The notes below the pieces were generated by a model, which was not told where the DNA came from, did no database searches, and was given only the letters and a program-made list of their open reading frames with translations. The translations under genes were made by a program, and so were the position numbers. This document shows positions 1 through 64,000 of a stretch of 64,000 nucleotides of DNA, in pieces. This DNA comes from Candidatus Lokiarchaeum ossiferum (GTDB lineage: Archaea > Asgardarchaeota > Lokiarchaeia > Sigyniarchaeales > Promethearchaeaceae): assembly GCA_025839675.1 (NCBI GenBank), contig CP104013.1:2849121-2913120 (forward strand), in the 5' to 3' direction. Within the stretch, counting starts at the first letter, position 1; each line of letters begins with the position of its first letter.

Positions 1-1250
1 TGCAAGGTTTTCTTTTCTTGCTCCGCAAGTTTCCGTTCGGTGATATCTTCAAAAATGATTTGTAGAACAGGCTCTTTATATTGGATGATTGGAATGGTTA
101 TTTGTTTCACCCACTTAACTTCATTATCAGAACAAAGATATCGAAGTTCATAAAAATTATGAGGGATTTTATCCAAATTTTGAAAATCATAGTATTTTTT
201 AACTTGGGGTAAATCTTGAGGGTGAATATGTGAAAAGAGGGTTTCTATATCCCACAAGTTTTGATTTTTTAGAGTCATTTTCATACATTTCTTCATTAAA
301 GCATTAATATAAATAATTCGATTTCCTTTGATCAAATACATGGCCAGAAATTCTTCTTCGACTAATTTTTTGAAATTAAACATCCCAATTTTATTATAGT
401 CATCGTCAATTTTAGGACTAACATCGATCGGTTTCTGAAAACCAAAATAAATGAAAATCGGGGAAAGTGTCCAAATGAAATGGCCTAGATAAGTAAAAAA
501 AAACCGATTGGAAGTCCCGTGGAATAGTAAGGGAACCGCCCCTTCTAAAATTCCAAGAAAAAGCCAATATAAATTTCCAATTCCCATTATCAGCACACCC
601 AAGATTAATGCGAGAATATGGTGTTTCATTTTATTAGAAGACTGAGCAAGAATTTCTTTCCTCAAGCTTGAGATTAATAATACAACGCCCCCAAAATAAA
701 TACAAATAAATAAGCCAATAACAAATCCCCCCAATCCTTGATATTCAGCATTAACTATGGGCAATCCATCAAGAATTTCAACTTTAATTTGGTCAAAGGC
801 AAGAACTATGAGGGAAATAACTAATACTGTCATGCGAACGACCCAATTTCGGAAAATTTTGGATGCTTGTGCTTCCCCAAGAAGAATTGTCAGAGAAGCA
901 AAGAAATACGACCATAACTGAATTAAAGCACCAGTAAATGCAATATCCCGTATCAAATTGACAAGGGTGAGCGAGAGATAATTTGAAAGATATCCTTTAT
1001 AAATTCCATCAGGAGCCAAGCTCATACTCACGGGAGCGAACAAAAAAATGAATATATCAAGAAAAATATAAATAAACCATCCAATTAATCCGATGAAAAA
1101 GAGGCGTTCTACTAATGGACGGTCGTTCCAATTGTGTTCAGAGTATTTTTTATACGCCAAAATAATATTGAGGAAAAATAACGATGATTCAATCGCCTTC
1201 GGGATGATTAGTATTAATTGTAAGTATTCGAAATAAATAAGGGTCACCAT
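1..1250 (-). CDS. Membrane sensor protein with a multi-TM N-terminus and a PAS-like domain, partial (C-terminal part runs off the window start); probably a sensor histidine kinase
   Basis: ATG at 1250 on the minus strand (read by hand, not in the ORF track because it is incomplete). The N-terminus translates to about 8 hydrophobic helices, followed by a PAS-like segment (HIHPQDLPQVKKYY...LRYLCSDNEVKWVKQ...FEDITERKLAEQ) that continues past position 1. Confidence 0.5.
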   Translation of the reverse strand, partial: MVTLIYFEYLQLILIIPKAIESSLFFLNIILAYKKYSEHNWNDRPLVERLFFIGLIGWFIYIFLDIFIFLFAPVSMSLAPDGIYKGYLSNYLSLTLVNLIRDIAFTGALIQLWSYFFASLTILLGEAQASKIFRNWVVRMTVLVISLIVLAFDQIKVEILDGLPIVNAEYQGLGGFVIGLFICIYFGGVVLLISSLRKEILAQSSNKMKHHILALILGVLIMGIGNLYWLFLGILEGAVPLLFHGTSNRFFFTYLGHFIWTLSPIFIYFGFQKPIDVSPKIDDDYNKIGMFNFKKLVEEEFLAMYLIKGNRIIYINALMKKCMKMTLKNQNLWDIETLFSHIHPQDLPQVKKYYDFQNLDKIPHNFYELRYLCSDNEVKWVKQITIPIIQYKEPVLQIIFEDITERKLAEQEKKTL

Positions 1251-1311
1251 TATTATTGTAATTCCTTTTGTTCACGTGACTTTAAAAAATAATGGGATAA
1301 TTCACCCATGG

Positions 1312-2595
1312 TTAAAAATCTATCATTGTTCCTTCGAATGCATATTCAAGCAACTTTTGAATTTCATCATCGGATGCATCCCGTGGGCTCATAGTAATGC
1401 TGGCACTCTCATTCGTAAGATCTACCAGTCGACCCATTTGTGAATCAAGTTGTTCACGCGTAATCCCACATTCACTTAATTTAGTAGGAAAATTTAATTG
1501 TTTTTGGAGAGAAACAATATACTCAATTAATTTATGAGCTGCTTGCTTATTATCATCATTCCATTGGGCAATTCCAGTCTTTTTTGCTGCGATACCTAAA
1601 ATTATTGTTGCACTATCATCGTCGGAATTGTTTAGGTAAAACTGAAGAATATAGGGGAGAACAACACCCACGCTAATTCCATGAGTTATATGAAACACTG
1701 CACCCAATGAATGTCCTAAGGAGTGTCCAATGGTGACTTGGGAATTTCCAAAACCTAAACCCGCAATCGTTGCTGCATTCGCCATCTTTTCCCGAGCAAG
1801 TTGATTTTTTCCATCTTCAACAACCAATGGGAGATATTGCTTAACAAGACTAATTGCATGTAAACACATCCCATCGGCAAGATCATTTTTCCATTCTGAA
1901 ACCAAACCTTCGCAAGAATGGGCTAAGGCATCAAATCCAGTGGCAACAGTTAGAGATTGCGGTAAGTTGGTTGTAAAAATTGGATCCACAATCGCATAGG
2001 TGGGTAACACATCAAAATGTGCTTGCTCCAATTTTGATTGCAAGCCATCTTCATCGGTGCGTGTCACAATGACGGCCCAAGTTGCTTCTGCGCCTGTTCC
2101 AGAAGTGGTCGGAATCGCAACGCACTTGGCTTTGATTCCCATATGTAAATCTTCAAAGGGATTTAAATCATCGATTCCAAAATCATCATGTTCATAGAGA
2201 AACCAAACTGCTTTGGCTGCATCCAAGGAAGAACCCCCACCAAGACCAATGATTAAGTCAGGTTCAAATTTTGCACATAACTCTTTTGCTTTAAGAATAG
2301 TGTCTTCATGAGGATCTGGTTCCACTCCATCAAATATTTCCCAGGATTTCTCAAATTCTTGCAATTTATCGGTTAAAATTTTAACAATCCCCAATTTAAC
2401 CAATATTTTATCTGTTACAATAAAACACTTTTGACCTTTAATACTTTCAAACTGATCAAGAGCATCTTCACCGAAGTAAACTGTTTTTGGACTAACAAAT
2501 GTAGGCATTTTTTTACACCAACTAAAGGATAGATAATCAAAAAAAAAGAGGTTCCAAGAATTTAAGTTAAAATTTTTCGGTATCAACCATTCCAA
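1312..2595 (-). CDS. Iron-containing (group III) alcohol dehydrogenase
   Basis: 427 aa. GGGSSLDAAKA NAD-binding motif. His-rich metal site (AHSCEGL, HSLGHSLGAVFHITHG) typical of Fe-ADH. Confidence 0.85.
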   Translation of the reverse strand: MEWLIPKNFNLNSWNLFFFDYLSFSWCKKMPTFVSPKTVYFGEDALDQFESIKGQKCFIVTDKILVKLGIVKILTDKLQEFEKSWEIFDGVEPDPHEDTILKAKELCAKFEPDLIIGLGGGSSLDAAKAVWFLYEHDDFGIDDLNPFEDLHMGIKAKCVAIPTTSGTGAEATWAVIVTRTDEDGLQSKLEQAHFDVLPTYAIVDPIFTTNLPQSLTVATGFDALAHSCEGLVSEWKNDLADGMCLHAISLVKQYLPLVVEDGKNQLAREKMANAATIAGLGFGNSQVTIGHSLGHSLGAVFHITHGISVGVVLPYILQFYLNNSDDDSATIILGIAAKKTGIAQWNDDNKQAAHKLIEYIVSLQKQLNFPTKLSECGITREQLDSQMGRLVDLTNESASITMSPRDASDDEIQKLLEYAFEGTMIDF

Positions 2596-2974
2596 TCGTT
2601 TTAACGAGGTTTTTTGCGGCTTTCACAGCCCGCATTACCTTTTTCATGTCCCCTTTTAATTTAAACTTCTTTGACATCAATCCTTTGATAGGATCAAGTT
2701 TTCCATCGATTAATTTCGACCAATTTTCCCATTTTCCAGAAAACACAAAGGCAGCATCGACTTCTTCACCCTCAGGAATTGTTCGCATACTTCGTGCCTT
2801 TCCATGCCACAGATCTGCATAAAAGCGAATTTCATGATCTAAATTTCCTTCTGGTTGGACAATGAAGACAAAATCGCCTTCCCAAGTTTTAGCACTCTCT
2901 TCATAGGCCGCATTATTATTTAATGTCTCCATATAGGAGGAGACCCATTCTTGACTTCCAAATTTTAAACCCAT
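2567..2974 (-). CDS. SCP2 sterol-carrier-like domain protein
   Basis: 135 aa, resembles stand-alone SCP2 lipid-binding domains (C-terminal KGDMKKVMRAVKA helix). The start overlaps the ADH stop (shared operon). Confidence 0.55.
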   Translation of the reverse strand: MGLKFGSQEWVSSYMETLNNNAAYEESAKTWEGDFVFIVQPEGNLDHEIRFYADLWHGKARSMRTIPEGEEVDAAFVFSGKWENWSKLIDGKLDPIKGLMSKKFKLKGDMKKVMRAVKAAKNLVKTIGMVDTEKF

Positions 2975-3056
2975 ATTATATTCACCAAATGATATTCGAA
3001 TTCAATTCTGTCCTTAAGTCTAATATATTTTTGCTTAAAATTGCAAATCATAAATT

Positions 3057-3075
3057 TTGACCATTGAAAGGTCAA
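3057..3075. promoter_or_regulatory. Perfect palindrome TTGACC-N7-GGTCAA in the intergenic region between two minus-strand genes; possible operator or hairpin
   Basis: ttgaccattgaaaggtcaa read directly from the sequence; sits upstream of the SCP2/ADH operon start. Confidence 0.2.
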
Positions 3076-3144
3076 TAAAAATACAATTTTAGATAAAGTA
3101 TAATTTCAAAAAATTTAGAAATGAAAGAAAAAAGAATATTTTTA

Positions 3145-3903
3145 TTATGAATTCGAATTGATTATGGATATGACATCTTCCACAGGATTTAGAGAGGATT
3201 TCTTATATTTAAGCTTGATTTTATCTTGAATTAAAGGGATGTAGATTTTTCCTTCTTTCAAAGCGGATTTATTGTTAATAACAAGAGATGATAATTCCAG
3301 TAACAATGCAAATCCTTCAGAATAAGTTTTCCGATACGATTCAATCTCAAATTCCATATAACCATAAAGATTTAATCCAATCGTATGCAAATAGTAAGTT
3401 CCATCATCATTTTTATGCCCTGTTGTTTTAATCCAAAGCATTAAAGGAAGTTTATTTGATGAGAGAAGGTTAGATTGTTCAATGAATAGTGAGTCTTGAA
3501 TGACCTGGGATGAAGCCCCCCAAAATACACCAATAGAATCTGAAATTTTACATACAGAAGCCGTAACCCGAGTTAACTGTTTTGAAATTTCAATTGGATC
3601 TACTTCACCTCGGGTAAAGATTAGTATATGACTACTATGACTAGAAACTTCCGCTTCAGCTTCTTTCCAATGATATGCAGTCTTACTTGGCAGCTCAAGA
3701 TCCTTAGAAGGAAAAGGTGTGGGGATTTCAGATATAATAAATTGGATCTTGTTCCAATCAAAAGAAAAAGCTTGACTTGTTCGCTCAAACTCAGAAATTT
3801 CTAAGCCACTTCCCCAATCATTCGCAATTTGTTCCACAAGTTTGGTTTCATTGATGTCCGACTTCGACTTCAACAAAATCATCGCCATTTGGATGTGAAC
3901 CAT
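3145..3903 (-). CDS. Hypothetical protein (252 aa), no confident domain
   Basis: Long ORF with a clean start. Mixed alpha/beta composition and no motif I can recognise. Confidence 0.5.
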   Translation of the reverse strand: MVHIQMAMILLKSKSDINETKLVEQIANDWGSGLEISEFERTSQAFSFDWNKIQFIISEIPTPFPSKDLELPSKTAYHWKEAEAEVSSHSSHILIFTRGEVDPIEISKQLTRVTASVCKISDSIGVFWGASSQVIQDSLFIEQSNLLSSNKLPLMLWIKTTGHKNDDGTYYLHTIGLNLYGYMEFEIESYRKTYSEGFALLLELSSLVINNKSALKEGKIYIPLIQDKIKLKYKKSSLNPVEDVISIINSNS

Positions 3904-4021
3904 GATATAGATTATATATTACATTATCTTCTCTTTAACTGTTTTGCTAAAAAAAAAATAAAGCATTAAGAAGATAAACAGCAAACTATATTCATAACTT
4001 TCACATACGAAGGGTAAAACC

Positions 4022-5863
4022 ATGAAGGGATTTACAAAAACAATTCTTGAAATAAATCTATCTAAAAATTCCGTTAAAAAAACTCCGCTTAATGAAGACA
4101 TTGCGCGTAAATTTTTGGGAGGGGCAGGATATGCATGTGCCACATTGTTTCCACTACTTTCAAAAGAGACTGATCCTTTGGGACCAGATAATAAACTATT
4201 TTTTATGACTGGACCACTCACAGGAACAACTGCCACATCTTCTGGGAGGATGGTTGTTTGTGCAAAATCACCCTTAACCGGAATTTGGGGAGAATCTAAT
4301 TCAGGAAGTGATGCCTGCATCCAGCTCAAAAAGGCAGGATATGATGGAATATTAATCCATGGAAAAGCTAAAGCACCTGTTTATCTCGAAATATTAGATG
4401 AGCAAGTAGTGATTAAACCAGCTGACCATCTTTGGGGAAAGGGAATTTATGAAACTACCAGCCATCTGAAAAACTTAGAGAAGTTTAAAAAGCCTCGTGT
4501 TATGGCTATCGGCCCAGCGGGGGAAAATTTAGTCAATTTTGCCATTATTGGAAGTGAAGAACGCGCCTTTGGGCGAACTGGGATGGGGGCGGTCATGGGG
4601 TCCAAAAATTTGAAAGCGATCGTGATTCAAGGTAGTGGTAAAATTGAAATTACCCATCCCGATGAATTTAAGGAATTAACCAAGACAACTAATTCGGAAA
4701 TGATGGAAATCTTTACCTATGAAATGATGCAAGAATTGGGTACCAGCGGATCTTTAGATATGTATTCAGTTTCTGGAGAACTCCCGATTAAGTATTATCG
4801 GGGCTCAGAATTTGAAAACACCGATGAAATTTCTGGATCAACCTTAGCAGAAAAATATTTGAAGAAGAACCATCATTGTTTTGCATGCCCAATTGGTTGT
4901 GGTAGAATAGTGGAACTTGGAGAAAATGGCCAAAAACTCCCAACTATTCCGTTTGAAGGTCCTGAATATGAGACCATGGCCGGTTTTGGATCTCTTATGA
5001 TGAATGAGGACCTTGAAGCCATTATTAAAGCGAATTACTTATGTAATGATCTTGGATTGGACACGATCTCCTCAAGTTCTATGATTGCTCTATTAATGGA
5101 TCTTGTTGAACGAAGGAAACTGAAGCCTTCAGATATAGATGGAATCTCCTTACAATTCGGTAAAATGGACGAGGTATTTGATTTGCTTGAAAAAATTGCA
5201 TTAAGACAAGGAATAGGGAATATTATTGCAGAAGGAAGTCAACAGCTGATTAAAGATTTTGCAATTGATCCAGAGCAAGTGGCAACCATCCATAATTCTC
5301 ATGTAACTTATCACGACATGCGAAGTACCAGCCCTATGGCTATCGCTTATGGGATTAGCCCTCACTATGGAGGATCCCATAATTCCTGTGATGGTTATAT
5401 GGTGACGACAGGATTAGAAATTCCAGATTTGGGAATATCTCTTGATGGACCATATGAAGAACCCAAGGAAACAGCTATAGTTGCAGGAAAATTGATGGAA
5501 TATCGCGCTTTTTATTCCGCGGCAATTTTCTGTGTATTTGCTAATCCACCTCCCAAAAATCTTGCAAAATATTTAGAACTCGCACTAGGAGAACCTTTTA
5601 CAATGGAACGAATTGTCACAACAGGTCAACGTATTCTCACTTTGAAACGTCTTTTCAATTTGAAGATGGGACATACCCCCCAAGATGAACATATTCCGAA
5701 AATATTGTTAGAACCACTTCCTGAAAGTGGGTCTGAAGGTCAAGTCCCCGATGTCGCGACCTTATTTTCAGAATTTTATTCCTATATGGAATGGGATAAG
5801 GAGAGTGGAATACCATTGAAAGATAAAATTAAGCGATTGGAACTAGAAAGTTATTCAATTTAA
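4022..5863 (+). CDS. aor: Tungsten-containing aldehyde:ferredoxin oxidoreductase (AOR family)
   Basis: 613 aa. AOR N-terminal domain, Cys motif HCFACPIGCGR for the 4Fe-4S cluster, and length and architecture typical of AOR. Confidence 0.85.
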   Translation: MKGFTKTILEINLSKNSVKKTPLNEDIARKFLGGAGYACATLFPLLSKETDPLGPDNKLFFMTGPLTGTTATSSGRMVVCAKSPLTGIWGESNSGSDACIQLKKAGYDGILIHGKAKAPVYLEILDEQVVIKPADHLWGKGIYETTSHLKNLEKFKKPRVMAIGPAGENLVNFAIIGSEERAFGRTGMGAVMGSKNLKAIVIQGSGKIEITHPDEFKELTKTTNSEMMEIFTYEMMQELGTSGSLDMYSVSGELPIKYYRGSEFENTDEISGSTLAEKYLKKNHHCFACPIGCGRIVELGENGQKLPTIPFEGPEYETMAGFGSLMMNEDLEAIIKANYLCNDLGLDTISSSSMIALLMDLVERRKLKPSDIDGISLQFGKMDEVFDLLEKIALRQGIGNIIAEGSQQLIKDFAIDPEQVATIHNSHVTYHDMRSTSPMAIAYGISPHYGGSHNSCDGYMVTTGLEIPDLGISLDGPYEEPKETAIVAGKLMEYRAFYSAAIFCVFANPPPKNLAKYLELALGEPFTMERIVTTGQRILTLKRLFNLKMGHTPQDEHIPKILLEPLPESGSEGQVPDVATLFSEFYSYMEWDKESGIPLKDKIKRLELESYSI

Positions 5864-5998
5864 TTCTTTTTTACTACTTTGTAAATAAATAGCATTGTTA
5901 CATTTAAATCGCTTAGAACCCTTTTTTCAATTAATTTGAATTTTTTCTTCGAGTATGGATTTATTAACAAATTTGACTAATTTATTTTTATCTTTTGA

Positions 5999-7048
5999 AT
6001 GATGGATATGAAAAAAATGAAGACAAGAAAAAAACAAATGTTGATAATCACTACTATAATCTTCTTATTTTTGCAACAGAATGTCAAGGCAGCAAGTAAT
6101 TCATCTCTTGCATTTTCTGAAGGAACTCAATTAGTTTGGAGGGTTAATAAAACAACAACAACTAATGGAACAGATGTTGAGGAAAAAACATTTTATCAGC
6201 GATTAAATATTTCTAAAATTGTAGAAGATTCAACAACAGTAAACGTTACTTTCAATTCATTAGAGAGTAATGAAACAGTAACTGAATCAACTATAAACGC
6301 TGCGAATTGGACGGAATCACATTTTGGATTAACCACAGGAAATCAAACCAATATATTCGATCGTTCTGTTGATGGAGGCGATATATTTCCATTTTTCTGC
6401 TTATTAGATAGTAACTTATCAAAAATTCAAACTTTTAATGAAACTACTACATTGAATTTCTTGTCTGAAATAGCTATGAAGCTATCTATTGAATATCTCA
6501 TTACTCTTTTTGTGATGGCTTTTTCAACCATTTCTAGCGACATTTCAGAATTAACAAATTCAAGCCAAATATTAACATGTACAGATACAAAATTGGTTGG
6601 ATCATATGCTTACAATTCAACTGCATTTTTTTCGGGTACTAATGCATGGACAAACATGACTCTAGAAACAACAGTGGATCTTAATTACGATCCAGTCAGT
6701 AGGGTTCTTATTTCTGGAAATATAAATACCGCAACGAACATGACAATGTGGAATAACACATTGATGAAATATGTGTCTACTGATATGACATATTTAAGCG
6801 AATTTCAATTAATCGCCCCTATGAATTTAGATACAAGTGATTCAACGACCACAACCTCAACAACTACAACTTCCCCAGATGAGACAAGCACTTCGACTTC
6901 CACAAATTCAACAATTGAAACGAGTCATGGGGAAGAAGGCGGAATTCAAGGATTACTAGATTCAATTCCAGGTTTTACTGCATATTATTTAATAGGTTTT
7001 AGTATTTTAGGGATTATTATCCTAATTAAGATAAGAAAATACCAGTAA
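5999..7048 (+). CDS. Secreted surface glycoprotein with signal peptide, about 15 N-glycosylation sequons, a Thr/Ser-rich linker and a PGF-CTERM archaeosortase sorting signal
   Basis: N-terminal basic region plus hydrophobic h-region (KKMKTRKKQMLIITTIIFLFL), with likely cleavage near VKA/AS. Many N-x-S/T sequons. Linker TTTTSTTTTSPDETSTSTSTNST. The C-terminus is IPGFTAYYLIGFSILGIIILIKIRKYQ (PGF, then a TM helix, then a basic tail). Confidence 0.7.
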   Translation: MMDMKKMKTRKKQMLIITTIIFLFLQQNVKAASNSSLAFSEGTQLVWRVNKTTTTNGTDVEEKTFYQRLNISKIVEDSTTVNVTFNSLESNETVTESTINAANWTESHFGLTTGNQTNIFDRSVDGGDIFPFFCLLDSNLSKIQTFNETTTLNFLSEIAMKLSIEYLITLFVMAFSTISSDISELTNSSQILTCTDTKLVGSYAYNSTAFFSGTNAWTNMTLETTVDLNYDPVSRVLISGNINTATNMTMWNNTLMKYVSTDMTYLSEFQLIAPMNLDTSDSTTTTSTTTTSPDETSTSTSTNSTIETSHGEEGGIQGLLDSIPGFTAYYLIGFSILGIIILIKIRKYQ

Positions 7049-7170
7049 AACATTTTTTCAACCGTTTTTTTGTTTCTATTTTATTTTATTCTGAATGATT
7101 TCTATTAAATAAGATCGCGGTTATAATAGGAAGAACTAAAAAATAGTAAAAACAAACCATAACTTAGCTT

Positions 7171-8424
7171 ATGTCATCAAAATTGACTGTCGAAAATATT
7201 TTGCATGAGTTAGTAAAAATCCCATCTCCCTATCCTTTCGAAAATCAGATAGTAGAATGGATTGCCAATTTCATAAAAGAACGCAGTTTCACCATCCATA
7301 AGATACCAGTAGAAGATCGGTTTTGTCTTGTAGCAAAACGAGGATCAGGAAAAAGTTTACTTCTATTTGGTCATTTAGATACAGTCCCAATTCAAGGAGT
7401 TGAAGATGAAACCCCACATCAACCAGAAGGACGCAATAAAATAGCCGAACATGCTAAAACTCTGGGATGGTTTCAAGATCCGTTTATCCCATTGATTAAG
7501 AAGGGGAGAATGTATGGAAATGGAGCCGTGGATATGAAAGCGGGAGTGGCATCAATCTTAGCCACAGCGATATCACTGCCAGAGGAATGGTTTAAAACCA
7601 ATGAATTAATATTAGCCTTCTCTGTTGATGAAGAATTTGTTGATAAAGGCATGTACCAGTTACTCCAAACAGATTTGATTCGCCATGCAAAAGGTTGTAT
7701 CTGTCCTGAAATTGCGGATATTTCTGAAGTGGTTGAAATGGGTGAGACACCCGATGTTGGAACAATTCTCCTAGGTCGGAGGGGAAGGATAGCCATAGAA
7801 GTATTAGTGAAGGGAAAAGCGGCCCATGCGGCTACACCTAAAGCAGGGATTAATGCGATAGAACTTGCAACAACAATGATAAATCATGTCATGAAATCTG
7901 TAGAATCGGGGGAGTTACCTCTGGGAAAACATGAAATTTTGCCGGAAGCATCCATAACCCCCCTAAAAATTCATGCTGGTACAAGTTCCCTTTCTGTACC
8001 CGATTCTTGCTTGGTAGAATTTGATCGTCATTTAGTACCTCCAGAAACACCAGAATCTGTCCTAAAACAAATGGAAGAATGTATCAAACAAGTGTTAAAA
8101 CCCTCCGAATTTGAAATTCGGAAAACGAACCGTCCCACACCATTTCTCCTTCCTTTCGTGACATCGAAGGATTCGGATATCGCTAAAGTGACCATATCAA
8201 CTCTTGAATCTTTAGGATATACTGTCAAAATTTCGGGAGGAAATTCTGTGGCAGATGAAAACATGCTTAGTTCCTCTGACTATAAACACCCTATCCTTCA
8301 TGCAATCCCCACAATCGTCTTAGGTTGTAAAGGAGGAAACTACCACAAGGAAAATGAATGGGTAGATTTGAGATCCTTAGAAAAACACTACCAAGCTTTA
8401 CTCAAAATTTGCGAAAATTGGTAA
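7171..8424 (+). CDS. M20 family metallopeptidase (ArgE/DapE/CPG2-like deacylase)
   Basis: 417 aa. Metal-binding FGHLDTVP motif and M20 dimerisation-domain layout. Confidence 0.8.
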   Translation: MSSKLTVENILHELVKIPSPYPFENQIVEWIANFIKERSFTIHKIPVEDRFCLVAKRGSGKSLLLFGHLDTVPIQGVEDETPHQPEGRNKIAEHAKTLGWFQDPFIPLIKKGRMYGNGAVDMKAGVASILATAISLPEEWFKTNELILAFSVDEEFVDKGMYQLLQTDLIRHAKGCICPEIADISEVVEMGETPDVGTILLGRRGRIAIEVLVKGKAAHAATPKAGINAIELATTMINHVMKSVESGELPLGKHEILPEASITPLKIHAGTSSLSVPDSCLVEFDRHLVPPETPESVLKQMEECIKQVLKPSEFEIRKTNRPTPFLLPFVTSKDSDIAKVTISTLESLGYTVKISGGNSVADENMLSSSDYKHPILHAIPTIVLGCKGGNYHKENEWVDLRSLEKHYQALLKICENW

Positions 8425-8440
8425 GATAGAAAAAAAAGAA

Positions 8441-9373
8441 TTATAATAATTGTGGAAAAATTCGAGTGTAATGAACTGCTGCAACATGAACGCCTGCGGC
8501 ATATCCCTTTTTTTGTAATTCTTTCATCATCGGTTGGTACAAGTCAACATTAATTTTATCGTAAGCTGCCTTTTTGGCTTTTTTTTCCAATCCTTGAGCT
8601 TTCACATTTTTGAATTGGGATAAAATATCTTTAGGAACAGAAACCCCTGGCACGTATTTATCAAAATCCCGAGCTGTGGAATAATTTCGCATTGGAAATA
8701 TGCCAACTAAGACTGGAACACCCAATTTTTTTAATTCTTGAAAGAAAGGTTCAGTGGTTTCCAAATCATAAACGACTTGAGTTTGAATAAATTCGGCACC
8801 CAATTCGACTTTTTTCTTCAATTTCAAGAGTTCAATTTCAGGATGGGTCGAATTTGGATTTGCACCCATTCCGATATGAAATTTAGGGGGTGCAATGTCA
8901 GCATCTTCAATTGGAATGCCATAAATCGTATGTTGATCTACCATTTCTCGAGCTAACATGAGCAATTGGGTAGAATCCAAATCAAAGGCAGGTTTGGATT
9001 GAGGAATATCCCCCACAGAAGAATGATCCCCCGACAAAACTAAAACGTTTCGGATTCCCGCTGCTGATGCACCTAACAAAGATGAGGCAAGACCAAGTCT
9101 ACTCAAATCTCGACAAGTTTGCTGATAAATGACTTCGACAGGAGTTTGATGTTGAATCGAGATCGAAGCCGCTAACCCACTCATGGAAACAAAAGATCCC
9201 GGAATATCTGTTACATTCGCTGCAGCAACATAATCTTTAATTTCCAAGGCTTCTTTAATCAAGGGTGCCATATTTGCACTGCGACCGGGTTCTAATTCTC
9301 CGGTAAATACGAATTTACCTGAATTCAATTCTTTCATTAACCGAGAGTAAGCGGGTTTATTCTTCGCATGCAT
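8441..9373 (-). CDS. metF: 5,10-methylenetetrahydrofolate reductase
   Basis: 310 aa. MTHFR TIM-barrel fold features (LSGDHSS, FIQTQVVYD). Confidence 0.8.
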   Translation of the reverse strand: MHAKNKPAYSRLMKELNSGKFVFTGELEPGRSANMAPLIKEALEIKDYVAAANVTDIPGSFVSMSGLAASISIQHQTPVEVIYQQTCRDLSRLGLASSLLGASAAGIRNVLVLSGDHSSVGDIPQSKPAFDLDSTQLLMLAREMVDQHTIYGIPIEDADIAPPKFHIGMGANPNSTHPEIELLKLKKKVELGAEFIQTQVVYDLETTEPFFQELKKLGVPVLVGIFPMRNYSTARDFDKYVPGVSVPKDILSQFKNVKAQGLEKKAKKAAYDKINVDLYQPMMKELQKKGYAAGVHVAAVHYTRIFPQLL

Positions 9374-10043
9374 AATAATCTTTCATCTCCTTACGTTGAT
9401 TTACGGTAGATCGTTTCGTCACTAAAGACCAATCTCGAGGGGGCCGTACTTTACTGAACAATTCCAATTTATCTAGTTTCTTCAACCGATTATAAATGGC
9501 GACCCATCCACAATCATTTTGATACCCTCCCATTTCACATTTTCCATCAATAACACCGCCACAAGGACCATTCAGAAGGGATTTTGCACAAGCCGTAATA
9601 GGACAGATCCCACCAGTTTCATTTAACACACACTTTCCACAAGCTCGACATTTTTCATGATAGAGACCAATTCGCTCGGTCTGGCTCATCATGATTGTGT
9701 CAGTAGTAATGATTACTGGTTTATCAGTCACTTCGCGAACCGTTTGAGCACCCATTCCACATGAAGCCACGATATATCCATCAATTTTTTGAGTCTCATT
9801 TTGAATATGTCGCAAATCGGTTTTCACGAGACGTTTATCACAAGGTTCTTCAATTACAATAGAAGCAGCAATTTGAATCCCATCTTGTTCTAAAGAATCC
9901 ACTATTTTTTTTAATCCTTCGGTCCCTCCAGTTCCACATTGGGCAGAGCAAGATCCACAGGAAATTACAGCGACTGTTTGTAAATCCCATTGCTTACATG
10001 CATCTCGAATTTCTGACCACGGTTTTGATACGGTTAAAATCAT
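9357..10043 (-). CDS. metV: MetV-like Cys-rich partner of MetF (MTHFR C-terminal-type domain with NGPCGG) plus an N-terminal CxxC...C domain
   Basis: The track ORF extends to 10238, but the first 65 aa are low-complexity and the internal Met at 10043 is the likelier start. The protein contains CGSCSAQCGTGG and CRACGKCV...CPITACAKSLLNGPCGG motifs. It overlaps the metF start by 17 nt. Confidence 0.6.
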   Translation of the reverse strand: MILTVSKPWSEIRDACKQWDLQTVAVISCGSCSAQCGTGGTEGLKKIVDSLEQDGIQIAASIVIEEPCDKRLVKTDLRHIQNETQKIDGYIVASCGMGAQTVREVTDKPVIITTDTIMMSQTERIGLYHEKCRACGKCVLNETGGICPITACAKSLLNGPCGGVIDGKCEMGGYQNDCGWVAIYNRLKKLDKLELFSKVRPPRDWSLVTKRSTVNQRKEMKDYYACEE

Positions 10044-10247
10044 ATATTTAAAACCCAATTTGAGTAATTTTATAGAAATCTGATCTTCTTTGTTAATTCC
10101 AAAATAAAAAGTTGAACATTTTAAAAAAAAATACGGAGAGTATGTATTTTTTGTTAAGATCTGGTAAAAAAAACCATTAAAAACATCTAAAAAAGACCAA
10201 ATTACGTAAATTTTTTTCAAATGCAAAATTAATAACAATGAGTTTTA

Positions 10248-11129
10248 ATGGTTAATGCAGTCATGGATTTATCAAAGGTAGTAGGCGAATTACAAAGGAA
10301 ATATAAGATCATCGGGCGCAAGCAAGAATTAACATTACTGCTTCTGGCTTTGAATGCTAAGAAACACATTATTTTAGAAGGTGCGGTTGGAACGGGAAAA
10401 ACCTATTTAGCACGCGCATTAGCAGAATATTCCGATGCTAAATTTTATCGAATTGATGGTAGTGAAGATGTTCTTAGCCATACCCTCACAGGCTATTTCG
10501 ATCCACCTGTAGTAATTGCCAAAGGTTATACCGAGGACGCATTCATTTATGGGCCTCTTAGTAAGGCGATGCAAGATGGAGGATGTCTATTTATCAACGA
10601 GTTGAATCGAATTCCAGAAAGTACTCAGAATGTTCTTTTATCTGCTTTAGATGAACACACCCTCATCATTCCTAAACTCAAGACCATTTCAGCAAATGGT
10701 AATGGATTTATTACGATTGCAACTCAAAATCCTGCAGCTCATGTTGGAGTTTCCGCTTTAGGAGAAGCTCTAAAAGACCGGTTTGTTTGGATTCATGTTG
10801 ATTATCAAACAGAAGATGAAGAGATCGAAATCACTGAGTTAAATTTGGATAAAACAAAAGATCACTATCACCTTTATGCAACAATTGCCGTTAAAATTGT
10901 GGACTTAACTCGAGAACACCCAGATATTCGTCGCGGTTCGTCTATCCGTGGGGCGATAGATCTAGCCCAATTAATCGAGGCTTACGGTAAATCACCAGGC
11001 ATGAAATTATGGAAGGAAGCTGCCGTAATGGCTCTTCATTCTAAGATAGAAATGATTGATGGTACAGACCGAAATCCTCGGGAAGTTATTATTGAAATTG
11101 TAGAGGCCGTCCTTGAAAATTTTCAGTAG
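10248..11129 (+). CDS. MoxR-family AAA+ ATPase
   Basis: 293 aa. Walker A GAVGTGKT, Walker B LFINELNR, and MoxR-like length. Confidence 0.85.
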   Translation: MVNAVMDLSKVVGELQRKYKIIGRKQELTLLLLALNAKKHIILEGAVGTGKTYLARALAEYSDAKFYRIDGSEDVLSHTLTGYFDPPVVIAKGYTEDAFIYGPLSKAMQDGGCLFINELNRIPESTQNVLLSALDEHTLIIPKLKTISANGNGFITIATQNPAAHVGVSALGEALKDRFVWIHVDYQTEDEEIEITELNLDKTKDHYHLYATIAVKIVDLTREHPDIRRGSSIRGAIDLAQLIEAYGKSPGMKLWKEAAVMALHSKIEMIDGTDRNPREVIIEIVEAVLENFQ

Positions 11130-11269
11130 AGGCTGAGGATCCCGAGCAATCTCCATCCAAGGAAGCCATCGCAGATATTAAACGTCTTCGTCTATCTTCA
11201 ATTAAAGAGAAAGATTTACTGAAATACGAAATTCTTCGGAAGCAGACTAGTCGTAAGAAGTACAAACAG

Positions 11270-12241
11270 ATGGCTAATGAACTCGGATTTCAAGATGTCA
11301 AAGCTATGACGGGTTTATCAGTTAAACAAGGAAATATTGATGCCCTAATGGGAATGGCACAATCAAATGTCTATGCGGTCACGGCAGAATTACAAAAACC
11401 AGAATATACGCAATTCTTCGCCAAAAAACATAAAAATCAGAGTGATTCTTTTATTCCTCAATTGTATTTCATGGTTCGATCTCATGCACCTCCGCATTTC
11501 AAAGTTATGTTACAGCGATTAACCCGATCCATCATCCTACGAACTTCTTTAAATATCTCTGGAAGAGGTAGTAAAGGAAAATCACGCCATCGCGTTCGTT
11601 ATTATCCAGGCATGCCTGAATTTGATTTGGATGCAACACTTTTCAATTATATTCAAAACGGGGCAAATTATCTCAAGCACTCAGATATTGTAGGGTATGA
11701 ACGACGACAACGGAAACGAAATGTAGTACTTATTTTAGATGTTTCAGGATCCATGTTTGGTAAACTGTTGCTTAATGCAGCGTTGACAACGAGTGTTCTT
11801 TCCTATGCTATGGCTAAGGATTTCACTTCAGTTATTTTATTTAATTCAGAAGCCCATGTTCTCAAAGGAATCAAAACCCAAACGAAGATCGTAGAATTAA
11901 TTGACCAAATTTTGGAAAGTGAAGCGGTCGGATTTACGAATATTTCCCGAGCCTTACATCGGGGGATAGTGGAATTAAAAAAAAATCCTGGAAATCGACA
12001 AAAAGTTGGAATCCTGATCACCGATGGAGATTTCAATCGCGGAAAAAACCCCTTATTTATGGCTCGACAGTTTCCTAAACTTCATGTGATTAATATGCCT
12101 CCAGAAGAAGTTAAACTGAAGCAAACTCGAGGTCAACAAGTATGTCGACAAATAGCGGCAGCAGGGCGGGGTTATTATGTCCCAGTTAAAGAATTTGATG
12201 AAATCCCGAGAGCATTAATGCAATTATTAGCAAAAATATAA
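11270..12241 (+). CDS. von Willebrand factor A (vWA) domain protein, the usual MoxR partner
   Basis: 323 aa. MIDAS motif DVSGSM, with downstream T and D residues (ILITDGD). Confidence 0.75.
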   Translation: MANELGFQDVKAMTGLSVKQGNIDALMGMAQSNVYAVTAELQKPEYTQFFAKKHKNQSDSFIPQLYFMVRSHAPPHFKVMLQRLTRSIILRTSLNISGRGSKGKSRHRVRYYPGMPEFDLDATLFNYIQNGANYLKHSDIVGYERRQRKRNVVLILDVSGSMFGKLLLNAALTTSVLSYAMAKDFTSVILFNSEAHVLKGIKTQTKIVELIDQILESEAVGFTNISRALHRGIVELKKNPGNRQKVGILITDGDFNRGKNPLFMARQFPKLHVINMPPEEVKLKQTRGQQVCRQIAAAGRGYYVPVKEFDEIPRALMQLLAKI

Positions 12242-12438
12242 AAAATAACTCATGTTTTATCTCAAGAAATTTTAATCTCCGACCCAAATAGATGGAATAA
12301 GTACAAAAAACACCTAAAAGGATAGATCATGAAAATGGTTTATTCATTAAATCTTCCTTAATTCTATTAGAATTAATCTCGTAGCAATTTTTAATTAATA
12401 ATATCAATATTTTAAGGTTTCAATAAACTTTCCCCAAT

Positions 12439-14499
12439 ATGGAAGGAGTTGACTTCTACAACAATTCAAAATTGTGGTATTTTTATAAAGAGAATATTCT
12501 TGGAGAAGCTTTGAAGCAGATTCAAAAGGAACAACCTTCAGATTTCCTATCTTTAATTGAAGAATATCTCAATTTAGAAAGTGAGATTAATCAACTTCAA
12601 AGCTATGGAGAATGTACTACCAAGCTATATAGTTTAAAAGAAAAATTAGATGAAAAGAACGATCCAATATTATTTTCCCATCTTCTTCTATCTGAAGGAG
12701 AAATTCTTAGAAAGAGGGGTAAGCTAATCGAATCACGGGATATTATTACTGATGCAATTACGAATTTTGAGAAAATCAAAGAACAATATCAATTTGGAAT
12801 AATATTTGCTTGTCGAAAAATGATTCATGTTTTATACTTACTTGGAGATTATAAAGCTGCGAAAAAATTTTGTGAAATGGGAATGTCGTTTATTACTGAT
12901 AAAAAGTTGTATGTTGATTCGTACATTGCTTTTTTGAATAATATGGGAATTATTATGCAGGCTCAAGGTGAAAGTAGTAGAGCAGTGGTTTTTCTGGATG
13001 AAGCATTTAAGCTTGCTAAATTGGAAAAAAAATACGATATTTTTGCAAGTTTAGCTAATAACTTAGGTGATTTTTATCTAAATCAAGGGAATTATAAAAA
13101 AGCCCAAGAATATTTAATAATAGGAATGGAAACCGCTAAGGAATTAAATTATACAGACATGTTATGCTATCTTTATATCAATCTTGGATTGCTAGAATCA
13201 AATAAAGGAAATTGGGCAAATGCAGAGAATTATTATAATGTGGGAATGAAAATTGCCCAAAAATCAGTAAAAGCTCTGCATTCAACATACTTATCAGAAA
13301 TAGCACTTCATTATAGAAGAAAAGGTAATTACTCAGAATCCATCAGTAAGTTTAAAGAAGCAATAGCATTATATCGCTTAAATCAAATAGAGAATAATGA
13401 ATTCATTAAAACCTTGGGTAGTTTAGCGGAGTTGTTAGGAATTATTGATGATTTTGAGGCCGCTTATGCCTACTTAAAGGAAGCAAGAAATTTAGCGAGA
13501 CAAAAGAAGATGCAACTAGGAAATCTACAAATTAGTTTGATTTTAGCGAAACTCTCACTACTTAAATCCGATTATATTTTCGCTGATTATGTACTTTCCG
13601 ACATTTCATTCTATTTATCTGATGAAATTGAGAAGAATTTCATAATAGAATTTAAATTGACGTTAGTGGAGTGTTTCATCCAGAATTATAAAGTGACGAA
13701 AAATAAAGATATAATTGACAAAGCAAGCAAAATATTGGAAGAAATTGTTGAAATTAGCGAAGAAAATCAATTACTACCTTATTTAATTCATGCGAAATTT
13801 TTACAAGCCGTTTTAATTTCAATTCGTCCAGAAAATCGAGATGAAGCAATCAAGAATTTAAATTTTACTATAAAACTGGCTAAAGAAAAGGAAATTGAAT
13901 CTCTAAAAAGAATTGGTAACGTAATATTGGAAGATCTAGAAAGAAAAAAATACAGTAGCGAAGAACTAGCAGATCTGTTTATCCAATATTTCAACACCTT
14001 GAATTATACAATAAAAATTTCGGATGATGAGAGAGAAATGATTGAAAAAATCGGAATTTTGCTCATATCTATATCGGATTTGGGACCTGATATTATAGCA
14101 GGTATTGATCGACCTGAAGAATTGGATGAGATACAAGGAATGCGTATGGCAACGTTTATTTCAGTATCTATTGGGCAAGGAGGCGAATATCATCAAGGAT
14201 TATTTGGACCATTACCAATTTCGGCACCAAACCAATCTTTAGCTTTGATTTCTTCCCATATAATAAAAGATAAGACAAATAAAGACAAGCGGTTAGCGGA
14301 TTCAAATTTAGCATTGATGACAATACTTGTTCCAGAAAAAATAATCCGATTTTTTAATGATAGATCCATCATTCAAACAATCATTAGCAATAACCTTGAA
14401 GAAATAACTTCCTTAGCAGAGATTACAGAAGAAATCTTGTATAATGTGAAAACAGAAATAATTGAGAACATTTTGCCTACAATTCCTTCGAAAAAATGA
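12439..14499 (+). CDS. TPR-repeat protein (686 aa)
   Basis: Multiple 34-aa TPR-like repeats in the N-terminal two thirds (e.g. ANNLGDFYLNQGNYKKAQEYL). The C-terminal region has no assignable domain. Confidence 0.55.
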   Translation: MEGVDFYNNSKLWYFYKENILGEALKQIQKEQPSDFLSLIEEYLNLESEINQLQSYGECTTKLYSLKEKLDEKNDPILFSHLLLSEGEILRKRGKLIESRDIITDAITNFEKIKEQYQFGIIFACRKMIHVLYLLGDYKAAKKFCEMGMSFITDKKLYVDSYIAFLNNMGIIMQAQGESSRAVVFLDEAFKLAKLEKKYDIFASLANNLGDFYLNQGNYKKAQEYLIIGMETAKELNYTDMLCYLYINLGLLESNKGNWANAENYYNVGMKIAQKSVKALHSTYLSEIALHYRRKGNYSESISKFKEAIALYRLNQIENNEFIKTLGSLAELLGIIDDFEAAYAYLKEARNLARQKKMQLGNLQISLILAKLSLLKSDYIFADYVLSDISFYLSDEIEKNFIIEFKLTLVECFIQNYKVTKNKDIIDKASKILEEIVEISEENQLLPYLIHAKFLQAVLISIRPENRDEAIKNLNFTIKLAKEKEIESLKRIGNVILEDLERKKYSSEELADLFIQYFNTLNYTIKISDDEREMIEKIGILLISISDLGPDIIAGIDRPEELDEIQGMRMATFISVSIGQGGEYHQGLFGPLPISAPNQSLALISSHIIKDKTNKDKRLADSNLALMTILVPEKIIRFFNDRSIIQTIISNNLEEITSLAEITEEILYNVKTEIIENILPTIPSKK

Positions 14500-14559
14500 G
14501 TTTAATTTGATGCAAATGCATGAAACATTTTTCTGGAGAGAATTGGAAGTAAAAAAAAA

Positions 14560-15987
14560 TTAAAGATCCATTTCATCCAATTTTTGATGGATAACTTTCA
14601 TTTTTTCTGGATTCAAAGTATTCATTTTCCAAAATATTAGAACCCCAAGCAACATAAAAATAATCGGGAGGATTGCTGAATGAATTCGAATCCCCCATTG
14701 AGCAGGAGTCGATTGATCTACATTTGGTCGATTGTCAAAGTTGGTAAGGGTATGGACAATCGCAAAGCTGGATGCTTGAACAGCATAAGAAAGACGTCCA
14801 AAAAAGGCACGGAAACCCATATAAATACCATCGTTACGTTTTCCCGTATTTACAACTACTTCATCTATCACATCAGCCATGCATGGAGTAATTAAGAACC
14901 AATAGCCTCCAAAACCCATCCCAAAAATCGTGATTGCAATAGTATAGGCAACATAGGTTTTCGCAAATATCATTGGAACTAAACCAGCAATGAGAACAAA
15001 AGCGGATAAAATTAAAGCTTTTTGATTACTTTGAATTTTTTTAGCAATAAAACCCCAAAATGGGACCGAAATTAGAGCACCCACTAGCATTCCAGCAAAA
15101 ATAATGGTGGTATCACTTTTCTCTCCAGGTAGAAGATAATCGGCAATATAATCAACAGATGCTGAAAGACTCATAGTGCAAGCTTGATAAAGGAAATAGA
15201 ATAAAATAAAGGCTACAAAATTTTTCTGTTTAAAAGCCCCTTTTAATTGAGTGAAGAAGGATGCTTCTTTTTCTTCGTTTGATTTCATGTCTTCCAGAGA
15301 TTGTAAATATCTCTCTATCATGACGGGATCCTCCCGTACACCCGGAAGCATTAGAAAGAATATAACTAGCGCTATTGCAGCGAAAACAATTGCATTCAGC
15401 ACATATCTGCCTGTATCTTCATAAGAAGGAATAATAAAGGTGGGGAGCAAGTTTCCTAAAGCAATCCCCAATACACCAACAATAGTGGCAAGCCCAGCAG
15501 CCTTAGAACGAATGTTATTACCTCGAAACTTATCTGGAAACAATGATTGATAATTTAATTCCCAAATTGAGAAGAAAGTATCATGAATACAGACGCTTAA
15601 TGCCATCCATAGGAATATACCGAATTGATGGTTTTCTGGATTTGTTTTATACGAACTTGGGACGATGAAAATTAAGATTATTGTAAATACCCAGATAAAA
15701 CACCCGAATACTATCCAAGGAAATCTTCGACCAAATTTTTTAGCAAATCGAGTTGGTCGAATTGTGAAATATCCAACAATGGGATCATTAATTGCGTTAT
15801 AAATGGAATAGATTATAATTCCCAATCCTGCCAATAAAGGATCCAATTGCAAGTTAGTTTCATAATACTTGAAAACTAGCACCGAAAAGGCTGCAGAAAA
15901 GAATTCAACTAAAAATTTCCCGGAACCATAGGAAAGCATAATATTAGTTGAAGGTTCTGATGGGTTTTTTGAACTTGTTTCTGTCAT
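14560..15987 (-). CDS. MFS-type transporter (GPH/sugar:cation symporter-like)
   Basis: 475 aa with about 12 predicted TM helices and MFS-like loop motifs. Confidence 0.7.
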   Translation of the reverse strand: MTETSSKNPSEPSTNIMLSYGSGKFLVEFFSAAFSVLVFKYYETNLQLDPLLAGLGIIIYSIYNAINDPIVGYFTIRPTRFAKKFGRRFPWIVFGCFIWVFTIILIFIVPSSYKTNPENHQFGIFLWMALSVCIHDTFFSIWELNYQSLFPDKFRGNNIRSKAAGLATIVGVLGIALGNLLPTFIIPSYEDTGRYVLNAIVFAAIALVIFFLMLPGVREDPVMIERYLQSLEDMKSNEEKEASFFTQLKGAFKQKNFVAFILFYFLYQACTMSLSASVDYIADYLLPGEKSDTTIIFAGMLVGALISVPFWGFIAKKIQSNQKALILSAFVLIAGLVPMIFAKTYVAYTIAITIFGMGFGGYWFLITPCMADVIDEVVVNTGKRNDGIYMGFRAFFGRLSYAVQASSFAIVHTLTNFDNRPNVDQSTPAQWGIRIHSAILPIIFMLLGVLIFWKMNTLNPEKMKVIHQKLDEMDL

Positions 15988-16164
15988 GATTTTTCATACC
16001 TTCTGAAAGTTTTGAACTGAACTTGTGTTTTTCAAAATCTCTTAATCCTATTTCGTGAAGCTTCTTCAAAAAGATTGAGTTTCCAAAATGACATCATAGT
16101 CTACTAATTGAAGGTTGTGAAAAATTCCAAAAACTCTTTTTAAATTCTAAAATTTCTATACCTC

Positions 16165-16980
16165 ATGACATTAAAGGGTTCCCGAAAGAAATCGAAATCC
16201 CTATCACCGAAGGATCAAAAAAATAAAAAAATTGCACAAATTCTCTGCATTGCTGGCATTGTGGGGATTCTCATCCAATTTCTTTATTTTTTTATTAAAT
16301 ATGGGAGGCTAAGCGATTGGTGGTGTATCGTAATTTATTGGATTATTTTTATCATGCCTGGTTACTTAGCAGATGCCATGATGGTGGTAGTGGGAGGCGG
16401 CAGACCATTAGATAATGGGAAGCTTGCGAAAGATGGACGACGTTTATTTGGTCCAGGTAAATCTCTTCGAGGATTTCTCTTAGGTCCTCTCACAGGTGGA
16501 CTAATTGCCTTGGGGATTCATACTATCCTATACTGGCAATGGGGAACCATTGAGACCGCAGTGGTAAATTTTGTTGCGGATCCCAATGTATTCTATAATT
16601 TCTACAACAACGATCCTGATTTGCTCCTAGCTGATCTATCCTTATATCTCCTTGGGGACAAATCCTCAAATCCTTCACTACTTACATTTCTAAAATTAAT
16701 CCCGAGAGTGTTTTTATGTGCGTATGGTGCTGCTCTTGGAGACCTTTTTGGGAGCTGGGCAAAACGGCGTAAAAATATTGAACGAGGACAGCCCTTCTGG
16801 ATAGTGGATCAAATTGATTTCTTAAGTGGATGCCTCATTTTAGCAGGATGGTTTGTATTTCTTCCAATTTCAGCCCATGTTCCTCATGTCCTAATTATGA
16901 TGATAATCATTACTCCAACCATCACAATTTTGGCAAATAATCTTTCATATATGACGGGTCATAAAAGTGTTCCATGGTAG
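16165..16980 (+). CDS. carS: CDP-archaeol synthase (CDP-2,3-bis-O-geranylgeranyl-sn-glycerol synthase)
   Basis: Conserved CarS signature VVGGGRPLDNGK...DGRRLFGPGKSLRGF, and the C-terminal ...VPW matches archaeal CarS. Multi-TM protein. Confidence 0.8.
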   Translation: MTLKGSRKKSKSLSPKDQKNKKIAQILCIAGIVGILIQFLYFFIKYGRLSDWWCIVIYWIIFIMPGYLADAMMVVVGGGRPLDNGKLAKDGRRLFGPGKSLRGFLLGPLTGGLIALGIHTILYWQWGTIETAVVNFVADPNVFYNFYNNDPDLLLADLSLYLLGDKSSNPSLLTFLKLIPRVFLCAYGAALGDLFGSWAKRRKNIERGQPFWIVDQIDFLSGCLILAGWFVFLPISAHVPHVLIMMIIITPTITILANNLSYMTGHKSVPW

Positions 16981-16989
16981 GGGAAAACG

Positions 16990-17412
16990 ATGGAAATTTT
17001 TGGTAAAAAGGAAGCAGGTATCATATATATTAATCGACCTGGAGTTTATGTTATTATCCAAAATGAATTACATCAGATTGCCTTTGTACGAACTGTAAAG
17101 GGATTGTTTTTACCAGGAGGAGGAAAAGAACAAGAAGAATCGGATGAAGAATGTTTACTCCGAGAATGTCGTGAGGAATTGGGCTGGGAGATTCAGATAG
17201 GAAAAAAAATCGCAGAAACAGGAGAATATTTTTCATCTCCCCACCAAGGACAATACTACTTCATCCAAGGAGTATATTATTTAGGAGAAAAACTTACTAA
17301 AAAATGGGATCCCATTGAAGATGATCATCTCTTAGAATGGAGAAGCCCAAAACTCGCACTTCCTCAGATTTATCCCCAAGGACAAAAATGGGTTATCCAA
17401 CAAAATTTTTAA
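16990..17412 (+). CDS. NUDIX hydrolase
   Basis: NUDIX box PGGGKEQEESDEECLLRECREELGWEI (G-x5-E-x7-REUxEExGU). Confidence 0.8.
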   Translation: MEIFGKKEAGIIYINRPGVYVIIQNELHQIAFVRTVKGLFLPGGGKEQEESDEECLLRECREELGWEIQIGKKIAETGEYFSSPHQGQYYFIQGVYYLGEKLTKKWDPIEDDHLLEWRSPKLALPQIYPQGQKWVIQQNF

Positions 17413-17440
17413 TTAATATACTGCCCATGATAAGACTATA

Positions 17441-18262
17441 ATGCCAAAACATCAAAGTAAATATGGACACTTTTCGAATGGATTAGAATATGTGGCTTTG
17501 GGAACGGGTGAAAAAAAAGTATTATTCTTTTTGGGTGGACCAGGAAACGAAATACCCCATGGAATAATGTTACAATTTTATTCCAAACCATTTACTCCGC
17601 TTATTGAAAATTATACATTGTATCTTATCAGCCGAAAATCGGATCTTCCCTCAGGATATACAACAATTCAGATGGCTGCAGATTATGCTGAGATGATTAA
17701 AAACGATTTGGGGGGAAAAGTGCATGGGGTTATTGGATTTTCGTATGGAGGAATGATATTACAACATTTTTGTGCTTTATATCCAAATTTAGCAGACAAA
17801 TTTATATTATTATCTGCATCCCATAAAACCTCAGAAATTGGTCTCCAGCTTGATTGTAAATATGCACGTCTATTGAGTAAAGGTAAATTTGGGAGTGCTT
17901 TCGCATTAATCGCTACAGCTGTATATCCTAAAGGATTAAAACGAACTGTTATTAAACCTTTGATCTGGTTGCTAGGAACCTTTAGTAAGAAACCAAGCAA
18001 TAAAACCTATTCTCAAGATGTGTTAATAGAATACCAAGCGGAAGAAAATCATAATGCTGATGAAAATTTACGTAAAATTAGAGTCCCCGTCGTAATTGTC
18101 TGTGGAGATCAAGATTATTATATGCCATTAGAAGGTTTCGAGGAGATGTATGATCTAATTCCTGAAGCAAAATTGAAGATTTTTCACGGAAAAGGACATG
18201 ATGTTTTTGAGGATCCACAGGCTATAAATTATATTTTGAAGGAATTACAAAACATTTCTTAA
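17441..18262 (+). CDS. Alpha/beta-fold hydrolase
   Basis: Nucleophile elbow GFSYGG, and the length and topology of an esterase/lipase-type alpha/beta hydrolase. Confidence 0.7.
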   Translation: MPKHQSKYGHFSNGLEYVALGTGEKKVLFFLGGPGNEIPHGIMLQFYSKPFTPLIENYTLYLISRKSDLPSGYTTIQMAADYAEMIKNDLGGKVHGVIGFSYGGMILQHFCALYPNLADKFILLSASHKTSEIGLQLDCKYARLLSKGKFGSAFALIATAVYPKGLKRTVIKPLIWLLGTFSKKPSNKTYSQDVLIEYQAEENHNADENLRKIRVPVVIVCGDQDYYMPLEGFEEMYDLIPEAKLKIFHGKGHDVFEDPQAINYILKELQNIS

Positions 18263-18315
18263 TACATCTTTTTTAATATCTTCTAATCTCTACTTCATCA
18301 TAGAAGAGAGGTCAA

Positions 18316-19395
18316 TCAAATTTTTCCATTTTTCACTTGTTCGAGGTTTTCCCATTCCTCAAATTGATTATCTAAAACCGAAACAAATTTTGTTAGATCT
18401 TCCACAATGATTTCATCTTTATTAATTTTAAAAGGATATTGATCCCCCCACTGAATTAAGCGTTGCAAAAGTTCTGATTCCGGAATAGATAAAGCCCGAG
18501 CAACATCATTTCGTTTTATTCGCTGAGAAATGCGCATAACATTCTTGAATTGATATAAAAGATCTTGATCCCGTTGTCGTTCTTTTTGTCTAAGGTCCAA
18601 TTGGATATTTTTCCTTCGTTCGATACGTTTTTTTTTTCTTTCGATTTGTTTTGACTTAATGGTTTGCTTAGCCTGTTCCAAATGTTTTTCAATAGATTTC
18701 ATAAAATGATTACTATTTTCTTCAATTTTCTTTTGGATATTAATGACATTATTCTTTTGCACAATAAACCACTTATTGAGATCAGAACCTACATGATCAA
18801 AAAATGTTTTAATGGGGGTTGTTTGTATTTTATTTGCCGGATTAATAGATTCATTAGAAATTAAAGCATCCATGTTTGGAAGAAATATATCCTCTAATTC
18901 TTCTGATTTTTGAGGTAAAGAAGTTATTTTATCTAGTATTTTGGATCTTGCGATTTTGATCATAGCGGGTGCTACCACTAACTGAAAAATACTTAGAAAA
19001 AATAAGGAATCAAATAGATTTTGTCGTGATATCGCGGGGTTAATGTAACTATTTTCTTCTGACTGGTTGGTAAAATCCATATAGTGTGAGAGAAAAAGAT
19101 CATTTAGTTCTTTTTTCTGCAATTTTTTTAGTTGTTGGATATAAAGTTGTATATTGGGGATGATTTCATCCTGGAATTTATTTAAAAGATTTTGTATTGT
19201 TTTTTGGTCTTCTACATCTAGTTTACTAAAATTTTCATCGTTTTTGTAGTTTTTTTGAAGAATCGAATGAATTTTCAGCCAATTGATCAAATAATTTAAA
19301 GTATTTTTATCATTTTTTATGGAAATATCAAATTTATTAACGTTTTCAAGTAATTGAATTAATAATTCATGGTTTTGCATATTAATCCTACACAT
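18316..19395 (-). CDS. Hypothetical protein with one TM segment, a Lys/Arg-rich coiled coil and a C-terminal HTH-like segment
   Basis: 359 aa. Hydrophobic helix LFDSLFFLSIFQLVVAPAMI, a charged coiled coil (KQIERKKKRIERRKNIQLDLRQKERQRDQ), and a putative HTH DVARALSIPESELLQRLIQWG. Confidence 0.45.
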   Translation of the reverse strand: MCRINMQNHELLIQLLENVNKFDISIKNDKNTLNYLINWLKIHSILQKNYKNDENFSKLDVEDQKTIQNLLNKFQDEIIPNIQLYIQQLKKLQKKELNDLFLSHYMDFTNQSEENSYINPAISRQNLFDSLFFLSIFQLVVAPAMIKIARSKILDKITSLPQKSEELEDIFLPNMDALISNESINPANKIQTTPIKTFFDHVGSDLNKWFIVQKNNVINIQKKIEENSNHFMKSIEKHLEQAKQTIKSKQIERKKKRIERRKNIQLDLRQKERQRDQDLLYQFKNVMRISQRIKRNDVARALSIPESELLQRLIQWGDQYPFKINKDEIIVEDLTKFVSVLDNQFEEWENLEQVKNGKI

Positions 19396-19517
19396 TTTTT
19401 TTAATATATTATTATGGATAATTACTCCATATAAAGATATGATATCTTTTTCCAGAATTGCCTTTACCCCCTATTACCTTTTTAGGAAAGGGATTCCTTA
19501 TTTAGATAGAAATCTTT

Positions 19518-20003
19518 ATGATGATCGTTCCGGGACATTATTCTGATATTATTGAACTTATGCGCGTGGAACTTTTCGCCTTTGAACAAGACGGGTATGA
19601 TATCAATACCATCAACCGATTAATTAAAGATTCAATTCTATTTTTGAAAATGATCAATCCGATAGATATGAGTTTGGTAGGATTTTCAATCTGTTCCAAT
19701 ATGATGGGAGAAGAAAATGTTAAGGAAACCCAAGCTGTAGAATTGATTACGTTAGCGATTCATCCTAAATTTCAAAGGCAAGGATTTGGAAATCGACTTC
19801 TCCAACGAACTTTGGTCGATTTACAACGGTTTAATGTACAAGTTGTGCAACTGCATGTGAAAGTTAGTAATGAAAAAGCGATTAATTTATATAAAAAACA
19901 TGGCTTTAAAATTGTTGAAACCATCGAGGAATACTATGATGACAGCAAGGAATCGGCATATACCATGATCTTGATGCTAACTAAAAAGTCGAAGGCTGAT
20001 TAA
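19518..20003 (+). CDS. GNAT family N-acetyltransferase
   Basis: Motif A RQGFGNRLLQ; 161 aa. Confidence 0.8.
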   Translation: MMIVPGHYSDIIELMRVELFAFEQDGYDINTINRLIKDSILFLKMINPIDMSLVGFSICSNMMGEENVKETQAVELITLAIHPKFQRQGFGNRLLQRTLVDLQRFNVQVVQLHVKVSNEKAINLYKKHGFKIVETIEEYYDDSKESAYTMILMLTKKSKAD

Positions 20004-20133
20004 ATTGGTTGTTAATATCGAGAAACATTTCCTTATAAGTGTGTAAAACTTAATAGGGGAAAAAATCAAAGTAAAAAATAAGATATTTATTGTGGATCTT
20101 ACAATAAACAATTTTGATTATACGGTGAAAAAT

Positions 20134-20301
20134 ATGAGCGAAGATGAACTTAAAAGAGAAATTGAACAGCATGATAAATCTGCCATGAAACACGTTTCCG
20201 ATGAAGAAAAAGCGGCTTATGAAGCTGAAAAGAAAAAACGTGCTGAAGAATTGGAAAAATTGAAAGAAAAATTAAAAGCCGAAGGTAAATGGGAAGAATA
20301 A
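20134..20301 (+). CDS. Small highly charged coiled-coil protein (55 aa from the ATG; the track ORF starts earlier at a GTG)
   Basis: MSEDELKREIEQHDK...EKKKRAEELEKLKEKLKAEGKWEE. Speculative small ORF. Confidence 0.3.
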   Translation: MSEDELKREIEQHDKSAMKHVSDEEKAAYEAEKKKRAEELEKLKEKLKAEGKWEE

Positions 20302-20326
20302 TCCCGCTTCAAATTACTACGTTTTT

Positions 20327-20950
20327 TTAACTATTCTTTTTATCTGGTTGATCTTTTTTCTTTTTATAGGAAACAAATGTCATTTTATCTGCACTTGTGG
20401 GTGTAATATAGGAACCCCCATCTGTATCCTTTAAAACAACATTAAAGACCATTTCTCCAGCCATACATTTTCGGAGACGCTTTATGGATTCGTTGCAATT
20501 TTTCCATTCAATGGAATCAATCGGATTAGTCTCTAAAAAGAACTTCAACTTCTCTTCGATTTTTAATAAAATCCCTTCAATATTTGTAAAATCAAAATTT
20601 GCTGCAGGACCTCGTTCAATAGAAACGCCAATTTCTTCAATATCAAGATTTCCAGTGGCTCCACGAAATATTTTGTGAGTAAGGTCACCATCATCAACAC
20701 AAAGGCGGTATTCACCTGGTTGAAACGCTGTAAACATGCTGATCATATCGGTTTTTCGATAATTACACTCATTGCATTCGAGGAGTAAAATAAAGATATC
20801 ATCGCCATCTGGAAGCTTATATAATGTACGGGACATTTTTAACGTTTTTTTACCACATACCGGGCAAGATAGATCATCAGTGATTTCAGGAAGTTCATAA
20901 GTCCCTTGACTTCGTTTTAAGGATGTTTTTTCTTCGATGGAATTCCCCAT
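20327..20950 (-). CDS. ZPR1-type zinc-finger protein
   Basis: CPVCG...(about 25 aa)...ECNECNYRKTD double CxxC zinc ribbon, followed by a beta-rich domain as in ZPR1; 207 aa as in archaeal ZPR1 homologs. Confidence 0.6.
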   Translation of the reverse strand: MGNSIEEKTSLKRSQGTYELPEITDDLSCPVCGKKTLKMSRTLYKLPDGDDIFILLLECNECNYRKTDMISMFTAFQPGEYRLCVDDGDLTHKIFRGATGNLDIEEIGVSIERGPAANFDFTNIEGILLKIEEKLKFFLETNPIDSIEWKNCNESIKRLRKCMAGEMVFNVVLKDTDGGSYITPTSADKMTFVSYKKKKDQPDKKNS

Positions 20951-21099
20951 AGGACAATGAGTTAGGCATTATGGAAAAATTTTTTGTTTATATAAAAAGC
21001 CTTTTTTTTACAAAGGTGAAGCTTTTTTTTTTCTAGAGTATATATACAAAATCAATAAATATCGATAAAACGTCGCCTTGATATTTTAATGGTGTTAAA

Positions 21100-21783
21100 A
21101 TGAAAATTTTAGACACAAAAACCCCATTTAAAAATTGTGACGTTTTTCAAAAACTAAGTGAATTTTTTACTCGAGGAATTTTTATGACCAATGAAAAAAT
21201 CTATGAAATAACTTGCCACGGCAGGGGAGGTCAAGGTGCAATTACGGGAGCCTTACTTCTCTGTGAAGTTGCATATGCGGATGGATACAAAGATGTATTA
21301 TCTATTCCTAAAATTGGAGCTGAGCGACGAGGTGCTCCAATTAAAGCATTTTCCAAAATATCGCGAATTCGTGAAATCAAAAATTTTGCCGCTGTAGATG
21401 ACGCCGATATTACAATTATCTATGATTCTTCTTTATTGGCACTACCTGGTGTGGCTGACGCAATTAAACATGGAACAGTGTTAATTAACACTAATTCAGA
21501 GGTTGATTTAAGCCAATTTCCGGAAAATACAAAAATCTATACTTCTCCAGTGACCGATATTGCATTAGAAATGAATCTATTAGCATCGGGATATCCAATT
21601 TTAAATGTCCCATTGTTAGGGGCACTATCTAAAATCAAATATAAAGACGAATCTGGCGAAAATACCTTAGGTTTGAATTTAGAAACAATTCGAGAAATTG
21701 CCACGAAGAAGTTTGGTTCCAAAGGTGAAGCCAATTACAAAGCCGCTGTAGAAGCGGCAAAAAGAATTGTGGAGTTGCGATAA
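21100..21783 (+). CDS. porG: Pyruvate:ferredoxin oxidoreductase gamma subunit
   Basis: CHGRGGQGAITGA motif. The true start may be the internal ATG at 21184. First gene of the porGDAB order. Confidence 0.8.
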   Translation: MKILDTKTPFKNCDVFQKLSEFFTRGIFMTNEKIYEITCHGRGGQGAITGALLLCEVAYADGYKDVLSIPKIGAERRGAPIKAFSKISRIREIKNFAAVDDADITIIYDSSLLALPGVADAIKHGTVLINTNSEVDLSQFPENTKIYTSPVTDIALEMNLLASGYPILNVPLLGALSKIKYKDESGENTLGLNLETIREIATKKFGSKGEANYKAAVEAAKRIVELR

Positions 21784-22123
21784 AATGACAGAAGAAAAAT
21801 GGAAATCTATTAATAAATGTCGAGACGACCGTCCAGAAATACAATGTTGGGATAATTATTGGGAATTACCTCCCGCTTCAGTCTCGTTCCCCATAAAGGG
21901 AAGTGCTGGAAAAACTGGAGCTTGGCGAACTTTTCGACCTGTAATTGATCAAGAACAATGTATCAAGTGCTACTTCTGTTTCATGTATTGTCCTGAAGGG
22001 ACGATCAAAGTTAATGATGAAACCAAAGAAGTATATGTCGACTATGAATATTGTAAAGGATGCGGAGTATGTGCAAATAATTGCCCAAAGAAATGCATCG
22101 ACATGAAAAAGGAGTCAAATTAG
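21767..22123 (+). CDS. porD: Pyruvate:ferredoxin oxidoreductase delta subunit (2x[4Fe-4S] ferredoxin)
   Basis: CIKCYFCFMYCP and CKGCGVCANNCP motifs; overlaps the porG stop. Confidence 0.8.
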   Translation: MWSCDKMTEEKWKSINKCRDDRPEIQCWDNYWELPPASVSFPIKGSAGKTGAWRTFRPVIDQEQCIKCYFCFMYCPEGTIKVNDETKEVYVDYEYCKGCGVCANNCPKKCIDMKKESN

Positions 22124-22133
22124 GTGAAATATT

Positions 22134-23426
22134 ATGGTATTTAAAGAAGGTCCATTAAAAGGAAATTTAGCCGCAGCATATGCGGCTATGGATGCAGATA
22201 TCGATTGTGTGACTGCATATCCAATTACCCCTCAAACAACTGTTGTTGAAAAACTGAGTGAATTGGTCGGAGAAAAAGAATTTCTTGACCGAGGGCAAAA
22301 AGTTGAATATATTCGAATGGAATCGGAACACTCTGTTGGAGCAGGATTGGTTGGAGCAGCATTTGCAGGAGCTCGAACTTATTCCGCAACAGCGGGACAA
22401 GGACTTCTCTATATGTCCGAGATGGTCCATTGGATGGTGGGTGCACGTATTCCCGTAGTACTTTCAATCGCTGCTCGTGCATTAACTGGTGGAGGATGGA
22501 ATATTTGGGCAGATTATGGAGACATTATGAACCAGCGAGATTCTGGGATTTTAATTCAATTTTTAAGCTCCCATCAAGAAATATATGATACAATCTTAAT
22601 GAGTTATAACATTGCCGAACATCCTGATGTAATGCTTCCGCTTTTCCCCGCCTATGGTGGCTTTGTTTTAAGTCACACCGCGAAACCCGTGAAACGAATA
22701 TCTTGGGAAGAAGCACAACAATTTGTGCGCCCAAAAACCGAAGAATGGCCACACATTTGGGTTGATGGAGATCGCCCTATTATGAGTGGTGCCATGATTA
22801 TGCCGCAAACTTATGCGGAATTCCGGATTAAAGCTCAAGAAGCACAATTACGGGCTAAACCAGTCATAAAACAAGTGATGGCCGATTTTAAAGCCAAATT
22901 TGGGAGAAGTTATGGAAATGGAATGGTCGAACCTTATATGACCGATGATGCCGAAGTTCTGTTAATTGGCTACGGGGGCATTGCCAAACAAGCCGAAGAT
23001 GCAGTGGACGCAGCCCGAAAAATGGGATTAAAAGTAGGAGCTTTACGCATTCGCACCTATCGACCGTTCCCAACTGAAGATATTTTATCGTATATTAGAC
23101 GGATTCCCGTTGTCGGAGTCGTTGATCGAGCCATTGCTTTTGGAAATCCAACCGCCAGTCCAGTGTGTACTGATATCATGGCAGTATGTCAACGAGATCC
23201 TGAAGCCAAAAATGCCCACATAATCCCCTTTGTTGCGGGTATAGGTGGACGCGATACTACATTTGATCAACAAATGGAACAAATCAAAATATTATTTGAA
23301 TATAAGGACACCGGTGTGGAACCAGCCCGTAAACATAAGATGTTTGGCACCTATTGGACCGGATTGATGACTGGAGAAGGCGAAAAGCCCGCAGACTTTT
23401 CAGAACCTTACTTTGGAGATATATAG
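22134..23426 (+). CDS. porA: Pyruvate:ferredoxin oxidoreductase alpha subunit
   Basis: 430 aa with a 2-oxoacid:ferredoxin oxidoreductase alpha domain. Immediately follows porD. Confidence 0.85.
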   Translation: MVFKEGPLKGNLAAAYAAMDADIDCVTAYPITPQTTVVEKLSELVGEKEFLDRGQKVEYIRMESEHSVGAGLVGAAFAGARTYSATAGQGLLYMSEMVHWMVGARIPVVLSIAARALTGGGWNIWADYGDIMNQRDSGILIQFLSSHQEIYDTILMSYNIAEHPDVMLPLFPAYGGFVLSHTAKPVKRISWEEAQQFVRPKTEEWPHIWVDGDRPIMSGAMIMPQTYAEFRIKAQEAQLRAKPVIKQVMADFKAKFGRSYGNGMVEPYMTDDAEVLLIGYGGIAKQAEDAVDAARKMGLKVGALRIRTYRPFPTEDILSYIRRIPVVGVVDRAIAFGNPTASPVCTDIMAVCQRDPEAKNAHIIPFVAGIGGRDTTFDQQMEQIKILFEYKDTGVEPARKHKMFGTYWTGLMTGEGEKPADFSEPYFGDI

Positions 23427-23437
23427 GAGAGATTAAC

Positions 23438-24376
23438 ATGGCAAAATCAAAAATAAAAGATTTAATCAATATTCCCGAAGCTCGACGCGAATATTTCCTT
23501 GCTGGTAATTCAACCTGCCAAGGCTGTGGATTAGACATGGCCCTCCGCTGGGCCATGAAAGCTCTGGGACAATATACCGTTACTATTTCCCCCGCCAGCT
23601 GCAGCAATGTTGTCACTGGAGTGTGGCCCAAATCCGCCCCTGATTGGCCTTGGTTTAACATGGCTTTTGCAGGTGCAACCGCTGCCGCTACGGGTATGAA
23701 ACATGGTTTGATCACGAAAGGTAAAGGCCACTACAATGTTGTGGTTTGGGCCGGCGATGGAGGCACTACCGATATTGGCCTTCAAGGATTAAGTGGCGCC
23801 GCTGAGCGCAACGAAGACATCATTTATGTCTGTTATGACAATGAAGCCTACCAGAATACCGGAAATCAAAGAAGTAGTTCGACCCCTCATGGAGTTGTTA
23901 CAACAACAACACCTTATGGAAAAGAACAACACAAGAAAAATTTGCCCATGATCGTGGCAGCCCATAATGTCCCTTATGTTGCGACAGCTTCCGTGTCAGA
24001 TCCAATGGATTTGTATGATAAATTTAAAAAAGCCAAGGACATCAAAGGATTCCGCTATATTCAAATTTTGAGCCCCTGCCCTCCAGGATGGCGCTCAGAA
24101 GCGAAGGATACAATTCAACATGCGCAGATGGCTATTGATTGCGGCATTTTCCCACTCTATGAGATAGAAAATGGGAAGTTGACTTTAAACGGTAAAAGTG
24201 TACGAATGCATGACAAAACCAAGCGCAAGCCCTTGGGAGAATATTTCAATAAGAAGAACCAAGGACGCTTCAAAAAGGTGGATGAAGAAGTCTTGAAAGT
24301 ATTACAAGAAGACACTGACAAGTGGTGGGCGTGGATCGATCGTCACTTAGTGTATCAAGAAGAAGCCGAATTGTAA
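23438..24376 (+). CDS. porB: Pyruvate:ferredoxin oxidoreductase beta subunit (TPP-binding)
   Basis: Start chosen at the ATG after an AGGAGA RBS; the track ORF starts earlier at 23354, inside porA. Motifs GNSTCQGCG and GDGG for TPP binding. Confidence 0.85.
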   Translation: MAKSKIKDLINIPEARREYFLAGNSTCQGCGLDMALRWAMKALGQYTVTISPASCSNVVTGVWPKSAPDWPWFNMAFAGATAAATGMKHGLITKGKGHYNVVVWAGDGGTTDIGLQGLSGAAERNEDIIYVCYDNEAYQNTGNQRSSSTPHGVVTTTTPYGKEQHKKNLPMIVAAHNVPYVATASVSDPMDLYDKFKKAKDIKGFRYIQILSPCPPGWRSEAKDTIQHAQMAIDCGIFPLYEIENGKLTLNGKSVRMHDKTKRKPLGEYFNKKNQGRFKKVDEEVLKVLQEDTDKWWAWIDRHLVYQEEAEL

Positions 24377-24405
24377 AATCTGGTGTTTTTTCTTATTTTT
24401 TTCCC
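24377..24405 (+). terminator. T-rich tract after porB, archaeal oligo-T terminator candidate
   Basis: tggtgttttttcttatttttttccc directly after the stop codon. Confidence 0.3.
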
Positions 24406-24569
24406 TTTTGACCATTTTTATTCCGTTTTCTTCGAATTTTAAGCTTATCTACCAATGAAATAATTCTTATAAAAAAATCAATTCACCAAAATAATTGATT
24501 TTCGTAAATAAGGCTTTTTTAACTACACCGAAAATATTCCAATTACTGTAATTTTGAACTAAAAAATTA

Positions 24570-25898
24570 TTGTATAAAGTGAAAAATATGACATTTAAAG
24601 AATGCTACATGGTCGATTATGTGCGCACACCATTCTCACGTGCACGACCCACATCACGAGAAAGAAGTGCTTTTAGTGAAGTTTCAAGCCATCAATTAGT
24701 CGGATATACACTCCGTAATATGTTTGAAGAACGATTAAAAGGAAAAGTTCAACCAGAAGAAGTGTCCGAATTTACCATTGGATGTTCCGTTCCTGTGGGC
24801 CACAATTGGAGTTACGCTGGACGAAATTCATGGTTTGCTGGCGGCATGCCTGCAACAGTCCCAAGTTTATTCTTTGATCGAGCTTGTGGATCTGCTATGT
24901 CTGGAATGCATCATGCAGTCATGTCGATTATGACGGGTTATGGTGACATTGAAGTATGTAGCGGAGCCGAACACATGTATCAAGAATCAATGGATATGCA
25001 ACTTCAAAAAAATATTAAACCTCCAACTTTCTTAGTGCAAGAAACAGAGGGTAATATTTTCTATCGTGGAGATCTTGACATTATGACAGGATTTCAAATG
25101 CTTCAGACGGCACAAAAACTTTTTGAAGAAGAAAGTGACCATATTACAGTAGAAGATATGGCAAAATTGGGAGTGAGAAGTCATAATTTAGCATCTAAAG
25201 CCTATGATGAGGGATATTTTAAAGGAGAACTTATTCCGGTAATGGGTCATAAAGAAGGAAATCTTGATGAGCCAATGTTAGTAGAACGAGATCTTGCAGT
25301 TCGAAAAGGAGTTACCTTAGAAAAAACAATGTCTTTACCACCTGCCAGTAATCCAGGATTCCGAGGTGGATATAAACATCCAAAGTTCAAGAAAAAGGAA
25401 TACAAAGAACGCTTTGGAACTACCAAAGGAGTAATCACCGCAGGAATGGCATCTCCATTAAATGCAGGTGCTGCGACATGTGTGTTAATGTCCAAAGAAG
25501 CTATGGAATCACACGATGTAAAACCAATGGTTAAAATCATTGGAATGGGATGGGCGGGTGTAGATCCTTCCGTAATGGGCCGTGGTCCAGTACCAGCATC
25601 AGAAATGGCCTTAAAGCATGCGGGATTAAAAGCAGATGATATTGATTATTGGGAAATTAACGAAGCGTTTTCAGTCGTTGCTCTCAATTGTATGCACCAC
25701 TTCAACATTCCAATGGAAAAAGTGAACGTCAAAGGGGGATCCACAGCAATTGGTCATCCCCTCGGAGCATCAGGTATCCGATTACCAGCAACTTTAGCCC
25801 GAATTTTGAACGAGAAGAAAGCCAAATACGGATTAGCCAACCTTTGTTGTGGTTCTGGACAAGGTGTTGCCGTTATAATGGAAAATACCAATATTTAA
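24570..25898 (+). CDS. Thiolase (acetyl-CoA C-acetyl/acyltransferase family)
   Basis: N-terminal active-site Cys region RACGSAMSG. C-terminal thiolase signatures GGSTAIGHPLGASG and NLCCGSGQG. Confidence 0.75.
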   Translation: MYKVKNMTFKECYMVDYVRTPFSRARPTSRERSAFSEVSSHQLVGYTLRNMFEERLKGKVQPEEVSEFTIGCSVPVGHNWSYAGRNSWFAGGMPATVPSLFFDRACGSAMSGMHHAVMSIMTGYGDIEVCSGAEHMYQESMDMQLQKNIKPPTFLVQETEGNIFYRGDLDIMTGFQMLQTAQKLFEEESDHITVEDMAKLGVRSHNLASKAYDEGYFKGELIPVMGHKEGNLDEPMLVERDLAVRKGVTLEKTMSLPPASNPGFRGGYKHPKFKKKEYKERFGTTKGVITAGMASPLNAGAATCVLMSKEAMESHDVKPMVKIIGMGWAGVDPSVMGRGPVPASEMALKHAGLKADDIDYWEINEAFSVVALNCMHHFNIPMEKVNVKGGSTAIGHPLGASGIRLPATLARILNEKKAKYGLANLCCGSGQGVAVIMENTNI

Positions 25899-25967
25899 TC
25901 GTCCAAATATGGATGAAATCCTTTTTTTTATAATTATATATTAACAACTTCGTAAATGTGAAAAAAC

Positions 25968-26828
25968 ATGGGAAGATTTGAAGGGAAAACCGCACTTATT
26001 GGAGGAAATCTTGGAAAACTCAAGAAAGATAAATTCAAGATGGGCCTCGGCGGTGTTATAGCAAAGCAATTGTTAGATGATGGTGCGCAAGTAGTGCTTG
26101 TTGATACTGATTTTGCAATTGCTCAAGAATGTGCCAAAGCACTTGGTGGTCAATCAAAGGCAGTGGAATGCGATTTGATGAAAGATCGAACGTATGAAAC
26201 TGAAGAATATACTGATCATCGAGGCAATAAAAAAACGAAAGTAGTATGGAAAGATAATCCAGCCTTAAAAATGGTTGAAGACATCGCCCAAGAATATGGA
26301 AAATTGGACATTTTAATTACAAATTTCGATAAATTTGAAAAAGCTCGTTTAGATTCAACTTCCGAGGAAATGTATAATGATCTACGTGAACAGAACATCA
26401 CTCCTACCTTCCATTTATTGGCAGCAGTCCGAGAATTGTTTTCTGCCCAACGTAAAACAACTGGATCCTATGCAAAAGTAGTAATGATCACCAGTATGGT
26501 AGGAAAAGCCGGAATGTCAATGGGGGCCATTTATTCAGCATTTAAAGGTTCAATTGTTGGCTTGACAAAAAGTTTAGCAAGAGAATTTGGAAGATTTGCA
26601 AATGTAAACACTATTGCTTGTGGACCCTTTGCTGAAAAGAAAATGCAAGGTCCTCGAGAAAAAATCCGTGATGGGTTCATGGCCACTCAAACTGACATGG
26701 CAAATCAACCAATTACATTTGATAAAATCGCCCCACTGGCCGCCTTTTTAGCATCCGATGATGCAATTGTTATAAATGGGCAAATAATTAGCGCCGATGG
26801 AGGACTATGGCTCAAATTGGAGCAATAA
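25968..26828 (+). CDS. Short-chain dehydrogenase/reductase (divergent SDR)
   Basis: Rossmann-like N-terminus (ALIGGNLGK...VVLVD) and SDR-like topology. The catalytic motif is diverged (YSAFKGS). Confidence 0.55.
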   Translation: MGRFEGKTALIGGNLGKLKKDKFKMGLGGVIAKQLLDDGAQVVLVDTDFAIAQECAKALGGQSKAVECDLMKDRTYETEEYTDHRGNKKTKVVWKDNPALKMVEDIAQEYGKLDILITNFDKFEKARLDSTSEEMYNDLREQNITPTFHLLAAVRELFSAQRKTTGSYAKVVMITSMVGKAGMSMGAIYSAFKGSIVGLTKSLAREFGRFANVNTIACGPFAEKKMQGPREKIRDGFMATQTDMANQPITFDKIAPLAAFLASDDAIVINGQIISADGGLWLKLEQ

Positions 26829-26837
26829 TTAGGAGGA

Positions 26838-27635
26838 ATGAAGATGGAAAACTTACTAAAAGGAAAAGTAGCAATAATTACTGGAAGCGGTCGTGGGATT
26901 GGAAAAGGAATTGCGACATTATTTGTTCAACAAGGATGTAAAGTTACAATTAATGATATCGACCCAAAACCTTGTGAAGAGACAGTTGCCGAATTGAAAG
27001 CTCTTGGTGGAGATGTAATTGCCTGTCCAGCCGATGTTACTAATGTTGAACAAGTATCGAAAATGGTTGCAGATACCGTTGCAGCCTTTGGAAAGGTGGA
27101 TATTCTTGTTAACAATGCAGGAACTAGTCGAGATGCCTTAATTCATAAAATGGATGATAAATTGTTACGATTTATCATTGATGTAAACTTGAAAGGGACT
27201 CATGTATGTACTCAAGCTGTTTTGGCTGAATTCTTAAAAGAAGATCGCGATTTAGAATTTAAGAAAATCGTGAATTTCTCAAGTACTACTGGAGTGTCTG
27301 GAAACATCGGTCAAGCTAATTATGCAATTGCCAAAGGAGCAATTATTTCCTACACTAAATCTTGTGCCCGGGAGTTAGCCAGACATCGAGTCTGCGTAAA
27401 TGCCCTAGCTCCAGGATTTGTAGAAACCCGAATGACTGCCGAAAAGAAACCCGGGATGAAATTAGGGATGCCCGCTGCAATTCGAGGAATAGCAATTAAT
27501 GCAATACCATTTTCACGCAATAAACGGGGAGGATTACCAGAAGATATAGCACGAATCGTGTTATTCTTCAGTTGTGATCTCTCTAATTGGGTAACTGGCC
27601 AATTATTATTGGGTGACGGTGGAGCAATGATCTAG
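26838..27635 (+). CDS. 3-oxoacyl-reductase-like SDR (FabG-like)
   Basis: TGSGRGIGKGIA cofactor motif, NNAG, and catalytic YAIAKGA (YxxxK). Confidence 0.8.
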   Translation: MKMENLLKGKVAIITGSGRGIGKGIATLFVQQGCKVTINDIDPKPCEETVAELKALGGDVIACPADVTNVEQVSKMVADTVAAFGKVDILVNNAGTSRDALIHKMDDKLLRFIIDVNLKGTHVCTQAVLAEFLKEDRDLEFKKIVNFSSTTGVSGNIGQANYAIAKGAIISYTKSCARELARHRVCVNALAPGFVETRMTAEKKPGMKLGMPAAIRGIAINAIPFSRNKRGGLPEDIARIVLFFSCDLSNWVTGQLLLGDGGAMI

Positions 27636-27702
27636 TTCTTTTTTTTTCTACCTTTTTATACTTCCAAAATTTATTTACAAGCCATATACTTACAAACCAT
27701 AT

Positions 27703-28446
27703 ATGGGATTATTGGTCAAGCTAAAAAATAGCCAAAAAAAGCAATGGGATTTCTTACTTCAGTGTGCAAAAGAATCGCATTTAGAAGAAAACTTAATTGC
27801 ATTACCCTTTAATAGAGGAGGTTATGGTCTAATAGCCAACCCAGAACAGTCATCTTGGCAATCTTCCTTTACAAGTGTGAATTGGGGATTGTTTCCAGAC
27901 CAAATAATATTTATATTAGATTCACTTGAACAAGCAATGGAAATTGGCATTTTTTCTCCTATTGCTATCAAAATGGCTCAAGAATTTTGGCCCAAAGAAT
28001 TGATATTGCAAGTTCCTATAAATAAATCCCACCCTCTATTTTCTAAACTCCAAAAAACTGTTTCACCTCAAATTTTAGATACCATTTTTCCCTCTGAGAC
28101 AATCAAGTTAATGATCCCGAACGATCTTGTGTTTACCGCTTTTATTCAATTACTAAAAATCCATAAAGCTGTGCCGATATTAGTGGGTATATATGCTCAA
28201 GATGGTTCAGGTGTTCCATGTGTTGATTCAACAAGATTTGCAGAATTATATACAGATAAACGAATAGGAATGATCTTGGATCATGGCACACTTCAAAAGG
28301 GAAGGAACTTAAAAAGTGCCACAATTGTTGAATGTTTAGATGATGTGAACATAGATATTATCAAAGAAGGGTTAATTTCTACCCAAGAGATTTCAAGTTT
28401 TATTGAAAAATGTGATGAGGAAGAATCTACTGATGATGAATTTTAA
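27703..28446 (+). CDS. Hypothetical protein with divergent YrdC/Sua5-like features
   Basis: Weak matches to YrdC fold landmarks (ALPFNRGGYGL like AFPTETVYGL, EFWPKELILQVP like RFWPGPLTL, YAQDGSGVP like SANxSG), but the key residues are degenerate. Confidence 0.3.
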   Translation: MGLLVKLKNSQKKQWDFLLQCAKESHLEENLIALPFNRGGYGLIANPEQSSWQSSFTSVNWGLFPDQIIFILDSLEQAMEIGIFSPIAIKMAQEFWPKELILQVPINKSHPLFSKLQKTVSPQILDTIFPSETIKLMIPNDLVFTAFIQLLKIHKAVPILVGIYAQDGSGVPCVDSTRFAELYTDKRIGMILDHGTLQKGRNLKSATIVECLDDVNIDIIKEGLISTQEISSFIEKCDEEESTDDEF

Positions 28447-28963
28447 TTTAATCGTATCCACTGCACGATCTTATGAGCGACAAGCAGAATGTGAATTATG
28501 GTTTAATCTCTTAGCGATCGGAGATGAAAATCCTATTTTTACTCAAACAGGCAATCCCGGACTAATTTTAGCCCAAACGGATTGCGAACCCCGAAAATTA
28601 ATCAAGCATCTTAAAGAAAGTGTGGAAGTTCATGATCCAAACTCAGTGAACTTCTTGCAAAAAATTTATCCAATCGATGTGGTTGTTCCAACCGAAATTG
28701 ATCTTATCAGACAGGCAACTATTGATTTAGCAGCCAACCACCCGATAGCTAAGGATTCTAATTCCAAATTTCGAATCACCATCCGAAAACGACAAACACG
28801 CTTGAAAACAAATGAAATTATTCCTGTGATAGCTGAAAGTTTTTCAAACCCAGTTTCACTCAAAGATTTTGATTGGAATATACAGATTGAAATCATTGGA
28901 GAAAAAACGGGGATTTCCATTTTAACGGATCATGATTATTTCAAGTTAGTTAATGAAAACTAG
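28403..28963 (+). CDS. Putative THUMP-domain RNA-binding protein
   Basis: The N-terminus NLIVSTARSYERQAECELWFNL resembles stand-alone archaeal THUMP proteins (LLVTCxRGxExxAxxE). Overlaps the upstream gene by 44 nt (translational coupling). Confidence 0.35.
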   Translation: MKNVMRKNLLMMNFNLIVSTARSYERQAECELWFNLLAIGDENPIFTQTGNPGLILAQTDCEPRKLIKHLKESVEVHDPNSVNFLQKIYPIDVVVPTEIDLIRQATIDLAANHPIAKDSNSKFRITIRKRQTRLKTNEIIPVIAESFSNPVSLKDFDWNIQIEIIGEKTGISILTDHDYFKLVNEN

Positions 28964-29053
28964 ATATACAATTTTTTCCTATCTTATTGACTCAATTTTA
29001 CAAAAGTGAAATTTGAAGGATTGAAAGCAAGCCAAAAAAAGAAAGGAGAGAAG

Positions 29054-29173
29054 GCCCCGCATGAACAGCGAACCAATATGGTTCGTAAAAGGAGGAAACC
29101 CCACGAAGGGGCGAAATCAAGGTGACGTTTTCCACATCACCATCCAAAAAGACAAAATAAAATTCATGCGGCG
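29054..29173. ncRNA. Candidate structured ncRNA: a GC-rich island with a 9-bp closing stem enclosing three hairpins
   Basis: CCGCATGAA (29057-29065) pairs with TTCATGCGG (29163-29171). Inner hairpins are CGAACC/GGTTCG (29069-29085), CCCC/GGGG (29099-29111) and GGTGA/TCACC (29121-29141). Local GC is far above the flanking sequence. Strand undetermined. Confidence 0.35.
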
Positions 29174-29594
29174 ACCATAGTTGTTTGTATGATTTATTGT
29201 TCCATTGATCAAAATTCAGCACTACTTGCGAGATTTAACCAATTCAAACAAAAATCTGGGTTTTTTTTTAAATTTTTTCCTCCATCATTTTTTGGAACGT
29301 TGCACCCTCGTTTTCAAGAGTCTAATACTAATTAAACAAGTTTTTCTAATAAATATTGACAATAGCCCAAAACTGACACTATAGAACAAAAAAATTTTGA
29401 ATTTTAGCTTTAAATACTCGAATATGACTTTTAGATTCATATTCAAAAATATGTGTTCATGTGAATAGGAATGGATCTTAATTAAAACAGCATTTTTTAT
29501 ATCTTACAAAGAATACCATGACGCAACTTTTTTGAATTTTCCCTCATTTGAAGGAATAATTAATGTTTTAGAATCTAGGAAATGATGGTCAAAA

Positions 29595-30824
29595 ATGGAA
29601 AAAATGCGAATTGGGATTTTAACTGGAGGAGGAGATTGCCCCGGATTAAATGCTGTTATTTACGGAGCTCTATTACGAGCATATCGTGAAAAAAACATAG
29701 ATGTGGAAATGGTCGGGATAATAAAAGGGTGGAAAGTCTTTGCAATGAATAAAGAAGATATTACACCTGAAATGGTAGATCATTATACACAGGTTTTAGA
29801 AATTGGGGAATTGGATGATTTGCATACAAAAGGAGGGACGATTCTTTATACTTCTCGAACTAATCCTTTCAAAGCTCTAGCAAAAATCAAGGATCCTCAA
29901 GAGAAGGAAGCAAAATCGATTGAAATCGGCAAAGATCTCGCATCCAAATTTAAAATTTTAGGGATTGATGCGTTAATTAGTATTGGAGGAGATGATACCC
30001 AAGGAGTTGCTGCCGCGATGTACAAATATGGTAATGCAAAAGTCTGTGGATGCCCAAAAACGATTGACAATGATTTAGCTGGAACAGATTTCACCTTCGG
30101 GTTTTTCAGTGGAGCCCAACTTGCCAGCAATACCCTCGATAATTTAACCACAACAGCTCATTCCCACCAAAGGATTTTTATAACCGAAATTATGGGACGC
30201 GATGCAGGATGGTTAACCTTGTATAGTGGTTTATCTTCTGGAGCGGATATTATTTTGCTTCCAGAAACTCCCTTCGATTTTGAAAAAAATATTGTTGATG
30301 TATTAAAAAAACGGGCAAATTCGGGCTATAAATACCACATGATTGCATGTTCTGAAGGTGCTTATCCTACAAAAGAATCTCTTGAGAGAGATTTCACCGT
30401 CATCACTCAAGAAGATATCGACAATTTACCTAAAGATTCCTTTGGTAACCCTGAACTACCAAAATTGGGAATTGCAGACAAAATTTCGAAAGAATTAAAG
30501 AATCGAGAAGATCTAATGAAATATTTCAATGATCGTCATGCTCATTATGAAATTCGGTCTGTTGTATTAGGACACACTATGCGAGCGGGTACCCCAAATG
30601 TGTTTGATCGCGTTCTTGGGTTAAGATATGGATGGCATGCTTGTGATTATATTTTACAAGGGGATTATGGAAAGATGGCCGCTTTGAAAGGAACAGAAAT
30701 TGTCCCTGTGGATTTAGTACAAGGTTCGAAAAAGGGATTAATTGATCCAGATTCAGATTTAATTCAAATTCGTAATGCGATGACAAGTGTGAAACACAAA
30801 TCCAAAGAAAAATTATTCAATTAA
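29595..30824 (+). CDS. pfp: 6-phosphofructokinase, pyrophosphate-dependent type
   Basis: PFK signatures GGGDCPGLNAVI, GGDDT and PKTIDNDL. Asp and Lys sit at the two positions that are Gly in ATP-dependent PFKs. Confidence 0.85.
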   Translation: MEKMRIGILTGGGDCPGLNAVIYGALLRAYREKNIDVEMVGIIKGWKVFAMNKEDITPEMVDHYTQVLEIGELDDLHTKGGTILYTSRTNPFKALAKIKDPQEKEAKSIEIGKDLASKFKILGIDALISIGGDDTQGVAAAMYKYGNAKVCGCPKTIDNDLAGTDFTFGFFSGAQLASNTLDNLTTTAHSHQRIFITEIMGRDAGWLTLYSGLSSGADIILLPETPFDFEKNIVDVLKKRANSGYKYHMIACSEGAYPTKESLERDFTVITQEDIDNLPKDSFGNPELPKLGIADKISKELKNREDLMKYFNDRHAHYEIRSVVLGHTMRAGTPNVFDRVLGLRYGWHACDYILQGDYGKMAALKGTEIVPVDLVQGSKKGLIDPDSDLIQIRNAMTSVKHKSKEKLFN

Positions 30825-30920
30825 TTTTTTCCTTCTCTTTTTTCACAACATTTTGTAGATTCGATTTGTAATGAAACACTATTAAGGTTGATTTTTTAAA
30901 TTAAATACAAGTGATATATT

Positions 30921-32264
30921 ATGAGTGATGATAAGAATAAACCTACAACCGAAGAGGATGCACCAACTAAATCGCCTTTACTTTCAGCAGAGAAAGCAGA
31001 AGTTGCGAAAAAAGTCATTGTAAAGTCAATTCTTTGGATAACTATGCTCGGATTATTTGTAACCGTAATCGGAGGCATTTGGGCAATTGGAGATATATTT
31101 TCTCAAGAGAAATTCTCAAATTTCACAGAATTAACAATTCAATCACAGTTATTTATAACTGGTTTAATATTGTTAGGTATTTTCTTCTTAGTTCTGTTTT
31201 TAGTTGTGCTGTATAAGCGTGGAAAGAAGAATTTAATGGAAAGTCTTTTCAAGGAAGCTCCAGAAAAAGAAGTGAAAACTGCAGATGAGTATTTACCTGC
31301 AAAAATAATTACTGCAGGTGCTTTAATTTCATTTTTCACAATATTTGTTGGTTTAATAGTCGCATTTCTTATGTTTTTAATTGATGCAACAGTTTTTACT
31401 GACGAGTTAGGTTTTTGGAGTTTCATGAGAGAATTAACCGGAGGTTCCATAGTTTTGATAATTGGACTAATTGTTCTTCTCTTAGATGGGTTAATATATG
31501 GTATGATTTATATTTGGCAAAATGGATATTATCTTCTAATCAACAAAATCCTACGTTATAACCAGAAAGTAGAAGAAATTCATGATTTTTCAAAGAATGA
31601 ACGGATTACAGGCAAAATTGTTTTTGGAATATTGGTTTTGATTCTTGTTGGAATCGTATTTGGTATTGTGTGGACTATAATTGAATCATTTTCAAGCGAT
31701 TGGGGAACGACATTCCGTGAAGATTATATCTTTGGGGTTCAATTATCAATAATTGGATTTTTTGGAACTCTATCATTTGGAACCATGATATCAGCTATGT
31801 TTATCTATAAATGGGGGAACAATGTGATTATGAAAGCACTTTTTATCCAATATACCCCTAAAGCTACTACTGAAGATAACCTTCCAGCTAAAATTCTCGC
31901 AGTTGGGATATTAATCGCCATCGTTTTACTTGCTTCATCTCTGATCATTTGGATAATCACTTTGATCATCGATGCCTTAAGTTCTGGAAGCGGAGAAAAT
32001 ATTTTTGCAGCACTGGCTGCTTTGAGTGGAGGGTTGGCTTTACTTGCATATTCACTCATTACCGAAATATTTGTGATTTTAATACTGCTTTTTATTTTCT
32101 TCCTCCATAATGGTTACGCTTTCACTCTTCTAAAAATAATGAAAACAGAATCAATTATTGATTCTGGATTAGAAGAAAGCAAAATTCGAGCTCAAGAAAA
32201 GAAACAACAGCGTTTGAAGAAACGGGAAGAGAAGAAAACAGAAAAAAAGCCCTCTAAAAAGTAA
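30921..32264 (+). CDS. Polytopic membrane protein with an internally duplicated module and a Lys-rich C-terminal tail
   Basis: About 10 TM helices. Internal repeat EYLPAKIITAGALISFF...LIDA versus DNLPAKILAVGILIAIV...IIDA. C-terminus KKQQRLKKREEKKTEKKPSKK. Confidence 0.5.
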   Translation: MSDDKNKPTTEEDAPTKSPLLSAEKAEVAKKVIVKSILWITMLGLFVTVIGGIWAIGDIFSQEKFSNFTELTIQSQLFITGLILLGIFFLVLFLVVLYKRGKKNLMESLFKEAPEKEVKTADEYLPAKIITAGALISFFTIFVGLIVAFLMFLIDATVFTDELGFWSFMRELTGGSIVLIIGLIVLLLDGLIYGMIYIWQNGYYLLINKILRYNQKVEEIHDFSKNERITGKIVFGILVLILVGIVFGIVWTIIESFSSDWGTTFREDYIFGVQLSIIGFFGTLSFGTMISAMFIYKWGNNVIMKALFIQYTPKATTEDNLPAKILAVGILIAIVLLASSLIIWIITLIIDALSSGSGENIFAALAALSGGLALLAYSLITEIFVILILLFIFFLHNGYAFTLLKIMKTESIIDSGLEESKIRAQEKKQQRLKKREEKKTEKKPSKK

Positions 32265-32505
32265 TTTGAGATTTTATCTCATTTTTTTTCATCTTTATCA
32301 TTACAATATTAAATAAATTGCAGTATTCCATTAGTTTTATTCCTTGAAGTATCGAGAAAAATTCAAACTGAAATCAAACTAGTAGTTAAAGTAAAGATAG
32401 CTCCGCGTGTTTAAATCAACATATCCCCATCATTTATATGGATTGGATCTTTTCAAATCACGAAACCATTTCTACCAAAAATCTTCCGATTTACATTAAT
32501 GATAC

Positions 32506-33654
32506 GTGATAATAATGAGTGACCCACGAAAAACACCTCTTTCAGCCATGCATGAAAAACTAGGGGGAAAGATGGTTGATTTTGAAAACTGGTATATGCC
32601 AGTTAAATTTGATGGAACAAGTGTCAGTGATGAACACTTATGGACTCGTGAACATTGTGGAATCTTTGATATTTGCCACATGACCGAATTCATGCTTGAA
32701 GGTCCAGATTGCATTCCATATCTAAAACATATGATGTCAAATAGTATAAATATTGTTGATAATCAAGCACAATACCAACATATGTGCTATCCAGAGGGAG
32801 GCGTTGTCGACGATTTATACATCTACCGAGAATCTGCAGAAAAATTCCGAATCATTGCCAATGCTCAAACATATGAAACCGAAGGAAAAGATTTCAATTG
32901 GTTAACTGAACATATTGAGAACTTCAAAGTATCTTTGGAAGATTTATCTCTTAAACGAGCAAGATTTGCCGTTCAAGGGAAAGAAACAATAAAACTATTA
33001 AATCCATTGACCGATGTAGATTTATATCCTATGAAACGTTTTAGATGGACCTATGCCAATCTTAAAACATCCGAGGGAGATATCCCAATATTTTGTTCAC
33101 GAACAGGATATACTGGAGTAGATAATAATAAAACTGGTGAGGAAGCAATTGCCTCCTACGAAATATCTTGTGATGCTAAATTTGCTGAACTCCTATACCA
33201 AACATTCCTAGATATGGGAGCAAAACCTATAGGTTTAGGAGCGCGCGATTCATTACGATTGGAATGTTGTTTTGCACTTTATGGCAATGATATCAATCGA
33301 AATATCACTTCTATTGAAGCTAATCTTGGTTGGGTTGTTAAACCGAAGGAGGACGCTCATTTTATTGGTGAAGAGGTGTTATTGAAACAAAAAAGTGAAG
33401 GAACTGCACGAATAAGTGTAGGGTTAAATTTAGTTGGTAAAGGTATTTTGCGGGATGGATATAAGATTTTTGCAGGTTCAAATGAAATCGGTTTTATCAC
33501 ATCTGGGGCTTATGGACCAAGTGTTGGCAAAACGATTGCCCTTGCATTAATTAAAAAAGAATATTCTAAAGTTGGAACAGAATTAGAAGTAGAAATTCGA
33601 TCCAAACGGAAAAAAGTGGTAGTTGTTACAACTCCATTTTGGAAACAAGAATAA
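32506..33654 (+). CDS. gcvT: Glycine cleavage system T protein (aminomethyltransferase)
   Basis: 382 aa with GcvT fold landmarks. First gene of the gcvT-H-PA-PB cluster. The true start may be the ATG at 32515. Confidence 0.85.
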   Translation: MIIMSDPRKTPLSAMHEKLGGKMVDFENWYMPVKFDGTSVSDEHLWTREHCGIFDICHMTEFMLEGPDCIPYLKHMMSNSINIVDNQAQYQHMCYPEGGVVDDLYIYRESAEKFRIIANAQTYETEGKDFNWLTEHIENFKVSLEDLSLKRARFAVQGKETIKLLNPLTDVDLYPMKRFRWTYANLKTSEGDIPIFCSRTGYTGVDNNKTGEEAIASYEISCDAKFAELLYQTFLDMGAKPIGLGARDSLRLECCFALYGNDINRNITSIEANLGWVVKPKEDAHFIGEEVLLKQKSEGTARISVGLNLVGKGILRDGYKIFAGSNEIGFITSGAYGPSVGKTIALALIKKEYSKVGTELEVEIRSKRKKVVVVTTPFWKQE

Positions 33655-33753
33655 ACATGATCAATACCGATCATCTTAATATCTAAAAGATATAAATGAT
33701 CTTTAATTTGAAAATTTAATACTTAACTTTTTTTTTTTGTAATAAAAAACTAG

Positions 33754-34140
33754 GTGAATTACATGGTTAACATCCCAGAAGATTTAAAATATGCTGAAAC
33801 CCACGAATGGGTGAAAGTTGAAGGCGATATCGCCATTGTCGGAATTTCAGACCACGCTCAAGACCAATTAGGTGAAATAGTATTTGCTGAATTACCTGAA
33901 GTCGGAGATAATGCAACTGCCGGAGAAGGAATTTGCAATTTAGAATCTGCTAAAGCTGTTGGTGAAATCAAAGCACCAATTTCTGGAGAAGTCATCGAAG
34001 TGAATGAAGATCTTGATGATGAACCAGAAAAAGTCAACTCAGATTGTTATGGTGAAGGTTTCCTTTACAAATGCAAAATTGCTGATGCTGGTGAATTAGA
34101 CAAGCTTTTAGATGCAGCTGCCTATAAAGGTACACTTTAA
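33754..34140 (+). CDS. gcvH: Glycine cleavage system H protein (lipoyl carrier)
   Basis: Lipoyl-lysine motif ESAKAVGEI and typical length (about 125 aa). Confidence 0.85.
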   Translation: MNYMVNIPEDLKYAETHEWVKVEGDIAIVGISDHAQDQLGEIVFAELPEVGDNATAGEGICNLESAKAVGEIKAPISGEVIEVNEDLDDEPEKVNSDCYGEGFLYKCKIADAGELDKLLDAAAYKGTL

Positions 34141-34235
34141 AACTTAAATAATTCAAATTTGAATTCTTTTTTTTCTTTCCACCATTTTTCTTAAATACGT
34201 GATGTCCATTCTAAATTGAGAAAGAGGCCAAAAAA

Positions 34236-35552
34236 TTGGATTACGTTCCCCATGATAAAAAAACAATGGAAACCATGCTAGCCAAAATTGGCGTATCAAG
34301 TATGGAAGAATTGTACGAAGACATTCCTAAAAGTTTACTTTTAGAGAAATTAAATTTACCCGAAGGTTTATCTGAAGCAGATCTATTAAAAAGAATGACT
34401 GTTTTATCAAAAAAGAACCACTTATATCGAACCGCCTTTATTGGAGCAGGATCTTATTATCATTTTATCCCAAGTTTAGTGGATTATGTCATAAGTAGAA
34501 GCGAATTTTTTACCGCTTACACCCCCTATCAAGCAGAAGCATCACAAGGATTTCTCCAAGCGATTTATGAATACCAATCCGCAATAACCCGCCTAACTAA
34601 AATGGATGTGACCAATGCATCAATGTATGATGTTGCAAGTGCTTTTGCAGAAGCAGCAACCATGTGTACTTTTGCGACACGCAAATCTAGAATTTTAATG
34701 CTTGAAGGAATGCATCCAGAATACATTGAAACGGTGAATACTTATTGCTGGGGTCGAAATATTCAGACTGAAATAGTACCCTTAACCAAATTGGAAGAAT
34801 CTCTCAATGATGATTGTGCAGGATTTCTCTTTCAGAGCCCTAATTTTTATGGAGAAATCGAAGATATTTCTTATTTAACAAAAATTGTTCGGGAAAAAGC
34901 AAAAAAATGTAAGATTGTTTATGGAATGCCAGATCCAACTTGTTTAGGTATATTGAAAGCACCTGGAGATTATGATATTGATATTTTTGTATCAGAAGGG
35001 ATGGGTCTTCCACCATCTTTTGGAGGACCAAATCTTGGAATCTTTGCTACAACTTCAAAATTGATGCGAAAAATGCCCGGTCGTGTTATTGGTGTCACAA
35101 AAGAAATTAATGGAGAAGGAGAAGGATTTGTTCTCACCCTACAAGCAAGAGAACAGCATATCCGGCGAGAAAAAGCACTTTCCAATATTTGTTCCAATCA
35201 ATCGTTGTGTATGCTGGCTTGCCTAGTATACATGGTTTGTTTAGGAAAAACAGGGTTGAAGCAAGTTGGAACCCAAAATATTCAAAAAGCAAATTATGTA
35301 AAGCGGGAAATGGCAAAAATTCCAGGATACAACCTTAAGGAATCACGGGCTACGTACAATGAATTTGTCATTGAATGCCCTAATGTAGATAAGTTCATAG
35401 GAAAATGTAAAGAAAATGATATATTACCTCCATTACCTCTTTCTCATTATTTTCCAGAACGATCTTCAGAAGTTTTAGTATGTGTTACTGAACAAAATTC
35501 AAAAGAAGATATTGAACTCTTCCTACGGGTTGCTAAGGAGGCAGCCCTTTAA
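34236..35552 (+). CDS. gcvPA: Glycine dehydrogenase (decarboxylating) subunit 1
   Basis: 438 aa. N-terminal half of split P-protein (archaeal/Firmicute-type split). Confidence 0.85.
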   Translation: MDYVPHDKKTMETMLAKIGVSSMEELYEDIPKSLLLEKLNLPEGLSEADLLKRMTVLSKKNHLYRTAFIGAGSYYHFIPSLVDYVISRSEFFTAYTPYQAEASQGFLQAIYEYQSAITRLTKMDVTNASMYDVASAFAEAATMCTFATRKSRILMLEGMHPEYIETVNTYCWGRNIQTEIVPLTKLEESLNDDCAGFLFQSPNFYGEIEDISYLTKIVREKAKKCKIVYGMPDPTCLGILKAPGDYDIDIFVSEGMGLPPSFGGPNLGIFATTSKLMRKMPGRVIGVTKEINGEGEGFVLTLQAREQHIRREKALSNICSNQSLCMLACLVYMVCLGKTGLKQVGTQNIQKANYVKREMAKIPGYNLKESRATYNEFVIECPNVDKFIGKCKENDILPPLPLSHYFPERSSEVLVCVTEQNSKEDIELFLRVAKEAAL

Positions 35553-35557
35553 GAAAG

Positions 35558-37000
35558 GTGATTATTATGAATAAAATTCAACTCATTTTTGAAAAGGGGT
35601 ATGAAACCACAAAAAATAACTTCGTACCTCAAATGGATATCGACGAAATTCCATTAACAGAATTACTCACTTCAGATAACTTACGGACTGATGAAATAAA
35701 TATTCCAGATATCCCTGAATTTGAAATTGTTCGCCATTTTACAAATTTAAGTCAAAAAAATTATGCAGTGGATTCAGGCATCTATCCTTTAGGTTCCTGT
35801 ACTATGAAATATAATCCACGGATAAATGAAAAAACGGCTCGTTTACCTCACTTTGCAAATATTCATCCCCTCCAAGAAGAGAATGAAGGGGCAATTGAGT
35901 TGATCTATAATTTAGGAAAGGATCTTTGCGAAATTTGTGGTATGGATGCATTTACTTTGAATCCTGCTGCAGGTGCACAAGGAGAACTCACAGGAATCCT
36001 CATTTTCAAAAAATATTTTGAAGTAAGGGGCGAAAAGAAAACAAAAATCATTGTACCTGACAGCGCTCATGGAACTAACCCTGCAAGTTCAGTAATGGCA
36101 GGTTTTGACATCATTGAAATTAAATCTGATGAAAATGGTGAACTTCCTTTGGATCAACTGGAATTTGCGATGCAGGAAGGGGATGTGGCGGGCTTGATGC
36201 TTACAAATCCTAACACTGTAGGGATGTTTGATAGAAATATTCTTCAAATTACGGAGATTGTGCATAAATATGGAGGGCTTTGCTATTATGATGGCGCAAA
36301 TTTAAACCCAATTCTTGGAATGTGCCGCCCAGGAGATATGGGATTTGATATCATCCATTTGAACCTACATAAAACCTTTTCCACACCTCATGGCGGCGGT
36401 GGCCCCGGAGCTGGACCAGTTGGAGTAAAAGCAGATTTAATTCCTTATCTCCCATGTCCACAAGTGATCTCTACTGAAAAAGGGTTAGCTTGCATGGACA
36501 ATGAGGAAACTACGATTGGGCGTTTACGAAGTTTTTGGGGAAATTTTGGTGTTTTGGTGAGGGCTTATACCTATATTTTAGCATTAGGGGCAGAAGGATT
36601 AAGACGGGCGGGTCAAAATGCAGTTTTAAATGCAAACTACCTCAGAGTTTCACTCCATGAGAAATATGCCGTACCTTATGACCGAATTTGTATGCATGAA
36701 TTTGTAATAGATGCCCATCTTCCAAATGGTGTAAATGCCGAAGATGTTGCTAAGGCACTTTTAGATCGTAAATTATATGCTCCCACTTCTTATTTTCCAT
36801 TGATAGTTCATGAAGCATTGATGGTAGAACCTACAGAAACGGAAAATAAACGTGAATTAGACCGATTCATTGAAGCCATGCTCGAAATATATGAAGAAAC
36901 TATAAATAATCCAGAGCATCTCAAATCGGGCCCACATAATTTGGATGTTGGGAGATTGGATGCTACGTTAGCTGCTCGAAAACCCCATCTAAAAGATTAA
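35558..37000 (+). CDS. gcvPB: Glycine dehydrogenase (decarboxylating) subunit 2, PLP-binding
   Basis: PLP-lysine region HLNLHKTFSTPHGGGGPG; follows gcvPA by 5 nt. Confidence 0.85.
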   Translation: MIIMNKIQLIFEKGYETTKNNFVPQMDIDEIPLTELLTSDNLRTDEINIPDIPEFEIVRHFTNLSQKNYAVDSGIYPLGSCTMKYNPRINEKTARLPHFANIHPLQEENEGAIELIYNLGKDLCEICGMDAFTLNPAAGAQGELTGILIFKKYFEVRGEKKTKIIVPDSAHGTNPASSVMAGFDIIEIKSDENGELPLDQLEFAMQEGDVAGLMLTNPNTVGMFDRNILQITEIVHKYGGLCYYDGANLNPILGMCRPGDMGFDIIHLNLHKTFSTPHGGGGPGAGPVGVKADLIPYLPCPQVISTEKGLACMDNEETTIGRLRSFWGNFGVLVRAYTYILALGAEGLRRAGQNAVLNANYLRVSLHEKYAVPYDRICMHEFVIDAHLPNGVNAEDVAKALLDRKLYAPTSYFPLIVHEALMVEPTETENKRELDRFIEAMLEIYEETINNPEHLKSGPHNLDVGRLDATLAARKPHLKD

Positions 37001-37030
37001 CACTTTTTCTTTTCTTTTTTTCCTAATTTA
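37001..37030 (+). terminator. T-rich tract after gcvPB, oligo-T terminator candidate
   Basis: cactttttcttttctttttttcc after the stop. Confidence 0.25.
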
Positions 37031-37087
37031 TATTGATAGTTTTACTCTAAAATCACACTTTTTTTTAAGCATGAATTAATCATTTTA

Positions 37088-37903
37088 TTGATAACTTTGA
37101 AGAGTGATACTTCCGGGATAGTATTCGATATCAAGAAATTTGCTATCCATGATGGCCCAGGAATAAGAACAACAGTATTTTTCAAAGGATGTCCTTTAAA
37201 ATGTGAATGGTGCCACAATCCCGAAAGTCAGAAACATGAAATAGAACATATCTTAAAAAATCCTATTGACTCTCTTCATAACGATAATTCTTACGAGCAG
37301 ATTGGAAAAAAGATTAGATCTCTTGATTTAATTGATGAAATTAAGAAAGACGTATTATTTTACGATGAATCGGATGGAGGAGTTACCTTTTCAGGGGGGG
37401 ATCCTCTATCTCAACATGAATTTCTGAAATCTTGTCTTCAATTGTGCAAAGAAAATGAAATTCACACAGCTCTTGACACCGCAGGTTATCTTTCTTGGTC
37501 AAAACTCAAAGAAATTATTCCATTAGTTGATTTGGTTTTATACGATCTCAAATTTGTTGATGAACCGAAGCATAAAAAATATACTGGTGTATCAAACAAA
37601 TTGATACTCGAAAATTTGTCCAACCTTTCGGCCATGAACAAGGCAGTTTGGATAAGAATTCCAATAATTCCCACTCTTAATGATACAGAAGATGAAATTC
37701 ACCAAATGATAAACTTTATCTCACGATTAAATAATATCGGGAGCATTGATCTCTTGCCCTTTCATAAAATAGGTAAAAATAAATATCAACGTCTAAACCT
37801 TCCATATAAAATGGAAAATTTTTTTGAACCATCACTTGATAGAATGGAAGAATTAAAAAGAAAATTTGAGACCCTAAATATTCCTGTTAAAATTGGAGGT
37901 TAA
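37088..37903 (+). CDS. Glycyl-radical enzyme activating enzyme (radical SAM; PFL-AE family)
   Basis: N-terminal FAIHDGPGIRTTVFFKGCPLKCEWCHNPES (CxxxCxxC). Likely TTG start. The stop lies 6 nt before the glycyl radical enzyme gene. Confidence 0.8.
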   Translation: MITLKSDTSGIVFDIKKFAIHDGPGIRTTVFFKGCPLKCEWCHNPESQKHEIEHILKNPIDSLHNDNSYEQIGKKIRSLDLIDEIKKDVLFYDESDGGVTFSGGDPLSQHEFLKSCLQLCKENEIHTALDTAGYLSWSKLKEIIPLVDLVLYDLKFVDEPKHKKYTGVSNKLILENLSNLSAMNKAVWIRIPIIPTLNDTEDEIHQMINFISRLNNIGSIDLLPFHKIGKNKYQRLNLPYKMENFFEPSLDRMEELKRKFETLNIPVKIGG

Positions 37904-37909
37904 AATTAT

Positions 37910-40273
37910 ATGAATCAACGAATTCAAGCATTGAGAACTCAAAGTCGTACCGCTATCCCAACATTATCTCTTGAACGAGCAAAATTGATGACAGAATTTT
38001 ATAAATCTGGAGCAGGACACAAATTAAGCCCTCCTATGGCAAGAGCAGAATCTTTTAAATATCTTATGCAAAATAAGACAATTTGTATTAATCCAGGGGA
38101 ATTAATAGTAGGAGAACGAGGGCCCAGCCCAAAAGCAACATCGACTTATCCTGAAATTTGTTGCCATACTCTTCAAGATTTGGAAATTTTAAATAATCGG
38201 GAGAAAATATCTTTCAAGGTGACAGATGAAGATAAGAAATTAACTACATCGACCGTACTCCCCTTTTGGAAAAATCGATCAATTCGTGATAAAATTTTTG
38301 CACAGGTGGATCCTGAATGGATTGAAGCTTATGATGCAGGAGTTTTTACAGAATTTATGGAACAGAGGGCTCCAGGCCATACAGTCGCAGGGAAACAATT
38401 ATTTACCAAAGGATTTTTGGATTTCAAAGAGGATATCAAGGAGAGTATAGCAAATTTAGATTTCTTTAATGATGCCGAAGCCTTTGCAAAGCGAGAACAA
38501 TTACAAGCAATGAATATTGCTGCAGATGCAATTATAATTTATGCCAAACGCCATTCAGATCTAGCTCGATCATTAGCTAACACAGAAGTAAATCCCACTC
38601 GAAAATCTGAACTTTTAAAAATTGCCGCAACTTGTGATTATGTTCCAGCTCATGCACCAAGGACCATGTGGGAAGCCTTACAACATTATTGGTTTGTTCA
38701 TTTAGGTGTTATAACTGAATTAAGTACTTGGGATTCATTCAATCCAGGAAGATTAGATCAACACCTCATTCCATTTTATCGGATGGAAATCTCAAAGGGT
38801 ACCCTTACAAAAGAGTTTGCAAAGGAATTACTCCAAGCTTTCTGGGTGAAGTTTAATAACCAACCAGCACCCCCAAAGGTGGGAGTTACCGCTGAAGAAT
38901 CTAACACATATACAGATTTTTGCAACATTAATGTGGGGGGACTTAAGGAGGATGGTTCAGATGGAGTAAATGAACTCTCTTATATGATTTTAGATGTAAT
39001 TGAAGAGATGCGTTTGCTCCAACCGAGCTCAAATGTGCAGATTAGTAAAAAGACACCAAATCGTTTTCTCAATCGAACTTTAGAAATCTTGAAAACGGGA
39101 TTTGGACAACCTTCGATATTTAATACGGATGCAATAATCCAAGAATTAACACGGCAAGGAAAAGACATAATCGATGCTAGAAATGGTGGAGCAAGTGGAT
39201 GTGTTGAAATTGGTGCTTTTGGTAAGGAGGCTTATATTCTAACAGGATATTTCAACCTTGTTAAAATTTTAGAAATAACATTGCATAATGGGACTGATCC
39301 ACGTACGGGAAAACAAATTGGAATTCAAACCGGAAATCCTCAAGATTTTTCTACATTTGACATATTTATGAAAGCTTTTGAGAAGCAGGTGAAACATTTT
39401 GTGGATATAAAAATCAAAGGCAATATGGTGATTGAACAATTATGGGCTCAAAATCTTCCAGCAGTCTTTATGTCTATATTCGTTGATGATTGTATAAAAA
39501 CCGGAAAGGATTATAATGCGGGTGGTGCCCATTACAATACATCCTATATTCAAATTGTTGGTATGGGGTCCATAACAGATTCACTTGCTTCAATCAAACA
39601 TCATATTTTTGATAAGCAGACACTTTCAATAGAAGAAATGATTAGTATTTTGGATTCTAATTTTGTACAGAATGAAAAATTGCAGCAAGATTTTCTTCTA
39701 AATACTCCAAAATATGGGCAAGATGATGAATATGCAGATGATATTCTTCATGATGTTTTTGAAATCGTATATAATTCCATAAATGGGAGACCGAATTCAA
39801 AAGGGGGTGTTCATCGTATTAATTTGCTCCCCACAACTGTTCATGTTTATTTTGGCTCAGTTATAGGAGCGACTCCAGATGGGAGATTCGCAAGCAGGCC
39901 ACTTTCAGAAGGAATTTCTCCCGTGCAGGGAACTGATATCAAAGGACCAACAGCTGTCTTAAAGTCTGCAGGTAAAATTGATCATCTTAGAACAGGTGGA
40001 ACCTTACTGAATCAAAAATTCACGCCAAGCCTAATGAAAGATGAAAGTGGCATCAAAAAAGTTGCACATTTAGTACGAAGCTACTTCAAAATGGATGGGC
40101 ATCACATTCAATTCAATGTGGTTTCTGCTGAAACTCTTCGCGCTGCTCAAAAAAATCCTCAAGATTTTCGAAATTTAATAGTTCGAGTCGCTGGTTACAG
40201 CGATTACTTCGTTAATCTTGGTTCAGATTTACAAGAAGAAATAATTAAACGAACAGAACATAAAGAATTCTAA
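37910..40273 (+). CDS. Glycyl radical enzyme, dehydratase/lyase (1,2-eliminase) subclass
   Basis: 787 aa. C-terminal glycyl radical motif VRVAGYSDYF (Gly codon 40193-40195). Active-site GCVE (Cys 39200-39202, Glu 39206-39208) instead of the Cys-Cys pair of pyruvate formate-lyase. Confidence 0.85.
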   Translation: MNQRIQALRTQSRTAIPTLSLERAKLMTEFYKSGAGHKLSPPMARAESFKYLMQNKTICINPGELIVGERGPSPKATSTYPEICCHTLQDLEILNNREKISFKVTDEDKKLTTSTVLPFWKNRSIRDKIFAQVDPEWIEAYDAGVFTEFMEQRAPGHTVAGKQLFTKGFLDFKEDIKESIANLDFFNDAEAFAKREQLQAMNIAADAIIIYAKRHSDLARSLANTEVNPTRKSELLKIAATCDYVPAHAPRTMWEALQHYWFVHLGVITELSTWDSFNPGRLDQHLIPFYRMEISKGTLTKEFAKELLQAFWVKFNNQPAPPKVGVTAEESNTYTDFCNINVGGLKEDGSDGVNELSYMILDVIEEMRLLQPSSNVQISKKTPNRFLNRTLEILKTGFGQPSIFNTDAIIQELTRQGKDIIDARNGGASGCVEIGAFGKEAYILTGYFNLVKILEITLHNGTDPRTGKQIGIQTGNPQDFSTFDIFMKAFEKQVKHFVDIKIKGNMVIEQLWAQNLPAVFMSIFVDDCIKTGKDYNAGGAHYNTSYIQIVGMGSITDSLASIKHHIFDKQTLSIEEMISILDSNFVQNEKLQQDFLLNTPKYGQDDEYADDILHDVFEIVYNSINGRPNSKGGVHRINLLPTTVHVYFGSVIGATPDGRFASRPLSEGISPVQGTDIKGPTAVLKSAGKIDHLRTGGTLLNQKFTPSLMKDESGIKKVAHLVRSYFKMDGHHIQFNVVSAETLRAAQKNPQDFRNLIVRVAGYSDYFVNLGSDLQEEIIKRTEHKEF

Positions 40274-40423
40274 AATATAATCAAGATCATCTTTTTCCCA
40301 TTTCCCTCCCATTTAAAAAGTTACATTCAAAAACTTTCCGCTTTTAGTAATATTAACATTCCGAAAATATTCATTTTTTCGAATATTTTTTTAAAATAAT
40401 ATTAATTCTCTGAGGAATCAATT

Positions 40424-41557
40424 ATGGCAGAAAACAAATTAGATCTTGCATATTTAGAAAAATTATGTAATGCATTTGGCCCTTCCGGTCACGAACGTGA
40501 AGTTCAAAAAATGGTTTTAAACTACGGTAAGCCCCTAGCGGATGAAGTTTTATTTGATAAAACTGGATCAGTTATTTTCAAACGCGGAACTTCGGGTCCT
40601 AAAATCATGCTTGCTGGACATGCTGATGAAATTGGCTATCTTGTTCAAAGTATTGAAAAAAATGGATTTCTAAAAATCTCCAATCTGGGAGGTATTTTTC
40701 CAGGAAACTTGATTGGTCATGAAATTCTTATCCGACCATTCAAAGGGGGGGAAAAAATCATTGGAATCACCACCAATGGTTCTTTAGCTGGGCCACATAA
40801 AGACAAAATTCCTAAATTGAGTGATCTTTTTGTTGATATTGGATGCGCTACTGATGAAGAAGTGAAGGAATTGGGAATTCGAGTTGGAGATCCTGCCGTT
40901 CCTTACGCAGTATATCGATCTTTAACCCGAAAACGAAAGGAAAAGAAAAAAGATGCCAAACCTGATGAAGAACCAGAGATAAAGGAAGCACGTTTGGCAG
41001 TAGCAAAAGCATTTGACGATCGGATAGGTGTGTTTATGGCACTTGAAGTAATGCGACGATTGTCTGATGATCACATTTCCCATCCCAATATTGTTTATGC
41101 CGCATCCACAACCCAAGAAGAAGTGGGATGTAGAGGAGCTCGAACAGCTGCACAATTAATTCAACCAGATATTGGATTTTCACTTGATGTAACTATTTGC
41201 GGAGGAGGACCAGGAGCAAAGTCTATTGAACAAAAAATGGGGAAAGGCGTTGCTGTAGGAGTTTATGATAGTTCTATGATTGCAAATCCAGTTTTCCGAA
41301 GGTTTGTTATGGAACTTGCAGAAGAAAAGGGTATTCCTTGTCAAACAGGATTTTTAAATAGAGGGGGAACTGATGCAGGACAGATACATCTTTCTGGAAT
41401 TGGAGCACCATCGTTATTTTTCGGTATTCCAACCCGTTATGTGCATTCCCATCATGCAATGTTAGATTTAGATGATGTTGAAGGCGCCATTCAACTATTA
41501 ATCGAGTTAATTAAAAAATTGGATGAAAAAACTGTTGCTAGTTTTACCACTTTATAA
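40424..41557 (+). CDS. M42 family aminopeptidase (TET/FrvX-like)
   Basis: MLAGHADEIGYLV metal-binding motif and M42 length. Contains an unusual Lys/Glu-rich insertion (RKRKEKKKDAKPDEEPEIKE). Confidence 0.8.
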   Translation: MAENKLDLAYLEKLCNAFGPSGHEREVQKMVLNYGKPLADEVLFDKTGSVIFKRGTSGPKIMLAGHADEIGYLVQSIEKNGFLKISNLGGIFPGNLIGHEILIRPFKGGEKIIGITTNGSLAGPHKDKIPKLSDLFVDIGCATDEEVKELGIRVGDPAVPYAVYRSLTRKRKEKKKDAKPDEEPEIKEARLAVAKAFDDRIGVFMALEVMRRLSDDHISHPNIVYAASTTQEEVGCRGARTAAQLIQPDIGFSLDVTICGGGPGAKSIEQKMGKGVAVGVYDSSMIANPVFRRFVMELAEEKGIPCQTGFLNRGGTDAGQIHLSGIGAPSLFFGIPTRYVHSHHAMLDLDDVEGAIQLLIELIKKLDEKTVASFTTL

Positions 41558-41594
41558 GAAATCATGAGATTTCTTTCTTTATTTTTCCCTTTTT

Positions 41595-43229
41595 TCAAAA
41601 TTCATTTTGATCTGTCGATATTTGAGACAAAATTTTAATCAATTTCAAATTAGGGGTCGAAAGTAGATACTTATACAACCGATTTTGAGGATAAATCATA
41701 CAATATTTGGAATTTTTTAAATCACGTAAAAAATTCAAAATGAATCGGGTTGAGAAAAACTTAGCGGAATGAAGGTCAAAAATCATGTTCCTTACGAAAG
41801 ATTTTGTCAAAGTATCTGAAAAACAGACTATTGAAGAAATAAAACCATATTTTTTACTTAACAAGTTTTTGATTTGAGGTAAGTAAGATTGTTCTTCAGA
41901 AGAATGAGAAGTATCCAAGCTTTCAAGAGTTAGAGAATTCGAATCGATTTTGGTTACTTCTTCTAAAACACCTTGTGAAAATCTCAATAAAACCAATGAA
42001 AACTCTGAAAGATCAAATCTCGAGGAAAATTTGGCTAAGTTTTGTACATTATTCCCTAAAATAAGGAGGATTTTCCCCTCAGAACCTATTTGGTGAATCA
42101 TTGCATTATTTAGTAATGATGGAATTGCCCAAAAGGCAATTTTTCTTGGATTAATAGTCAAATTTCGAGCATACTTTGAATATCGGAAAAGTTCTCGCAA
42201 AATTTTAGGTTTGGGATAGCAATTCCAATCTGTCCCATAATTTTTGTAACAGGATAACATTTTCTCTCCTAACAAATTCCATCGATCTTTGGTAGAAGGA
42301 AAGGGCGTTTGAAAGAGATCTTCTAAATATTGGACAATAGATTTGACTTGAAACATGAAATTAAAAGAAGTATGGTAGGATTTCTTTAAATATTTCATAA
42401 TTTTTGCATCCCTTTCAACAAAATCTTCACAAGATAATATTGTTTCTGGAATTTTACATGGAGTTATTATGAAGCGACTATACCGCTTAATTAATTTCAA
42501 AGCAAAATAATAGTCTGATCCTTTGAAAGTAAGAGAAAATGATTCATTCGGTGCCAAAGTTTCAATATACCGATAGAATGACTCATATTTAAAATTTCCA
42601 AAAAATTGATGACTTGAGGTTAAGAAATCTAGTCCCACAGATTTTGGAAAATATAAAAATTGATTTTGGCTTTGTGCATCAATTAGTCGATCTATAAAAT
42701 AACCCATCAAAGCAAAAATACTGCACGCTGGAGAAGATGTTTCATTATTTCCGGATTTTTCAACAAATTTTTCCAAAAGAGTTTCAGAGATAACATGAAT
42801 ATTTCCGAGATCGCTCCCAAATTTTTTTTTTATAAAAGGTGTTAATTTTTCAAAGGTTGTTTCAAGATGATAAATTGCATCTTCTTCCAAGGATAACTCC
42901 TTAACATCCAAAGTTACCATTTCTTTAACCATATTAAATTGGTTGACTGTATGAAGATATGCGCGTAAAATGACACCATTTGTATCCACAACAAATTCTA
43001 TCGATACTGGGTTCTGGTTCAAAAAGAGAGCATAGAAATCAGCCCATAATTTATGAAATAAGATCGAATTCGTCTCTAATTCAAGAAATGGCAGTTTTAT
43101 CACAATGTTGGATAGAATTTGAACCTTGGAATATTCTTGTGCAGTTGATAAATGCTTATGCCAAGTAACAAAGTACTCATGTATTTTTTTTTGAAGATTT
43201 TTTGATTTTATCGAATCTATTTTACTCAT
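41595..43229 (-). CDS. Hypothetical protein (544 aa) with no recognisable domain; last gene of the rSAM/DUF362 cluster
   Basis: Long clean ORF overlapping the upstream gene by 8 nt. No motif recognised. Confidence 0.5.
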   Translation of the reverse strand: MSKIDSIKSKNLQKKIHEYFVTWHKHLSTAQEYSKVQILSNIVIKLPFLELETNSILFHKLWADFYALFLNQNPVSIEFVVDTNGVILRAYLHTVNQFNMVKEMVTLDVKELSLEEDAIYHLETTFEKLTPFIKKKFGSDLGNIHVISETLLEKFVEKSGNNETSSPACSIFALMGYFIDRLIDAQSQNQFLYFPKSVGLDFLTSSHQFFGNFKYESFYRYIETLAPNESFSLTFKGSDYYFALKLIKRYSRFIITPCKIPETILSCEDFVERDAKIMKYLKKSYHTSFNFMFQVKSIVQYLEDLFQTPFPSTKDRWNLLGEKMLSCYKNYGTDWNCYPKPKILRELFRYSKYARNLTINPRKIAFWAIPSLLNNAMIHQIGSEGKILLILGNNVQNLAKFSSRFDLSEFSLVLLRFSQGVLEEVTKIDSNSLTLESLDTSHSSEEQSYLPQIKNLLSKKYGFISSIVCFSDTLTKSFVRNMIFDLHSAKFFSTRFILNFLRDLKNSKYCMIYPQNRLYKYLLSTPNLKLIKILSQISTDQNEF

Positions 43230-45156
43230 TTGACTTTTCTCCTTCCGGTTTTTCTTCTTGAGTATCTTTAGAAACTGATTCTGGTAAAAGAACTGATTCG
43301 GATCTTAGGGATTTTTGTTTTGAGTAGTTTTTTTTTTCAATTTTCAGGTTATCAATTTGAGGTTGAAACTTAGGTTTCAGTTCTTCCAATGCATTCTTTC
43401 GATTCTGTTTGTACTTCTGAATTTGCTCTTTATATGTTTGTTTAGCAAGTTTAAGCTCAGATTTAATCTGAGGTAATATTGGACGATTTATCTCGGTGAT
43501 TTTTGCCTTTAATTTAGATCTTTGTTGTTTTTGCTGAATCGTTCTTTCCTTTTTATCAAATTCTATAAAATTATAGACCGTTTTCATACTATCCAAAAAT
43601 GTAGTAAGCGTCGGGATCATCTTGGAAGGGATGAAATTTGCGATTGTCAGCATATTCTGTAAACCTATTGGTTGATAATTAGAAAGTTCCACTACTTTAG
43701 AATTTAAAACAACATCAGGTGCTTTGTTTTGAATTCGTAACTTTTCGTGTTTATATGATAGATCGAGACGGATCCTTTCTAATTTGTAATGAAAACTTAT
43801 AGTTGATTTTTCTAACTTCTTTTTCTTTTTCAATTTTAGGAGTTTTAGAGAAGGAGTCTGCTCTTTTTCTTCAATCATTGATATTTGATGATCAATTTTG
43901 GACTGAAATAATTCATTTTTTCTTCTTAATTTTGCCTGTTTTCCAATAATTGCTCGTTCTAACTCATCCCCATCCAAAATTCGAGTGACTCCAGTTTCAA
44001 AACCAAGAATTTCAAGAGGTTCTTTTAAAGAACTTTTAAGAATTGAGCGAAATGCATAATCTTGAGTCGATTGAATTGCAGAGTTCCCAAATACTACAAT
44101 ATATTCTTTACCCGTAAAATTCGGTTCTGGAGGATTTTCTCCTGCAAGTAAGATCCAATCTCCAACATTATAAAGATCTTTGAATAAAATTGTTTGAAAT
44201 CGTAAGAGTAGGAGGTAGAGTGTGTGATGATCGGCAACACTCAGATTTCCAAGATGAAGGGAAAGTCCAGGAAGCTTAAAAAGGTTTAAATCTTTTGGAA
44301 TAGGCTTGATATCGAGTTTTGCGATATTTTCAGGAGTTTTTACCACATTATTTCCTGAAGATGCGAATTTTTCTTCATTTATTTGTTTTAAGAAGGGATT
44401 TTGCTTAGGATCAAACCCTAAATCAATTAATGTTTCCCAATCCAACGTTAAACAATCATTTCCAAAATAAACCCGATGTAAATGTGTTGTTTTAATTCTC
44501 TTTCCTATACATGGCCCATTCTGTTCTATAATGGAAAATCCATCGTTAATAAAAAGTAAGGGTTTTTCTTTAGATAAACTTTGAGAGGGGCGATCAATCC
44601 ATTCTTGATAAGTCTCAGGGGATTTACTTGTATTTGAATTGCTAAAAACCGAGAATAGAGGAAGAGATGCCCAAAATCCGAATAAAGGATCTTGCTTAAG
44701 CTGGGATAAAAGAACAATTGAATCAATTTGTGAAAAGAGAGAAAGATTTGGTTCGTTTATTACCTCACTTGGCTCAAGGGTTGGATCTGTCTCACCATCA
44801 AGATTTTGGGAAATTTTTTGATCGAAAACATCTGATCTATCAACCAAAATTGCATTATGGTGGTTTATCCAAGTTTTTAACCCATAATTTGAGAGAAGAG
44901 CATCAGAACTATAGCCATTGAAAACAACAGGAAGCACATAGATTTCAGATATTCCTCGAGATTTTAAGAAATTTATTAGAACAACTAGAGAATCGGGATT
45001 GAAGGATACAGGAAAAGGTTGTGGAATCAACATATCAACTACAATTAAAACCTTACCCTTACTTGGAATAAAACCTCCTTTTTGCTCTAAAAGTCTCAAT
45101 CCATCAATTATGGTTTTTTCGAGTGAATTATTTTCTGAGATAATTGTGATGCCCAT
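43222..45156 (-). CDS. DUF362-domain protein with a long Lys-rich coiled-coil C-terminal extension (644 aa)
   Basis: N-terminal DUF362 landmarks: ITIISENNSLEKTIIDGLRLL...KGKVLIVVDM... and INDGFSIIEQNGPCIG (like vvDGivgMEGnGP). The C-terminal roughly 250 aa are heptad-like and K/E/Q-rich. Confidence 0.5.
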   Translation of the reverse strand: MGITIISENNSLEKTIIDGLRLLEQKGGFIPSKGKVLIVVDMLIPQPFPVSFNPDSLVVLINFLKSRGISEIYVLPVVFNGYSSDALLSNYGLKTWINHHNAILVDRSDVFDQKISQNLDGETDPTLEPSEVINEPNLSLFSQIDSIVLLSQLKQDPLFGFWASLPLFSVFSNSNTSKSPETYQEWIDRPSQSLSKEKPLLFINDGFSIIEQNGPCIGKRIKTTHLHRVYFGNDCLTLDWETLIDLGFDPKQNPFLKQINEEKFASSGNNVVKTPENIAKLDIKPIPKDLNLFKLPGLSLHLGNLSVADHHTLYLLLLRFQTILFKDLYNVGDWILLAGENPPEPNFTGKEYIVVFGNSAIQSTQDYAFRSILKSSLKEPLEILGFETGVTRILDGDELERAIIGKQAKLRRKNELFQSKIDHQISMIEEKEQTPSLKLLKLKKKKKLEKSTISFHYKLERIRLDLSYKHEKLRIQNKAPDVVLNSKVVELSNYQPIGLQNMLTIANFIPSKMIPTLTTFLDSMKTVYNFIEFDKKERTIQQKQQRSKLKAKITEINRPILPQIKSELKLAKQTYKEQIQKYKQNRKNALEELKPKFQPQIDNLKIEKKNYSKQKSLRSESVLLPESVSKDTQEEKPEGEKSNE

Positions 45157-45239
45157 TTTTTAATCCTTTAAATCGTTCTTATTTATTCAAATGTCGTTTC
45201 CAAATAAGAATTTTTCACAAAAACTAATTAGAAAAAAAT

Positions 45240-46541
45240 TTACTTTTGATCATATCGAGTTTTAACTAATCCCGCTTGCGCTTGATATTCGCCATAAGCT
45301 TTACCTGCTTTTGCCAATTTTCCAATAATATGTGAAATTCTAGGATCAATAATTCCTGGATTTTCATTTTCAAAAGGTGTCCCAGGGAGAGGCATAAAAG
45401 TATGGGTATGAATGCGGACATTTTTCACCTTGTTAGTCAGAACTTGATTAAAAAATGAAATATTCGCTTGAATATCTTCCTCAATCTCACCAGGTAACCC
45501 AAAAATGAAATCAATTTCTGCACCTATCCCAAATTCATCCATAAGATCGACAGCGGTGATGACATCTTCGATGTTATGTCCCCTTGCTATTGATTTCAAG
45601 AGACGATTGGAAGCAGTTTGAGCCCCAATCAATAATTTTCGATTTGTCATTAAAGGTGTGACAATTTCCAGCATTTCCCGAGTTACAGATTCAGGCCTAA
45701 CTTCACTTGGAAAAGTACCAAAATATATGCCTTTAATAGAATTTTTTTGCGAAATTCCAGTTAGTAATTCTTGTACCGCTTCTATGTTTGGTGTAATTCC
45801 ATTTGGAGAACCGTATGCAAATGCGTTGGGTGTTAAAAACCATACTTTATCAAATTTTATTTCGGACGCTCTTTTAACATTTTGAAGAATGGTTTGAATG
45901 GGAACATGTCGCATTTTATTTGAGGAACACCCTGTTTGACAAAATTTGCATCGATAAGGACATCCTCGAGAAATTTCAATGGGTCCAAAGAGACGGAATT
46001 TCTCTGAAAATGAGGGAGTGACCCCTAATTCAATAATTTTTGCAGGTAATCCAGGTGAATATTGAGGTTTCAGTTGGATCACCCCATTTAGCATAGGATA
46101 GTTAAGGAGATCTTGTGAAGCATTATATAAAGTATGTAATAATTGAGAAAATCCAATTTCACCTTCCCCTGGAATAAGGAAATCAACATTAAGGTTTTGA
46201 AATTCTTGAGGTGATGCCGTTACATGAGGACCTCCTGCCACCGTAAAGATTTTTGGATGAAATTGGTTGAAAAAATATGGAGTGGATTTACTAAACTCTT
46301 TAAATTGATTCATTTGAATTGACAACAACGAAAAAGCTAGAACTACAAAATCATAGTTTTGAAATGGAATTTCCTTAATTTTTGAAGAATGTTGAGGAGA
46401 TTTATAAAGTTGAAACGGTAAAGCAATAAAATCGTAGTTTTCCATCAGCTGGGAATTATTTTCTAAATATCCCATCAAAATGCTCCATGAATACCGGTTT
46501 GGTTTGTCATACCCAAATAATACCAATCCTTTCTTGATCAC
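45240..46541 (-). CDS. B12-binding-domain radical SAM protein (archaeal MJ_1487-like family)
   Basis: N-terminal Rossmann-like B12-binding region, then the radical SAM core ISRGCPYRCKFCQ (CxxxCxxC); 433 aa. Confidence 0.7.
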   Translation of the reverse strand: MIKKGLVLFGYDKPNRYSWSILMGYLENNSQLMENYDFIALPFQLYKSPQHSSKIKEIPFQNYDFVVLAFSLLSIQMNQFKEFSKSTPYFFNQFHPKIFTVAGGPHVTASPQEFQNLNVDFLIPGEGEIGFSQLLHTLYNASQDLLNYPMLNGVIQLKPQYSPGLPAKIIELGVTPSFSEKFRLFGPIEISRGCPYRCKFCQTGCSSNKMRHVPIQTILQNVKRASEIKFDKVWFLTPNAFAYGSPNGITPNIEAVQELLTGISQKNSIKGIYFGTFPSEVRPESVTREMLEIVTPLMTNRKLLIGAQTASNRLLKSIARGHNIEDVITAVDLMDEFGIGAEIDFIFGLPGEIEEDIQANISFFNQVLTNKVKNVRIHTHTFMPLPGTPFENENPGIIDPRISHIIGKLAKAGKAYGEYQAQAGLVKTRYDQK

Positions 46542-46676
46542 ATGAAATCCAAACCATTCCTTAAATAAAGAATTTTTGAAGAGACTGTTGGAGAAAAAAA
46601 CTAAAACTGGAATGCTTCTTAATAAGTTTCTAATAAGGATTCCTTAAAAGTATGCAACGGTTTTACATCATGATTA

Positions 46677-49541
46677 TTGAAAAAAGAGATGGCTAACCTG
46701 AATCTTTCGGAAGAATTAACAAACTCAGCAAAAATTCTTGAACAAAGAATTGGCATGCAAGCAATTATTTCAAAGATCTCTTCTCTATTTATAAGCTGTC
46801 CCTTTGATCTTGTTGATGAAAACATCGAAAAATCATTAGAAATTATAGGTAAGTTTACAAAAGTTGATACATGCCATGTGATTATTCCAAATGAGGATAA
46901 CAACCACAGCCTAGTTTTTGAATGGCACGATAAATCAGTAGAATCAACCAAACAAGTATTTGAACATGCAATTTTATCGGAAAAAATCTTTCAGAATAAC
47001 CTACTGATAAATCCACTTTTTGTAGCACAAACGAGCAAATTTAATTTTCCTTCTCCCAAGTTGAAGCAAATTTTTACGAATTTAGGAATACTGTCTTTCC
47101 TTATTGTCCCTATGAAATATCTCGGTAAAAATTTTGGGTTTATTACATTATCCAATTCTACCCATAAAAGAACTTTAGATCCAAAAAATCAAGCATTGGT
47201 TAACTCAATTGCAGAGATATTTGTTTCAAAAATAATAACAAAAAAATTAGAAGAAGAGAAGCAAGAACAAGAACTTAAATACCAAAATCTATTCAACAAT
47301 ATGGTTAATGGGTTCTCCTATCACAATGTAGTCTTTGATGCCAATGACGAACCCATAGATTTTATTTATGTGGATGTCAATCCTGCATTTACAATTTTAA
47401 CGGGTAGATCTCGTGAAGAAGTGATTGGTAAGAAATTATCGGAAATCAGTCCAAATTATTTGAAAGTACTGAAAAAACATTATTATAAAGTTATAGTCGA
47501 TAAATTTAATCTTACTTACGAGTATTATTCAAGTTCTATTGACAAATGGTTTTTGGTTAATTCTTACTCACCGGAAGATGGATATTTTGTTAATATATTT
47601 AATGATATTACAGAACGTAAAATAGCAGAACAAAAGCTTCAACAAAACGAAGAATGGTTTCAAGATGTTCTCAAGAATGCCTTGGATGCATCGTACAGAA
47701 TCAATTACATTACTCACAAAGTGGAGTATATTTCCCCAGTTTTTACCAAAATGACAGGAATATCAACAGAAAGTTTTAATTATCAAGATTTTAAAGCGCG
47801 AATTCATCCAACAGATTTTGAACACCAAGAAACTTACTTTTATGAAGAAATTAGAAGAAATCCAAGTTCGAAAATTCCATTGAAGATGAAATATAGGTTT
47901 AAATGCTATGGAGATAATTATCTTTGGTTGGAAGACAATTTTACTTTAATTGTGGATGAAAAAAGGCAGCCTTGCTATTCAATTGGTACACTTAGAGACA
48001 TTCATCAACAAACTGAAGCAGAAAGAAGGTTAAAACGGAGTGAACTAAGATTTCGGGAGGTTTTGGAACACTCATCAGATGTAATTTATCGAATTGCATT
48101 TAAAACAAGAAAATTTGATTTTATTTCACCCTCAATTGAAGTTAATTTAGGATATACAGTAAATGAAATATTAAATCTCAATTTTAATGATTCTCTTGCA
48201 TTAATTCACCCAGAAGATCGACAATTAGTAAATAACAAGATGAAACAATTATTAAATGAGAAGAAACACGAAAATACCATTAATATTCAATATAGGCTTA
48301 AAAACAAACAAAATAGCTATATTTGGGTCAATGAAAATCGGACGTCTATACGCAATAAAAAAAATAAGATTATATTTATTTTAGGAGTATTTAGAGATGT
48401 CACAGATCAATTAGAATTAGAAAAAGAACGATTACGAGCAGATAAAATTGAATCAATTGGACTCTTGGCAGCCGGAATCGCCCACGATTTTAATAATCTA
48501 CTCGTTTCAATATTAGGGAACGTAAATTTATTACAAATGACTCAAATAGATGAGGAACAATCAGATATATTACACGATATTGAACAGGGCACTTTTAACG
48601 CAACTAATTTAACAAAACAACTATTAACATTTGCAAAAGGCGGAGCCCCTATAAAGAAAAGTGAAAATTTGAAAGATATTGTTGAAAATGCCACAAAATT
48701 TGTTTTAAGGGGATCAAAATGCCGAGCAACTTTCAATTTTGAATCAAATCTTCCCCAAACCGCTATTGATGCAGGACAAATGAATCAAGTTCTTATGAAT
48801 TTACTTATCAATGCCGATCATGCAATGAGTGAGGGAGGAGTGATTCAGATTACAGTCAAATCAACATTGTTAGAAGAATCATCAAGTATACCTCTAAAAA
48901 AGGGAAAATATCTTCTGATTGAGATTAAAGATCAAGGAAAGGGAATCAAGCCAATACACAAAGATAGCATATTTAAACCATACTTCACAACAAAATCTAA
49001 AGGATCGGGGCTGGGATTGGCGACTTGTTATTCCATCATCAAACAGCATAATGGCTACATTAATTTTCGCTCCAATCTTCAAGAGGGAACAACATTCTTT
49101 TTCTACCTCCCGATTTCAGAGTCAGAAACGATTAAAGCTAATGAAGAACAACAAATATCGAGTAAAATCAATAAATCTATTTTAGTTTTAGATGATGATG
49201 CCAACATTCACAAGCTTCTGCAACGTTTATTCAAGAAACTCTCAATTAAACTCGATTCTATTTATGATGGAAAAGAGATATTAGAAATTTATAAGAAAAA
49301 AGACTCAATGGGAGAAAAATATGATTTAGTGATCATGGATTTAACTATTCCGGGAGGGATTGGAGGACAAGAAGCAATTTCCCGGCTTAAATCATATGAT
49401 CGGAATGTTAAAGCAATTGTTTCCAGCGGATATTCAAATGATCCCATCATGTCAAATTATGAAAAATATGGTTTTATTGATGTTCTTCCGAAACCTTTCA
49501 CGATTCAGGAATTAAAAACCATCATCGAAAAACATTGTTAA
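46677..49541 (+). CDS. Hybrid sensor histidine kinase: GAF-like, 3x PAS, HisKA, HATPase_c, and a C-terminal receiver domain
   Basis: H-box AAGIAHDFNNLL and ATPase G-boxes (GSGLGLA). Receiver domain LVLDDDANIHKLL...DLVIMDLTIPGG. Repeated PAS modules (DITERKIAEQKL, DIHQQTEAER, DVTDQLELEKE linkers). Confidence 0.85.
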   Translation: MKKEMANLNLSEELTNSAKILEQRIGMQAIISKISSLFISCPFDLVDENIEKSLEIIGKFTKVDTCHVIIPNEDNNHSLVFEWHDKSVESTKQVFEHAILSEKIFQNNLLINPLFVAQTSKFNFPSPKLKQIFTNLGILSFLIVPMKYLGKNFGFITLSNSTHKRTLDPKNQALVNSIAEIFVSKIITKKLEEEKQEQELKYQNLFNNMVNGFSYHNVVFDANDEPIDFIYVDVNPAFTILTGRSREEVIGKKLSEISPNYLKVLKKHYYKVIVDKFNLTYEYYSSSIDKWFLVNSYSPEDGYFVNIFNDITERKIAEQKLQQNEEWFQDVLKNALDASYRINYITHKVEYISPVFTKMTGISTESFNYQDFKARIHPTDFEHQETYFYEEIRRNPSSKIPLKMKYRFKCYGDNYLWLEDNFTLIVDEKRQPCYSIGTLRDIHQQTEAERRLKRSELRFREVLEHSSDVIYRIAFKTRKFDFISPSIEVNLGYTVNEILNLNFNDSLALIHPEDRQLVNNKMKQLLNEKKHENTINIQYRLKNKQNSYIWVNENRTSIRNKKNKIIFILGVFRDVTDQLELEKERLRADKIESIGLLAAGIAHDFNNLLVSILGNVNLLQMTQIDEEQSDILHDIEQGTFNATNLTKQLLTFAKGGAPIKKSENLKDIVENATKFVLRGSKCRATFNFESNLPQTAIDAGQMNQVLMNLLINADHAMSEGGVIQITVKSTLLEESSSIPLKKGKYLLIEIKDQGKGIKPIHKDSIFKPYFTTKSKGSGLGLATCYSIIKQHNGYINFRSNLQEGTTFFFYLPISESETIKANEEQQISSKINKSILVLDDDANIHKLLQRLFKKLSIKLDSIYDGKEILEIYKKKDSMGEKYDLVIMDLTIPGGIGGQEAISRLKSYDRNVKAIVSSGYSNDPIMSNYEKYGFIDVLPKPFTIQELKTIIEKHC

Positions 49542-49611
49542 AAAAATGGTAGATAGAAATCACTTAGGGGAATAACATCATTTAAATTCCATTTGAACTA
49601 AACTATGTTTA

Positions 49612-49998
49612 ATGGGGAAATTATCACTTATTATTTTACCAGAAACTTATGCTATTTGCAGGCTCTCCCCTCACGAAAACATTCCGAAACCAAAAAACCA
49701 AGATCATTTCTTTTCGGTAACTCAAACAAACCAGGAAATATCGGTCGTATTAGATGAACGTGATGTTTCACCCGATTGTAGTACAGTTGAATTAGGTTGG
49801 CGATGTTTAAAGATTGACGGTCCGTTATATTTCAGTCTTATTGGCATTCTGGCATCAATAGCAGTACCTCTTGCAGAAGCGAAGGTCAGCATTTTTACAA
49901 TTTCAACTTTTGACACTGATTATCTACTAGTAAAAAGTAGAGATCTCCAAAAGGCGAAAGAGGCGTTAAATAAAGCCGGATTTAATATAAATCATTAA
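49612..49998 (+). CDS. ACT-domain (ACT_7-like) small regulatory protein
   Basis: 128 aa with ACT-like beta-alpha-beta-beta-alpha-beta pattern (SVVLDE...GPLYFSLIGILASIAVPLAEAKVSIFTISTFDTDYLLV). Confidence 0.5.
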   Translation: MGKLSLIILPETYAICRLSPHENIPKPKNQDHFFSVTQTNQEISVVLDERDVSPDCSTVELGWRCLKIDGPLYFSLIGILASIAVPLAEAKVSIFTISTFDTDYLLVKSRDLQKAKEALNKAGFNINH

Positions 49999-50014
49999 AA
50001 TTGTCGAAAAAAAA

Positions 50015-50458
50015 TTATCTTTCATCCCACGATGGAACGTCTTCATTCACACAATAAAGAAATACGAAAGTCCCCGTGCGCCCTAGCCATTTAAATTTTT
50101 TAGAGATTTCTTTATTCTTTTCAGGATATACTAAGTTTCTTAAAGAGTGCAGATATTCTGCGAAGGATCCAAATTGACTGACAATTTCATTAAATATTCT
50201 TGCATTTTCAACAGTGGCCCGGATTTTACGGATATTTCGAATAATTAAACTCGATTCTAATGCAGCAAAAATTTCATCTTCACCCCACTTAGCTATAATT
50301 TGTGGATCAAAATTTAGAAAGACTTTCCTAAAACCTTCCCATTTACTTTGAACAACTTTATACGAGAAACCGGCTTGAAATACAGCTTTGGTGATCTGTT
50401 CAAAATATTCCTGATCAATTTCAGGAGTTATTCGGGGAGGTATGATTAATTCAGGCAT
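50015..50458 (-). CDS. DNA-3-methyladenine glycosylase I (Tag)-like protein lacking the N-terminal Zn segment
   Basis: FEQITKAVFQAGFSYKVVQSKWEGFRKVF...FDPQIIAKWGEDEI resembles the Tag core (FEMICLEGQQAGLSWITVLKKRENYRACFHQFDP). Confidence 0.45.
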   Translation of the reverse strand: MPELIIPPRITPEIDQEYFEQITKAVFQAGFSYKVVQSKWEGFRKVFLNFDPQIIAKWGEDEIFAALESSLIIRNIRKIRATVENARIFNEIVSQFGSFAEYLHSLRNLVYPEKNKEISKKFKWLGRTGTFVFLYCVNEDVPSWDER

Positions 50459-50460
50459 TT

Positions 50461-50673
50461 TTACACCTTGAGGGTTTTATCAATCGATCCATCGGGTAAC
50501 ATATTATCTGGATGAATTTGTCCGTTATTTTCCATTTGATACCGAACACATTTGGAATTAGCAACCAAACAATAATTATTAACCCAAGTGGAGTCTAATA
50601 AGCCCTTATCAGTATAATACTTGATAGGACATATCAAATACCATTTGCATACTGATTCGGGCACGTTGAACAC
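50461..50673 (-). CDS. Small Cys-containing hypothetical protein (70 aa)
   Basis: ORF tightly packed between Tag-like and aminotransferase genes; no motif recognised. Confidence 0.25.
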   Translation of the reverse strand: MFNVPESVCKWYLICPIKYYTDKGLLDSTWVNNYCLVANSKCVRYQMENNGQIHPDNMLPDGSIDKTLKV

Positions 50674-50692
50674 CTAATTTATATTAAAAAAA

Positions 50693-51862
50693 TTAAAGGA
50701 AATTTCGATTGCGGAGGAATTTTTCAATCCGATTGAAGCCTTCTTCCAGCTTTTCATCGCTGGTGGCATAAGATATGCGGAGGGAATCATTAGAATAGCT
50801 TCCAAATCCACTGCCAGGGACACAAGCAACTTTTTGTTCTTGAACTAGAGCATTCGAAAATTCATCTCCATCCATACCCCATTCTGGGTTTAACTTAGGC
50901 ATAATATAAAAAGCACCTTTGGGCATATCTACAATGAATTTCATTTCTTTCAATCTTCGAACACAAAATTGACGTTTACGGTCATATTCTTCGATTATCT
51001 CTGGAATATTCATGCGATCAACATGTTTTAGCCCTTCTATAGCACCATATTGAACCGGATGATTGACTCCCGCGGTTGTATATTGAATATATTTTTCCAT
51101 ATTAATGATTATTTCTTCACTAGCGGCAATATAACCTAATCTTAATCCTGTAGCCCCAAAGGTTTTACTAAGCGCGTTTAAGGTAATAGTGCGATCTTTC
51201 ATTCCCTCATAGGATGCAGGGCTGATATGAGTCATTCCATCAAAATAGAATTTTTCATAGACTTCATCGCTAACAAGATAGAGATCATGTTCTAATACAA
51301 GGGCAACTATTGCATCCATTTCTTCCTTGGAAAATGCATACCCTGTTGGATTACTCGGAGAATTAATGAGAATAAATTTGGTTTTTGGAGTGATTGCATT
51401 TTTAATTCCCTCAATATCTGGAGAATAATTGTTTTTGGCAGGTACTTCCACACATTTTATTCCATAGTAATCCGCTAAATGATAATAGCTTAAAAAAGCA
51501 GGACTGGACAAGATCATTTCATCCCCTGGATTCGTTAAGACAGCATAGGCTAATTGTAAAGCTTGACTCCCTCCATTTGTAACAATTGTGTTTTCGGGTT
51601 TGACCCAGGACATATTATTTTCGTTTTTAAATTTGTAAGCAATGATTTCCCGCAATTGAGGAATTCCTCGGGCAGGAGCATATTGTGTTTTATGTTCTCG
51701 GAGAGCTTTGATAATGGCATCATTCATATAATCGGGAGAGGTAAAATCAGGTTGACCAATTCCAAAACTGATCGCATCAGATCCAGATTTTAGAAGCATA
51801 TCGAATAATTTGCGGATCTTGGATTTTTTTGAATTTAAAATAGCTTGGCTTAATTCCTTCAT
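50693..51862 (-). CDS. Class I/II PLP-dependent aminotransferase (aspartate/aromatic type)
   Basis: PLP-lysine motif SKTFGATGLRLGY, conserved N (INSPSNPTG), 389 aa. Confidence 0.85.
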   Translation of the reverse strand: MKELSQAILNSKKSKIRKLFDMLLKSGSDAISFGIGQPDFTSPDYMNDAIIKALREHKTQYAPARGIPQLREIIAYKFKNENNMSWVKPENTIVTNGGSQALQLAYAVLTNPGDEMILSSPAFLSYYHLADYYGIKCVEVPAKNNYSPDIEGIKNAITPKTKFILINSPSNPTGYAFSKEEMDAIVALVLEHDLYLVSDEVYEKFYFDGMTHISPASYEGMKDRTITLNALSKTFGATGLRLGYIAASEEIIINMEKYIQYTTAGVNHPVQYGAIEGLKHVDRMNIPEIIEEYDRKRQFCVRRLKEMKFIVDMPKGAFYIMPKLNPEWGMDGDEFSNALVQEQKVACVPGSGFGSYSNDSLRISYATSDEKLEEGFNRIEKFLRNRNFL

Positions 51863-51863
51863 G

Positions 51864-52262
51864 ATGGTTAATGATAGGTGCGAAGATTTTAAAAAGCTTG
51901 GTGGGTTTAATTTGGGAATTCCAATTTTTAACTCAAAAAAAACTCAAATAATTGATGTGGTAATTACAAAACAGTCATGGATTTTTATATTTGTAGTGTT
52001 CTTAGATAGTTGGTTTATTTTTGTTTACAAAAAAAATGCTTTCGAAGATGAAAAAAACATGCGACGTCTTGTATGGGGAACTGTAATCGGGGCTATGATC
52101 GGGCTTTTAATTTTAGCAGTAACTAACAACCCTTTTGTGATTGTTGGGTATTTTGGACTCTACTTATTGGCAGTAGTCACAATTTTTCAACATTTTTATG
52201 AAAAAATTCGAACTACTGAAATTTTACAAACAACGGAACAATCTTCACTGAACGAAAACTAA
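51864..52262 (+). CDS. Small membrane protein (about 130 aa; the track ORF starts at 51810 and overlaps the divergent aminotransferase start)
   Basis: Three hydrophobic helices (WIFIFVVFLDSWFIFVY, VIGAMIGLLILAV, FGLYLLAVVTIF). Speculative. Confidence 0.3.
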   Translation: MVNDRCEDFKKLGGFNLGIPIFNSKKTQIIDVVITKQSWIFIFVVFLDSWFIFVYKKNAFEDEKNMRRLVWGTVIGAMIGLLILAVTNNPFVIVGYFGLYLLAVVTIFQHFYEKIRTTEILQTTEQSSLNEN

Positions 52263-52389
52263 TTTTTTTTATTTTATTGATTTCTTCCCGAAATTTTTTT
52301 CGCTTTTATTCCAAAAAAAAGCCATATATCTCTAAAATCCCTTAGAACAGTAATATAGCTGTGATAATGTGGGATGGGATTATTTTTAA

Positions 52390-53301
52390 ATGGATGCTGA
52401 AGCAAAAAAAAGGTTAATTGAACGGAGTTTTAAAGAAATTGAAGAAAAAAAGGCCCTTTTCAATAATAATCCAGAGAATTCCACCCAATATTTTGAAAAA
52501 TTAAAAGATTTAATCACTTTTGAAGGTAATTTGGACCTCTCAAATTATCGAAAAAAGTATCTAGAGAGGAGATTTCTTCATCGCCTTTCTTTTTTGAACA
52601 TTGAATCCTACAAGAAATATATTGATTTTGCAAAAGATAATCCTAAAGAAATATTGGAAATGAAAGATTCCCTTACCATCCATACTACCGAATGGTTTCG
52701 GGATAAAACCCCTTTCGAATTATTAAGAAAAAACATTCTTCCTAGGATATTAAAAACAAAAAAACTCGCAGCAGACAAAACTTTCAGAATTTTTTCCGCG
52801 CCTTGTAGCTCAGGGCAAGAACCATACACATTAGCCATGATTTTGGATGATATCCGTAGAGAACTTGGCATTACTACACCAATAGAAATTTATGGGTGTG
52901 ATGTAGAACCGAAAATTGTCGAAAAGGCGAAAGATGGAAAATATTTTGCTCAGTATATGAAAGGAATTCCAGTAGAATTTGTGGATCGTTATTTTACACC
53001 ATTACCCGATGATTGGTTTGAAATTAAGCATTCTATTAAGCGGATGGTGAAATTTTTTGTCCAAAATTTGTTCAAACCTCTTCCTTCATGGATCAAATCA
53101 ATGGACGTGATACTCTGCCGGAATTTATTAATTTATATTGATCGCGACCACCAATTGCAAGTTATTCAGAATCTATCAAAAATTCTACGCAAAAATGGAT
53201 ATTTGATGCTAGGAAAAACTGAAAGTCTGCTTATCCTAAATACTAAAACAGATTTTATCGCGGAAAATGCCCGTGAACATCTATATCAATACACCCCATG
53301 A
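52390..53301 (+). CDS. CheR-type protein-glutamate O-methyltransferase-like SAM methyltransferase (orphan; no other che genes in the window)
   Basis: FRIFSAPCSSGQEPYTLAMIL (like CheR lRIWSAGCSTGEEPYSLAM) and an N-terminal all-helical CheR_N-like region. Confidence 0.7.
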   Translation: MDAEAKKRLIERSFKEIEEKKALFNNNPENSTQYFEKLKDLITFEGNLDLSNYRKKYLERRFLHRLSFLNIESYKKYIDFAKDNPKEILEMKDSLTIHTTEWFRDKTPFELLRKNILPRILKTKKLAADKTFRIFSAPCSSGQEPYTLAMILDDIRRELGITTPIEIYGCDVEPKIVEKAKDGKYFAQYMKGIPVEFVDRYFTPLPDDWFEIKHSIKRMVKFFVQNLFKPLPSWIKSMDVILCRNLLIYIDRDHQLQVIQNLSKILRKNGYLMLGKTESLLILNTKTDFIAENAREHLYQYTP

Positions 53302-53363
53302 TTTTGTGGGATGACTAAAATTGAGGGGTAAAGTTATTTTGTGATAAAATAAATAATTGTATA

Positions 53364-54674
53364 ATGCTCCCAGTGATCAATCAGATTTTCATAGCTCTTT
53401 TGATTTTTTCGCTCATCTTGGTGTATTCAAAAGAAAATTGGGATGCAACACTTTTTATTCTGATTTTTGCTATTGTTGGAGCTCTCTTCACCAGTTTGGT
53501 ATTTGAAGTTGACATTGATACCTTTTTTAACTATATTCCTCTACAAACACTAACTTTCCTCATTTTTATGGATATTTTCATTAAAATTCTGGTCAAAGAT
53601 AAAGTGTTTGAATACATGACGATCCAGTTAATCCATATCACCCATGTAAATATCCGATTACTCTTCTATCTACTATGTATTGCAAGTGCCTTAATTTCTG
53701 GGATTATGGAAGATGTGTCAGTTGCTCTTATTTTCAATCCAATCATATTTCGAGCTACGAAAATTCTAAAAATCGAGACGAAACCATTTATAATGGGTAT
53801 AACATCATCAATTTTAATTGGAAATTTATTAACTCCTTTTGCAACTCCTGTAAGTATAATCATTGCCTCGGGATTTGATTTGAATATGGGCTGGTATTTC
53901 AAGTATTTTTCGATTCTTTTTGTTCTCCTACTAGGTACCAGTTTATTTCTGATTGATAAATTTTTTATTAAGAAACTCCCTTCACCTTCCGATAAAGATG
54001 TTCAAATTTTGATGGTCATTATGGATCCAGAATATGTAATCGTCAATAAGAACCGATTTATCCGCTTAATTATTTACTTGGTTATATTGGTTATATGTAT
54101 TGCATTTAACATCTTGCCTTTTATGGTTGTAAGTTTTATCACCATTTTTACATTACTCGTGGAGCGGATTAAATTTGATAAAGTGTTAAAAACTGCCAAT
54201 TGGAACCTGTTATTTTTATATTGTGGCTTGTTTGTTTTGATCGGATGCATGGTTGAGAATGGAACAATTGGTATGATCCAAGATGGTTTAAGCTTCATTA
54301 TTGGAGGCAATTTAATTATAGCCATGCTAATTATTCTTATTGTAGGTAGCCTTCTGGCAAGTTTTGTCTCTAAAAGTTTAACTTCCATCATATTTATAGC
54401 GATAATATCAACATTATTTTTGGAAACATTCACAAATACTGTAGATCAAACCCTTCTAATCCTTGCCCTTACCATTGCAATTTTAATAGGTGGAAACATG
54501 GTTCCACAAGCATCCAGCTTTATATTATTTACCATTCAGCTAGCAAAAACAGAAAAAGTACCCAGTTTAACCTATCAATCCTTTAAGAAGGAAATGGGCA
54601 AGTTTTCAGTTCTCTCCGTGTCCATCACCATTATATATTATATTTTGCTAGCAATTATCCTTAAATTGCTATAA
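53364..54674 (+). CDS. Ion transporter of the ArsB/NhaD/CitMHS permease superfamily
   Basis: 436 aa, about 12 TM helices with the two-repeat architecture typical of this superfamily. Confidence 0.6.
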   Translation: MLPVINQIFIALLIFSLILVYSKENWDATLFILIFAIVGALFTSLVFEVDIDTFFNYIPLQTLTFLIFMDIFIKILVKDKVFEYMTIQLIHITHVNIRLLFYLLCIASALISGIMEDVSVALIFNPIIFRATKILKIETKPFIMGITSSILIGNLLTPFATPVSIIIASGFDLNMGWYFKYFSILFVLLLGTSLFLIDKFFIKKLPSPSDKDVQILMVIMDPEYVIVNKNRFIRLIIYLVILVICIAFNILPFMVVSFITIFTLLVERIKFDKVLKTANWNLLFLYCGLFVLIGCMVENGTIGMIQDGLSFIIGGNLIIAMLIILIVGSLLASFVSKSLTSIIFIAIISTLFLETFTNTVDQTLLILALTIAILIGGNMVPQASSFILFTIQLAKTEKVPSLTYQSFKKEMGKFSVLSVSITIIYYILLAIILKLL

Positions 54675-54695
54675 CCGAAAAGAAAAAAGAAGTTT

Positions 54696-55133
54696 TCAAA
54701 GTATAGGATTTAAGGATGCAATATGTTGATTGATTCCTACATTTCTAATATTTTCAATGGATACTTGAATTTCGTTATCAATATGAACCCGAAATAGCAT
54801 ATTAAATTTCTTACAGGGATATTCGAGATCACATTCCGCACAGGTAAAATAGCTTCGTTTGGTGGCACATTTTCGAATTCCACAGAAAGGATTTCCTCCT
54901 TTATTTCTGCACCCAGGACATTCTCCTTTAAAAAATTCCATTGATTTTAAATACCCTTTATATTTTCGTTTCATAAATGGAATTACTTTAGCCATTTCAG
55001 CAAAATTTACCGCTTCCATTTTTTCTTGTAACAGCTGAGCAGTTTCTCGAATATCTTGAAATTTTGATTTACAATCCTTGCAATTTAGCCCACAATAGGC
55101 AATATCGACTTTTTCATATTTCTGTGTTTGCAA
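54696..55133 (-). CDS. DUF3795-like Cys-rich protein
   Basis: CGLNCKDC...CPGCRN...CGIRKC...CAECDLEYPC pattern typical of DUF3795. Confidence 0.5.
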   Translation of the reverse strand: MQTQKYEKVDIAYCGLNCKDCKSKFQDIRETAQLLQEKMEAVNFAEMAKVIPFMKRKYKGYLKSMEFFKGECPGCRNKGGNPFCGIRKCATKRSYFTCAECDLEYPCKKFNMLFRVHIDNEIQVSIENIRNVGINQHIASLNPIL

Positions 55134-55426
55134 TTTTTTCCCCTCAATATATGAAAAATAAGTAATTTCTTACAAACTATAATATTAAGGAAATGAGACA
55201 CTACATTTACTAGATTAGAAGAAAATTTATTGTGTCGGCCAAAAAGATTACGTTAGAGAGAAAAAAATTGATATTTAATTATGATCTTTGAGAAAGATCT
55301 ACAACAATTCTAGAACTGAAGAATTTTTTAGGTTTACACGAAAAAAATTATAAAATTCCTGAAAAATCCGAGTTTAATCAAGAAATTCATTCAAGGGGAG
55401 TAAAAAAAAGAAAGGAAAGAAAAAGT

Positions 55427-56050
55427 TTATTCGCCTAATTCATCTAAGGAAAAACGTTCAGAAGAGGTGCCATCCTTAGTAATGGTCATAACATCCATTC
55501 CACTACCCACCATAGCATCTCGAGTCATACCGTTTTTAAGAAGTTTTTTCATTAATTCCACGCCTTTTTTAACGGTAAGGGTAGGTTTGTATTCGGCTTC
55601 CAGCATACCCGAGGCGAAATACATGGAATCACCAGCCATTCCGTAATCATCTTCGGTTAAACTACCACCTGCATCTAATGTATAAACATGACCATCTCCA
55701 TTTTCTTCCACACCTGCTATGACAATCATCACATAAAGAGGTGCCATTTTGCGTTGGTAGAGATAGTTTGCAACCATTTTACCCATCGCTTGGACCGAGA
55801 TCTTAAATCCTTCTCGCATCTCATAGATATTTGCTTGAGCTTGCATGATTCGGGCTAAGGCTTGGAAATCTCCAATTAATCCATAACAGGTCATAGCAAC
55901 TCGTCCGTCCTTGGTCAACGGAAAGATTTTGGCAACATTTTTATTATTCACTGTGTATCCATAGGTAGATCGAGTGTCATTACCTAAAACAACACCGTCT
56001 TTGCATCTAATTGCAACTCCGAAAGCACCTGGTATCCATATTTGAGCCAT
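55427..56050 (-). CDS. Proteasome beta-type subunit homolog lacking the N-terminal catalytic Thr (likely non-catalytic)
   Basis: Full-length similarity to archaeal PsmB (YGLIGDFQALARIM, LDAGGSLTEDDYGMAGDSMYFASGMLE, GMDVMTITKDG), but the mature N-terminus reads AFGVAIRCKDGVVL where TTTVGI is expected. An in-frame TGA two codons upstream of the ATG rules out a longer N-terminus. Confidence 0.7.
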   Translation of the reverse strand: MAQIWIPGAFGVAIRCKDGVVLGNDTRSTYGYTVNNKNVAKIFPLTKDGRVAMTCYGLIGDFQALARIMQAQANIYEMREGFKISVQAMGKMVANYLYQRKMAPLYVMIVIAGVEENGDGHVYTLDAGGSLTEDDYGMAGDSMYFASGMLEAEYKPTLTVKKGVELMKKLLKNGMTRDAMVGSGMDVMTITKDGTSSERFSLDELGE

Positions 56051-56402
56051 TATTTTTCATCTCGAAATTTTTTCAAATTCCTATACAAAGAAGTAATAAC
56101 AAACTGCTTTAATTTTTTTTGCCTTTGCAATTTAATATTAGTTTACTTTTCAAGAATAAAAAATTCCTTTTCACAAATCAAATTCAAAAATTTAATATTT
56201 TAATCAATCTAATGCTATCGATATTACCATAAAAATGATTTTGTAGGTTATTTTTGGTGAAATGAAGAATTTAGTTTACTCTTGGAATTCGATTGTAGAC
56301 TTAAGACTCTAGTTTAATATTTTGTATTTTAATATATGAATTTGTAGAAATAAATTTAGAGGAGCTGAAAGCTTTTTAGCTTTATACGACATCATCTATA
56401 TT

Positions 56403-57185
56403 ATGAAAACCTATCTCAAGGAATTCGAAAACATCGGGAAAGAATATGCAAATCAATTACAAAAGCAGATGAAGATTCGTTCAATTGATGATTTTGAAAA
56501 GTTTTCGTTAGAAGAAATCCACCAACAGACGAAGATAGATATGGAACGGCTCAAGCAATGGGCCGACGTGATTGATCTATATCATATTCCAGATTTAACG
56601 ACTCGAGAAGCAGAATTACTCTATTTCGCCAACATAAATTCAGTTCAAGAACTATCACACCGTCAAGCGATACGTATTTTCTATAAACTTCGTGAAATTG
56701 ATATAGAAACTTACCATATCATTCTTCAACTTCCGACATTTCAAAAAATTGAAAATTGGATAAATTTTTCAAAATTAATGACAAAACGGATAAAATTTGG
56801 ACAAAATATTCCAATTATCATGATCCCAGTGGTCGAATTTGATCACGCCAGTGAATTGAAGAATTTCAAAATTTTTACAGTAGAGGACTTTGTCCAAAAA
56901 AGCCCTATGATTTCAAATCTTCGAAAAAAAATCGGGATGTCGCGACACAATTTTCATATATTAGAAAATACAATAGATTTTATCAAAGTTGAAGGAATTG
57001 ATCTCTATTTTGCTAATCTATTTCTTCAAGTGGAAATCGAAGGGATCAACGATTTTTTATCTTTGAATAATGATGAAATCCTTCAAAAAGTTAAAGAGAT
57101 CCAGGATAATGATGAAAATTGTCCTGAAAAGTTAACTTTAAAACATATTGAGGAAATTAAACAAAAAATAATGGAGCAAAACTAA
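56403..57185 (+). CDS. Hypothetical protein with three helix-hairpin-helix-like (DUF4332-like) motifs
   Basis: FENIGKEYANQL, IPDLTTREAELLYFANINSVQEL and VEGIDLYFANLFLQ...INDFLSL fit the HhH pattern xxGIGxxxAxxL. 260 aa. The stop lies 1 nt before the next gene. Confidence 0.45.
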   Translation: MKTYLKEFENIGKEYANQLQKQMKIRSIDDFEKFSLEEIHQQTKIDMERLKQWADVIDLYHIPDLTTREAELLYFANINSVQELSHRQAIRIFYKLREIDIETYHIILQLPTFQKIENWINFSKLMTKRIKFGQNIPIIMIPVVEFDHASELKNFKIFTVEDFVQKSPMISNLRKKIGMSRHNFHILENTIDFIKVEGIDLYFANLFLQVEIEGINDFLSLNNDEILQKVKEIQDNDENCPEKLTLKHIEEIKQKIMEQN

Positions 57186-57186
57186 A

Positions 57187-60100
57187 ATGGCATTACCAGA
57201 TATATTAATTCAACTAACATACGTAATTATTGGAGTAATTGTATTTTTCATGGGATTTCTCTTAGTATATAAGAATTTGAAGAAAATCAATACAGTTGAG
57301 GGTGAAAAATTTAACGGTTCTGATTGGTTAGCCATGATTGGATTTGGATTGCTATTTGGCTTAGCAATGATTTTCATTGTGAATATCACTTTCGAGCTAA
57401 TATTACCAGTAGAAATTCCAAGTATCGCTGGATATGTCTTAATGATAATGTTAGGGGTACTTGTAATATATCCTCTGTGGGAAGTAATTTTCTTAGGGCG
57501 ACCCACAAGCGATTCAGTACATGATTTTCATAAGTTCTTGGAATCGAAAATATTAGATCGGTTTAAAGGAAAGGTGGCATATTTGGTATCTTTACTTATT
57601 TTCATAATCATCTATCTAGTTCCAATTATTATTATCAACCTAATTTCGAACGAACCTTGGCAGCAAATTGCATTTATTTGGTTCTTACTTTTTCCACTCT
57701 TCTTCTTAGCTTATTTTGCAGCTAATGGAACGGTTTCAGGAATTATAGCTAAAACTTATACAAATACAATCCCAGCCCGTGTATTGACCAAAGGAAAACT
57801 AGGAAATAAAAAAGTGATAGGTATAATAATGGTCGCTATAACTTGGATTCCTTTTATGCTAAATATCTATAATTTTGGAAATCCTATTTTGAAGGCAATT
57901 AGAGGCGTTGGAGAGATACCAACAGAATCTTCTACTAGTAGTCAGTTGGATAAATATAATGCATATATATCCCTATTTACTACAACAGTTTTTGGTATCA
58001 AAGGATTTTTCTCTAAATTCTGGAATAAGAAATCGAAAACAAAAACAATAGATTTTCTCTTTTCTGGATATTTAATGATTGGAATTGGAGTGAATATGTT
58101 ATTAAGTTTCGTGCAAATTGACCCTTCCGTCGTTGCTTCCATTTTTGATTCAATTCCAATCCCATTTATTGCGTCTTTAGGAAATGTCTTCTATAATTAC
58201 ACACTCTTATTACCAATAATTATAATTTCAAGCGGTATAACATTCGTTTATGGAATAATCAATCTTGTCCAAGTTAACTCAGATTTTCATTCGGATATTC
58301 GTCTTCAATCAACTACCAAAGCTTTTGGAAAAATAGATCTGGATAAAATGGTCGAAAGTCGTAACGAAATGCTAGAAGATCTGGAAAAAGGAAAACAAGA
58401 TAAAAAGAAGAAGGAAAAGAAGAAAAAATATGACTATGCAACCTTGTACAAATCACTTTTATTAGCTCCGAGTTATTCAAAATATGGAGTAGATCTTAAC
58501 GAACAAGTTCGACAAAAGGCGGCTCAATATTTATTCCTAATGTCGGTAGATGACAGAGAAATCGCACAGAAAATAATTGAATTCATTTTTGCAGTAACGA
58601 TTGAGAAAGATACAATCGAGAAGGATACAACAGAAATTCAAGAACAATATTACTTGAGCAAAGAAGCATTTGATGCTTTAGGAGAAATTGGGGAAATTTA
58701 TCCAGATTTGGTTATGGAACGCCTAATTAACGCATTAGAAATTGTTGATAATTATACTCAAAGATATATTTTGGATGCACTGGGTGATATCGGAGAAACG
58801 AAGGAGAACATGAAAGTAATTTTGTCCAAAATTCTCCCATTGTTTAGCAGTAAGCGCTATGATGTGCGACTCGCGGCATTCCAAGCTATGTCAGAAATGA
58901 TCTTGGAAGGAGATTCTTCGGATAAAGAATTTGTCAAGCTTGCCTTAGATGCAGTGTATACTGTCTTAAAAGATGATACTAATGAAGGGGCGATTGATAC
59001 TTGTTTAGAAGCTTTAGTAAAAATGAGTGCTCGGATTGCAGATGATATAGATATTGAAAAAATTATACCCTTTTTAACCTATTCCAAAGGGAAAGACCAA
59101 GATACCACAGATTTCATAATTCAGAATGCGATTGTTATCCTCAGTTATATGGTATATTATAATATGGCCCAGTTTACAGCAATTTTGGATAATTTAAAAC
59201 CATTTTTAAAGGATCAAAGAGATTTTATCCGATATGCTGCAGTAGATGCTTTGGGGAACTATATATTAAAATGTCCAGAAGATAAAATTGATGAAATTTT
59301 AGTGGAGCTATTGATTTTATCTACGAATGATGCTAATGATGATGTGGCTCATATAGCGACCGAAAGTATAGCGGAATTTTTGATCATGCATAAAGGATAT
59401 AAGATCACTATCGATAACCAAGCTATTTCGATTTTAGATTATTATATGAACGCATTGGTTTCAAGCAATGTTCAAGTTACTGAAAATGCGAGTGAGGCTT
59501 TAAAACAAATATCGCCATTATATGATGAAGATATTTACCCACAACTCGAAAAGCATTTGAAAAGTCAAGAAAACTTGGAACTAGTAAGGGATTGTTTGCA
59601 TGTGATTGCTGTCTCCGGAGTAGAAGAACATTTAAGCACCGATTTAGAATTGATCTACAGCTTGACAGAGCATGAGGATCCAAGTGTGCGAAGTGAAGCA
59701 ATTCTGACATTAGGATTTTTGGGAAAGAATAGACCTGAAATTAAACCCGAAGTAATTGTGAAATGTCTGGACGATAAAGATCCTCAAGTTCGTAGAGAAT
59801 CGATCTTTGCTTTAGGAAAAATTGGCAAGCAAAACCCAACGGCTGTGGTCCCTGTATTAATTCAAAAATTCTTCGAATTGGATCGCCACGATGAAGATAA
59901 GGTTAGTGAAGTAGAACTATATGCTGAAACCCTTGGGGAAATTGGAAAAGTGCACCCATCAAATGAAATCATAATCACATTGCAAAATGTGCTAATGGGT
60001 GATACTAATCCTTTCTCGAAGGATGTGATTGCAAGAGCCTTAGGAACCATTGGATATGGGATGATTCAATCCGGAAAAGCTATAAAACGGATTGAAAATG

Positions 60101-60768
60101 ATGCATTCTACAATCAAATCTCATGGTTACGATCCGCTGATAAGGCAGAATATACAATTGGTAATCTTATCATTATTTTCTTAGAAGCATTACAATTGAA
60201 AGGCATTCCAGATTCAGTAATGAATGAAATTTCCGATTCGATTCAAGATTTGCTCCCAGTATTTCTTTTTGCACAAAAAGATGAGAAGAAACCAAAGAAT
60301 GAAGATGTTATTTTAGAAACTATTAAATCTTTGCTTGCTCAAGCGTATTATGCAAATTATAACAATGAAATCTTGGAAACCATCGATCGAGTAGATTCTT
60401 TACTGAGTTTCAAACGGTTTTTCAAAACAGATGATGAGATCCTCCAAAAGCAATTCATATTCTACGCCACGCAATATACTGCGGATGGGAAGCAATTCCA
60501 TGATCAGGGTGAAGTCTTTTTACTTTTGAAAGATCAAGATCCTGAATATCTGAAATATGCGCTAAAATCTTTTGAAATCTCTCAGCAATTATCGCCTTAT
60601 GAGTTTTATACCCCCAATGCAGTGCTTCAAATGGGAATAATCCATAAGACCTTAAACAATAGAGAATTGGCAAAGCAGAAATTTGAGGAAGCACTTGAAA
60701 TCTTCACTTCATTGGATGAAGTGGATAAAATGCGCGAATGCGATGCAAATTTGAAAGAATTAAGTTAA
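57187..60768 (+). CDS. Large membrane-anchored protein (1193 aa): about 11 N-terminal TM helices, six or more PBS-lyase HEAT-like repeats, C-terminal TPR
   Basis: HEAT-like repeats RYILDALGDIGE, VRLAAFQAMSEM, IRYAAVDALGNY, VRSEAILTLGFLGK, VRRESIFALGKIGK, VIARALGTIGYG. Also contains a poly-Lys linker (KGKQDKKKKEKKKKYD) and a tandem IEKDT repeat. Confidence 0.6.
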   Translation: MALPDILIQLTYVIIGVIVFFMGFLLVYKNLKKINTVEGEKFNGSDWLAMIGFGLLFGLAMIFIVNITFELILPVEIPSIAGYVLMIMLGVLVIYPLWEVIFLGRPTSDSVHDFHKFLESKILDRFKGKVAYLVSLLIFIIIYLVPIIIINLISNEPWQQIAFIWFLLFPLFFLAYFAANGTVSGIIAKTYTNTIPARVLTKGKLGNKKVIGIIMVAITWIPFMLNIYNFGNPILKAIRGVGEIPTESSTSSQLDKYNAYISLFTTTVFGIKGFFSKFWNKKSKTKTIDFLFSGYLMIGIGVNMLLSFVQIDPSVVASIFDSIPIPFIASLGNVFYNYTLLLPIIIISSGITFVYGIINLVQVNSDFHSDIRLQSTTKAFGKIDLDKMVESRNEMLEDLEKGKQDKKKKEKKKKYDYATLYKSLLLAPSYSKYGVDLNEQVRQKAAQYLFLMSVDDREIAQKIIEFIFAVTIEKDTIEKDTTEIQEQYYLSKEAFDALGEIGEIYPDLVMERLINALEIVDNYTQRYILDALGDIGETKENMKVILSKILPLFSSKRYDVRLAAFQAMSEMILEGDSSDKEFVKLALDAVYTVLKDDTNEGAIDTCLEALVKMSARIADDIDIEKIIPFLTYSKGKDQDTTDFIIQNAIVILSYMVYYNMAQFTAILDNLKPFLKDQRDFIRYAAVDALGNYILKCPEDKIDEILVELLILSTNDANDDVAHIATESIAEFLIMHKGYKITIDNQAISILDYYMNALVSSNVQVTENASEALKQISPLYDEDIYPQLEKHLKSQENLELVRDCLHVIAVSGVEEHLSTDLELIYSLTEHEDPSVRSEAILTLGFLGKNRPEIKPEVIVKCLDDKDPQVRRESIFALGKIGKQNPTAVVPVLIQKFFELDRHDEDKVSEVELYAETLGEIGKVHPSNEIIITLQNVLMGDTNPFSKDVIARALGTIGYGMIQSGKAIKRIENDAFYNQISWLRSADKAEYTIGNLIIIFLEALQLKGIPDSVMNEISDSIQDLLPVFLFAQKDEKKPKNEDVILETIKSLLAQAYYANYNNEILETIDRVDSLLSFKRFFKTDDEILQKQFIFYATQYTADGKQFHDQGEVFLLLKDQDPEYLKYALKSFEISQQLSPYEFYTPNAVLQMGIIHKTLNNRELAKQKFEEALEIFTSLDEVDKMRECDANLKELS

Positions 60769-60866
60769 TTCCCTCCACTTTTTTTACTCATCTTTTTTGA
60801 TAAATCCTTTAAATTTCAATTCTAATCTAGTAACAAGTAATTTAGAAAAACAATTTTAGGATTAAA

Positions 60867-62441
60867 ATGCGTAAAACAAATTCAATCCCACGGTCTGCGG
60901 GAATTCTCTTACACCCTACTTCCCTTCATACACCATTTGGTATAGGGGATTTTGGTTCCAAAGCAATTCATTTTATTCAATATTTAAAAAAGTGTGGTCA
61001 AAAATTCTGGCAAATCCTACCATTAGGACCTACTGGGTATGCAGATTCACCTTATCAATGTATTTCAACCTTTGCAGGGAATCCTCTTTTAATCAGCATG
61101 GATGGACTCATAAAAATGCAATTGATTACTCAAAAAGAAGTCATGCAGTGTTTCGAAACCAGTCCAGATCCCAATACTCCAGAAATTCAATGGACAATTT
61201 CTACAAAAATTAATTATCAGGCTGTGAGGAAAAGCAAATATCAAGTGTTTGAAATATCTTATAACAATTTCATAAGGTCAAACTATGAGGGGAAAACCCA
61301 ATTTTTACAAGAATTTTCAGATTTTTGCCGAGAAGAAAAAGACTGGTTGGATGATTTTGTATTATTTACTTCACTAAAAAATCAGCATGACTCAAAATCT
61401 TGGATCAAATGGCCGGAAAAATATCGAAATCGACGAATTCACTCAAACGCGATTAAAGTATGGATTGCAGGACATAAAAAAGAGTTAGATTACTACAGAT
61501 TTATCCAGTGGATCTTTGCGAAGCAATGGAAAGAATTAAAAACCTATGCTAATAAACAAGGCATCCAAATTATTGGAGATATGCCAATTTTTGTAGCCCA
61601 TGATTCTGTAGATGTATGGAGCAATCCGGAATTATTTTCTCTTGACTCTTCCGGCATTTTGGAAACACAAGCAGGTGTCCCTCCAGATTATTTTAGCCCC
61701 ACAGGACAATTATGGGGAAATCCTTTGTATAATTGGAAACAAATGGAGTTGAATGGCTTTAAATGGTTTATTAGGCGATTTAAAAAGCTAGCAGACTTTT
61801 ATGATTGGATTAGAATTGACCACTTCAGAGGATTTGAAGCCTTCTGGGAAGTTGACGGGATCGCCACGGATGCAATTAAAGGAAAATGGGTAAAGGCACC
61901 AGGGGAAAAACTTTTCAAAGAAGTGGAGAAAGAATTGGGGCAGTTACCAATTTTTGCTGAGGATTTAGGCATAATTACTGCTGAAGTTGAGCAATTACGA
62001 GATAAATTTGATTTTCCTGGGATGAAAGTAATGCAATTTGCATTTGGAGACGATTCAAATAATCCGCATTTACCTCATAATGTAATTCCCAACTCAATTG
62101 TTTACTCAGGTACTCATGACAATGACACCACGGTAGGATGGTGGCAAAATGGGGCAACTAAAGAAGAAAAAGAAATGTTTATGGAATATTTAAACGCAGA
62201 AGGAATGAATATCATTGAGGATATGATCAAAGGATTATATCGAACTTCTGCAAAAATTGCAATTATACCTATTCAAGACTTATTGGGATTGGGTTCAAAA
62301 TCCCGGATGAATACTCCAAGTGTAACCCAAGGTAATTGGCAATTTCGACTAAAATATGGGGATCTTTCCGAACAAAAAGCCATTTGGATACGTAAAATAG
62401 CATCCCTCTACGGAAGATTACCCGTTGACCCTAAATCATGA
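60867..62441 (+). CDS. malQ: 4-alpha-glucanotransferase (amylomaltase, GH77)
   Basis: N-terminal RSAGILLHPTSLHTPFGIGDFG and GH77 catalytic regions (IDHFRGF, GDMPIFVAHDS, FAEDLG). Confidence 0.85.
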   Translation: MRKTNSIPRSAGILLHPTSLHTPFGIGDFGSKAIHFIQYLKKCGQKFWQILPLGPTGYADSPYQCISTFAGNPLLISMDGLIKMQLITQKEVMQCFETSPDPNTPEIQWTISTKINYQAVRKSKYQVFEISYNNFIRSNYEGKTQFLQEFSDFCREEKDWLDDFVLFTSLKNQHDSKSWIKWPEKYRNRRIHSNAIKVWIAGHKKELDYYRFIQWIFAKQWKELKTYANKQGIQIIGDMPIFVAHDSVDVWSNPELFSLDSSGILETQAGVPPDYFSPTGQLWGNPLYNWKQMELNGFKWFIRRFKKLADFYDWIRIDHFRGFEAFWEVDGIATDAIKGKWVKAPGEKLFKEVEKELGQLPIFAEDLGIITAEVEQLRDKFDFPGMKVMQFAFGDDSNNPHLPHNVIPNSIVYSGTHDNDTTVGWWQNGATKEEKEMFMEYLNAEGMNIIEDMIKGLYRTSAKIAIIPIQDLLGLGSKSRMNTPSVTQGNWQFRLKYGDLSEQKAIWIRKIASLYGRLPVDPKS

Positions 62442-63218
62442 ACGATTTATTAAATAATTTTTTACTTTCTCGTAAATTTTTGCCATTTTTTCTGTCTGCG
62501 GTAAAGTTTGATTTAAGATTTCGATATATCTTCTTTCCTTTATAATTTCAAAAGATCGAGGAAAATTTAAGTCAAATACCCAAGCGAGTTGTAAAATCTT
62601 AAAATCTGTGACCGAAACAATATCTTCATGCTTGACTAATTGATCATTCATAATCGAGGTGAAAACTTTGTCTGAAATAATTTGGGAATTGGGTAATCCT
62701 AATTCGATAGTATTTGCAAATATTGGGTCTGGATTTTGGTAGTGATCACACACGACTTTATAAATATCAATTTTATCGGCATCTCGGATGAGTTTGGTAA
62801 AGAAAATTTCCTGATCAGAAAGTTCCAGAGGAACATGAGCTACATTATGATAATTTATTGCAGAAAGGATTAAGATTTGTTCATTAGGAGGTAAAATGGC
62901 GAGTATATCTTTTTTTTGAAGAATATTAACTGCTAAATGGGCATGATTCACCGATTTCCTATCTGCAAATGTATTATATTCAAAAAATTGTTGAAAACGG
63001 CCTAAATCATGAAATAACGCAATTATCCGGGAAAGTTCCACATCATTTGGTGAAATTTTAAGATGGGAGGCAATATCTTCAATTGCCGCAATCACTCGCA
63101 TGGTATGATCAATCTTCAATTGAATATTTCGATTGAAACCAAGATCAGAAGTCAGAAAAGATTGAGAATACGACGTAAACCATGATTTCATAGTTTGATA
63201 GTGATGAATCGATGCCAT
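62436..63218 (-). CDS. HD-domain phosphohydrolase
   Basis: H...HDLGR metal-binding motif; 260 aa. Confidence 0.7.
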   Translation of the reverse strand: MASIHHYQTMKSWFTSYSQSFLTSDLGFNRNIQLKIDHTMRVIAAIEDIASHLKISPNDVELSRIIALFHDLGRFQQFFEYNTFADRKSVNHAHLAVNILQKKDILAILPPNEQILILSAINYHNVAHVPLELSDQEIFFTKLIRDADKIDIYKVVCDHYQNPDPIFANTIELGLPNSQIISDKVFTSIMNDQLVKHEDIVSVTDFKILQLAWVFDLNFPRSFEIIKERRYIEILNQTLPQTEKMAKIYEKVKNYLINRS

Positions 63219-63911
63219 TGGGAATGATTGTAAAAATATACCAATCCAAATGAATTTTTGTGAATGAATTCAAGCAGAATTAAAGATATTGTTTTATTCG
63301 AAAGCAAATCAATATTCAATGGCCAAGATTCTAAAGTTATGAATTGAGGCCATTGGAATGATTACGTGAATGAATCACACCACATGAATAATGTCAATCA
63401 AAAAAAAGCACGTTTTACCATGGTGGAACAAATTAAGATCGAAGTCGGGATAATTGATATATAATATTTACTGATCTTCATATCAATCTCAGTGAATTTA
63501 GGACAAAGAACTTTACTTTTTCTTCTTATCATTGACAGCTTTCTTGTTAATTTTTGCTTTATCCTTTTTATCTTTACGATTATTTTCCATTTTCTTTTTT
63601 CGAGGCGTATTTTTTGGCATTGAATTTAGCAACTCCAATTTTATTATTACATCCAAGTTCTTTAAACCTTTAGTATCTCAATTATCTTCATTTTATGGGA
63701 TTTTTGCAATATTTAGCGAACCAAAATTTCTTGAAAGTGTAAATAGTTCAATTTTACTGGAATGTTCTCAATCAGAAATTGATTTTATTTTTTTTCAAAA
63801 AAAGCATTAAATTATAGTCGTGATGAGATTATTTTTAGATTAATACCTCCATTTATTATTGCCTTAAGTTTAAATAGTTCAGTTAGAACATAGAATTAGG
63901 AGAAATGATGT

Positions 63912-64000
63912 ATGACGGACAAAGAACCAATAGAGCGGACAAAAATCAATCAGAAACAGCCAGATTCCATACAGCCTCCCCTTAATTCAGCAGACATACA
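63912..64000 (+). CDS. Possible 5' end of a gene running off the window (MTDKEPIERTKINQKQPDS...)
   Basis: ATG preceded by AGGAGA; only 29 codons are visible. Confidence 0.15.
   Translation, partial: MTDKEPIERTKINQKQPDSIQPPLNSADI

Follow-up and report, generated by a model that had tools for sequence, protein, structure and literature searches.

The spacer between two plus-strand protein genes of Candidatus Lokiarchaeum ossiferum contains a GC-rich island, and the question raised by this locus is whether the island is a gene for a structured RNA and, if so, of which kind. The upstream gene (28403-28963, plus strand) encodes a protein with a THUMP domain (PF02926, E = 2.9e-6), whose homologues P0004 and P0012 are named TAN1 by JGI, and the downstream gene (29595-30824, plus strand) encodes phosphofructokinase (PFK). 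A sequence-only reading of the 64,000-nt stretch of DNA analysed here (contig CP104013.1; hereafter the window) had placed a candidate novel non-coding RNA at 29040-29180. We are highly confident that a real, conserved gene for a non-coding structured RNA lies here on the minus strand and represents a family not yet in Rfam; its structure, strand, conservation, non-coding nature and absence from Rfam are what the analysis shows.

The GC content is 0.50 at positions 29050-29149 as against 0.23-0.33 in the flanking spacers, in agreement with the island that had been described. The 9-bp closing stem (CCGCATGAA at 29057-29065 and TTCATGCGG at 29163-29171) lies exactly where it had been placed, and the three hairpins said to be enclosed by it, CGAACC/GGTTCG, CCCC/GGGG and GGTGA/TCACC, are all present. 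Because folding extended the closing helix further out to GGCC/GGUC, with a 1-nt bulge, the element was assigned to 29053-29176 (124 nt); the GC-rich island itself stands, and the wider limits first proposed for it are replaced. That such nesting of stems is not expected by chance was borne out on both strands, none of 200 dinucleotide shuffles being as stable as the native fold of either the plus strand (-40.6 kcal/mol, z = -5.31) or the minus strand (-53.2 kcal/mol, z = -6.63). The whole RNA of the window has a minimum free energy of -52 to -53 kcal/mol (z = -6.6), and nine members of the family, folded singly, adopted the same architecture each time (z = -5.0 to -7.9, 0/200 shuffles). Covariance model R1 scores the window element at 109.1 bits (E ~1e-23, R1 E-values being rough) and aligned 14 matches, 13 of them distinct (alignment A6). 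The element is single-copy in the window, where the next best match of an unfiltered R1 search reached 15.5 bits (E = 0.2, likewise rough). The RNA and its flanks comprise the following parts, read along the minus strand:

29053-29176, minus strand: whole RNA, 124 nt, read from 29176 to 29053; helix P1 and hairpins P2, P3 and P4 around a multi-way junction
29177-29220, minus strand: probable promoter region with putative A/T-rich TATA-like boxes
29162-29176, minus strand: 5' strand of P1, GGUC-G-CCGCAUGAAU, interrupted after its first 3-4 bp by a conserved bulge of 1 nt
29141-29159, minus strand: J1, single-stranded segment UAUUUUGUCUUUUUGGAUG, 19 nt, containing AUUUUG and CUUUUUGG (Sm-site-like)
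29121-29141, minus strand: P2 hairpin, GGUGAUGU / ACGUCACC, covarying helix 2
29113-29120, minus strand: J2 linker, UUGAUUUC; consensus C-UUGAUUU, with UUAAUU or UUAUUC in distant members (A6)
29098-29112, minus strand: P3 hairpin, GCCCC / GGGGU, covarying helix 3
29086-29097, minus strand: J3 linker, UUCCUCCUUUUA, pyrimidine-rich in every member (A6)
29069-29085, minus strand: P4 hairpin, CGAACCA / UGGUUCG, with a U-rich, semi-conserved loop
29053-29066, minus strand: 3' strand of P1, GUUCAUGCGGGGCC, from fold and covariation
29034-29052, minus strand: U-rich 3' flank, UUCUCUCCUUUCUUUUUUU, a probable archaeal oligo-U terminator

Homologous loci were reached by several routes. A protein search with PFK led to MAGs labelled Promethearchaeum sp. 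(84-85% identity; L001-L003), in which the element occupies the same intergenic position, with stems that differ yet remain complementary and linkers that are identical. Tracing THUMP homologues to their contigs yielded further syntenic copies (L137, L146-L148, L142, L140 and L141); the THUMP protein of L137 is 90% identical to that of the window, and the contig of L140 carries a protein named Candidatus Harpocratesius by NCBI. A metagenome scan with the 17-mer TTTTGTCTTTTTGGATG from J1 was unspecific and returned mostly chance matches, and among the 120 loci listed at least five were true members, at least four of them non-syntenic (L011, L032, L035 and L110) and at least one syntenic (L071). 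The syntenic THUMP-PFK copies comprise L001-L003, L071, L137, L140, L141, L142 and L146. Judged from these sequences, the range of the family is Promethearchaeaceae-type Asgard archaea, and its true spread is underestimated by the number counted here.

At the syntenic loci, where the RNA has THUMP, PFK, SDR and thiolase genes as neighbours, THUMP and PFK are always encoded on the other strand, the RNA being convergent with the former and divergent from the latter, and this position and orientation are preserved in at least five THUMP lineages of 49-55% identity. A comparison of the window with L137 shows the RNA to be identical at 124 of 124 positions, against 83.6% identity for the THUMP coding sequence, 86.0% for that of PFK, and 52% and 70% for the two spacers. 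By this comparison the RNA is conserved better than the adjacent protein genes, including the gene of a glycolytic enzyme, and purifying selection on it is evidently very strong. The RNA has a patchy distribution at the chromosomal locus: the gene order thiolase-SDR-SDR-Sua5-like-THUMP-PFK is retained in L149 and L151, but with a gap of only 78 or 94 nt and without the RNA, and in L139, L145 and L150 the neighbouring gene differs and the RNA is likewise missing. Since it is missing there in L149, L150 and L151, the RNA may be dispensable or may have moved. The THUMP-like gene that had been noted beside the element does encode a THUMP domain and ends at 28963, but the adjacency is not universal, at least four copies lying elsewhere. 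A functional tie to the THUMP/Tan1-like gene is not supported, because the two genes are convergent and not co-transcribed, copies of the RNA occur elsewhere, and THUMP and PFK can be neighbours with no RNA between them.

Homologous intergenic regions of relatives show compensatory changes in all four helices, which provides the covariation and conservation that a genuine RNA structure had been expected to display. In A6, which comprises 13 distinct sequences and was fitted to R1 and is thereby biased toward the structure, canonical pairs make up 94.6% of the pair cells, and compensatory changes on both sides occur in 28 of 32 pairs; the nine singly folded members independently give the same architecture. 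The covariation score is 0.774, compared with 0.265 for shuffled alignments, and none of 500 shuffles reached the observed value; sliding the 3' partners by 1-3 columns lowered the score to 0.09-0.15, with 35-45% of cells paired. Changes on both sides were found in 11 of 12 pairs of P1 (91.7% of cells paired), in seven of eight pairs of P2 (98% paired, the first pair being an invariant G-C), in five of six pairs of P3 (91% paired) and in five of six pairs of P4 (100% paired). The single-base bulge of P1, 3-4 bp from the helix end, recurs in every independent fold, and the identity of the bulged base varies (G, U, A, C). The stems thus change freely, and it is the joining strands, not the GC-rich stems, that are best conserved. 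P2 is flanked by GGAU...UUGAU, a pair of segments that on direct inspection does not have the geometry of a K-turn.

The strand follows from the type of non-Watson-Crick cells in the helices. In the minus-strand sense there are 31 G·U or U·G cells against three A·C or C·A cells, the latter being what G·U pairs of the other strand would look like, and the RNA is therefore read from the minus strand of the window; on a plus-strand reading the paired cells would number only ~88%. Stability likewise favours the minus-sense fold in all four members compared, with -52.0 versus -39.1 kcal/mol for the window, -56.2 versus -52.0 kcal/mol for L001, -49.1 versus -37.2 kcal/mol for L032 and -40.4 versus -36.4 kcal/mol for L110.

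J1 is the same in 13 of 13 distinct members of A6. Four of these were retrieved by the exact 17-mer from J1, so that their identity is circular with respect to 17 of the bases; the six lineages that do count, because they were found from synteny alone (the window, the L001 group, L003, L140, L141 and L142), are identical in J1 as well. Between P1 and P2 it presents the invariant AUUUUG and CUUUUUGG, the second of which matches the eukaryotic Sm consensus AAUUUUUGG at seven of nine positions, the first positions differing, a resemblance of motif only; Sm sites (RAU4-6GR) are single-stranded and flanked by helices. Every fold predicts a weak GUCU/GGAU mini-hairpin inside J1, which may form and which, being invariant, lies beyond the reach of the covariation test.

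The flanks are in keeping with a stand-alone transcription unit, with the qualification that in AT-rich DNA T-runs and TATA-like boxes are consistency checks, not proofs. Of 13 members, 11 show a run of at least four T that starts within ~15 nt past P1, and 10 of these have a run of at least five T, in line with the needs of archaeal termination. On the other side, syntenic members share a similar sequence, (A)CAAC(N)AU, directly 5' of the element, and in most members TATA-like octamers lie with their centres ~-25 to -33 from the first G of P1. They are clearest in L011 (TTTTTATAT), L035 (CTTTAAATAC), L032 and L001-L003; in L001-L003 an A/T block lies just ~10 nt from P1, and the window's own TATA-like box is poor and ambiguous in placement.

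Comparison with known RNA classes supports the earlier view of a novel structured RNA distinct from tRNAs and C/D sRNAs, on the combined grounds of Rfam, ARAGORN and covariation. The 64-kb window has no gathering-level match to Rfam 15 (4227 covariance models); at E <= 10 there was no family match in the nine members tested, and nothing overlapped the RNA in eight relatives. Noise over the window element consists of suhB/mmgR at 17.3 bits (gathering threshold 41, E = 0.45), a similarity that derives from the CCUCC tract alone. ARAGORN was negative for the window and eight loci and also ruled out intron-containing and split tRNA, Rfam gave no tRNA match, and no T-loop sequence (GTTCRANYC), D-loop or anticodon arm occurs inside the element. 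Box C/D sRNAs are 50-70 nt long and have RUGAUGA and CUGA boxes with a K-turn by the terminal stem. As had been stated, no such boxes are evident, neither RUGAUGA nor CUGA being conserved in A6, and the GUGAUGU of the window's P2 is instead covarying sequence in relatives. The only C/D match in a 500-nt scan (DdR11, 14.2 bits against a gathering threshold of 65, E = 4.3) is on the opposite strand and overlaps the element merely in part, and a K-turn or C/D reading of GGAUG[P2]CUUGA was discarded because the geometry is unfit and the boxes are missing. Box H/ACA sRNAs have a hairpin with a pseudouridylation pocket (a large internal loop) and a K-turn or K-loop, followed 3' by an ACA box; here P2-P4 are short uninterrupted helices, with no pocket and no conserved ACA. 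There was no Rfam Y_RNA match at E <= 10 in the window and eight relatives, and no TROVE/Ro gene was seen in the neighbourhood of the RNA. A resemblance of J3 CCUUUUAC to U5 loop 1 was dropped because J3 is not conserved outside close relatives, and the same restriction of its conservation to close relatives weakens a family-wide role as a mimic of the 16S 3' end or an anti-Shine-Dalgarno (anti-SD) sponge.

We consider it probable, though not securely so, that the element is a stand-alone gene of an undescribed family of trans-acting structured sRNAs of ~124 nt, which would serve as an RNP scaffold with J1 as the protein docking site. Transcription is predicted to start from an A/T-rich promoter of archaeal type that lies a short way upstream of P1, and to stop at the oligo-U tract right after P1. 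P1 and the hairpins P2-P4 would then form the covarying scaffold and hold three pyrimidine/U-rich single strands at the junction, of which the invariant 19-nt J1 would be the functional site. Its two tandem Sm-site-like tracts, AUUUUG and CUUUUUGG, placed between two helices, could dock a sequence-specific protein, J2 and J3 would be left free to contact purine-rich RNA, and the RNA would thus be the core of an RNP working in trans. The transcript ends, the action in trans and the protein partner are what we infer. No same-strand gene lies downstream of the RNA at the ten syntenic loci, which makes a role in cis unlikely there and points to action in trans.

The leading candidate for the partner of J1 is a ring of the Sm-like archaeal protein (SmAP), an assignment by analogy to which, taken by itself, we give a rather low probability. 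The pore of the SmAP ring binds U-rich single-stranded RNA (PMC3710371), and the eukaryotic Sm site has the consensus given above for comparison with J1 (PMC5587771). Counting against SmAP, the strict invariance of all 19 nucleotides is more than an oligo-U-binding ring needs. It is improbable, in our view, that the RNA is the core of an Asgard Sm-type RNP in the full sense, that is, with a stable, sequence-specific SmAP/Lsm ring on the invariant AUUUUGUCUUUUUGG of a dedicated scaffold RNA.

The alternative with most to be said for it, possible though rather unlikely, is an antisense or guide sRNA in which J1, together with J3 UCCUCCUUUUAC in members with CCUCC, pairs with purine-rich targets such as ribosome-binding sites of mRNAs or a conserved rRNA or pre-rRNA segment; it would regulate translation or RNA processing, and the helices would merely present the guides. 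Guide RNAs typically have invariant guide segments in variable scaffolds. This RNA has the same design, its three linkers are all single-stranded and pyrimidine-rich, the complement of J3 is GUAAAAGGAGGA, a strong SD-like sequence, and the weak mmgR/suhB similarity (17.3 bits, E = 0.45) comes from the CCUCC tract by itself. However, this anti-Shine-Dalgarno-like CCUCC is found in only seven of the 13 distinct members, namely the window, L142 and the L001 group except L003, and is missing in L003, L032, L140, L141, L011, L035 and L110 (about 6/13 distinct), where the core of J3 reads CCUCU (L003 and L032), AUCUACUUUUAC (L140), UCUUUUUCUGC (L141), AUCUCUUUCUCU (L011), CCUUUCUUUUUC (L110) or GUCUACUUCUUC (L035). 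Moreover, J1 lacks the wobble-neutral U/C or G/A variation that pure pairing would tolerate, and no complement of J1 with up to three mismatches occurs in the 64-kb window besides the gene itself. The non-syntenic copies suggest a different function, in which the family would work mainly for mobile DNA of Lokiarchaeia (plasmids, viruses or integrative elements), with tasks such as replication or copy control, maintenance or help in recombination as a cofactor, and the chromosomal THUMP-PFK copy would have been captured or domesticated; we regard this as unlikely. Their settings do look partly mobile-element-like: the RNA lies 38 nt after a serine recombinase gene in L011 (Ga0209262_10001724), 26 nt after that of a rare ParA/ArsA-like ATPase and before at least ten ORFans without a Pfam match in L035 (Ga0315291_10001250), immediately after a fragment resembling the 3' half of a tRNA, as att remnants typically do, and amid Zn-ribbon ORFans in L110 (Ga0307928_10037721), and before an uncharacterised 194-aa ORF in L032. 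The patchiness at the chromosomal locus fits the same picture. Against it stand the fixed position and orientation of the chromosomal copy in at least five THUMP lineages under strong purifying selection, the lack of any member in IMG/VR, GenBank phages and PLSDB plasmids by scans and BLAST, and the fact that the four contexts, whose mobile nature is itself inferred, share no protein. A homologue of the L035 ParA was traced to a 201-kb contig, where the gene sits at the contig end.

Still less probable is a cis-regulatory leader, such as a riboswitch-like or attenuator-like aptamer, or a self-cleaving four-way-junction ribozyme, which we consider very unlikely. Aptamers and small ribozymes typically have a compact junction of several helices whose joining strands are conserved, and in the four non-syntenic copies listed a same-strand ORF begins ~13 to 48 nt downstream, past the T-tract. 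These four ORFs are unrelated, however, and the gene downstream of the RNA is encoded on the opposite strand at all ten syntenic loci, which leaves nothing to regulate in cis; in addition, no riboswitch or ribozyme family matched even at E <= 10, and the helices lack the conserved internal loops of hairpin and twister-sister ribozymes. It is scarcely conceivable that the element is not an RNA gene at all but a small protein gene, a palindrome or MITE acting as DNA, or a structure that arose by chance. In the window it does coincide with a 39-aa ORF on the plus strand (29061-29180), and a 74-aa ORF spans it on the minus strand; a GGAG-rich stretch with the SD-like GGAGAG precedes the plus-strand ATG. 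No frame is open in all members, stop codons occurring in several members in each of the six frames on both strands, and the distances from J1 to J2 (17, 19, 20, 26, 27 and 37 nt) differ by amounts that are not multiples of 3, which indicates that both ORFs are accidental. They were accordingly rejected as genes, the rare GC-rich codons and the unconserved frame adding to the stops in relatives. The compensatory nature of the stem changes, the strand-asymmetric G·U pattern, which requires RNA, and folds 5 to 8 standard deviations beyond shuffles also count against this reading. As for a MITE, the element has a single copy and no repeats in the 64-kb window, and its terminal stems vary in sequence while remaining paired.

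The closest analogies to this RNA, Sm-class or SmAP-bound RNAs and Y RNAs, are functional and not homologous. Like Sm-class snRNAs and Hfq/SmAP-bound sRNAs, the RNA is compact, highly structured, ~120 nt long and ends near oligo-U, and its J1 is a single-stranded U-tract that ends in GG between helices. Unlike in snRNAs, the motif sits inside a multi-helix junction and not before a 3' terminal hairpin, its first positions depart from the Sm consensus, and neither the sequence nor any covariance model reveals similarity to an Rfam snRNA. Y RNAs are ~100-130 nt long and have a long closing stem with a bulge near the base, a pyrimidine-rich interior and an oligo-U end. In size, bulged closing stem, pyrimidine-rich interior and stand-alone gene, the present RNA resembles these and the bacterial Y-like RNAs (Ro60/Rsr-bound), but its bulged base varies and its interior consists of three perfect hairpins instead of a large loop or a tRNA-like module. 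The overall plan of a closing helix with three hairpins is that of the tRNA cloverleaf and of the four-helix junction of U1 snRNA, with linkers of 8-20 nt in place of the 0-2 nt of tRNA, and without T-loop, D-loop and anticodon arm. The GC-rich Hgc RNAs of Methanocaldococcus and Pyrococcus were reportedly found by Klein et al. in 2002 through base-composition screens. The RNA described here likewise came to light as a GC-rich island in an AT-rich spacer and is a stand-alone archaeal RNA gene, but its host is a mesophilic Asgard archaeon of ~30-35% GC and covariation supports its structure; it has no similarity to the Rfam models HgcC, HgcE, HgcF and HgcG.

To our knowledge, almost nothing is known of Asgard non-coding RNAs beyond rRNA, tRNA, RNase P and SRP RNA, and a search of the published literature found no description of an Asgard sRNA. 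The signature of this family is unusually clear, with freely covarying helices around an unchanging 19-nt single strand, and R1 and A6 could seed an Rfam family and improve the annotation of Asgard genomes. Asgard archaea are close relatives of eukaryotes, and the archaeal family concerned includes the first of them to be cultured; Promethearchaeum syntrophicum is in culture, which makes the RNA open to direct testing. If it proved to act as a guide or to sponge up purine-rich sites, the lineage would have its first defined regulatory sRNA; if its partner were an Sm-like protein, it would bear on the pre-eukaryotic origin of Sm-RNA particles. An Asgard Sm-type RNP, if real, would show the design of eukaryotic Sm-class snRNPs to have a counterpart, or else a forerunner in evolution, among prokaryotes, and as a second twist mobile elements may carry their own copies of the RNA to exploit or mimic it.

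Two relatives, L149 and L151, keep the gene order of the RNA-bearing loci (thiolase-SDR-SDR-Sua5-like-THUMP-PFK) and lack the small RNA in a THUMP-PFK spacer of just 78 or 94 nt.

L149:3166-3245, THUMP-PFK spacer without the RNA
L151:3567-3662, THUMP-PFK spacer without the RNA

Their closest RNA-bearing relative is L141, whose THUMP protein is 66% identical to that of L151 and 55% identical to that of L149. These comparisons suggest that the RNA gene was lost or relocated.

The metagenome contigs that carry RNA copies outside this synteny include the following three.

L011:7214-8026 (contig Ga0209262_10001724), serine recombinase and divergent RNA copy, both on the same strand
L035:144-13925 (contig Ga0315291_10001250), ParA/ArsA-like ATPase, then RNA copy and ORFans
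L110:1305-1343 (contig Ga0307928_10037721), tRNA 3'-half-like fragment (T-arm GAAGG-TTCAAAT-CCTTC plus CCGAGTC)

The L011 recombinase is 212 aa long and has a Resolvase N-terminal domain (E = 9e-21); 38 nt separate its end from the RNA copy that follows. In L035, the RNA copy lies between the ATPase, which is rare (five proteins at E <= 1e-10 among 5.8 billion sequences, its own cluster included), and a small zinc-ribbon ORF followed by a run of ORFans. That run comprises at least 10 consecutive ORFs that have no Pfam match at gathering level, one of them showing a weak PHROG match ("DNA topoisomerase"); the region resembles a virus or plasmid of archaea that is as yet uncharacterised. Zinc-ribbon ORFans are abundant on the L110 contig, where the tRNA-like fragment immediately precedes the RNA copy on its 5' side and has no 5' half of its own. 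A TATA-like TTTTTAATAA is located approximately 60 nt upstream, and neither ARAGORN nor Rfam gave a match. This fragment may represent half of a split tRNA, or what is left of an att site after an integrative element.

Among the IMG/VR matches L152-L205, many viral contigs share the pattern GTCTTTTTGGATG...CTTRWTT with an identical span of 45 nt, which implies a conserved phage sequence unrelated to the RNA; the covariance model of the RNA family (R1) matches none of them.

Two ORFs cover the RNA gene, neither of which is conserved, and gene callers could label either as a hypothetical protein.

Window 29061-29180, + strand, 39-aa ORF
Window 28998-29222, - strand, 74-aa ORF

The THUMP/Tan1-like ORF and the preceding 247-aa ORF are kept together as a unit across Promethearchaeaceae. 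The window copy of the latter has no Pfam match, and its homologues in relatives give weak Sua5/YciO/YrdC matches; the two may form a tRNA-modification gene pair. In the window (27703-28963) they overlap by 44 nt if the THUMP/Tan1-like ORF is taken to begin with the TTG at 28403, the earliest start codon available to it.

Follow-up and report, generated by a model that had tools for sequence, protein, structure and literature searches.

Among the described systems the closest to the gene pair presented here is the trans-4-hydroxy-L-proline dehydratase (HypD) of C. difficile (PDB 6VXC/6VXE; Levin 2017, Backman 2020), whose activase gene lies immediately upstream of the enzyme gene. The roles of 14 catalytic and hydroxyproline (Hyp)-binding residues of this enzyme are known from structure and mutagenesis, and other Cys-x-Glu eliminases do not conserve three of its residues, Asp278, Asp339 and Ser334 (PMC7077986). 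In Clostridia the P5C reductase gene proC adjoins hypD, an arrangement that is common and not defining. Archaeal HypDs were already noted by Huang et al. 2018, and according to a 2026 review the characterised PFL-like glycyl radical enzymes are all bacterial. For the cultured Asgard archaeon MK-D1 the use of Hyp has been predicted from the genome, and no growth was obtained on 1 mM L-hydroxyproline.

The locus was analysed within a 64-kb window, the whole stretch of L. ossiferum DNA under study, and comprises the following features.

32506-33654, forward strand: gcvT, context gene
33754-34140, forward strand: gcvH, context gene
34236-35552, forward strand: gcvPA, context gene
35558-37000, forward strand: gcvPB, context gene
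37001-37087, forward strand: 87-nt spacer between the end of gcvPB (37000) and the activase gene
37088-37903, forward strand: radical SAM activase gene (predicted HypD-activating enzyme), 271 aa, TTG start
37910-40273, forward strand: glycyl radical enzyme gene (HypD ortholog), 787 aa, ATG start
40424-41557, forward strand: M42-family aminopeptidase, context gene, 150 nt 3' of hypD

All four gcv genes score above their NCBIfam equivalog cut-offs and the aminopeptidase matches Pfam Peptidase_M42 with 268 bits. An alternative in-frame TTG exists for the activase at 37097. The ORF calls bore out the reading frames, the lengths, the motifs and the 87-nt same-strand spacer after gcvPB described in an earlier sequence-only reading of this DNA. 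That reading had placed the enzyme and its activase after gcvPB; the placement holds and the implied order has to be reversed, as the activase gene precedes the enzyme gene, with a gap of 6 nt. The proposal that a cognate activase is present is also upheld. When both strands of the activase-enzyme interval were checked no competing ORF of at least 80 aa was found, and neither Rfam nor ARAGORN detected any RNA gene. The G+C content of the two genes (0.36-0.37) is similar to that of the surroundings, and recent horizontal transfer, as judged by composition, was rejected for want of a G+C anomaly.

The 787-aa enzyme matches the Pfam families PFL-like (734 bits) and Gly_radical (125 bits). Its glycyl radical motif RVAGYSDYF occupies residues 759-767 with Gly762 as the radical site, and the S-G-C-V-E loop at residues 429-433 carries a lone Cys431 and the Glu433 of the Cys-x-Glu motif. 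The enzyme scores 1303.1 bits against the NCBIfam HypD equivalog NF043068 (cut-off 1100), in a match that spans protein residues 2-785 and model positions 1-783 of 784. The next families are far behind, namely TIGR01774 (PFL2/glycerol dehydratase subfamily; 662 bits), sulfopropanediol dehydratase (565) and CutC (496). A similar picture is obtained with solved structures. C. difficile HypD (6vxc) aligns over residues 3-784 with one 1-residue gap and 1054 bits, and the runner-up is glycerol dehydratase with 513 bits. Glycerol dehydratase, propanediol dehydratase, CutC and the enzymes acting on other Hyp compounds, HpyG (8id1, 486 bits), HpzG (8iof, 468) and HplG (7vua, 441), have their fold, glycyl radical motif and Cys-x-Glu loop in common with the L. 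ossiferum enzyme; however, their scores of 441-513 bits (410-462 for the CutC structures) stand against 1054 for HypD.

In the alignment to 6vxc Gly762, Cys431 and Glu433 correspond to Gly765, Cys434 and Glu436, which confirms the earlier assignment to the Cys-x-Glu eliminase class. The Hyp-binding residues Phe149, Arg153, His157, Trp274, Asp275, Lys323, Ser331, Asp336, Phe337, Tyr447 and Thr642 are equivalent to F152, R156, H160, W277, D278, K326, S334, D339, F340, Y450 and T645 of C. difficile HypD. Thus the substrate-binding residues, inspected here through the crystal structure, are all present: the L. ossiferum enzyme keeps 14/14 of the catalytic and Hyp-binding positions, including the HypD-specific Asp, Asp and Ser, and the same 14 residues are invariant across 80 aligned sequences, C. 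difficile HypD included. Since orthology to HypD is clear, the substrate can be predicted. The gene pair is therefore read as encoding a trans-4-hydroxy-L-proline dehydratase and its activating enzyme, with a probability of about 0.87 for this predicted activity. The substrate had been called unknown in the sequence-only reading, a statement superseded by the equivalog score (1303 against 1100), by a score about twice as high for HypD as for any other solved glycyl radical enzyme and by the 14/14 residues. Compared with the C. difficile enzyme the alignment is full-length and near-gapless, with the Gly and Cys-Val-Glu loops and the Hyp-binding residues identical; the differences are that the host is an Asgard archaeon and that the function is predicted here from sequence. 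The enzyme is an ordinary new member of the known HypD family and, the activase series described below apart, brings nothing fundamentally new for enzymology.

The activase carries the CX3CX2C radical SAM motif as CPLKCEWC at residues 35-42, matches the Pfam families Radical_SAM and Fer4_12, and scores 289.6 bits against the glycyl-radical activase subfamily TIGR02494 (cut-off 174). Its top equivalog is the HypD activase T4HPD_activ_SAM (NF043069), with 334 bits against a cut-off of 425. The match is in two stretches which skip an insert region, and the 57 residues between CX3CX2C and GGVTFSGGD contain no Cys. The ferredoxin-like auxiliary-cluster insert, with its ~8 Cys in long forms, is therefore missing, and it is because of this that the score remains under the HypD-activase cut-off. 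Identity is 43% to long-form HypD activases and 47-54% to short-form ones. Long forms with the ~8-Cys insert occur in the sampled Bacillota (e.g. Clostridium thermobutyricum, L063), whereas the insert-less state is common to 38/64 other hypD-adjacent activases examined. In the Asgard HypD clade the same short activase is found wherever one adjoins, and about ten Asgard loci have hypD but no adjacent activase. The L. ossiferum protein thus appears to be a short variant whose role as HypD activase is predicted from its pairing and best match. Some HypD activases have the ferredoxin-like domain and others lack it, a natural series that could help to probe the role of that domain. If true, activation by a ferredoxin-less activase would show that an eliminase-type glycyl radical enzyme can do without auxiliary clusters in its activase.

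Glycyl radical enzymes had been called rare in archaea, a view which does not hold for Asgard archaea. HypD orthologs 70-76% identical were found in clusters of Promethearchaeota, Hermod-, Hod-, Odin-, Thor- and Heimdallarchaeota. In the top 120 clusters of the database search, all organism names are those of Asgard lineages or of the marine-sediment metagenome that yielded the first Lokiarchaeota assembly, and 19/80 of the best species-representative loci are archaeal. NCBI annotates the Asgard orthologs from MAGs as trans-4-hydroxy-L-proline dehydratase. Hermod- and Thorarchaeota also have paralogs in which the Cys-x-Glu motif reads CVT, with Thr in the place of Glu. In a neighbour-joining tree the Asgard HypDs group together, and their nearest bacterial neighbours are short-activase loci of Calditrichota, Ignavibacteria and Bacteroidota, with HypDs of 64-70% identity and a Cys-poor activase linker of 45-61 aa. 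These loci usually add an M24B Xaa-Pro peptidase, proline racemase-family, proline dehydrogenase, ornithine cyclodeaminase-family or EamA transporter genes, none of which adjoins L. ossiferum hypD. Among bacterial members of the sequence cluster to which the L. ossiferum enzyme belongs, Xaa-Pro peptidases beside hypD amount to 21 copies in 18 loci. Genes of the proline racemase family, for proline dehydrogenase and for ornithine cyclodeaminase/mu-crystallin are further neighbours, and these bacterial neighbourhoods point to Pro/Hyp metabolism.

By analogy with the C. difficile system, the single [4Fe-4S] cluster of the activase would cleave S-adenosylmethionine, and the resulting 5'-deoxyadenosyl radical would take a hydrogen off HypD at Gly762. 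The radical formed there would move on to Cys431, and the thiyl radical would remove the hydrogen at C5 of hydroxyproline. The departure of the C4 hydroxyl as water would be assisted by Asp275, His157 and Glu433, with the hydrogen being given back to C4, and the product would be delta-1-pyrroline-5-carboxylate (P5C). P5C could then act as an electron sink by being reduced to proline, or it could be oxidized to glutamate. In this way Hyp from collagen-like or plant/algal Hyp-rich proteins could be made usable to this Asgard host, which ferments peptides and amino acids. The M42 aminopeptidase could be a source of free amino acids from peptides.

The neighbourhood was also searched for partners of such a pathway. 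Scanning 49 ORFs of at least 100 aa in the 64-kb window against Pfam and/or NCBIfam revealed no P5C reductase or P5C dehydrogenase family and no Hyp epimerase. Microcompartment shell-protein families were likewise not found among the scanned ORFs of at least 100 aa; within ~8 kb of the enzyme no spacer is long enough to accommodate a shell gene, and there is no further ORF of at least 80 aa at 30-46 kb. The shell genes and cognate downstream enzymes for which the sequence-only reading had proposed a search are therefore not found among window ORFs of at least 100 aa. A glutamate/2-oxoglutarate route through the 2-oxoacid:ferredoxin oxidoreductase at 21.1-24.4 kb was considered because homologs of the oxidoreductase adjoin hypD in four bacterial loci, and a fifth locus matches two of its four subunits. 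The route was dropped, as that enzyme belongs to the pyruvate/2-ketoisovalerate type and is 13 kb away.

One could view gcvT, gcvH, gcvPA and gcvPB, the activase gene, hypD and the M42 peptidase as one functional unit devoted to Gly- and Hyp-rich (collagen-like) peptides, or to a Stickland-like redox pair in which NAD(P)H from glycine oxidation by the cleavage system reduces Hyp-derived P5C to proline. The seven genes from gcvT to the M42 peptidase stand in tandem on one strand with spacers of 5-150 nt, and peptidases are near (M42 at 40424, M20 at 7171). In the literature, sediment enrichments are described in which Hyp accepted electrons. The 87-nt spacer is not longer than those within the gcv cluster (95-99 nt); however, it has an oligo-T tract directly after the gcvPB stop and a TTTATAT box at ~37028-37034, signals which are compatible with an archaeal terminator and promoter and are not diagnostic. 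The gcvT-gcvH and gcvH-gcvPA spacers have similar T-runs and TATA-like A/T boxes. As such elements occur in all these spacers of a 35% G+C genome, transcription units are not definable from sequence alone. Linkage was examined by tblastn, with 51 window proteins (ORFs of at least 100 aa) compared with the best 80 species-representative hypD loci within 10 kb, and was extended to the 3 nearest metagenomic relatives at ~75% identity, giving 83 other loci overall. Neither gcv genes nor an M42 homolog were found near hypD in any of the 80 loci or the 3 closest relatives, and this, together with the lack of a P5C reductase among the window ORFs scanned (at least 100 aa), makes the single unit an unlikely arrangement. 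The earlier description of the pair as fused to the glycine-cleavage operon thus reduces to adjacency, with linkage in 0/83 other hypD loci. Only L. ossiferum, among the loci examined, has hypD beside gcv genes, a feature that sets it apart even within the Asgard HypD clade, and the position is most likely fortuitous, or at most peculiar to this lineage.

One could go further and propose that Asgard archaea take eukaryote-derived Hyp as an internal electron acceptor and not as a growth substrate, with L. ossiferum hypD deliberately placed behind the gcv genes for a Stickland-like glycine/Hyp couple. This proposal is quite doubtful. A route from Hyp through P5C to proline, if true, would ease the dependence of Asgard archaea on hydrogen- or formate-scavenging partners, and the use of Hyp as electron acceptor, if true, would also account for the failure of MK-D1 to grow on Hyp alone.

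That failure may count against the HypD reading, as may the lack of P5C reductase and P5C dehydrogenase among the window ORFs scanned and the activase score below its equivalog cut-off. The failure also speaks for a second alternative, in which the enzyme is a HypD-like eliminase for a related substrate (another hydroxyproline isomer, an N-methylated hydroxyproline or a Hyp-containing compound) and not for free trans-4-hydroxy-L-proline. Several related enzymes that act on other hydroxyproline derivatives have become known (HplG, HpyG, HpzG), and unlike in clostridial HypD loci no P5C reductase gene (proC) adjoins L. ossiferum hypD. Non-growth on Hyp as sole substrate would be equally expected, however, if Hyp were an electron acceptor or a co-substrate. 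Moreover, HplG, HpyG and HpzG score less than half of the HypD score, the curated HypD equivalog threshold is passed, and the substrate-contact and catalytic residues are identical (14/14) to those of C. difficile HypD. A related substrate is thus very improbable.

The chance that the enzyme is a choline trimethylamine-lyase, as the source record names the L. ossiferum gene product, an alkyl-/benzylsuccinate synthase, the reading that Zhang et al. 2021 gave to related Asgard enzymes on the strength of 29-33% identity, or a pyruvate formate-lyase is next to nil: these readings are already refuted, at the level of sequence, by the family cut-offs (TIGR04394 for CutC, 495.7 bits against 1050; TIGR01255 for pyruvate formate-lyase, 109.3 against 994), the X-succinate synthases (Ass/Mas/Bss) score 282 (MasD) and 251 bits (TutD, a benzylsuccinate synthase) against 1054 for HypD, no small ORFs for their small subunits lie between or next to the activase and hypD genes, and the Cys-x-Glu motif and Hyp-specific residues are present, with a single Cys in SGCVE and no Cys-Cys pair, as the earlier reading had argued against pyruvate formate-lyase. 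The comparison with the enzymes of Zhang et al. 2021 used the supplementary sequences of that paper; the Hermodarchaeota HypD clusters P0023, P0052 and P0066 are from MAGs newer than its bins.

The assignment as HypD has consequences for a genome record: few Asgard archaea are in culture, and in the record of this one 'choline trimethylamine-lyase' should be replaced by hydroxyproline dehydratase. It also advises caution where close Asgard relatives of this enzyme have earlier been read as succinate synthases that activate hydrocarbons. HypD is widespread among Asgard lineages. Since hydroxyproline comes mostly from eukaryotic proteins, this leads to the testable prediction that Hyp or Hyp-containing peptides could serve Asgard archaea as a co-substrate or an electron sink.

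The activase and glycyl radical enzyme genes lie in tandem on the + strand, downstream of the glycine-cleavage (gcv) genes:

5' of the activase, + strand: gcvT, gcvH, gcvPA and gcvPB, all four above their NCBIfam equivalog cut-offs
37088-37903, + strand: radical SAM activase, 271 aa, start TTG, with a further in-frame TTG at 37097
37910-40273, + strand: glycyl radical enzyme, 787 aa, 6 nt 3' of the activase
150 nt 3' of the glycyl radical enzyme gene: M42 aminopeptidase (Pfam)

No further ORF of at least 80 aa overlaps the activase-enzyme interval on either strand. G+C in both genes (0.36-0.37) is like that of the remainder of the window.

The motifs quoted in the sequence-only reading are real: RVAGYSDYF occupies residues 759-767 of the enzyme, with Gly762 within it, and SGCVE, with one Cys only, residues 429-433. 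The eliminase class was rightly called. In the alignment, Cys and Glu of the Cys-x-Glu motif match catalytic residues of trans-4-hydroxy-L-proline dehydratase (HypD), and the enzyme falls within the characterised HypD clade and not with PFL/TdcE. The substrate, which had been called unknown, can however be predicted. It was found that the enzyme scores 1303 bits against NF043068, the NCBIfam equivalog for HypD (cut-off 1100), and the remaining NCBIfam families are all far under cut-off. These include sulfopropanediol dehydratase (565 bits, cut-off 1000), CutC and PFL (109 bits, cut-off 994). The best solved structure is C. difficile HypD (6vxc), with 1054 bits over enzyme residues 3-784 and one gap of one residue, followed by glycerol dehydratase (513 bits); HpyG (486), HpzG (468) and HplG (441 bits), which act on other hydroxyproline derivatives, score lower. 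The hydroxyproline-binding and catalytic residues of C. difficile HypD were established by Backman et al. 2020 (PMC7077986), and each window residue corresponds to the C. difficile residue minus 3. All 14 are present (Phe149, Arg153, His157, Trp274, Asp275, Lys323, Ser331, Asp336, Phe337, Cys431, Glu433, Tyr447, Thr642 and Gly762), and none of them varies across 80 aligned sequences, made up of the window protein, C. difficile HypD and 78 of the fetched loci. The window enzyme is an ordinary ortholog of the well-characterised HypD family. The identical (100%) database entry of Ca. Lokiarchaeum ossiferum, in cluster P0001, was deposited as "Choline trimethylamine-lyase"; this name is wrong, because the protein reaches only 496 of the 1050 bits that the CutC model requires.

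From the orthology and the residues we infer HypD activity, with a mechanism taken by homology from the C. difficile system. The activase would cleave S-adenosylmethionine reductively and place a radical on Gly762. This radical would pass to Cys431, which would take a hydrogen from C5 of hydroxyproline. Asp275, with His157 and Glu433, would help the C4 hydroxyl leave as water, and return of the hydrogen to C4 would yield delta-1-pyrroline-5-carboxylate (P5C). Among the 49 scanned ORFs (at least 100 aa) of the window, none was found to encode a P5C reductase, a P5C dehydrogenase or another protein of proline metabolism.

The presence of HypD in archaea is already published: Huang et al. 2018 described it in several archaeal genomes as a separate clade. 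According to the species description of MK-D1, a cultured Asgard isolate, the genome had earlier led to L-hydroxyproline being postulated as a source of energy, but 1 mM gave no growth. Many Asgard orthologs are named trans-4-hydroxy-L-proline dehydratase by the NCBI pipeline; no paper discussing the gene in L. ossiferum was found. Glycyl radical enzymes had been called rare in archaea, which does not hold for Asgard archaea, given the best database matches and the archaeal share (19 of 80) of the loci compared below. Asgard glycyl radical enzymes were read as alkyl-/benzylsuccinate synthases by Zhang et al. 2021 (PMC8163825), whose self-built search database labels Heimdallarchaeota OLS32298 "benzylsuccinate synthase alpha subunit". 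In the supplement of that paper, OLS32298 shows 67% identity to the window enzyme and 14/14 HypD residues. Two further supplement sequences, Hermodarchaeota h02m.52@k127_1722569_10 (57% identity) and Thorarchaeota TFH10284 (58%), have 13/14, the CXE glutamate being replaced by Thr (CVT). All three are HypD-like and not succinate synthases. The CVT enzyme is an uncharacterised HypD paralog outside the window.

The neighbourhood was compared with 80 species-representative loci encoding relatives at 63-74% identity; the archaeal ones are mostly Asgard, with one labelled Bathyarchaeia and one Nanoarchaeota. Beside bacterial hypD, Xaa-Pro peptidases (M24B with AMP_N domain; 21 copies in 18 loci) recur, as do proline racemase-family, proline dehydrogenase and ornithine cyclodeaminase/mu-crystallin genes, EamA transporters, and GntR regulators and M16 peptidases (both assigned by eye from sequence). 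These neighbours support a hydroxyproline/proline-peptide role for the whole sequence cluster. In Asgard loci the activase is the sole conserved neighbour. About ten (including L002, L003, L006-L010, L013 and L017) have no activase adjoining hypD, and upstream there is instead an acyl-CoA synthetase-like gene, an ABC transporter-like pair or a tryptophanase-like gene (by eye); the activase gene of these genomes must lie at another site, or one activase must serve more than one enzyme. Four loci labelled uncultured Eubacteriales MAGs (L041, L045, L070, L078) carry, directly 5' of activase-hypD, sets homologous to a four-subunit 2-oxoacid:ferredoxin oxidoreductase of pyruvate/2-ketoisovalerate type at 21100-24376 (+) in the window.

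The 87-nt spacer between gcvPB, which ends at 37000, and the activase is as described earlier; the proposed fusion to the glycine-cleavage operon is not conserved. When 51 window proteins (ORFs of at least 100 aa) were searched by tblastn against the 80 loci, the activase was found in 66, and the gcv genes and M42 peptidase in none. The linkage is private to this lineage, because no gcv gene occurs in these loci and the three closest metagenomic relatives (~75% identity) have unrelated neighbours. In the spacer, the gcvPB stop is followed at once by an oligo-T tract, and a TTTATAT box lies ~55 nt 5' of the start. The 99-nt and 95-nt spacers within the gcv cluster look similar, and therefore transcripts are not definable from sequence alone. 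A collagen-type (Gly/Hyp) or Stickland-like coupling of gcv with hypD is an unsupported possibility. A methylenetetrahydrofolate reductase (MTHFR) gene and an adjoining gene with an MTHFR C-terminal (DUF5981) domain, at 8441-9373 (-) and 9357-10238 (-), fit C1 units from the glycine-cleavage system 23 kb off. Directly 5' of gcvT, a 447-aa protein at 30921-32264 (+), with ~11 hydrophobic segments and no Pfam/NCBIfam family, may be an uncharacterised transporter. Overlapping ORFs of 544 and 644 aa at 41595-43229 (-) and 43222-45156 (-) have no Pfam/NCBIfam match and no hydrophobic segments; they and the B12-binding radical SAM gene directly upstream on the same strand (45240-46541, -) may belong to one uncharacterised unit of three genes. 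A ZPR1 jelly-roll protein at 20327-20950 (-) and a 1193-aa HEAT-repeat protein at 57187-60768 (+) have eukaryote-like domains, in keeping with an Asgard genome.

The activase has the CX3CX2C motif and scores 290 bits against the glycyl-radical activase subfamily model (cut-off 174). Against the HypD-activase equivalog it reaches 334 bits (cut-off 425) in two stretches, the middle of the model being skipped. The score is low because the ferredoxin-like insert of long-form activases (80-94 residues, 7-9 Cys) is replaced by a 57-residue linker with 0 Cys. Among 65 hypD-adjacent activases, counting that of the window, 39 are short, 25 long and 1 truncated. Short activases occur at L004, L005, L011, L012, L023, L025, L027, L052 and ~30 bacterial loci; they include all archaeal activases in the set and those of Calditrichota, Ignavibacteria and Bacteroidota. 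In a crude neighbour-joining tree, hypD genes with short activases cluster together, and the Asgard clade is nested within this cluster. The activases of PFL and class III ribonucleotide reductase are the only ones that a 2026 review names as having no ferredoxin-like domain. GRM5 activases were already noted to be without it in an earlier microcompartment review, so the short HypD activase is a modest variant and not the first of its sort. Because some activases of this one enzyme family have auxiliary clusters and others do not, the family offers a natural test of the domain's role.

The present analysis corrects an annotation in a cultured Asgard archaeon. Besides this, it yields the short-activase variant and the testable idea that hydroxyproline could be a co-substrate.

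Follow-up and report, generated by a model that had tools for sequence, protein, structure and literature searches.

A Lokiarchaeota-restricted gene pair encoding a divergent DUF362-family protein, beside a radical SAM gene in Candidatus Lokiarchaeum ossiferum

Gene content of the locus

The window analysed here is a stretch of 64,000 nucleotides from Candidatus Lokiarchaeum ossiferum, in which three open reading frames encoding proteins of 433, 644 and 544 amino acids (genes 1, 2 and 3) lie on the minus strand (Table 1). Their existence and extents, and the 83-nt gap between genes 1 and 2, agree with a first-pass annotation made from the DNA letters; the 4-nt stop/start overlap that it reported for genes 2 and 3 is in fact one of 8 nt (ATGAGTAA). 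The ATG embedded in this overlap accounts for the conserved N-E/D at the C-terminus of the gene 2 product. Reading the spacer between genes 1 and 2 by eye, we noted a run of seven T directly after the stop codon of gene 1 as well as TATA-like A/T tracts. At the other loci where all three genes occur together (the triad), the corresponding spacer measures 34–97 nt. All three genes are real, as full-length colinearity is kept in orthologues down to ~20% identity. Their arrangement makes co-transcription plausible, and the three genes are probably co-expressed. No hydrophobic segments were found in any of the three window proteins.

Table 1. Features of the three-gene locus (positions in the window; aa, residues of the encoded protein)
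Feature	Position	Strand	Description
Gene 1	45240..46541	-	433 aa, GTG start; TIGR04013 (MJ_1487-family) radical SAM protein with B12-binding-like N-terminal domain
B12-binding-like domain of gene 1, aa 64-134	46140..46352	-	Pfam PF02310, below threshold
CxxxCxxC radical SAM cluster motif of gene 1, aa 194-201	45939..45962	-	CPYRCKFC, read from the sequence; inside the Radical_SAM match
Gene 1/gene 2 spacer	45157..45239	-	83 nt, AT-rich
Gene 2	43222..45156	-	644 aa; divergent DUF362-family protein with degenerate Fe-S module and two long helical additions
DUF362-like (LarA-clan) domain of gene 2, aa ~1-270	44347..45156	-	Includes INDGFSIIEQNGPCIG (aa 203-218)
Degenerate hydrogenase-small-subunit/NuoB-like module of gene 2, first part, aa 296-375	44032..44271	-	CxxC and GDC cysteines replaced (LGNLSVADHH; FGNSAI)
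Helical insertion of gene 2, aa 397-476	43729..43968	-	Not present in short orthologues; separates cluster-ligand positions three and four
Second part of the module, aa 477-534	43555..43728	-	Remnant of the N..VL..PGCPP segment (here VVELSNYQPIG)
C-terminal charged helical extension of gene 2, aa 535-621	43294..43554	-	Absent from short orthologues
Gene 2/gene 3 stop/start overlap	43222..43229	-	8 nt, ATGAGTAA
Gene 3	41595..43229	-	544 aa; uncharacterised Lokiarchaeota-specific family
Most conserved block of gene 3, aa 335-382	42084..42227	-	W335, P339, R349, N360, K363, W367, P370, G382
Conserved extreme C-terminus of gene 3	41598..41606	-	..D.(H/N)EF-COOH (alignment A8)

By profile comparison, gene 1 clearly encodes a TIGR04013 (MJ_1487-family) radical SAM protein: it matches this NCBIfam model with 361.9 bits (E = 3.5e-108; cutoff 251) over profile positions 1–382 of 382, and Pfam Radical_SAM with 72.5 bits over residues 188–361. 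Its GTG start is supported by the N-terminus MIKKGLVLFGYDKPNRYSW, which is conserved among orthologues. The protein had been described as a B12-binding radical SAM enzyme. The radical SAM part of that description is borne out, including the cluster motif; the B12-binding part is tentative, as the PF02310 match (29.9 bits, E = 5.6e-7) lies below the gathering score of 32.1. We found no paper on TIGR04013. For MJ1487, a re-annotation paper proposed a BzaE-like role on 29% identity alone (PMC11742838).

Architecture of the 644-residue protein

The first-pass annotation credited gene 2 with a complete DUF362 domain, citing a motif that is indeed present at residues 203–218 (INDGFSIIEQNGPCIG). The window protein itself gave no match to Pfam DUF362 at E ≤ 1, nor at E ≤ 10. 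However, its partner at locus L016, with which it aligns at 25.5% identity over 392 residues (BLASTP, E = 2e-23), matches PF04015 with 45.1 bits (gathering score 24) over profile positions 1–199 of 200; the L023 partner aligns with it at E = 7e-19. Orthologues above the gathering score reach 45.1, 30.1 and 28.6 bits, and 4 of 6 close orthologues give sub-threshold matches, the best at 23.3 bits. The DUF362 assignment is thus right in substance, by way of homology to these orthologues only; the match of gene 1 to TIGR04013 is highly significant in its own right. Gene 2 still has the acidic and glycine residues that are conserved in the DUF362 domain. DUF362 and LarA (DUF2088) belong to the same Pfam clan, CL0471 (PMC11770544), and beyond this clan membership we found no functional literature on DUF362, COG2006 or PF04015. 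A profile of the N-terminal domain retrieved nothing significant from the PDB. Because both AF2 models, built from 3-sequence alignments, are poor (pLDDT 50 for gene 2 and 39 for gene 3), a LarA-like fold match and the helix predictions given below are soft.

Behind the DUF362-like domain, the orthologues at L016, L021, L023, L022 and L024 keep CSGC/CLSC and FGDCA; the CxxC, GDC and GCPP motifs are invariant in the first four and present in L024. The short orthologues matched Pfam Oxidored_q6 (PF01058) with 16.4–17.8 bits (E = 0.003–0.008), below the gathering threshold of 27, and the window protein did not match this model. With a profile of the Cys-bearing orthologues, 10 of the 10 best PDB matches were [NiFe]-hydrogenase small subunits, aligned at GCPPN (the GCPPNP proximal-cluster motif) with E of 0.1–2.2. 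Homology to the Fe-S module of these proteins is under threshold in each single test, and it is the agreement of motifs that suggests it. At the four ligand positions the window protein has LSVADHH, FGNSAI and SNYQPIG. Because all four cysteines are lost, it can no longer hold the presumed ancestral cluster. The cluster cysteines are likewise absent from 9 other long forms examined, a count that does not include L026, and the proteins at L024 and L022 are intermediates in which the helical insertion is present and the cysteines are kept. In the second part of the module, N485, P496 and P515 vary little or not at all (alignment A9). The L. ossiferum Cys-less long form, NEF87_002438, can be compared with the L016-type short form.

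Two stretches of the long forms are additions. The insertion at residues 397–476 corresponds to columns about 520–625 of alignment A9, which are gaps in L016, L021 and L023; AF2 predicts helices at 397–431 and 435–476 with pLDDT 80–90 within the otherwise poor model, and K, E, Q and R make up 44% of its residues. The 87-residue C-terminal extension (52% K, E, Q and R) has predicted helices at 535–557 and 560–621 (pLDDT 82–91). Hydrophobic 3.5-residue periodicity did not exceed that of shuffled sequences, except marginally in 560–621 (4% of shuffles), so we call the additions long charged helices and regard a coiled coil as unproven. The Lys/Glu/Gln-rich coiled-coil tail of roughly 250 residues reported earlier is accordingly recast as two charged helical stretches rather than a simple tail; they flank a conserved, non-helical segment of 58 residues (477–534) in which the GCPP part of the Fe-S module survives as a remnant. 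What had seemed an unusual fusion of DUF362 to a coiled coil is better described as a decayed, hydrogenase-small-subunit/NuoB-like four-cysteine module split by a helical insertion.

Conservation of the pair and of its radical SAM neighbour

Word-indexed homologue searches returned only 3 relatives each for genes 2 and 3 and wrongly suggested that both were orphans; the same kind of search with a concatenated gene 2 and gene 3 alignment gave self-hits only, probably because it was swamped by K-rich candidates. By hmmsearch against 1.84e9 representatives, gene 3 had 94 matches at E ≤ 1e-3, 76 of them at E ≤ 1e-10; most matches were full length (500–600 aa). All named members are from Promethearchaeota/Lokiarchaeota. 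The gene 3 product, taken at first for an orphan protein with no recognisable domain, therefore belongs to a family of 94 representative clusters, and the lack of a known domain holds: it has no Pfam or NCBIfam match, and the family has no PDB match. The residues of its most conserved block are shared by at least 47 of 51 sequences in alignment A8, in which the C-terminal D540, E543 and F544 are conserved in 44, 46 and 49 of 51, respectively. Comparison of the gene 3 and gene 2 families by hhalign gave a probability of 0.2%.

Genes 2 and 3 were adjacent at 16 of the 16 loci examined, overlapping by 4–17 nt in 15 and lying 10 nt apart in L026. It is this pair that forms the conserved unit. A radical SAM gene precedes it at 12 of the 16 loci, always in the same order and on the same strand, with identities of 41–83% for the radical SAM protein and 21–71% for gene 3; adjacent radical SAM proteins at four other triad loci (L007, L019, L020 and L022) scored 330–380 bits against TIGR04013. 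This recurrence speaks largely against chance adjacency. Homologues of gene 3 do not always accompany the radical SAM gene, which is absent from the pairs at L016/17, L021, L023 and L024; L024 has just 318 nt upstream, so that absence there means none within the usual 34–97 nt. Conversely, L010 has a TIGR04013 radical SAM gene (370 bits) and no pair.

The flanks of the triad vary, with a histidine kinase, aminotransferase, DUF1152 or Cpn60 gene upstream and an M42 peptidase, gcvP or methyltransferase gene downstream, and among the 12 loci no insertion falls within the triad. Many loci also share a wider block made up of an aminotransferase gene, the radical SAM gene, the pair and glycine-cleavage genes. 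L022 holds the most divergent triad; its flanks are entirely different and the three genes are still together. Across the same genome pairs, identity was 59% for the radical SAM protein and 28% for genes 2 and 3. All triad loci are from related Lokiarchaeia.

Interpretation and comparison with known systems

We favour a reading, at a probability of about 0.55, in which the locus combines two evolutionary units: a conserved two-subunit module and a radical SAM gene to which it was secondarily linked. The latter is the archaea-wide TIGR04013 enzyme, and the former the Lokiarchaeota-specific, translationally coupled pair of genes 2 and 3, whose products, judging from gene coupling only, most likely form a heteromeric complex. 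At its C-terminal end, the ancestral DUF362 (LarA-clan) subunit would have carried a module with four cysteines that resembled the one in hydrogenase small subunits and NuoB and presumably held a [4Fe-4S] cluster. Its partner, of ~520–570 residues and from a family not in Pfam, has the conserved C-terminal D.HEF. In the lineage leading to Lokiarchaeum, an ~80-residue helical insertion would have entered the Fe-S module, the pair would next have become linked to the radical SAM gene on the same strand, and the DUF362 subunit would then have gained its C-terminal helical extension and lost the four cluster cysteines. The 644-residue protein would bind a ligand or serve as a scaffold rather than transfer electrons, and its helices would mediate oligomerisation or attachment. 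The cysteine replacements suggest a loss of redox function in the Lokiarchaeum protein, and a pathway shared by the pair and the radical SAM enzyme is plausible.

It is possible, although doubtful, that the three genes work together as a single system, a novel modification pathway in which the radical SAM enzyme modifies the gene 2/3 complex or makes or alters a DUF362-bound ligand. The single strand and short spacers of the triad would suit such a system, as would an order that stays invariant over 12 loci while identity falls to 41% (radical SAM) and 21% (gene 3), insertions that strike the flanks and never the triad, and spacers that at 34–38 nt in several loci leave little room for a separate promoter. 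However, the pair occurs without the radical SAM gene at four loci, TIGR04013 is found archaea-wide and without the pair in L010, the spacer in the window has the run of T after the radical SAM stop codon, and genes 2 and 3 diverge much faster than the radical SAM gene, whose slow pace would be expected of a housekeeping enzyme acting independently. That the locus is a new modification or structural system, as the first-pass annotation put forward, is possible but unproven; on present evidence the locus is not a new mechanism.

The triad loci are related and their synteny extends to aminotransferase and glycine-cleavage genes, so the adjacency of the radical SAM gene could reflect phylogenetic inertia. 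That this adjacency is inherited synteny without functional meaning, with genes 2 and 3 a fast-evolving and possibly decaying remnant of a redox enzyme that has little function in Lokiarchaeum, would agree with the loss of all four cluster cysteines and the high divergence of both genes. We consider it unlikely, as full-length frames, colinearity and start/stop coupling are kept down to ~20% identity, the Cys-less forms retain many invariant DUF362 positions (alignment A9), and the L022 triad is intact amid unrelated flanks. It is very improbable that genes 2 and 3 are a degenerate small/large-subunit pair of the [NiFe]-hydrogenase/complex-I kind, with gene 3 a highly diverged NuoD-like protein whose conserved C-terminus marks a former active site. 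The gene order, a small-subunit-like module followed by a ~550-residue partner, would fit, as would the GCPP-type motif, which matches hydrogenase small subunits, and the conservation of the extreme C-terminus of gene 3. Large subunits end in DPCxxCxxH/R or GEVDR, which this C-terminus resembles. However, a PDB search with the 51-sequence gene 3 profile retrieved neither NuoD nor any large subunit of a hydrogenase at E ≤ 10, no family member matched the corresponding Pfam families at E ≤ 1, the 51-sequence alignment has no conserved cysteines, and the AF2 model of gene 3 is poor.

The two-unit reading defines a Lokiarchaeota-restricted, tightly coupled gene pair and, for gene 2, a stepwise progression in which short Cys-bearing proteins give way first to proteins with the helical insertion and then to long, Cys-less ones linked to a radical SAM gene. 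DUF362 and TIGR04013 are large families without established function, and the ~550-residue partner family has no Pfam model. A bolder conjecture, which we hold to be quite unlikely, is that, in the Lokiarchaeum lineage, a Lokiarchaeota-specific two-subunit enzyme that combined a LarA-clan domain and an Fe-S module of the hydrogenase-small-subunit type with a novel large partner was turned into a non-redox, long-helix scaffold or structural assembly, made or modified with the TIGR04013 enzyme; if true, this would give DUF362 and TIGR04013 a first functional context. Because L. ossiferum is among the few cultured Asgard archaea, complex formation, Fe-S loss and co-expression are directly testable.

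Among known systems, the Cys-bearing orthologues share with the proximal [4Fe-4S] module of [NiFe]-hydrogenase small subunits and NuoB the order CxxC…G(D)CA…GCPP, and their Pfam and PDB matches at the GxCA–GCPP segment are weak but consistent. They differ from hydrogenases in shorter spacing and in the fusion of the module behind a DUF362 domain, and the window protein differs further in having 0 of the 4 cysteines and, between ligand positions 3 and 4, 80 inserted residues. Compared with DUF362 (PF04015, COG2006; clan CL0471), it is too diverged for the Pfam model, carries the two long helical additions and the decayed cysteine module, and is always paired with the ~550-residue partner. The nickel-pincer racemase LarA (DUF2088) was considered and rejected: no gene 2 family member matched PF09861, and lar genes for the NPN cofactor (larB/C/E) were absent from all neighbourhoods listed. 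The next-best radical SAM relatives of gene 1 are the MCR glutamine C-methyltransferase TIGR04014 (MJ_0865) and the MiaB/RimO methylthiotransferases (73.8 and 65.5 bits), which likewise have a flavodoxin-like N-terminal domain followed by the radical SAM core. Unlike them, gene 1 has no MCR in its context and no TRAM domain match, and the scores are far under their cutoffs (360 and 251). Gene 1 matches the TIGR04013 archaeal B12-binding-domain/radical SAM family end to end, CxxxCxxC motif included, with no family-level differences; only in one lokiarchaeal clade is the family linked to a DUF362-derived pair.

Locus organization and the radical SAM gene

Three minus-strand open reading frames had been described in the first-pass annotation of this stretch of Candidatus Lokiarchaeum ossiferum (phylum Promethearchaeota, formerly Lokiarchaeota; NCBI), and we confirmed their positions, the 83-nt gap between genes 1 and 2, and the presence of both quoted motifs in the encoded proteins. 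Genes 2 and 3, said there to overlap by 4 nt, actually share 8 nt (ATGAGTAA, 43222-43229). The gene 2 product has the same sequence as NEF87_002438 and the gene 3 product the same as NEF87_002437, and none of the three window proteins has hydrophobic segments resembling membrane spans.

Features of the three-gene locus (nucleotide positions in the window; aa, residues of the gene 2 product)
Feature	Position	Strand	Description
Gene 1, radical SAM (rSAM) protein	45240-46541	minus	433 aa, GTG start
Gene 2, DUF362-related protein	43222-45156	minus	644 aa
Gene 3	41595-43229	minus	544 aa
Helical insertion in gene 2	aa 397-476		80 residues, between ligand positions 3 and 4
GCPP-segment remnant in gene 2	aa 477-534		58 residues, conserved
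C-terminal helical extension in gene 2	aa 535-621		87 residues

The gene 1 product aligned with NCBIfam TIGR04013 (MJ_1487 family) over the full length of the model (361.9 bits, cutoff 251) and contains a Radical_SAM core (Pfam, 72.5 bits). The proposal that it is a B12-binding rSAM protein stands for the rSAM family, but the B12-binding domain itself scored just under the Pfam threshold (29.9 versus 32.1 bits); its closest relatives of solved structure are likewise rSAM enzymes of the B12 type. We found no mention of TIGR04013 in the literature searched. A re-annotation of M. jannaschii proposed a BzaE-like role for MJ1487, with 29% identity as the sole basis (PMC11742838), and we treat this possible role as a lead and not a finding. 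Nothing sets gene 1 apart within its family, which is known but uncharacterised. In the metagenome contig L001 (L numbers denote loci compared with the window), the rSAM gene (6695-7996) is annotated 22 codons too short, at 411 aa; both tblastn and the sequence upstream reveal the conserved N-terminus, with a GTG start as in the window.

A gene for a hybrid histidine kinase (two PAS domains, HisKA, HATPase_c and receiver; 954 aa, listed TTG start) lies divergent from gene 1 at 46677-49541 (plus), an arrangement shared by L001 and L025. It is overlapped by a probably spurious 110-aa ORF (46619-46951, minus).

Conservation of the gene pair and its neighbourhood

The 544-aa gene 3 product had been considered an orphan without a recognisable domain. 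The latter description is correct, as neither Pfam nor NCBIfam gave a match, but relatives exist: a word-indexed search retrieved three, and 1.84 billion cluster representatives searched exhaustively with HMMER yielded 94 at E<=1e-3 (76 at E<=1e-10), most of them full length (500-600 aa). All named members are from Promethearchaeota, Lokiarchaeota or Harpocratesius. An alignment of 51 sequences had a mean column identity of 28%, with the best-conserved block at 335-382 and a conserved extreme C-terminus, D.(H/N)EF. No family member matched Pfam, and a PDB search at E<=10 gave nothing for the family. Neither a relation to the gene 2 family nor conserved cysteines were found, and the AF2 model was too poor for use (pLDDT 39). 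Gene 3 belongs to a real, lineage-specific, uncharacterised family, for which the literature searched held no description.

Genes 2 and 3 were adjacent on the same strand in all 16 independent loci examined that have a gene 3 homologue. Their start and stop overlapped by 4-17 nt in 15 of these, L026 having a 10-nt gap, and coupling this consistent suggests that the two proteins are made in stoichiometric amounts as subunits of one complex. It is this pair that forms the conserved functional unit. The C-terminal N-E/N-D of gene 2, encoded at 43222-43229 and alike at equivalent sites in related loci, is conserved because the gene 3 start codon is embedded there (aATGAgTAA), not through protein-level selection.

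A TIGR04013 rSAM gene precedes the pair by 34-97 nt, in the same orientation, in 12 of the 16 loci (the window, L001, L002, L004-L007, L019, L020, L022, L025 and L026), but the pair stands without it in four (L016/17, L021, L023 and L024, the last judged from 318 nt of upstream sequence). L003, too short upstream of gene 2, was counted for the pair only; L008, a 1.9-kb contig, carries the rSAM gene followed by the start of gene 2. On L010, a high-GC archaeal metagenome contig, a TIGR04013 rSAM gene (370 bits) follows a NOG1 GTPase gene without the pair.

The flanks of the triad are variable, and in the loci examined insertions occur beside it and never inside it (histidine kinase and ACT protein on one side; M42 peptidase, PFL and activase on the other). 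The rSAM protein and the pair may act in one pathway, a reading favoured by the persistence of the triad despite this turnover. Alternatively, the adjacency may merely be inherited: the rSAM gene is distributed independently of the pair, it evolves more slowly (identity between the same genomes is ~59%, versus ~28% for genes 2 and 3), and wider synteny is conserved too. We regard a true three-gene functional system as unlikely, at roughly one in four.

Several neighbouring genes were also recorded. Between gene 3 and gcvPA/PB (34236-37000) lie genes for a glycyl radical enzyme of 787 aa that is PFL-like (734 bits, plus Gly_radical), its 271-aa radical SAM activase and an M42 peptidase (37088-40273 and 40424-41557, plus). 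Because gcvP comes right after gene 3 in most related loci, the block appears to be an insertion in the Lokiarchaeum lineage. The L010 rSAM gene overlaps the end of the NOG1-type GTPase gene, with a 611-aa coiled-coil protein encoded upstream on the opposite strand (5910-8281 and 3940-5775), and in L016, L021 and L023 NOG1 genes are found no more than a few kb from the pair; a link of TIGR04013 to ribosome biogenesis is no more than a lead. Downstream of the short pair in L021 (7723-12786) and L023 (8009-13027), same-strand genes encode a GHMP kinase, SIS isomerase, HAD phosphatase, PfkB-like or unknown protein and split transketolase, resembling a heptose/sugar-phosphate pathway; this set was not seen in L016 or the triad loci. 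In L024 (4337-7363), the cysteine-bearing, insertion-bearing pair is followed, in the same orientation, by genes for an acyl-CoA dehydrogenase and for electron-transfer flavoprotein beta/alpha; such a redox context was seen in this locus only. In L007 (523-2241), the syntenic block is preceded by an ORF of 572 aa that weakly resembles MULE/Mutator transposases. Small ORFs overlap the rSAM start in two Promethearchaeum-like loci (L005:162-608, 148 aa; L007:4257-4775, 172 aa); they had no Pfam match and have no counterparts in the window.

DUF362 core and putative Fe-S module of gene 2

The window gene 2 protein did not match Pfam DUF362 at E<=1 or E<=10, so the reported domain is not directly detectable, but the assignment is essentially right. 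PF04015, and no other family, gave colinear sub-threshold matches to four of the six close orthologues (best 23.3 bits, gathering score 24), and more distant orthologues exceeded the threshold (45.1, 30.1 and 28.6 bits). The highest-scoring of these spans profile positions 1-199 of 200 and aligned with the window protein over 392 residues (E=2e-23). The LarA N-terminal domain is in the same Pfam clan, CL0471, as DUF362 (PMC11770544).

The region behind this domain was read from an alignment of 11 family members. Short orthologues (L016, L021 and L023; 452-471 aa) share four invariant cysteines, G.(M/A)C(S/L)(G/S)C … FGDCA … PGCPP. In NuoB and in the small subunits of [NiFe]-hydrogenases, the ligands of the proximal [4Fe-4S] cluster are known to have the same order and local context. 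Two short orthologues independently gave sub-threshold Oxidored_q6 matches (E=0.003-0.008) in the GxCA-to-GCPP part of the profile, and all of the best 10 PDB matches to a profile of the cysteine-bearing form were [NiFe]-hydrogenase small subunits, aligned at GCPPN (E 0.1-2.2). Each test was sub-significant, and it is their agreement that points to a putative Fe-S module.

All four cysteines are missing from the window protein, in which the sites read LGNLSVADHH, FGNSAI and SNYQPIG. Its supposed coiled-coil tail does contain helical stretches, but has three parts, with the conserved GCPP remnant between helices. Only helices were confidently predicted in the AF2 model (pLDDT 80-91), and K+E+Q+R make up 44-52% of the helical additions. 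Heptad-type hydrophobic periodicity was not significant, being marginal in 560-621 only, and a coiled coil is thus not established. The L022 and L024 proteins are intermediates that carry the insertion and keep all four cysteines, which are gone from the other nine long forms examined (L026 left out). Across the alignment, D41, P49, G92, D205, G214, D239, K326, D327, T364, R370 and N485 are invariant or near-invariant in cysteine-less forms, and such retention of DUF362 positions speaks against simple decay. In its architecture, gene 2 is a new DUF362 variant.

Proposed history and comparison with hydrogenase-type modules

In the ancestral form of the DUF362 subunit, the C-terminal module was very probably a binding site for an Fe-S cluster. 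In one lokiarchaeal lineage, a helical hairpin would have been inserted into this module, the pair would then have joined the rSAM gene, and finally the C-terminal helical extension would have been gained and the cluster ligands lost. With its ligands lost, the L. ossiferum protein would be unable to perform a cluster-requiring task. It keeps the DUF362 core, and our best guess is that it binds a ligand or serves as a scaffold, with assembly mediated by the helices. The locus findings demonstrate no new mechanism; they are of value for predictions that can be tested in a cultured Asgard archaeon and for the defined genomic context that they give to DUF362 and TIGR04013. Compared with the [NiFe]-hydrogenase small subunit and NuoB, the short orthologues have the same cysteine order, whereas the window protein lacks all four of these cysteines.

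Follow-up and report, generated by a model that had tools for sequence, protein, structure and literature searches.

Thr1 is the proteasomal nucleophile for proteolysis and also for autocatalytic removal of the propeptide, and proteasomes are generally present in archaea. A gene in a stretch of 64,000 nucleotides from Candidatus Lokiarchaeum ossiferum (contig CP104013.1; the whole stretch is called the window below) encodes a proteasome β-type protein with alanine at this position. The locus raises the question of whether such a protein is an artefact of sequencing or annotation, a protease that relies on another nucleophile, the building block of a separate inactive particle, or a non-catalytic subunit that shares its rings with a catalytic one.

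The Lokiarchaeum protein and its active-site residues

The coding sequence runs on the minus strand from 55427 to 56050, stop codon included, and specifies a protein of 207 residues that begins with an ATG codon. In a database comparison, the product is 100% identical to P0001, a protein named "Proteasome subunit beta" from Candidatus Lokiarchaeum ossiferum; the contig that encodes P0001 belongs to a closed genome and measures 6,274,825 bp. The sequence-only reading had described an archaeal proteasome β subunit along the whole length of the protein, and the domain searches bear this out. The proteasome domain PF00227 covers residues 12–190 (55481..56017, minus strand) with an E value of 3.3e-44 and a score of 151.2 bits against a cut-off of 22.4. 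The NCBIfam model for archaeal β subunits, TIGR03634, scores 172 bits and the α model, TIGR03633, 67.9 bits. For an equivalog, an active archaeal PsmB, TIGR03634 sets a cut-off of 224, which the 172 bits do not reach. Pfam reports no match to the α-specific N-terminal domain PF10584 in the protein, which has only eight residues ahead of position 1. Affiliation with HslV or Anbu, which the sequence-only reading had named as the outcome that would overturn a 20S assignment, or with BPH-type proteins, can be set aside, with the two HslV models at 12.9 and 12.4 bits against cut-offs of 137 and 158 and with the top PDB and database matches all being 20S β subunits.

The predicted fold agrees with this assignment. 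An AlphaFold2 model calculated from the family alignment has a mean pLDDT of 86.9 and a pTM of 0.87, with values below 50 confined to residues 1–4, and its secondary-structure elements follow the order of a β-type subunit. When the model was compared with the PDB by Foldseek, the best 50 matches were all 20S β chains. The first of them was the β chain of 6Z46, the Sulfolobus acidocaldarius subunit Saci_0662 (38% identity; TM 0.80/0.90), and the Thermoplasma acidophilum β subunit ranked lower. Judged by profile scores and the predicted fold, the Lokiarchaeum protein is a full-length 20S β-type subunit.

We set the register of the active site by the mature archaeal β chains, with query residue 12 falling on chain residue 4 of the A. 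fulgidus subunit (1j2q_H). In the PDB chain alignments, residues A9-F10-G11-V12-A13-I14 lie opposite the mature TTTVGI, and Ala9, encoded by GCT at 56024..56026 (minus strand), occupies the place of the canonical Thr1, just where it had been put from the sequence alone. Gly8 corresponds to Gly(-1), and a Pro-Gly pair precedes Ala9. Asp17 and Lys33, previously thought to be retained, are indeed kept as Asp25 (codon GAC, 55976..55978, minus strand) and Lys41 (codon AAA, 55928..55930, minus strand). Also kept are Arg19 as Arg27, Gly47 as Gly57, and Asp166 as Asp178. The alignment reveals two further changes that had gone unremarked, Ser129 being replaced by Asp141 and Ser169 by Val181, so that the Asp17/Lys33 part of the triad and Gly47 are present and the Ser129/Asp166/Ser169 set is incomplete. 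Canonical active PsmB proteins (T. acidophilum 1PMA, A. fulgidus 1J2Q, and M. jannaschii 3H4P) resemble the Lokiarchaeum protein in fold and length at 32–37% identity and share Asp17, Lys33, Gly47, and Asp166 with it, whereas Ala1, Asp129, and Val169 set the Lokiarchaeum protein apart.

In place of a propeptide, the family alignment shows an N-terminal extension of eight residues, MAQIWIPG (56027..56050, minus strand). A longer N terminus had been dismissed on account of an upstream stop, and this stands; an in-frame TGA lies at 56057..56059 on the minus strand, separated from the start by two sense codons (tga aaa ata ATG). The first threonine that an alternative start could expose does not occur before residue 26. 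The N-terminal tryptic peptide of the protein would be (M)AQIWIPGAFGVAIR.

Conservation and catalytic competence of the Asgard Ala1 family

The absence of Thr1 extends well beyond this one gene. We aligned the best 120 homologues, which are 53–92% identical to the Lokiarchaeum protein and, where they are named, carry the names Promethearchaeota, Harpocratesius, and Hod-, Thor-, and Hermodarchaeota. They all start 8–9 residues ahead of the position-1 alanine motif. Position 1 is alanine in 119 of them and serine in one, and Pro(-2) and Gly(-1), which are P7 and G8 of the Lokiarchaeum protein, are present in all 120. Asp17, Lys33, and Gly47 are likewise invariant (120/120), followed closely by Arg19 (119/120) and Asp166 (118/120). 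Position 2 varies among valine (54/120), cysteine (53/120), alanine, and phenylalanine, the last being the residue of the Lokiarchaeum protein. Because positions 129 and 169 are mainly threonine or serine among these homologues, the aspartate and valine of L. ossiferum are, on this alignment, derived states. That Pro(-2)-Gly(-1)-Ala1 hardly varies and that Asp17, Lys33, Gly47, and Asp166 are kept is best read as a sign of structural constraint on this region.

The family is sharply bounded. When 1.84 billion cluster representatives were searched exhaustively, all of its members collapsed to a single 50%-identity cluster with a score of 318 bits, and the nearest relative outside the family, P0121, was 37% identical and scored 147 bits. 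Scanning a single genome for each species returned 98 loci, and the best 80 of these 98, which we examined, are all from Asgard archaea; L. ossiferum is not among them, and the cultured Promethearchaeum syntrophicum MK-D1 is, at 72% identity. Across these 80 species-representative genomes, position 1 is alanine in 75 and serine in five. The family draws on Loki, Thor, Hermod, and Hod lineages and is monophyletic in 99.5% of neighbor-joining (NJ) bootstrap replicates. Close orthologues have a dN/dS of 0.02–0.04, with dS near saturation. The Ala1 state is kept Asgard-wide under strong purifying selection. Other degenerate β-like proteins also occur in Asgard archaea, for example a Njordarchaeales protein that lacks Thr1, Asp17, and Lys33.

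These family data bear directly on the simplest explanation of the alanine, namely that ACT was misread as GCT, that the start codon was wrongly chosen, or that the gene is a decaying pseudogene. A single G-to-A change would indeed turn the alanine codon GCT into the threonine codon ACT. Against this, the protein is identical to one deposited from a closed genome, every one of the 120 homologues and 80 genomes has alanine or serine at position 1, the frame is intact behind its upstream in-frame stop, and dN/dS is about 0.03. Sequencing error, a wrong start, and a pseudogene are excluded by the family data, and we see next to no chance that an artefact of this kind accounts for the gene. The error or alternative start by which a threonine might have been restored has accordingly not materialized.

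What an alanine at position 1 entails can be gauged from yeast, in which T1A mutants of β1, β2, and β5 show neither autolysis nor activity, and the propeptide remnant stays at the substrate channel in a fixed Gly(-1)-Ala1 geometry (PMC4792962). The Lokiarchaeum protein has the same Gly(-1)-Ala1 configuration. The yeast mutants were made in the laboratory and have long natural propeptides, whereas in Lokiarchaeum the alanine is a natural state of ancient origin that selection has maintained, and only eight residues lie ahead of it. Because Thr1 is needed for both reactions, we infer that the protein would neither cleave substrates nor remove its own eight-residue extension, which would probably lodge at the subunit's own defunct substrate channel as in the engineered T1A proteins.

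A protease that relied on another nucleophile, such as the Ser1 of some lineages or a Cys2 exposed by cleavage, or that was activated in trans, would escape this argument. Five of the 80 orthologues carry Ser1 with a complete Asp17/Lys33/Thr129/Asp166/Ser169 set, the yeast β5-T1S mutant is both processed and active (PMC4792962), and cysteine at position 2 is common in the family. The Lokiarchaeum protein itself, however, reads Ala1, Phe2, Gly3 and has lost Ser129 and Ser169 as well, and T1A was inactive and unprocessed in each yeast subunit tested (PMC4792962). We rejected Cys2 as a nucleophile: position 2 is about as often valine, is phenylalanine here, and is not conserved. Because the yeast β5-T1S subunit is processed and active, an alternative nucleophile concerns chiefly the five Ser1 orthologues, and as an account of the Lokiarchaeum subunit we consider it highly improbable. 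The near-complete catalytic scaffold in most members and the Ser1 orthologues leave room for residual or lineage-specific activity. A non-catalytic role is nevertheless the best inference from the alignments, since the nucleophile is absent and its absence is conserved under purifying selection, and the sequence-only reading of a Thr1-less, non-catalytic paralog appears sound on the same grounds.

Relation to other archaeal and eukaryotic β subunits

The earlier reading had started from the premise that archaeal proteasomes normally have only active β subunits. This premise is wrong, because Sulfolobus, other Thermoproteota, and Asgard archaea have β subunits without Thr1. In S. acidocaldarius, Saci_0662 assembles with α subunits into a catalytically inactive 28-mer, and proteolysis requires Saci_0909, which is incorporated at a lower ratio than Saci_0662 (PMC4569737; bioRxiv 10.1101/774273). 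Saci_0662 is thus a ring scaffold whose inactivity has been shown by experiment (PMC4569737; bioRxiv 10.1101/774273; PDB 6Z46), and Sulfolobales β rings are hetero-heptameric (bioRxiv 10.1101/2025.05.09.653063). Non-catalytic candidates with Ala1 also occur as "GAT" subunits in other Thermoproteota, in Nitrososphaera (P0130), Bathyarchaeota (P0144), and Fervidicoccaceae/Desulfurococcales (P0181).

Saci_0662 is also the best PDB sequence match of the Lokiarchaeum protein, at 122 bits. The profile of the Asgard family gives it 191.8 bits and the active A. fulgidus β subunit 163 bits, whereas two control profiles built from Thr1-bearing subunits place the A. fulgidus protein above Saci_0662. Saci_0662 and the Asgard proteins are equal in length and architecture and have no threonine at canonical position 1; by the alignment register, the threonine exposed in Saci_0662deltaN is canonical position 2 (chain residue 2) rather than 1. 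They differ in that identity is 36–38% and Saci_0662 has Thr2 and Glu17, whereas the Asgard family has Asp17 and a Gly-Asn-Asp motif. The Thermoproteota GAT subunits, a type to which P0121 belongs, share Gly(-1)-Ala1 and often Pro(-2) with the Asgard family and keep Lys33, Gly47, and Asp166, but they mostly have Thr2 and Glu17, are 31–37% identical to it, and come from other phyla. NJ trees group all non-Thr1 subunits together with support below 10%.

For Asgard archaea themselves, the MEROPS survey of 2017 noted an expansion of T1 families, with homologue counts of 5 in Odin, 2 in Heimdall, 4 in Thor (AB_25), and 4 in Loki CR_4, set beside 3 in S. acidocaldarius, and for a Lokiarchaeote both active and inactive β subunits appear in its Figure 2, an avowedly speculative scheme (PMC5753285). 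Our literature search for an explicit description of a Thr1-less Asgard β subunit found none beyond this survey (PMC5753285). Inactive archaeal β subunits (by experiment in Sulfolobales), the eukaryotic ones, and the 2017 Lokiarchaeote sketch are already known, and the Asgard gene is an uncharacterised addition to the non-catalytic proteasome β subunits.

In eukaryotes, β3, β4, β6, and β7 are non-catalytic β subunits, and the sequence-only reading had drawn an analogy with them. The best eukaryotic PDB matches of the single Lokiarchaeum protein are β6/PSMB1 (76.9 bits), β5 (72.6 bits), and β3 (70.4 bits). With the family profile they become β3 (113 bits), β6 (109.9 bits), and β5 (109.6 bits), a lead of 3 bits for β3 over β5. 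The Thr1 control profiles rank β5 and β2 first among eukaryotic proteins, with no β3 among the 60 matches listed. In the reverse direction, we used the seven human β subunits as queries, each sequence being validated by a full-length match to the same-named human PDB chain at about 2.2 bits per residue. Human β3 scored 112.8 bits against the Asgard Ala1 profile and 124.9 bits against the Thermoproteota Ala1 profile, as against 74.6 bits with the Asgard Thr1 profile and 96.0 bits with the Euryarchaeal/DPANN Thr1 profile. With 34 catalytic-motif columns masked, β3 shared 26% of residues with the Asgard Ala1 family versus 20–22% with the other groups, a lead of about 5 percentage points.

The likeness to β3 extends to its layout, as β3 has Gly-Gly-Ala and no working Thr1, has an equally short N-terminal extension, and aligns collinearly with the family between residue 7 and roughly residue 200. 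The difference is that β3 is only about 25–28% identical to the Asgard family and forms no supported specific grouping with it in trees. The NJ split between a non-catalytic type, comprising the archaeal Ala/Gly1 subunits and human β3, β4, β6, and β7, and the Thr1 subunits as a whole had 58% bootstrap support. The sister group of the Asgard family included β3 in 25% of replicates when every column was used and in 42% after masking. The sequences are short, and such deep relationships are beyond the resolution of distance (NJ) trees. In the phylogeny of the β family, the monophyly of the Asgard group holds, and its deeper placement has <10% or 58% support.

These scores could be taken to suggest that the eukaryotic non-catalytic β subunits, β3 especially, have their archaeal sister or ancestor in the Asgard Ala1 family, perhaps joined by the Ala1 subunits of Thermoproteota. 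Convergence and long-branch attraction among fast-evolving inactive subunits explain the same β3 data, and we regard such a sister or ancestral relationship as a tentative and rather doubtful proposal. The likeness to β3 is functional rather than an established orthology. If it held, the split between catalytic and non-catalytic β subunits would predate eukaryogenesis, and eukaryotes would have inherited it and not invented it.

Gene neighborhood, catalytic partner, and proposed role

A non-catalytic subunit in a working proteasome calls for a catalytic partner, and the neighborhood of the gene does not point to one. A CheR methyltransferase, a CitMHS transporter, and a DUF3795 protein are encoded on one side and a DUF4332 protein and a 1193-residue HEAT-repeat membrane protein on the other; because these genes are functionally unrelated to the proteasome, they offer no operon clue. 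Searches by tblastn with β and α queries found no catalytic β gene, α gene, or second PF00227-type gene in the 64-kb window, and no other proteasome gene in the 10 kb on either side of the orthologue when the flanks from 80 Asgard genomes, 1.17 Mb in total, were searched.

A Thr1-bearing β family does exist in Asgard archaea. Its representative, P0145, has Gly-Thr-Thr, Asp17, and Lys33, its members carry the labels Heimdall, Hod, Hermod, and Thor, and the β gene adjoins an α gene in a conserved leuS-β-α cluster. No matches to the P0145 family were found on known Loki chromosomes. The closest Thr1 representative, P0123, matched no Asgard proteins, its matches being from DPANN, Thermoplasmatota, and Methanophagales. 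Proteins P0493, P0470, P0515, and P0075 lead to assemblies JBHLKZ, JBHLPQ, JBHLRO, and JBHLSB, and none of these four assemblies is shared between a Thr1 and an Ala1 gene. Given the MEROPS count in another Lokiarchaeote and the fact that archaea generally have proteasomes, a Thr1 β subunit is probably encoded in the L. ossiferum genome as well.

The isolated position of the gene would also suit a separate inactive ring or particle, homo-oligomeric and formed either alone or with α subunits, that lies outside the canonical 20S core and might, for instance, provide a platform for assembly, compete with or regulate α rings, or offer a non-proteolytic binding chamber. The Ala1 gene is unlinked to proteasome genes at 80 Asgard loci, whereas the Thr1 Asgard β gene sits in a β-α operon; Saci_0662 forms its inactive 28-mer in vitro with α alone; and the kept Asp17/Lys33/Gly47 scaffold could serve binding. 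In the one analogue that has been tested, however, that of Sulfolobus, the inactive subunit resides inside mixed rings with an active one, and the Asgard protein conserves the β sequence and predicted fold fully, with no added domain or insertion that would hint at a new partner. Weighing these points, we think a separate particle unlikely.

We favor a non-catalytic, unprocessed 20S β subunit that shares mixed rings with a catalytic β subunit, which the sequence data and the Sulfolobus analogy make probable. The Ala1 subunit and a Thr1 β subunit encoded elsewhere in the genome would together form mixed heptameric β rings between α rings. Within these rings, the Ala1 subunit may act as a scaffold, contribute walls to the catalytic pockets of its neighbors, and determine how many active sites each particle has. 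The corresponding roles elsewhere would be those of Saci_0662 beside Saci_0909 in Sulfolobus and of β3, β4, β6, and β7 in eukaryotes.

The cultured Asgard archaea L. ossiferum and P. syntrophicum and many of their uncultured kin thus carry a dedicated, strongly conserved β subunit without a nucleophile. Because such a subunit is conserved, the 20S proteasome of these archaea probably has mixed rings, as in Sulfolobus, and would stand a step nearer to the eukaryotic design. The family would be useful for reconstituting Asgard proteasomes and for tracing the origin of the seven-membered eukaryotic β ring, and its importance would grow if a rigorous phylogeny tied it to β3/β6 or if Lokiarchaeia proved to live without any Thr1 β subunit.

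Genomic context and copy number

In Asgard genomes, the Thr1-bearing beta subunit (P0145 type) is encoded with the alpha-subunit gene directly downstream, as at loci L081 (3001-4220), L082 (338-1664), L083 (3001-4332), and L084 (3001-4332), where the conserved gene order is leuS, beta, alpha, metallophosphoesterase, cyclophilin-like, and Band7. In contrast to this pairing, the Ala1 beta gene is solitary in every case. Its neighbors in the window include genes for a CheR-type chemotaxis methyltransferase (52390-53301, + strand; CheR_N and CheR, E 1.8e-50), a 260-residue DUF4332 protein (56403-57185, + strand), and a 1193-residue protein (57187-60768, + strand) that combines a hydrophobic, multi-pass region at its N terminus with HEAT repeats at its C terminus. 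The latter two genes, separated by one base and oriented divergently from the Ala1 beta gene, are probably cotranscribed.

Two Asgard MAGs each carry the Ala1 beta gene twice, with copies that are ≈87% identical: JBHLKB (L019, 876-1481, and L038, 6555-7160) and JBHLNK (L021, 279-884, and L049, 381-986). These pairs reflect either duplication inside the family or mixed strains in the bin.

Serine at position 1

Five of 80 species-representative orthologues (the best 80 of 98 loci) have Ser in place of Ala at canonical position 1: L031, L040, and L055 (each at 10001-10606), L047 (711-1316), and L073 (64-669). The surrounding motifs read PGSCA, PGSTA, or PGSCG, and all five proteins retain Asp17, Lys33, Gly47, Thr129, Asp166, and Ser/Thr169. 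These could be self-processing beta subunits that use a serine nucleophile; the substitution could also be a mere neutral Ala/Ser exchange.

Relationship to human and other archaeal beta subunits

We compared profiles A1, A2, and A3 and a Thermoproteota Ala1 profile with human PSMB1-7. The human noncatalytic subunit beta3 (PSMB3) obtains markedly higher scores from the archaeal Ala1 profiles than from the Thr1 profiles, a preference that persists with the catalytic columns masked. A neighbor-joining (NJ) tree splits noncatalytic from catalytic beta subunits, archaeal and human together, with 58% bootstrap support.

A further Asgard beta-like family, represented by P0226 (Njordarchaeales) and P0257, has lost Thr1, Asp17, Arg19, and Lys33, and Asgard genomes thus contain degenerate beta paralogues of several grades. 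The closest outgroup to the Asgard Ala1 family is P0122, a 197-residue JGI metagenome protein (40% identity) that is its sister in 33-50% of NJ replicates. P0122 is itself an Ala1 beta subunit, in which Thr occupies position 2 (MSLPTGATVVG) and Leu position 19, and it may mark the lineage that gave rise to the Asgard Ala1 family.
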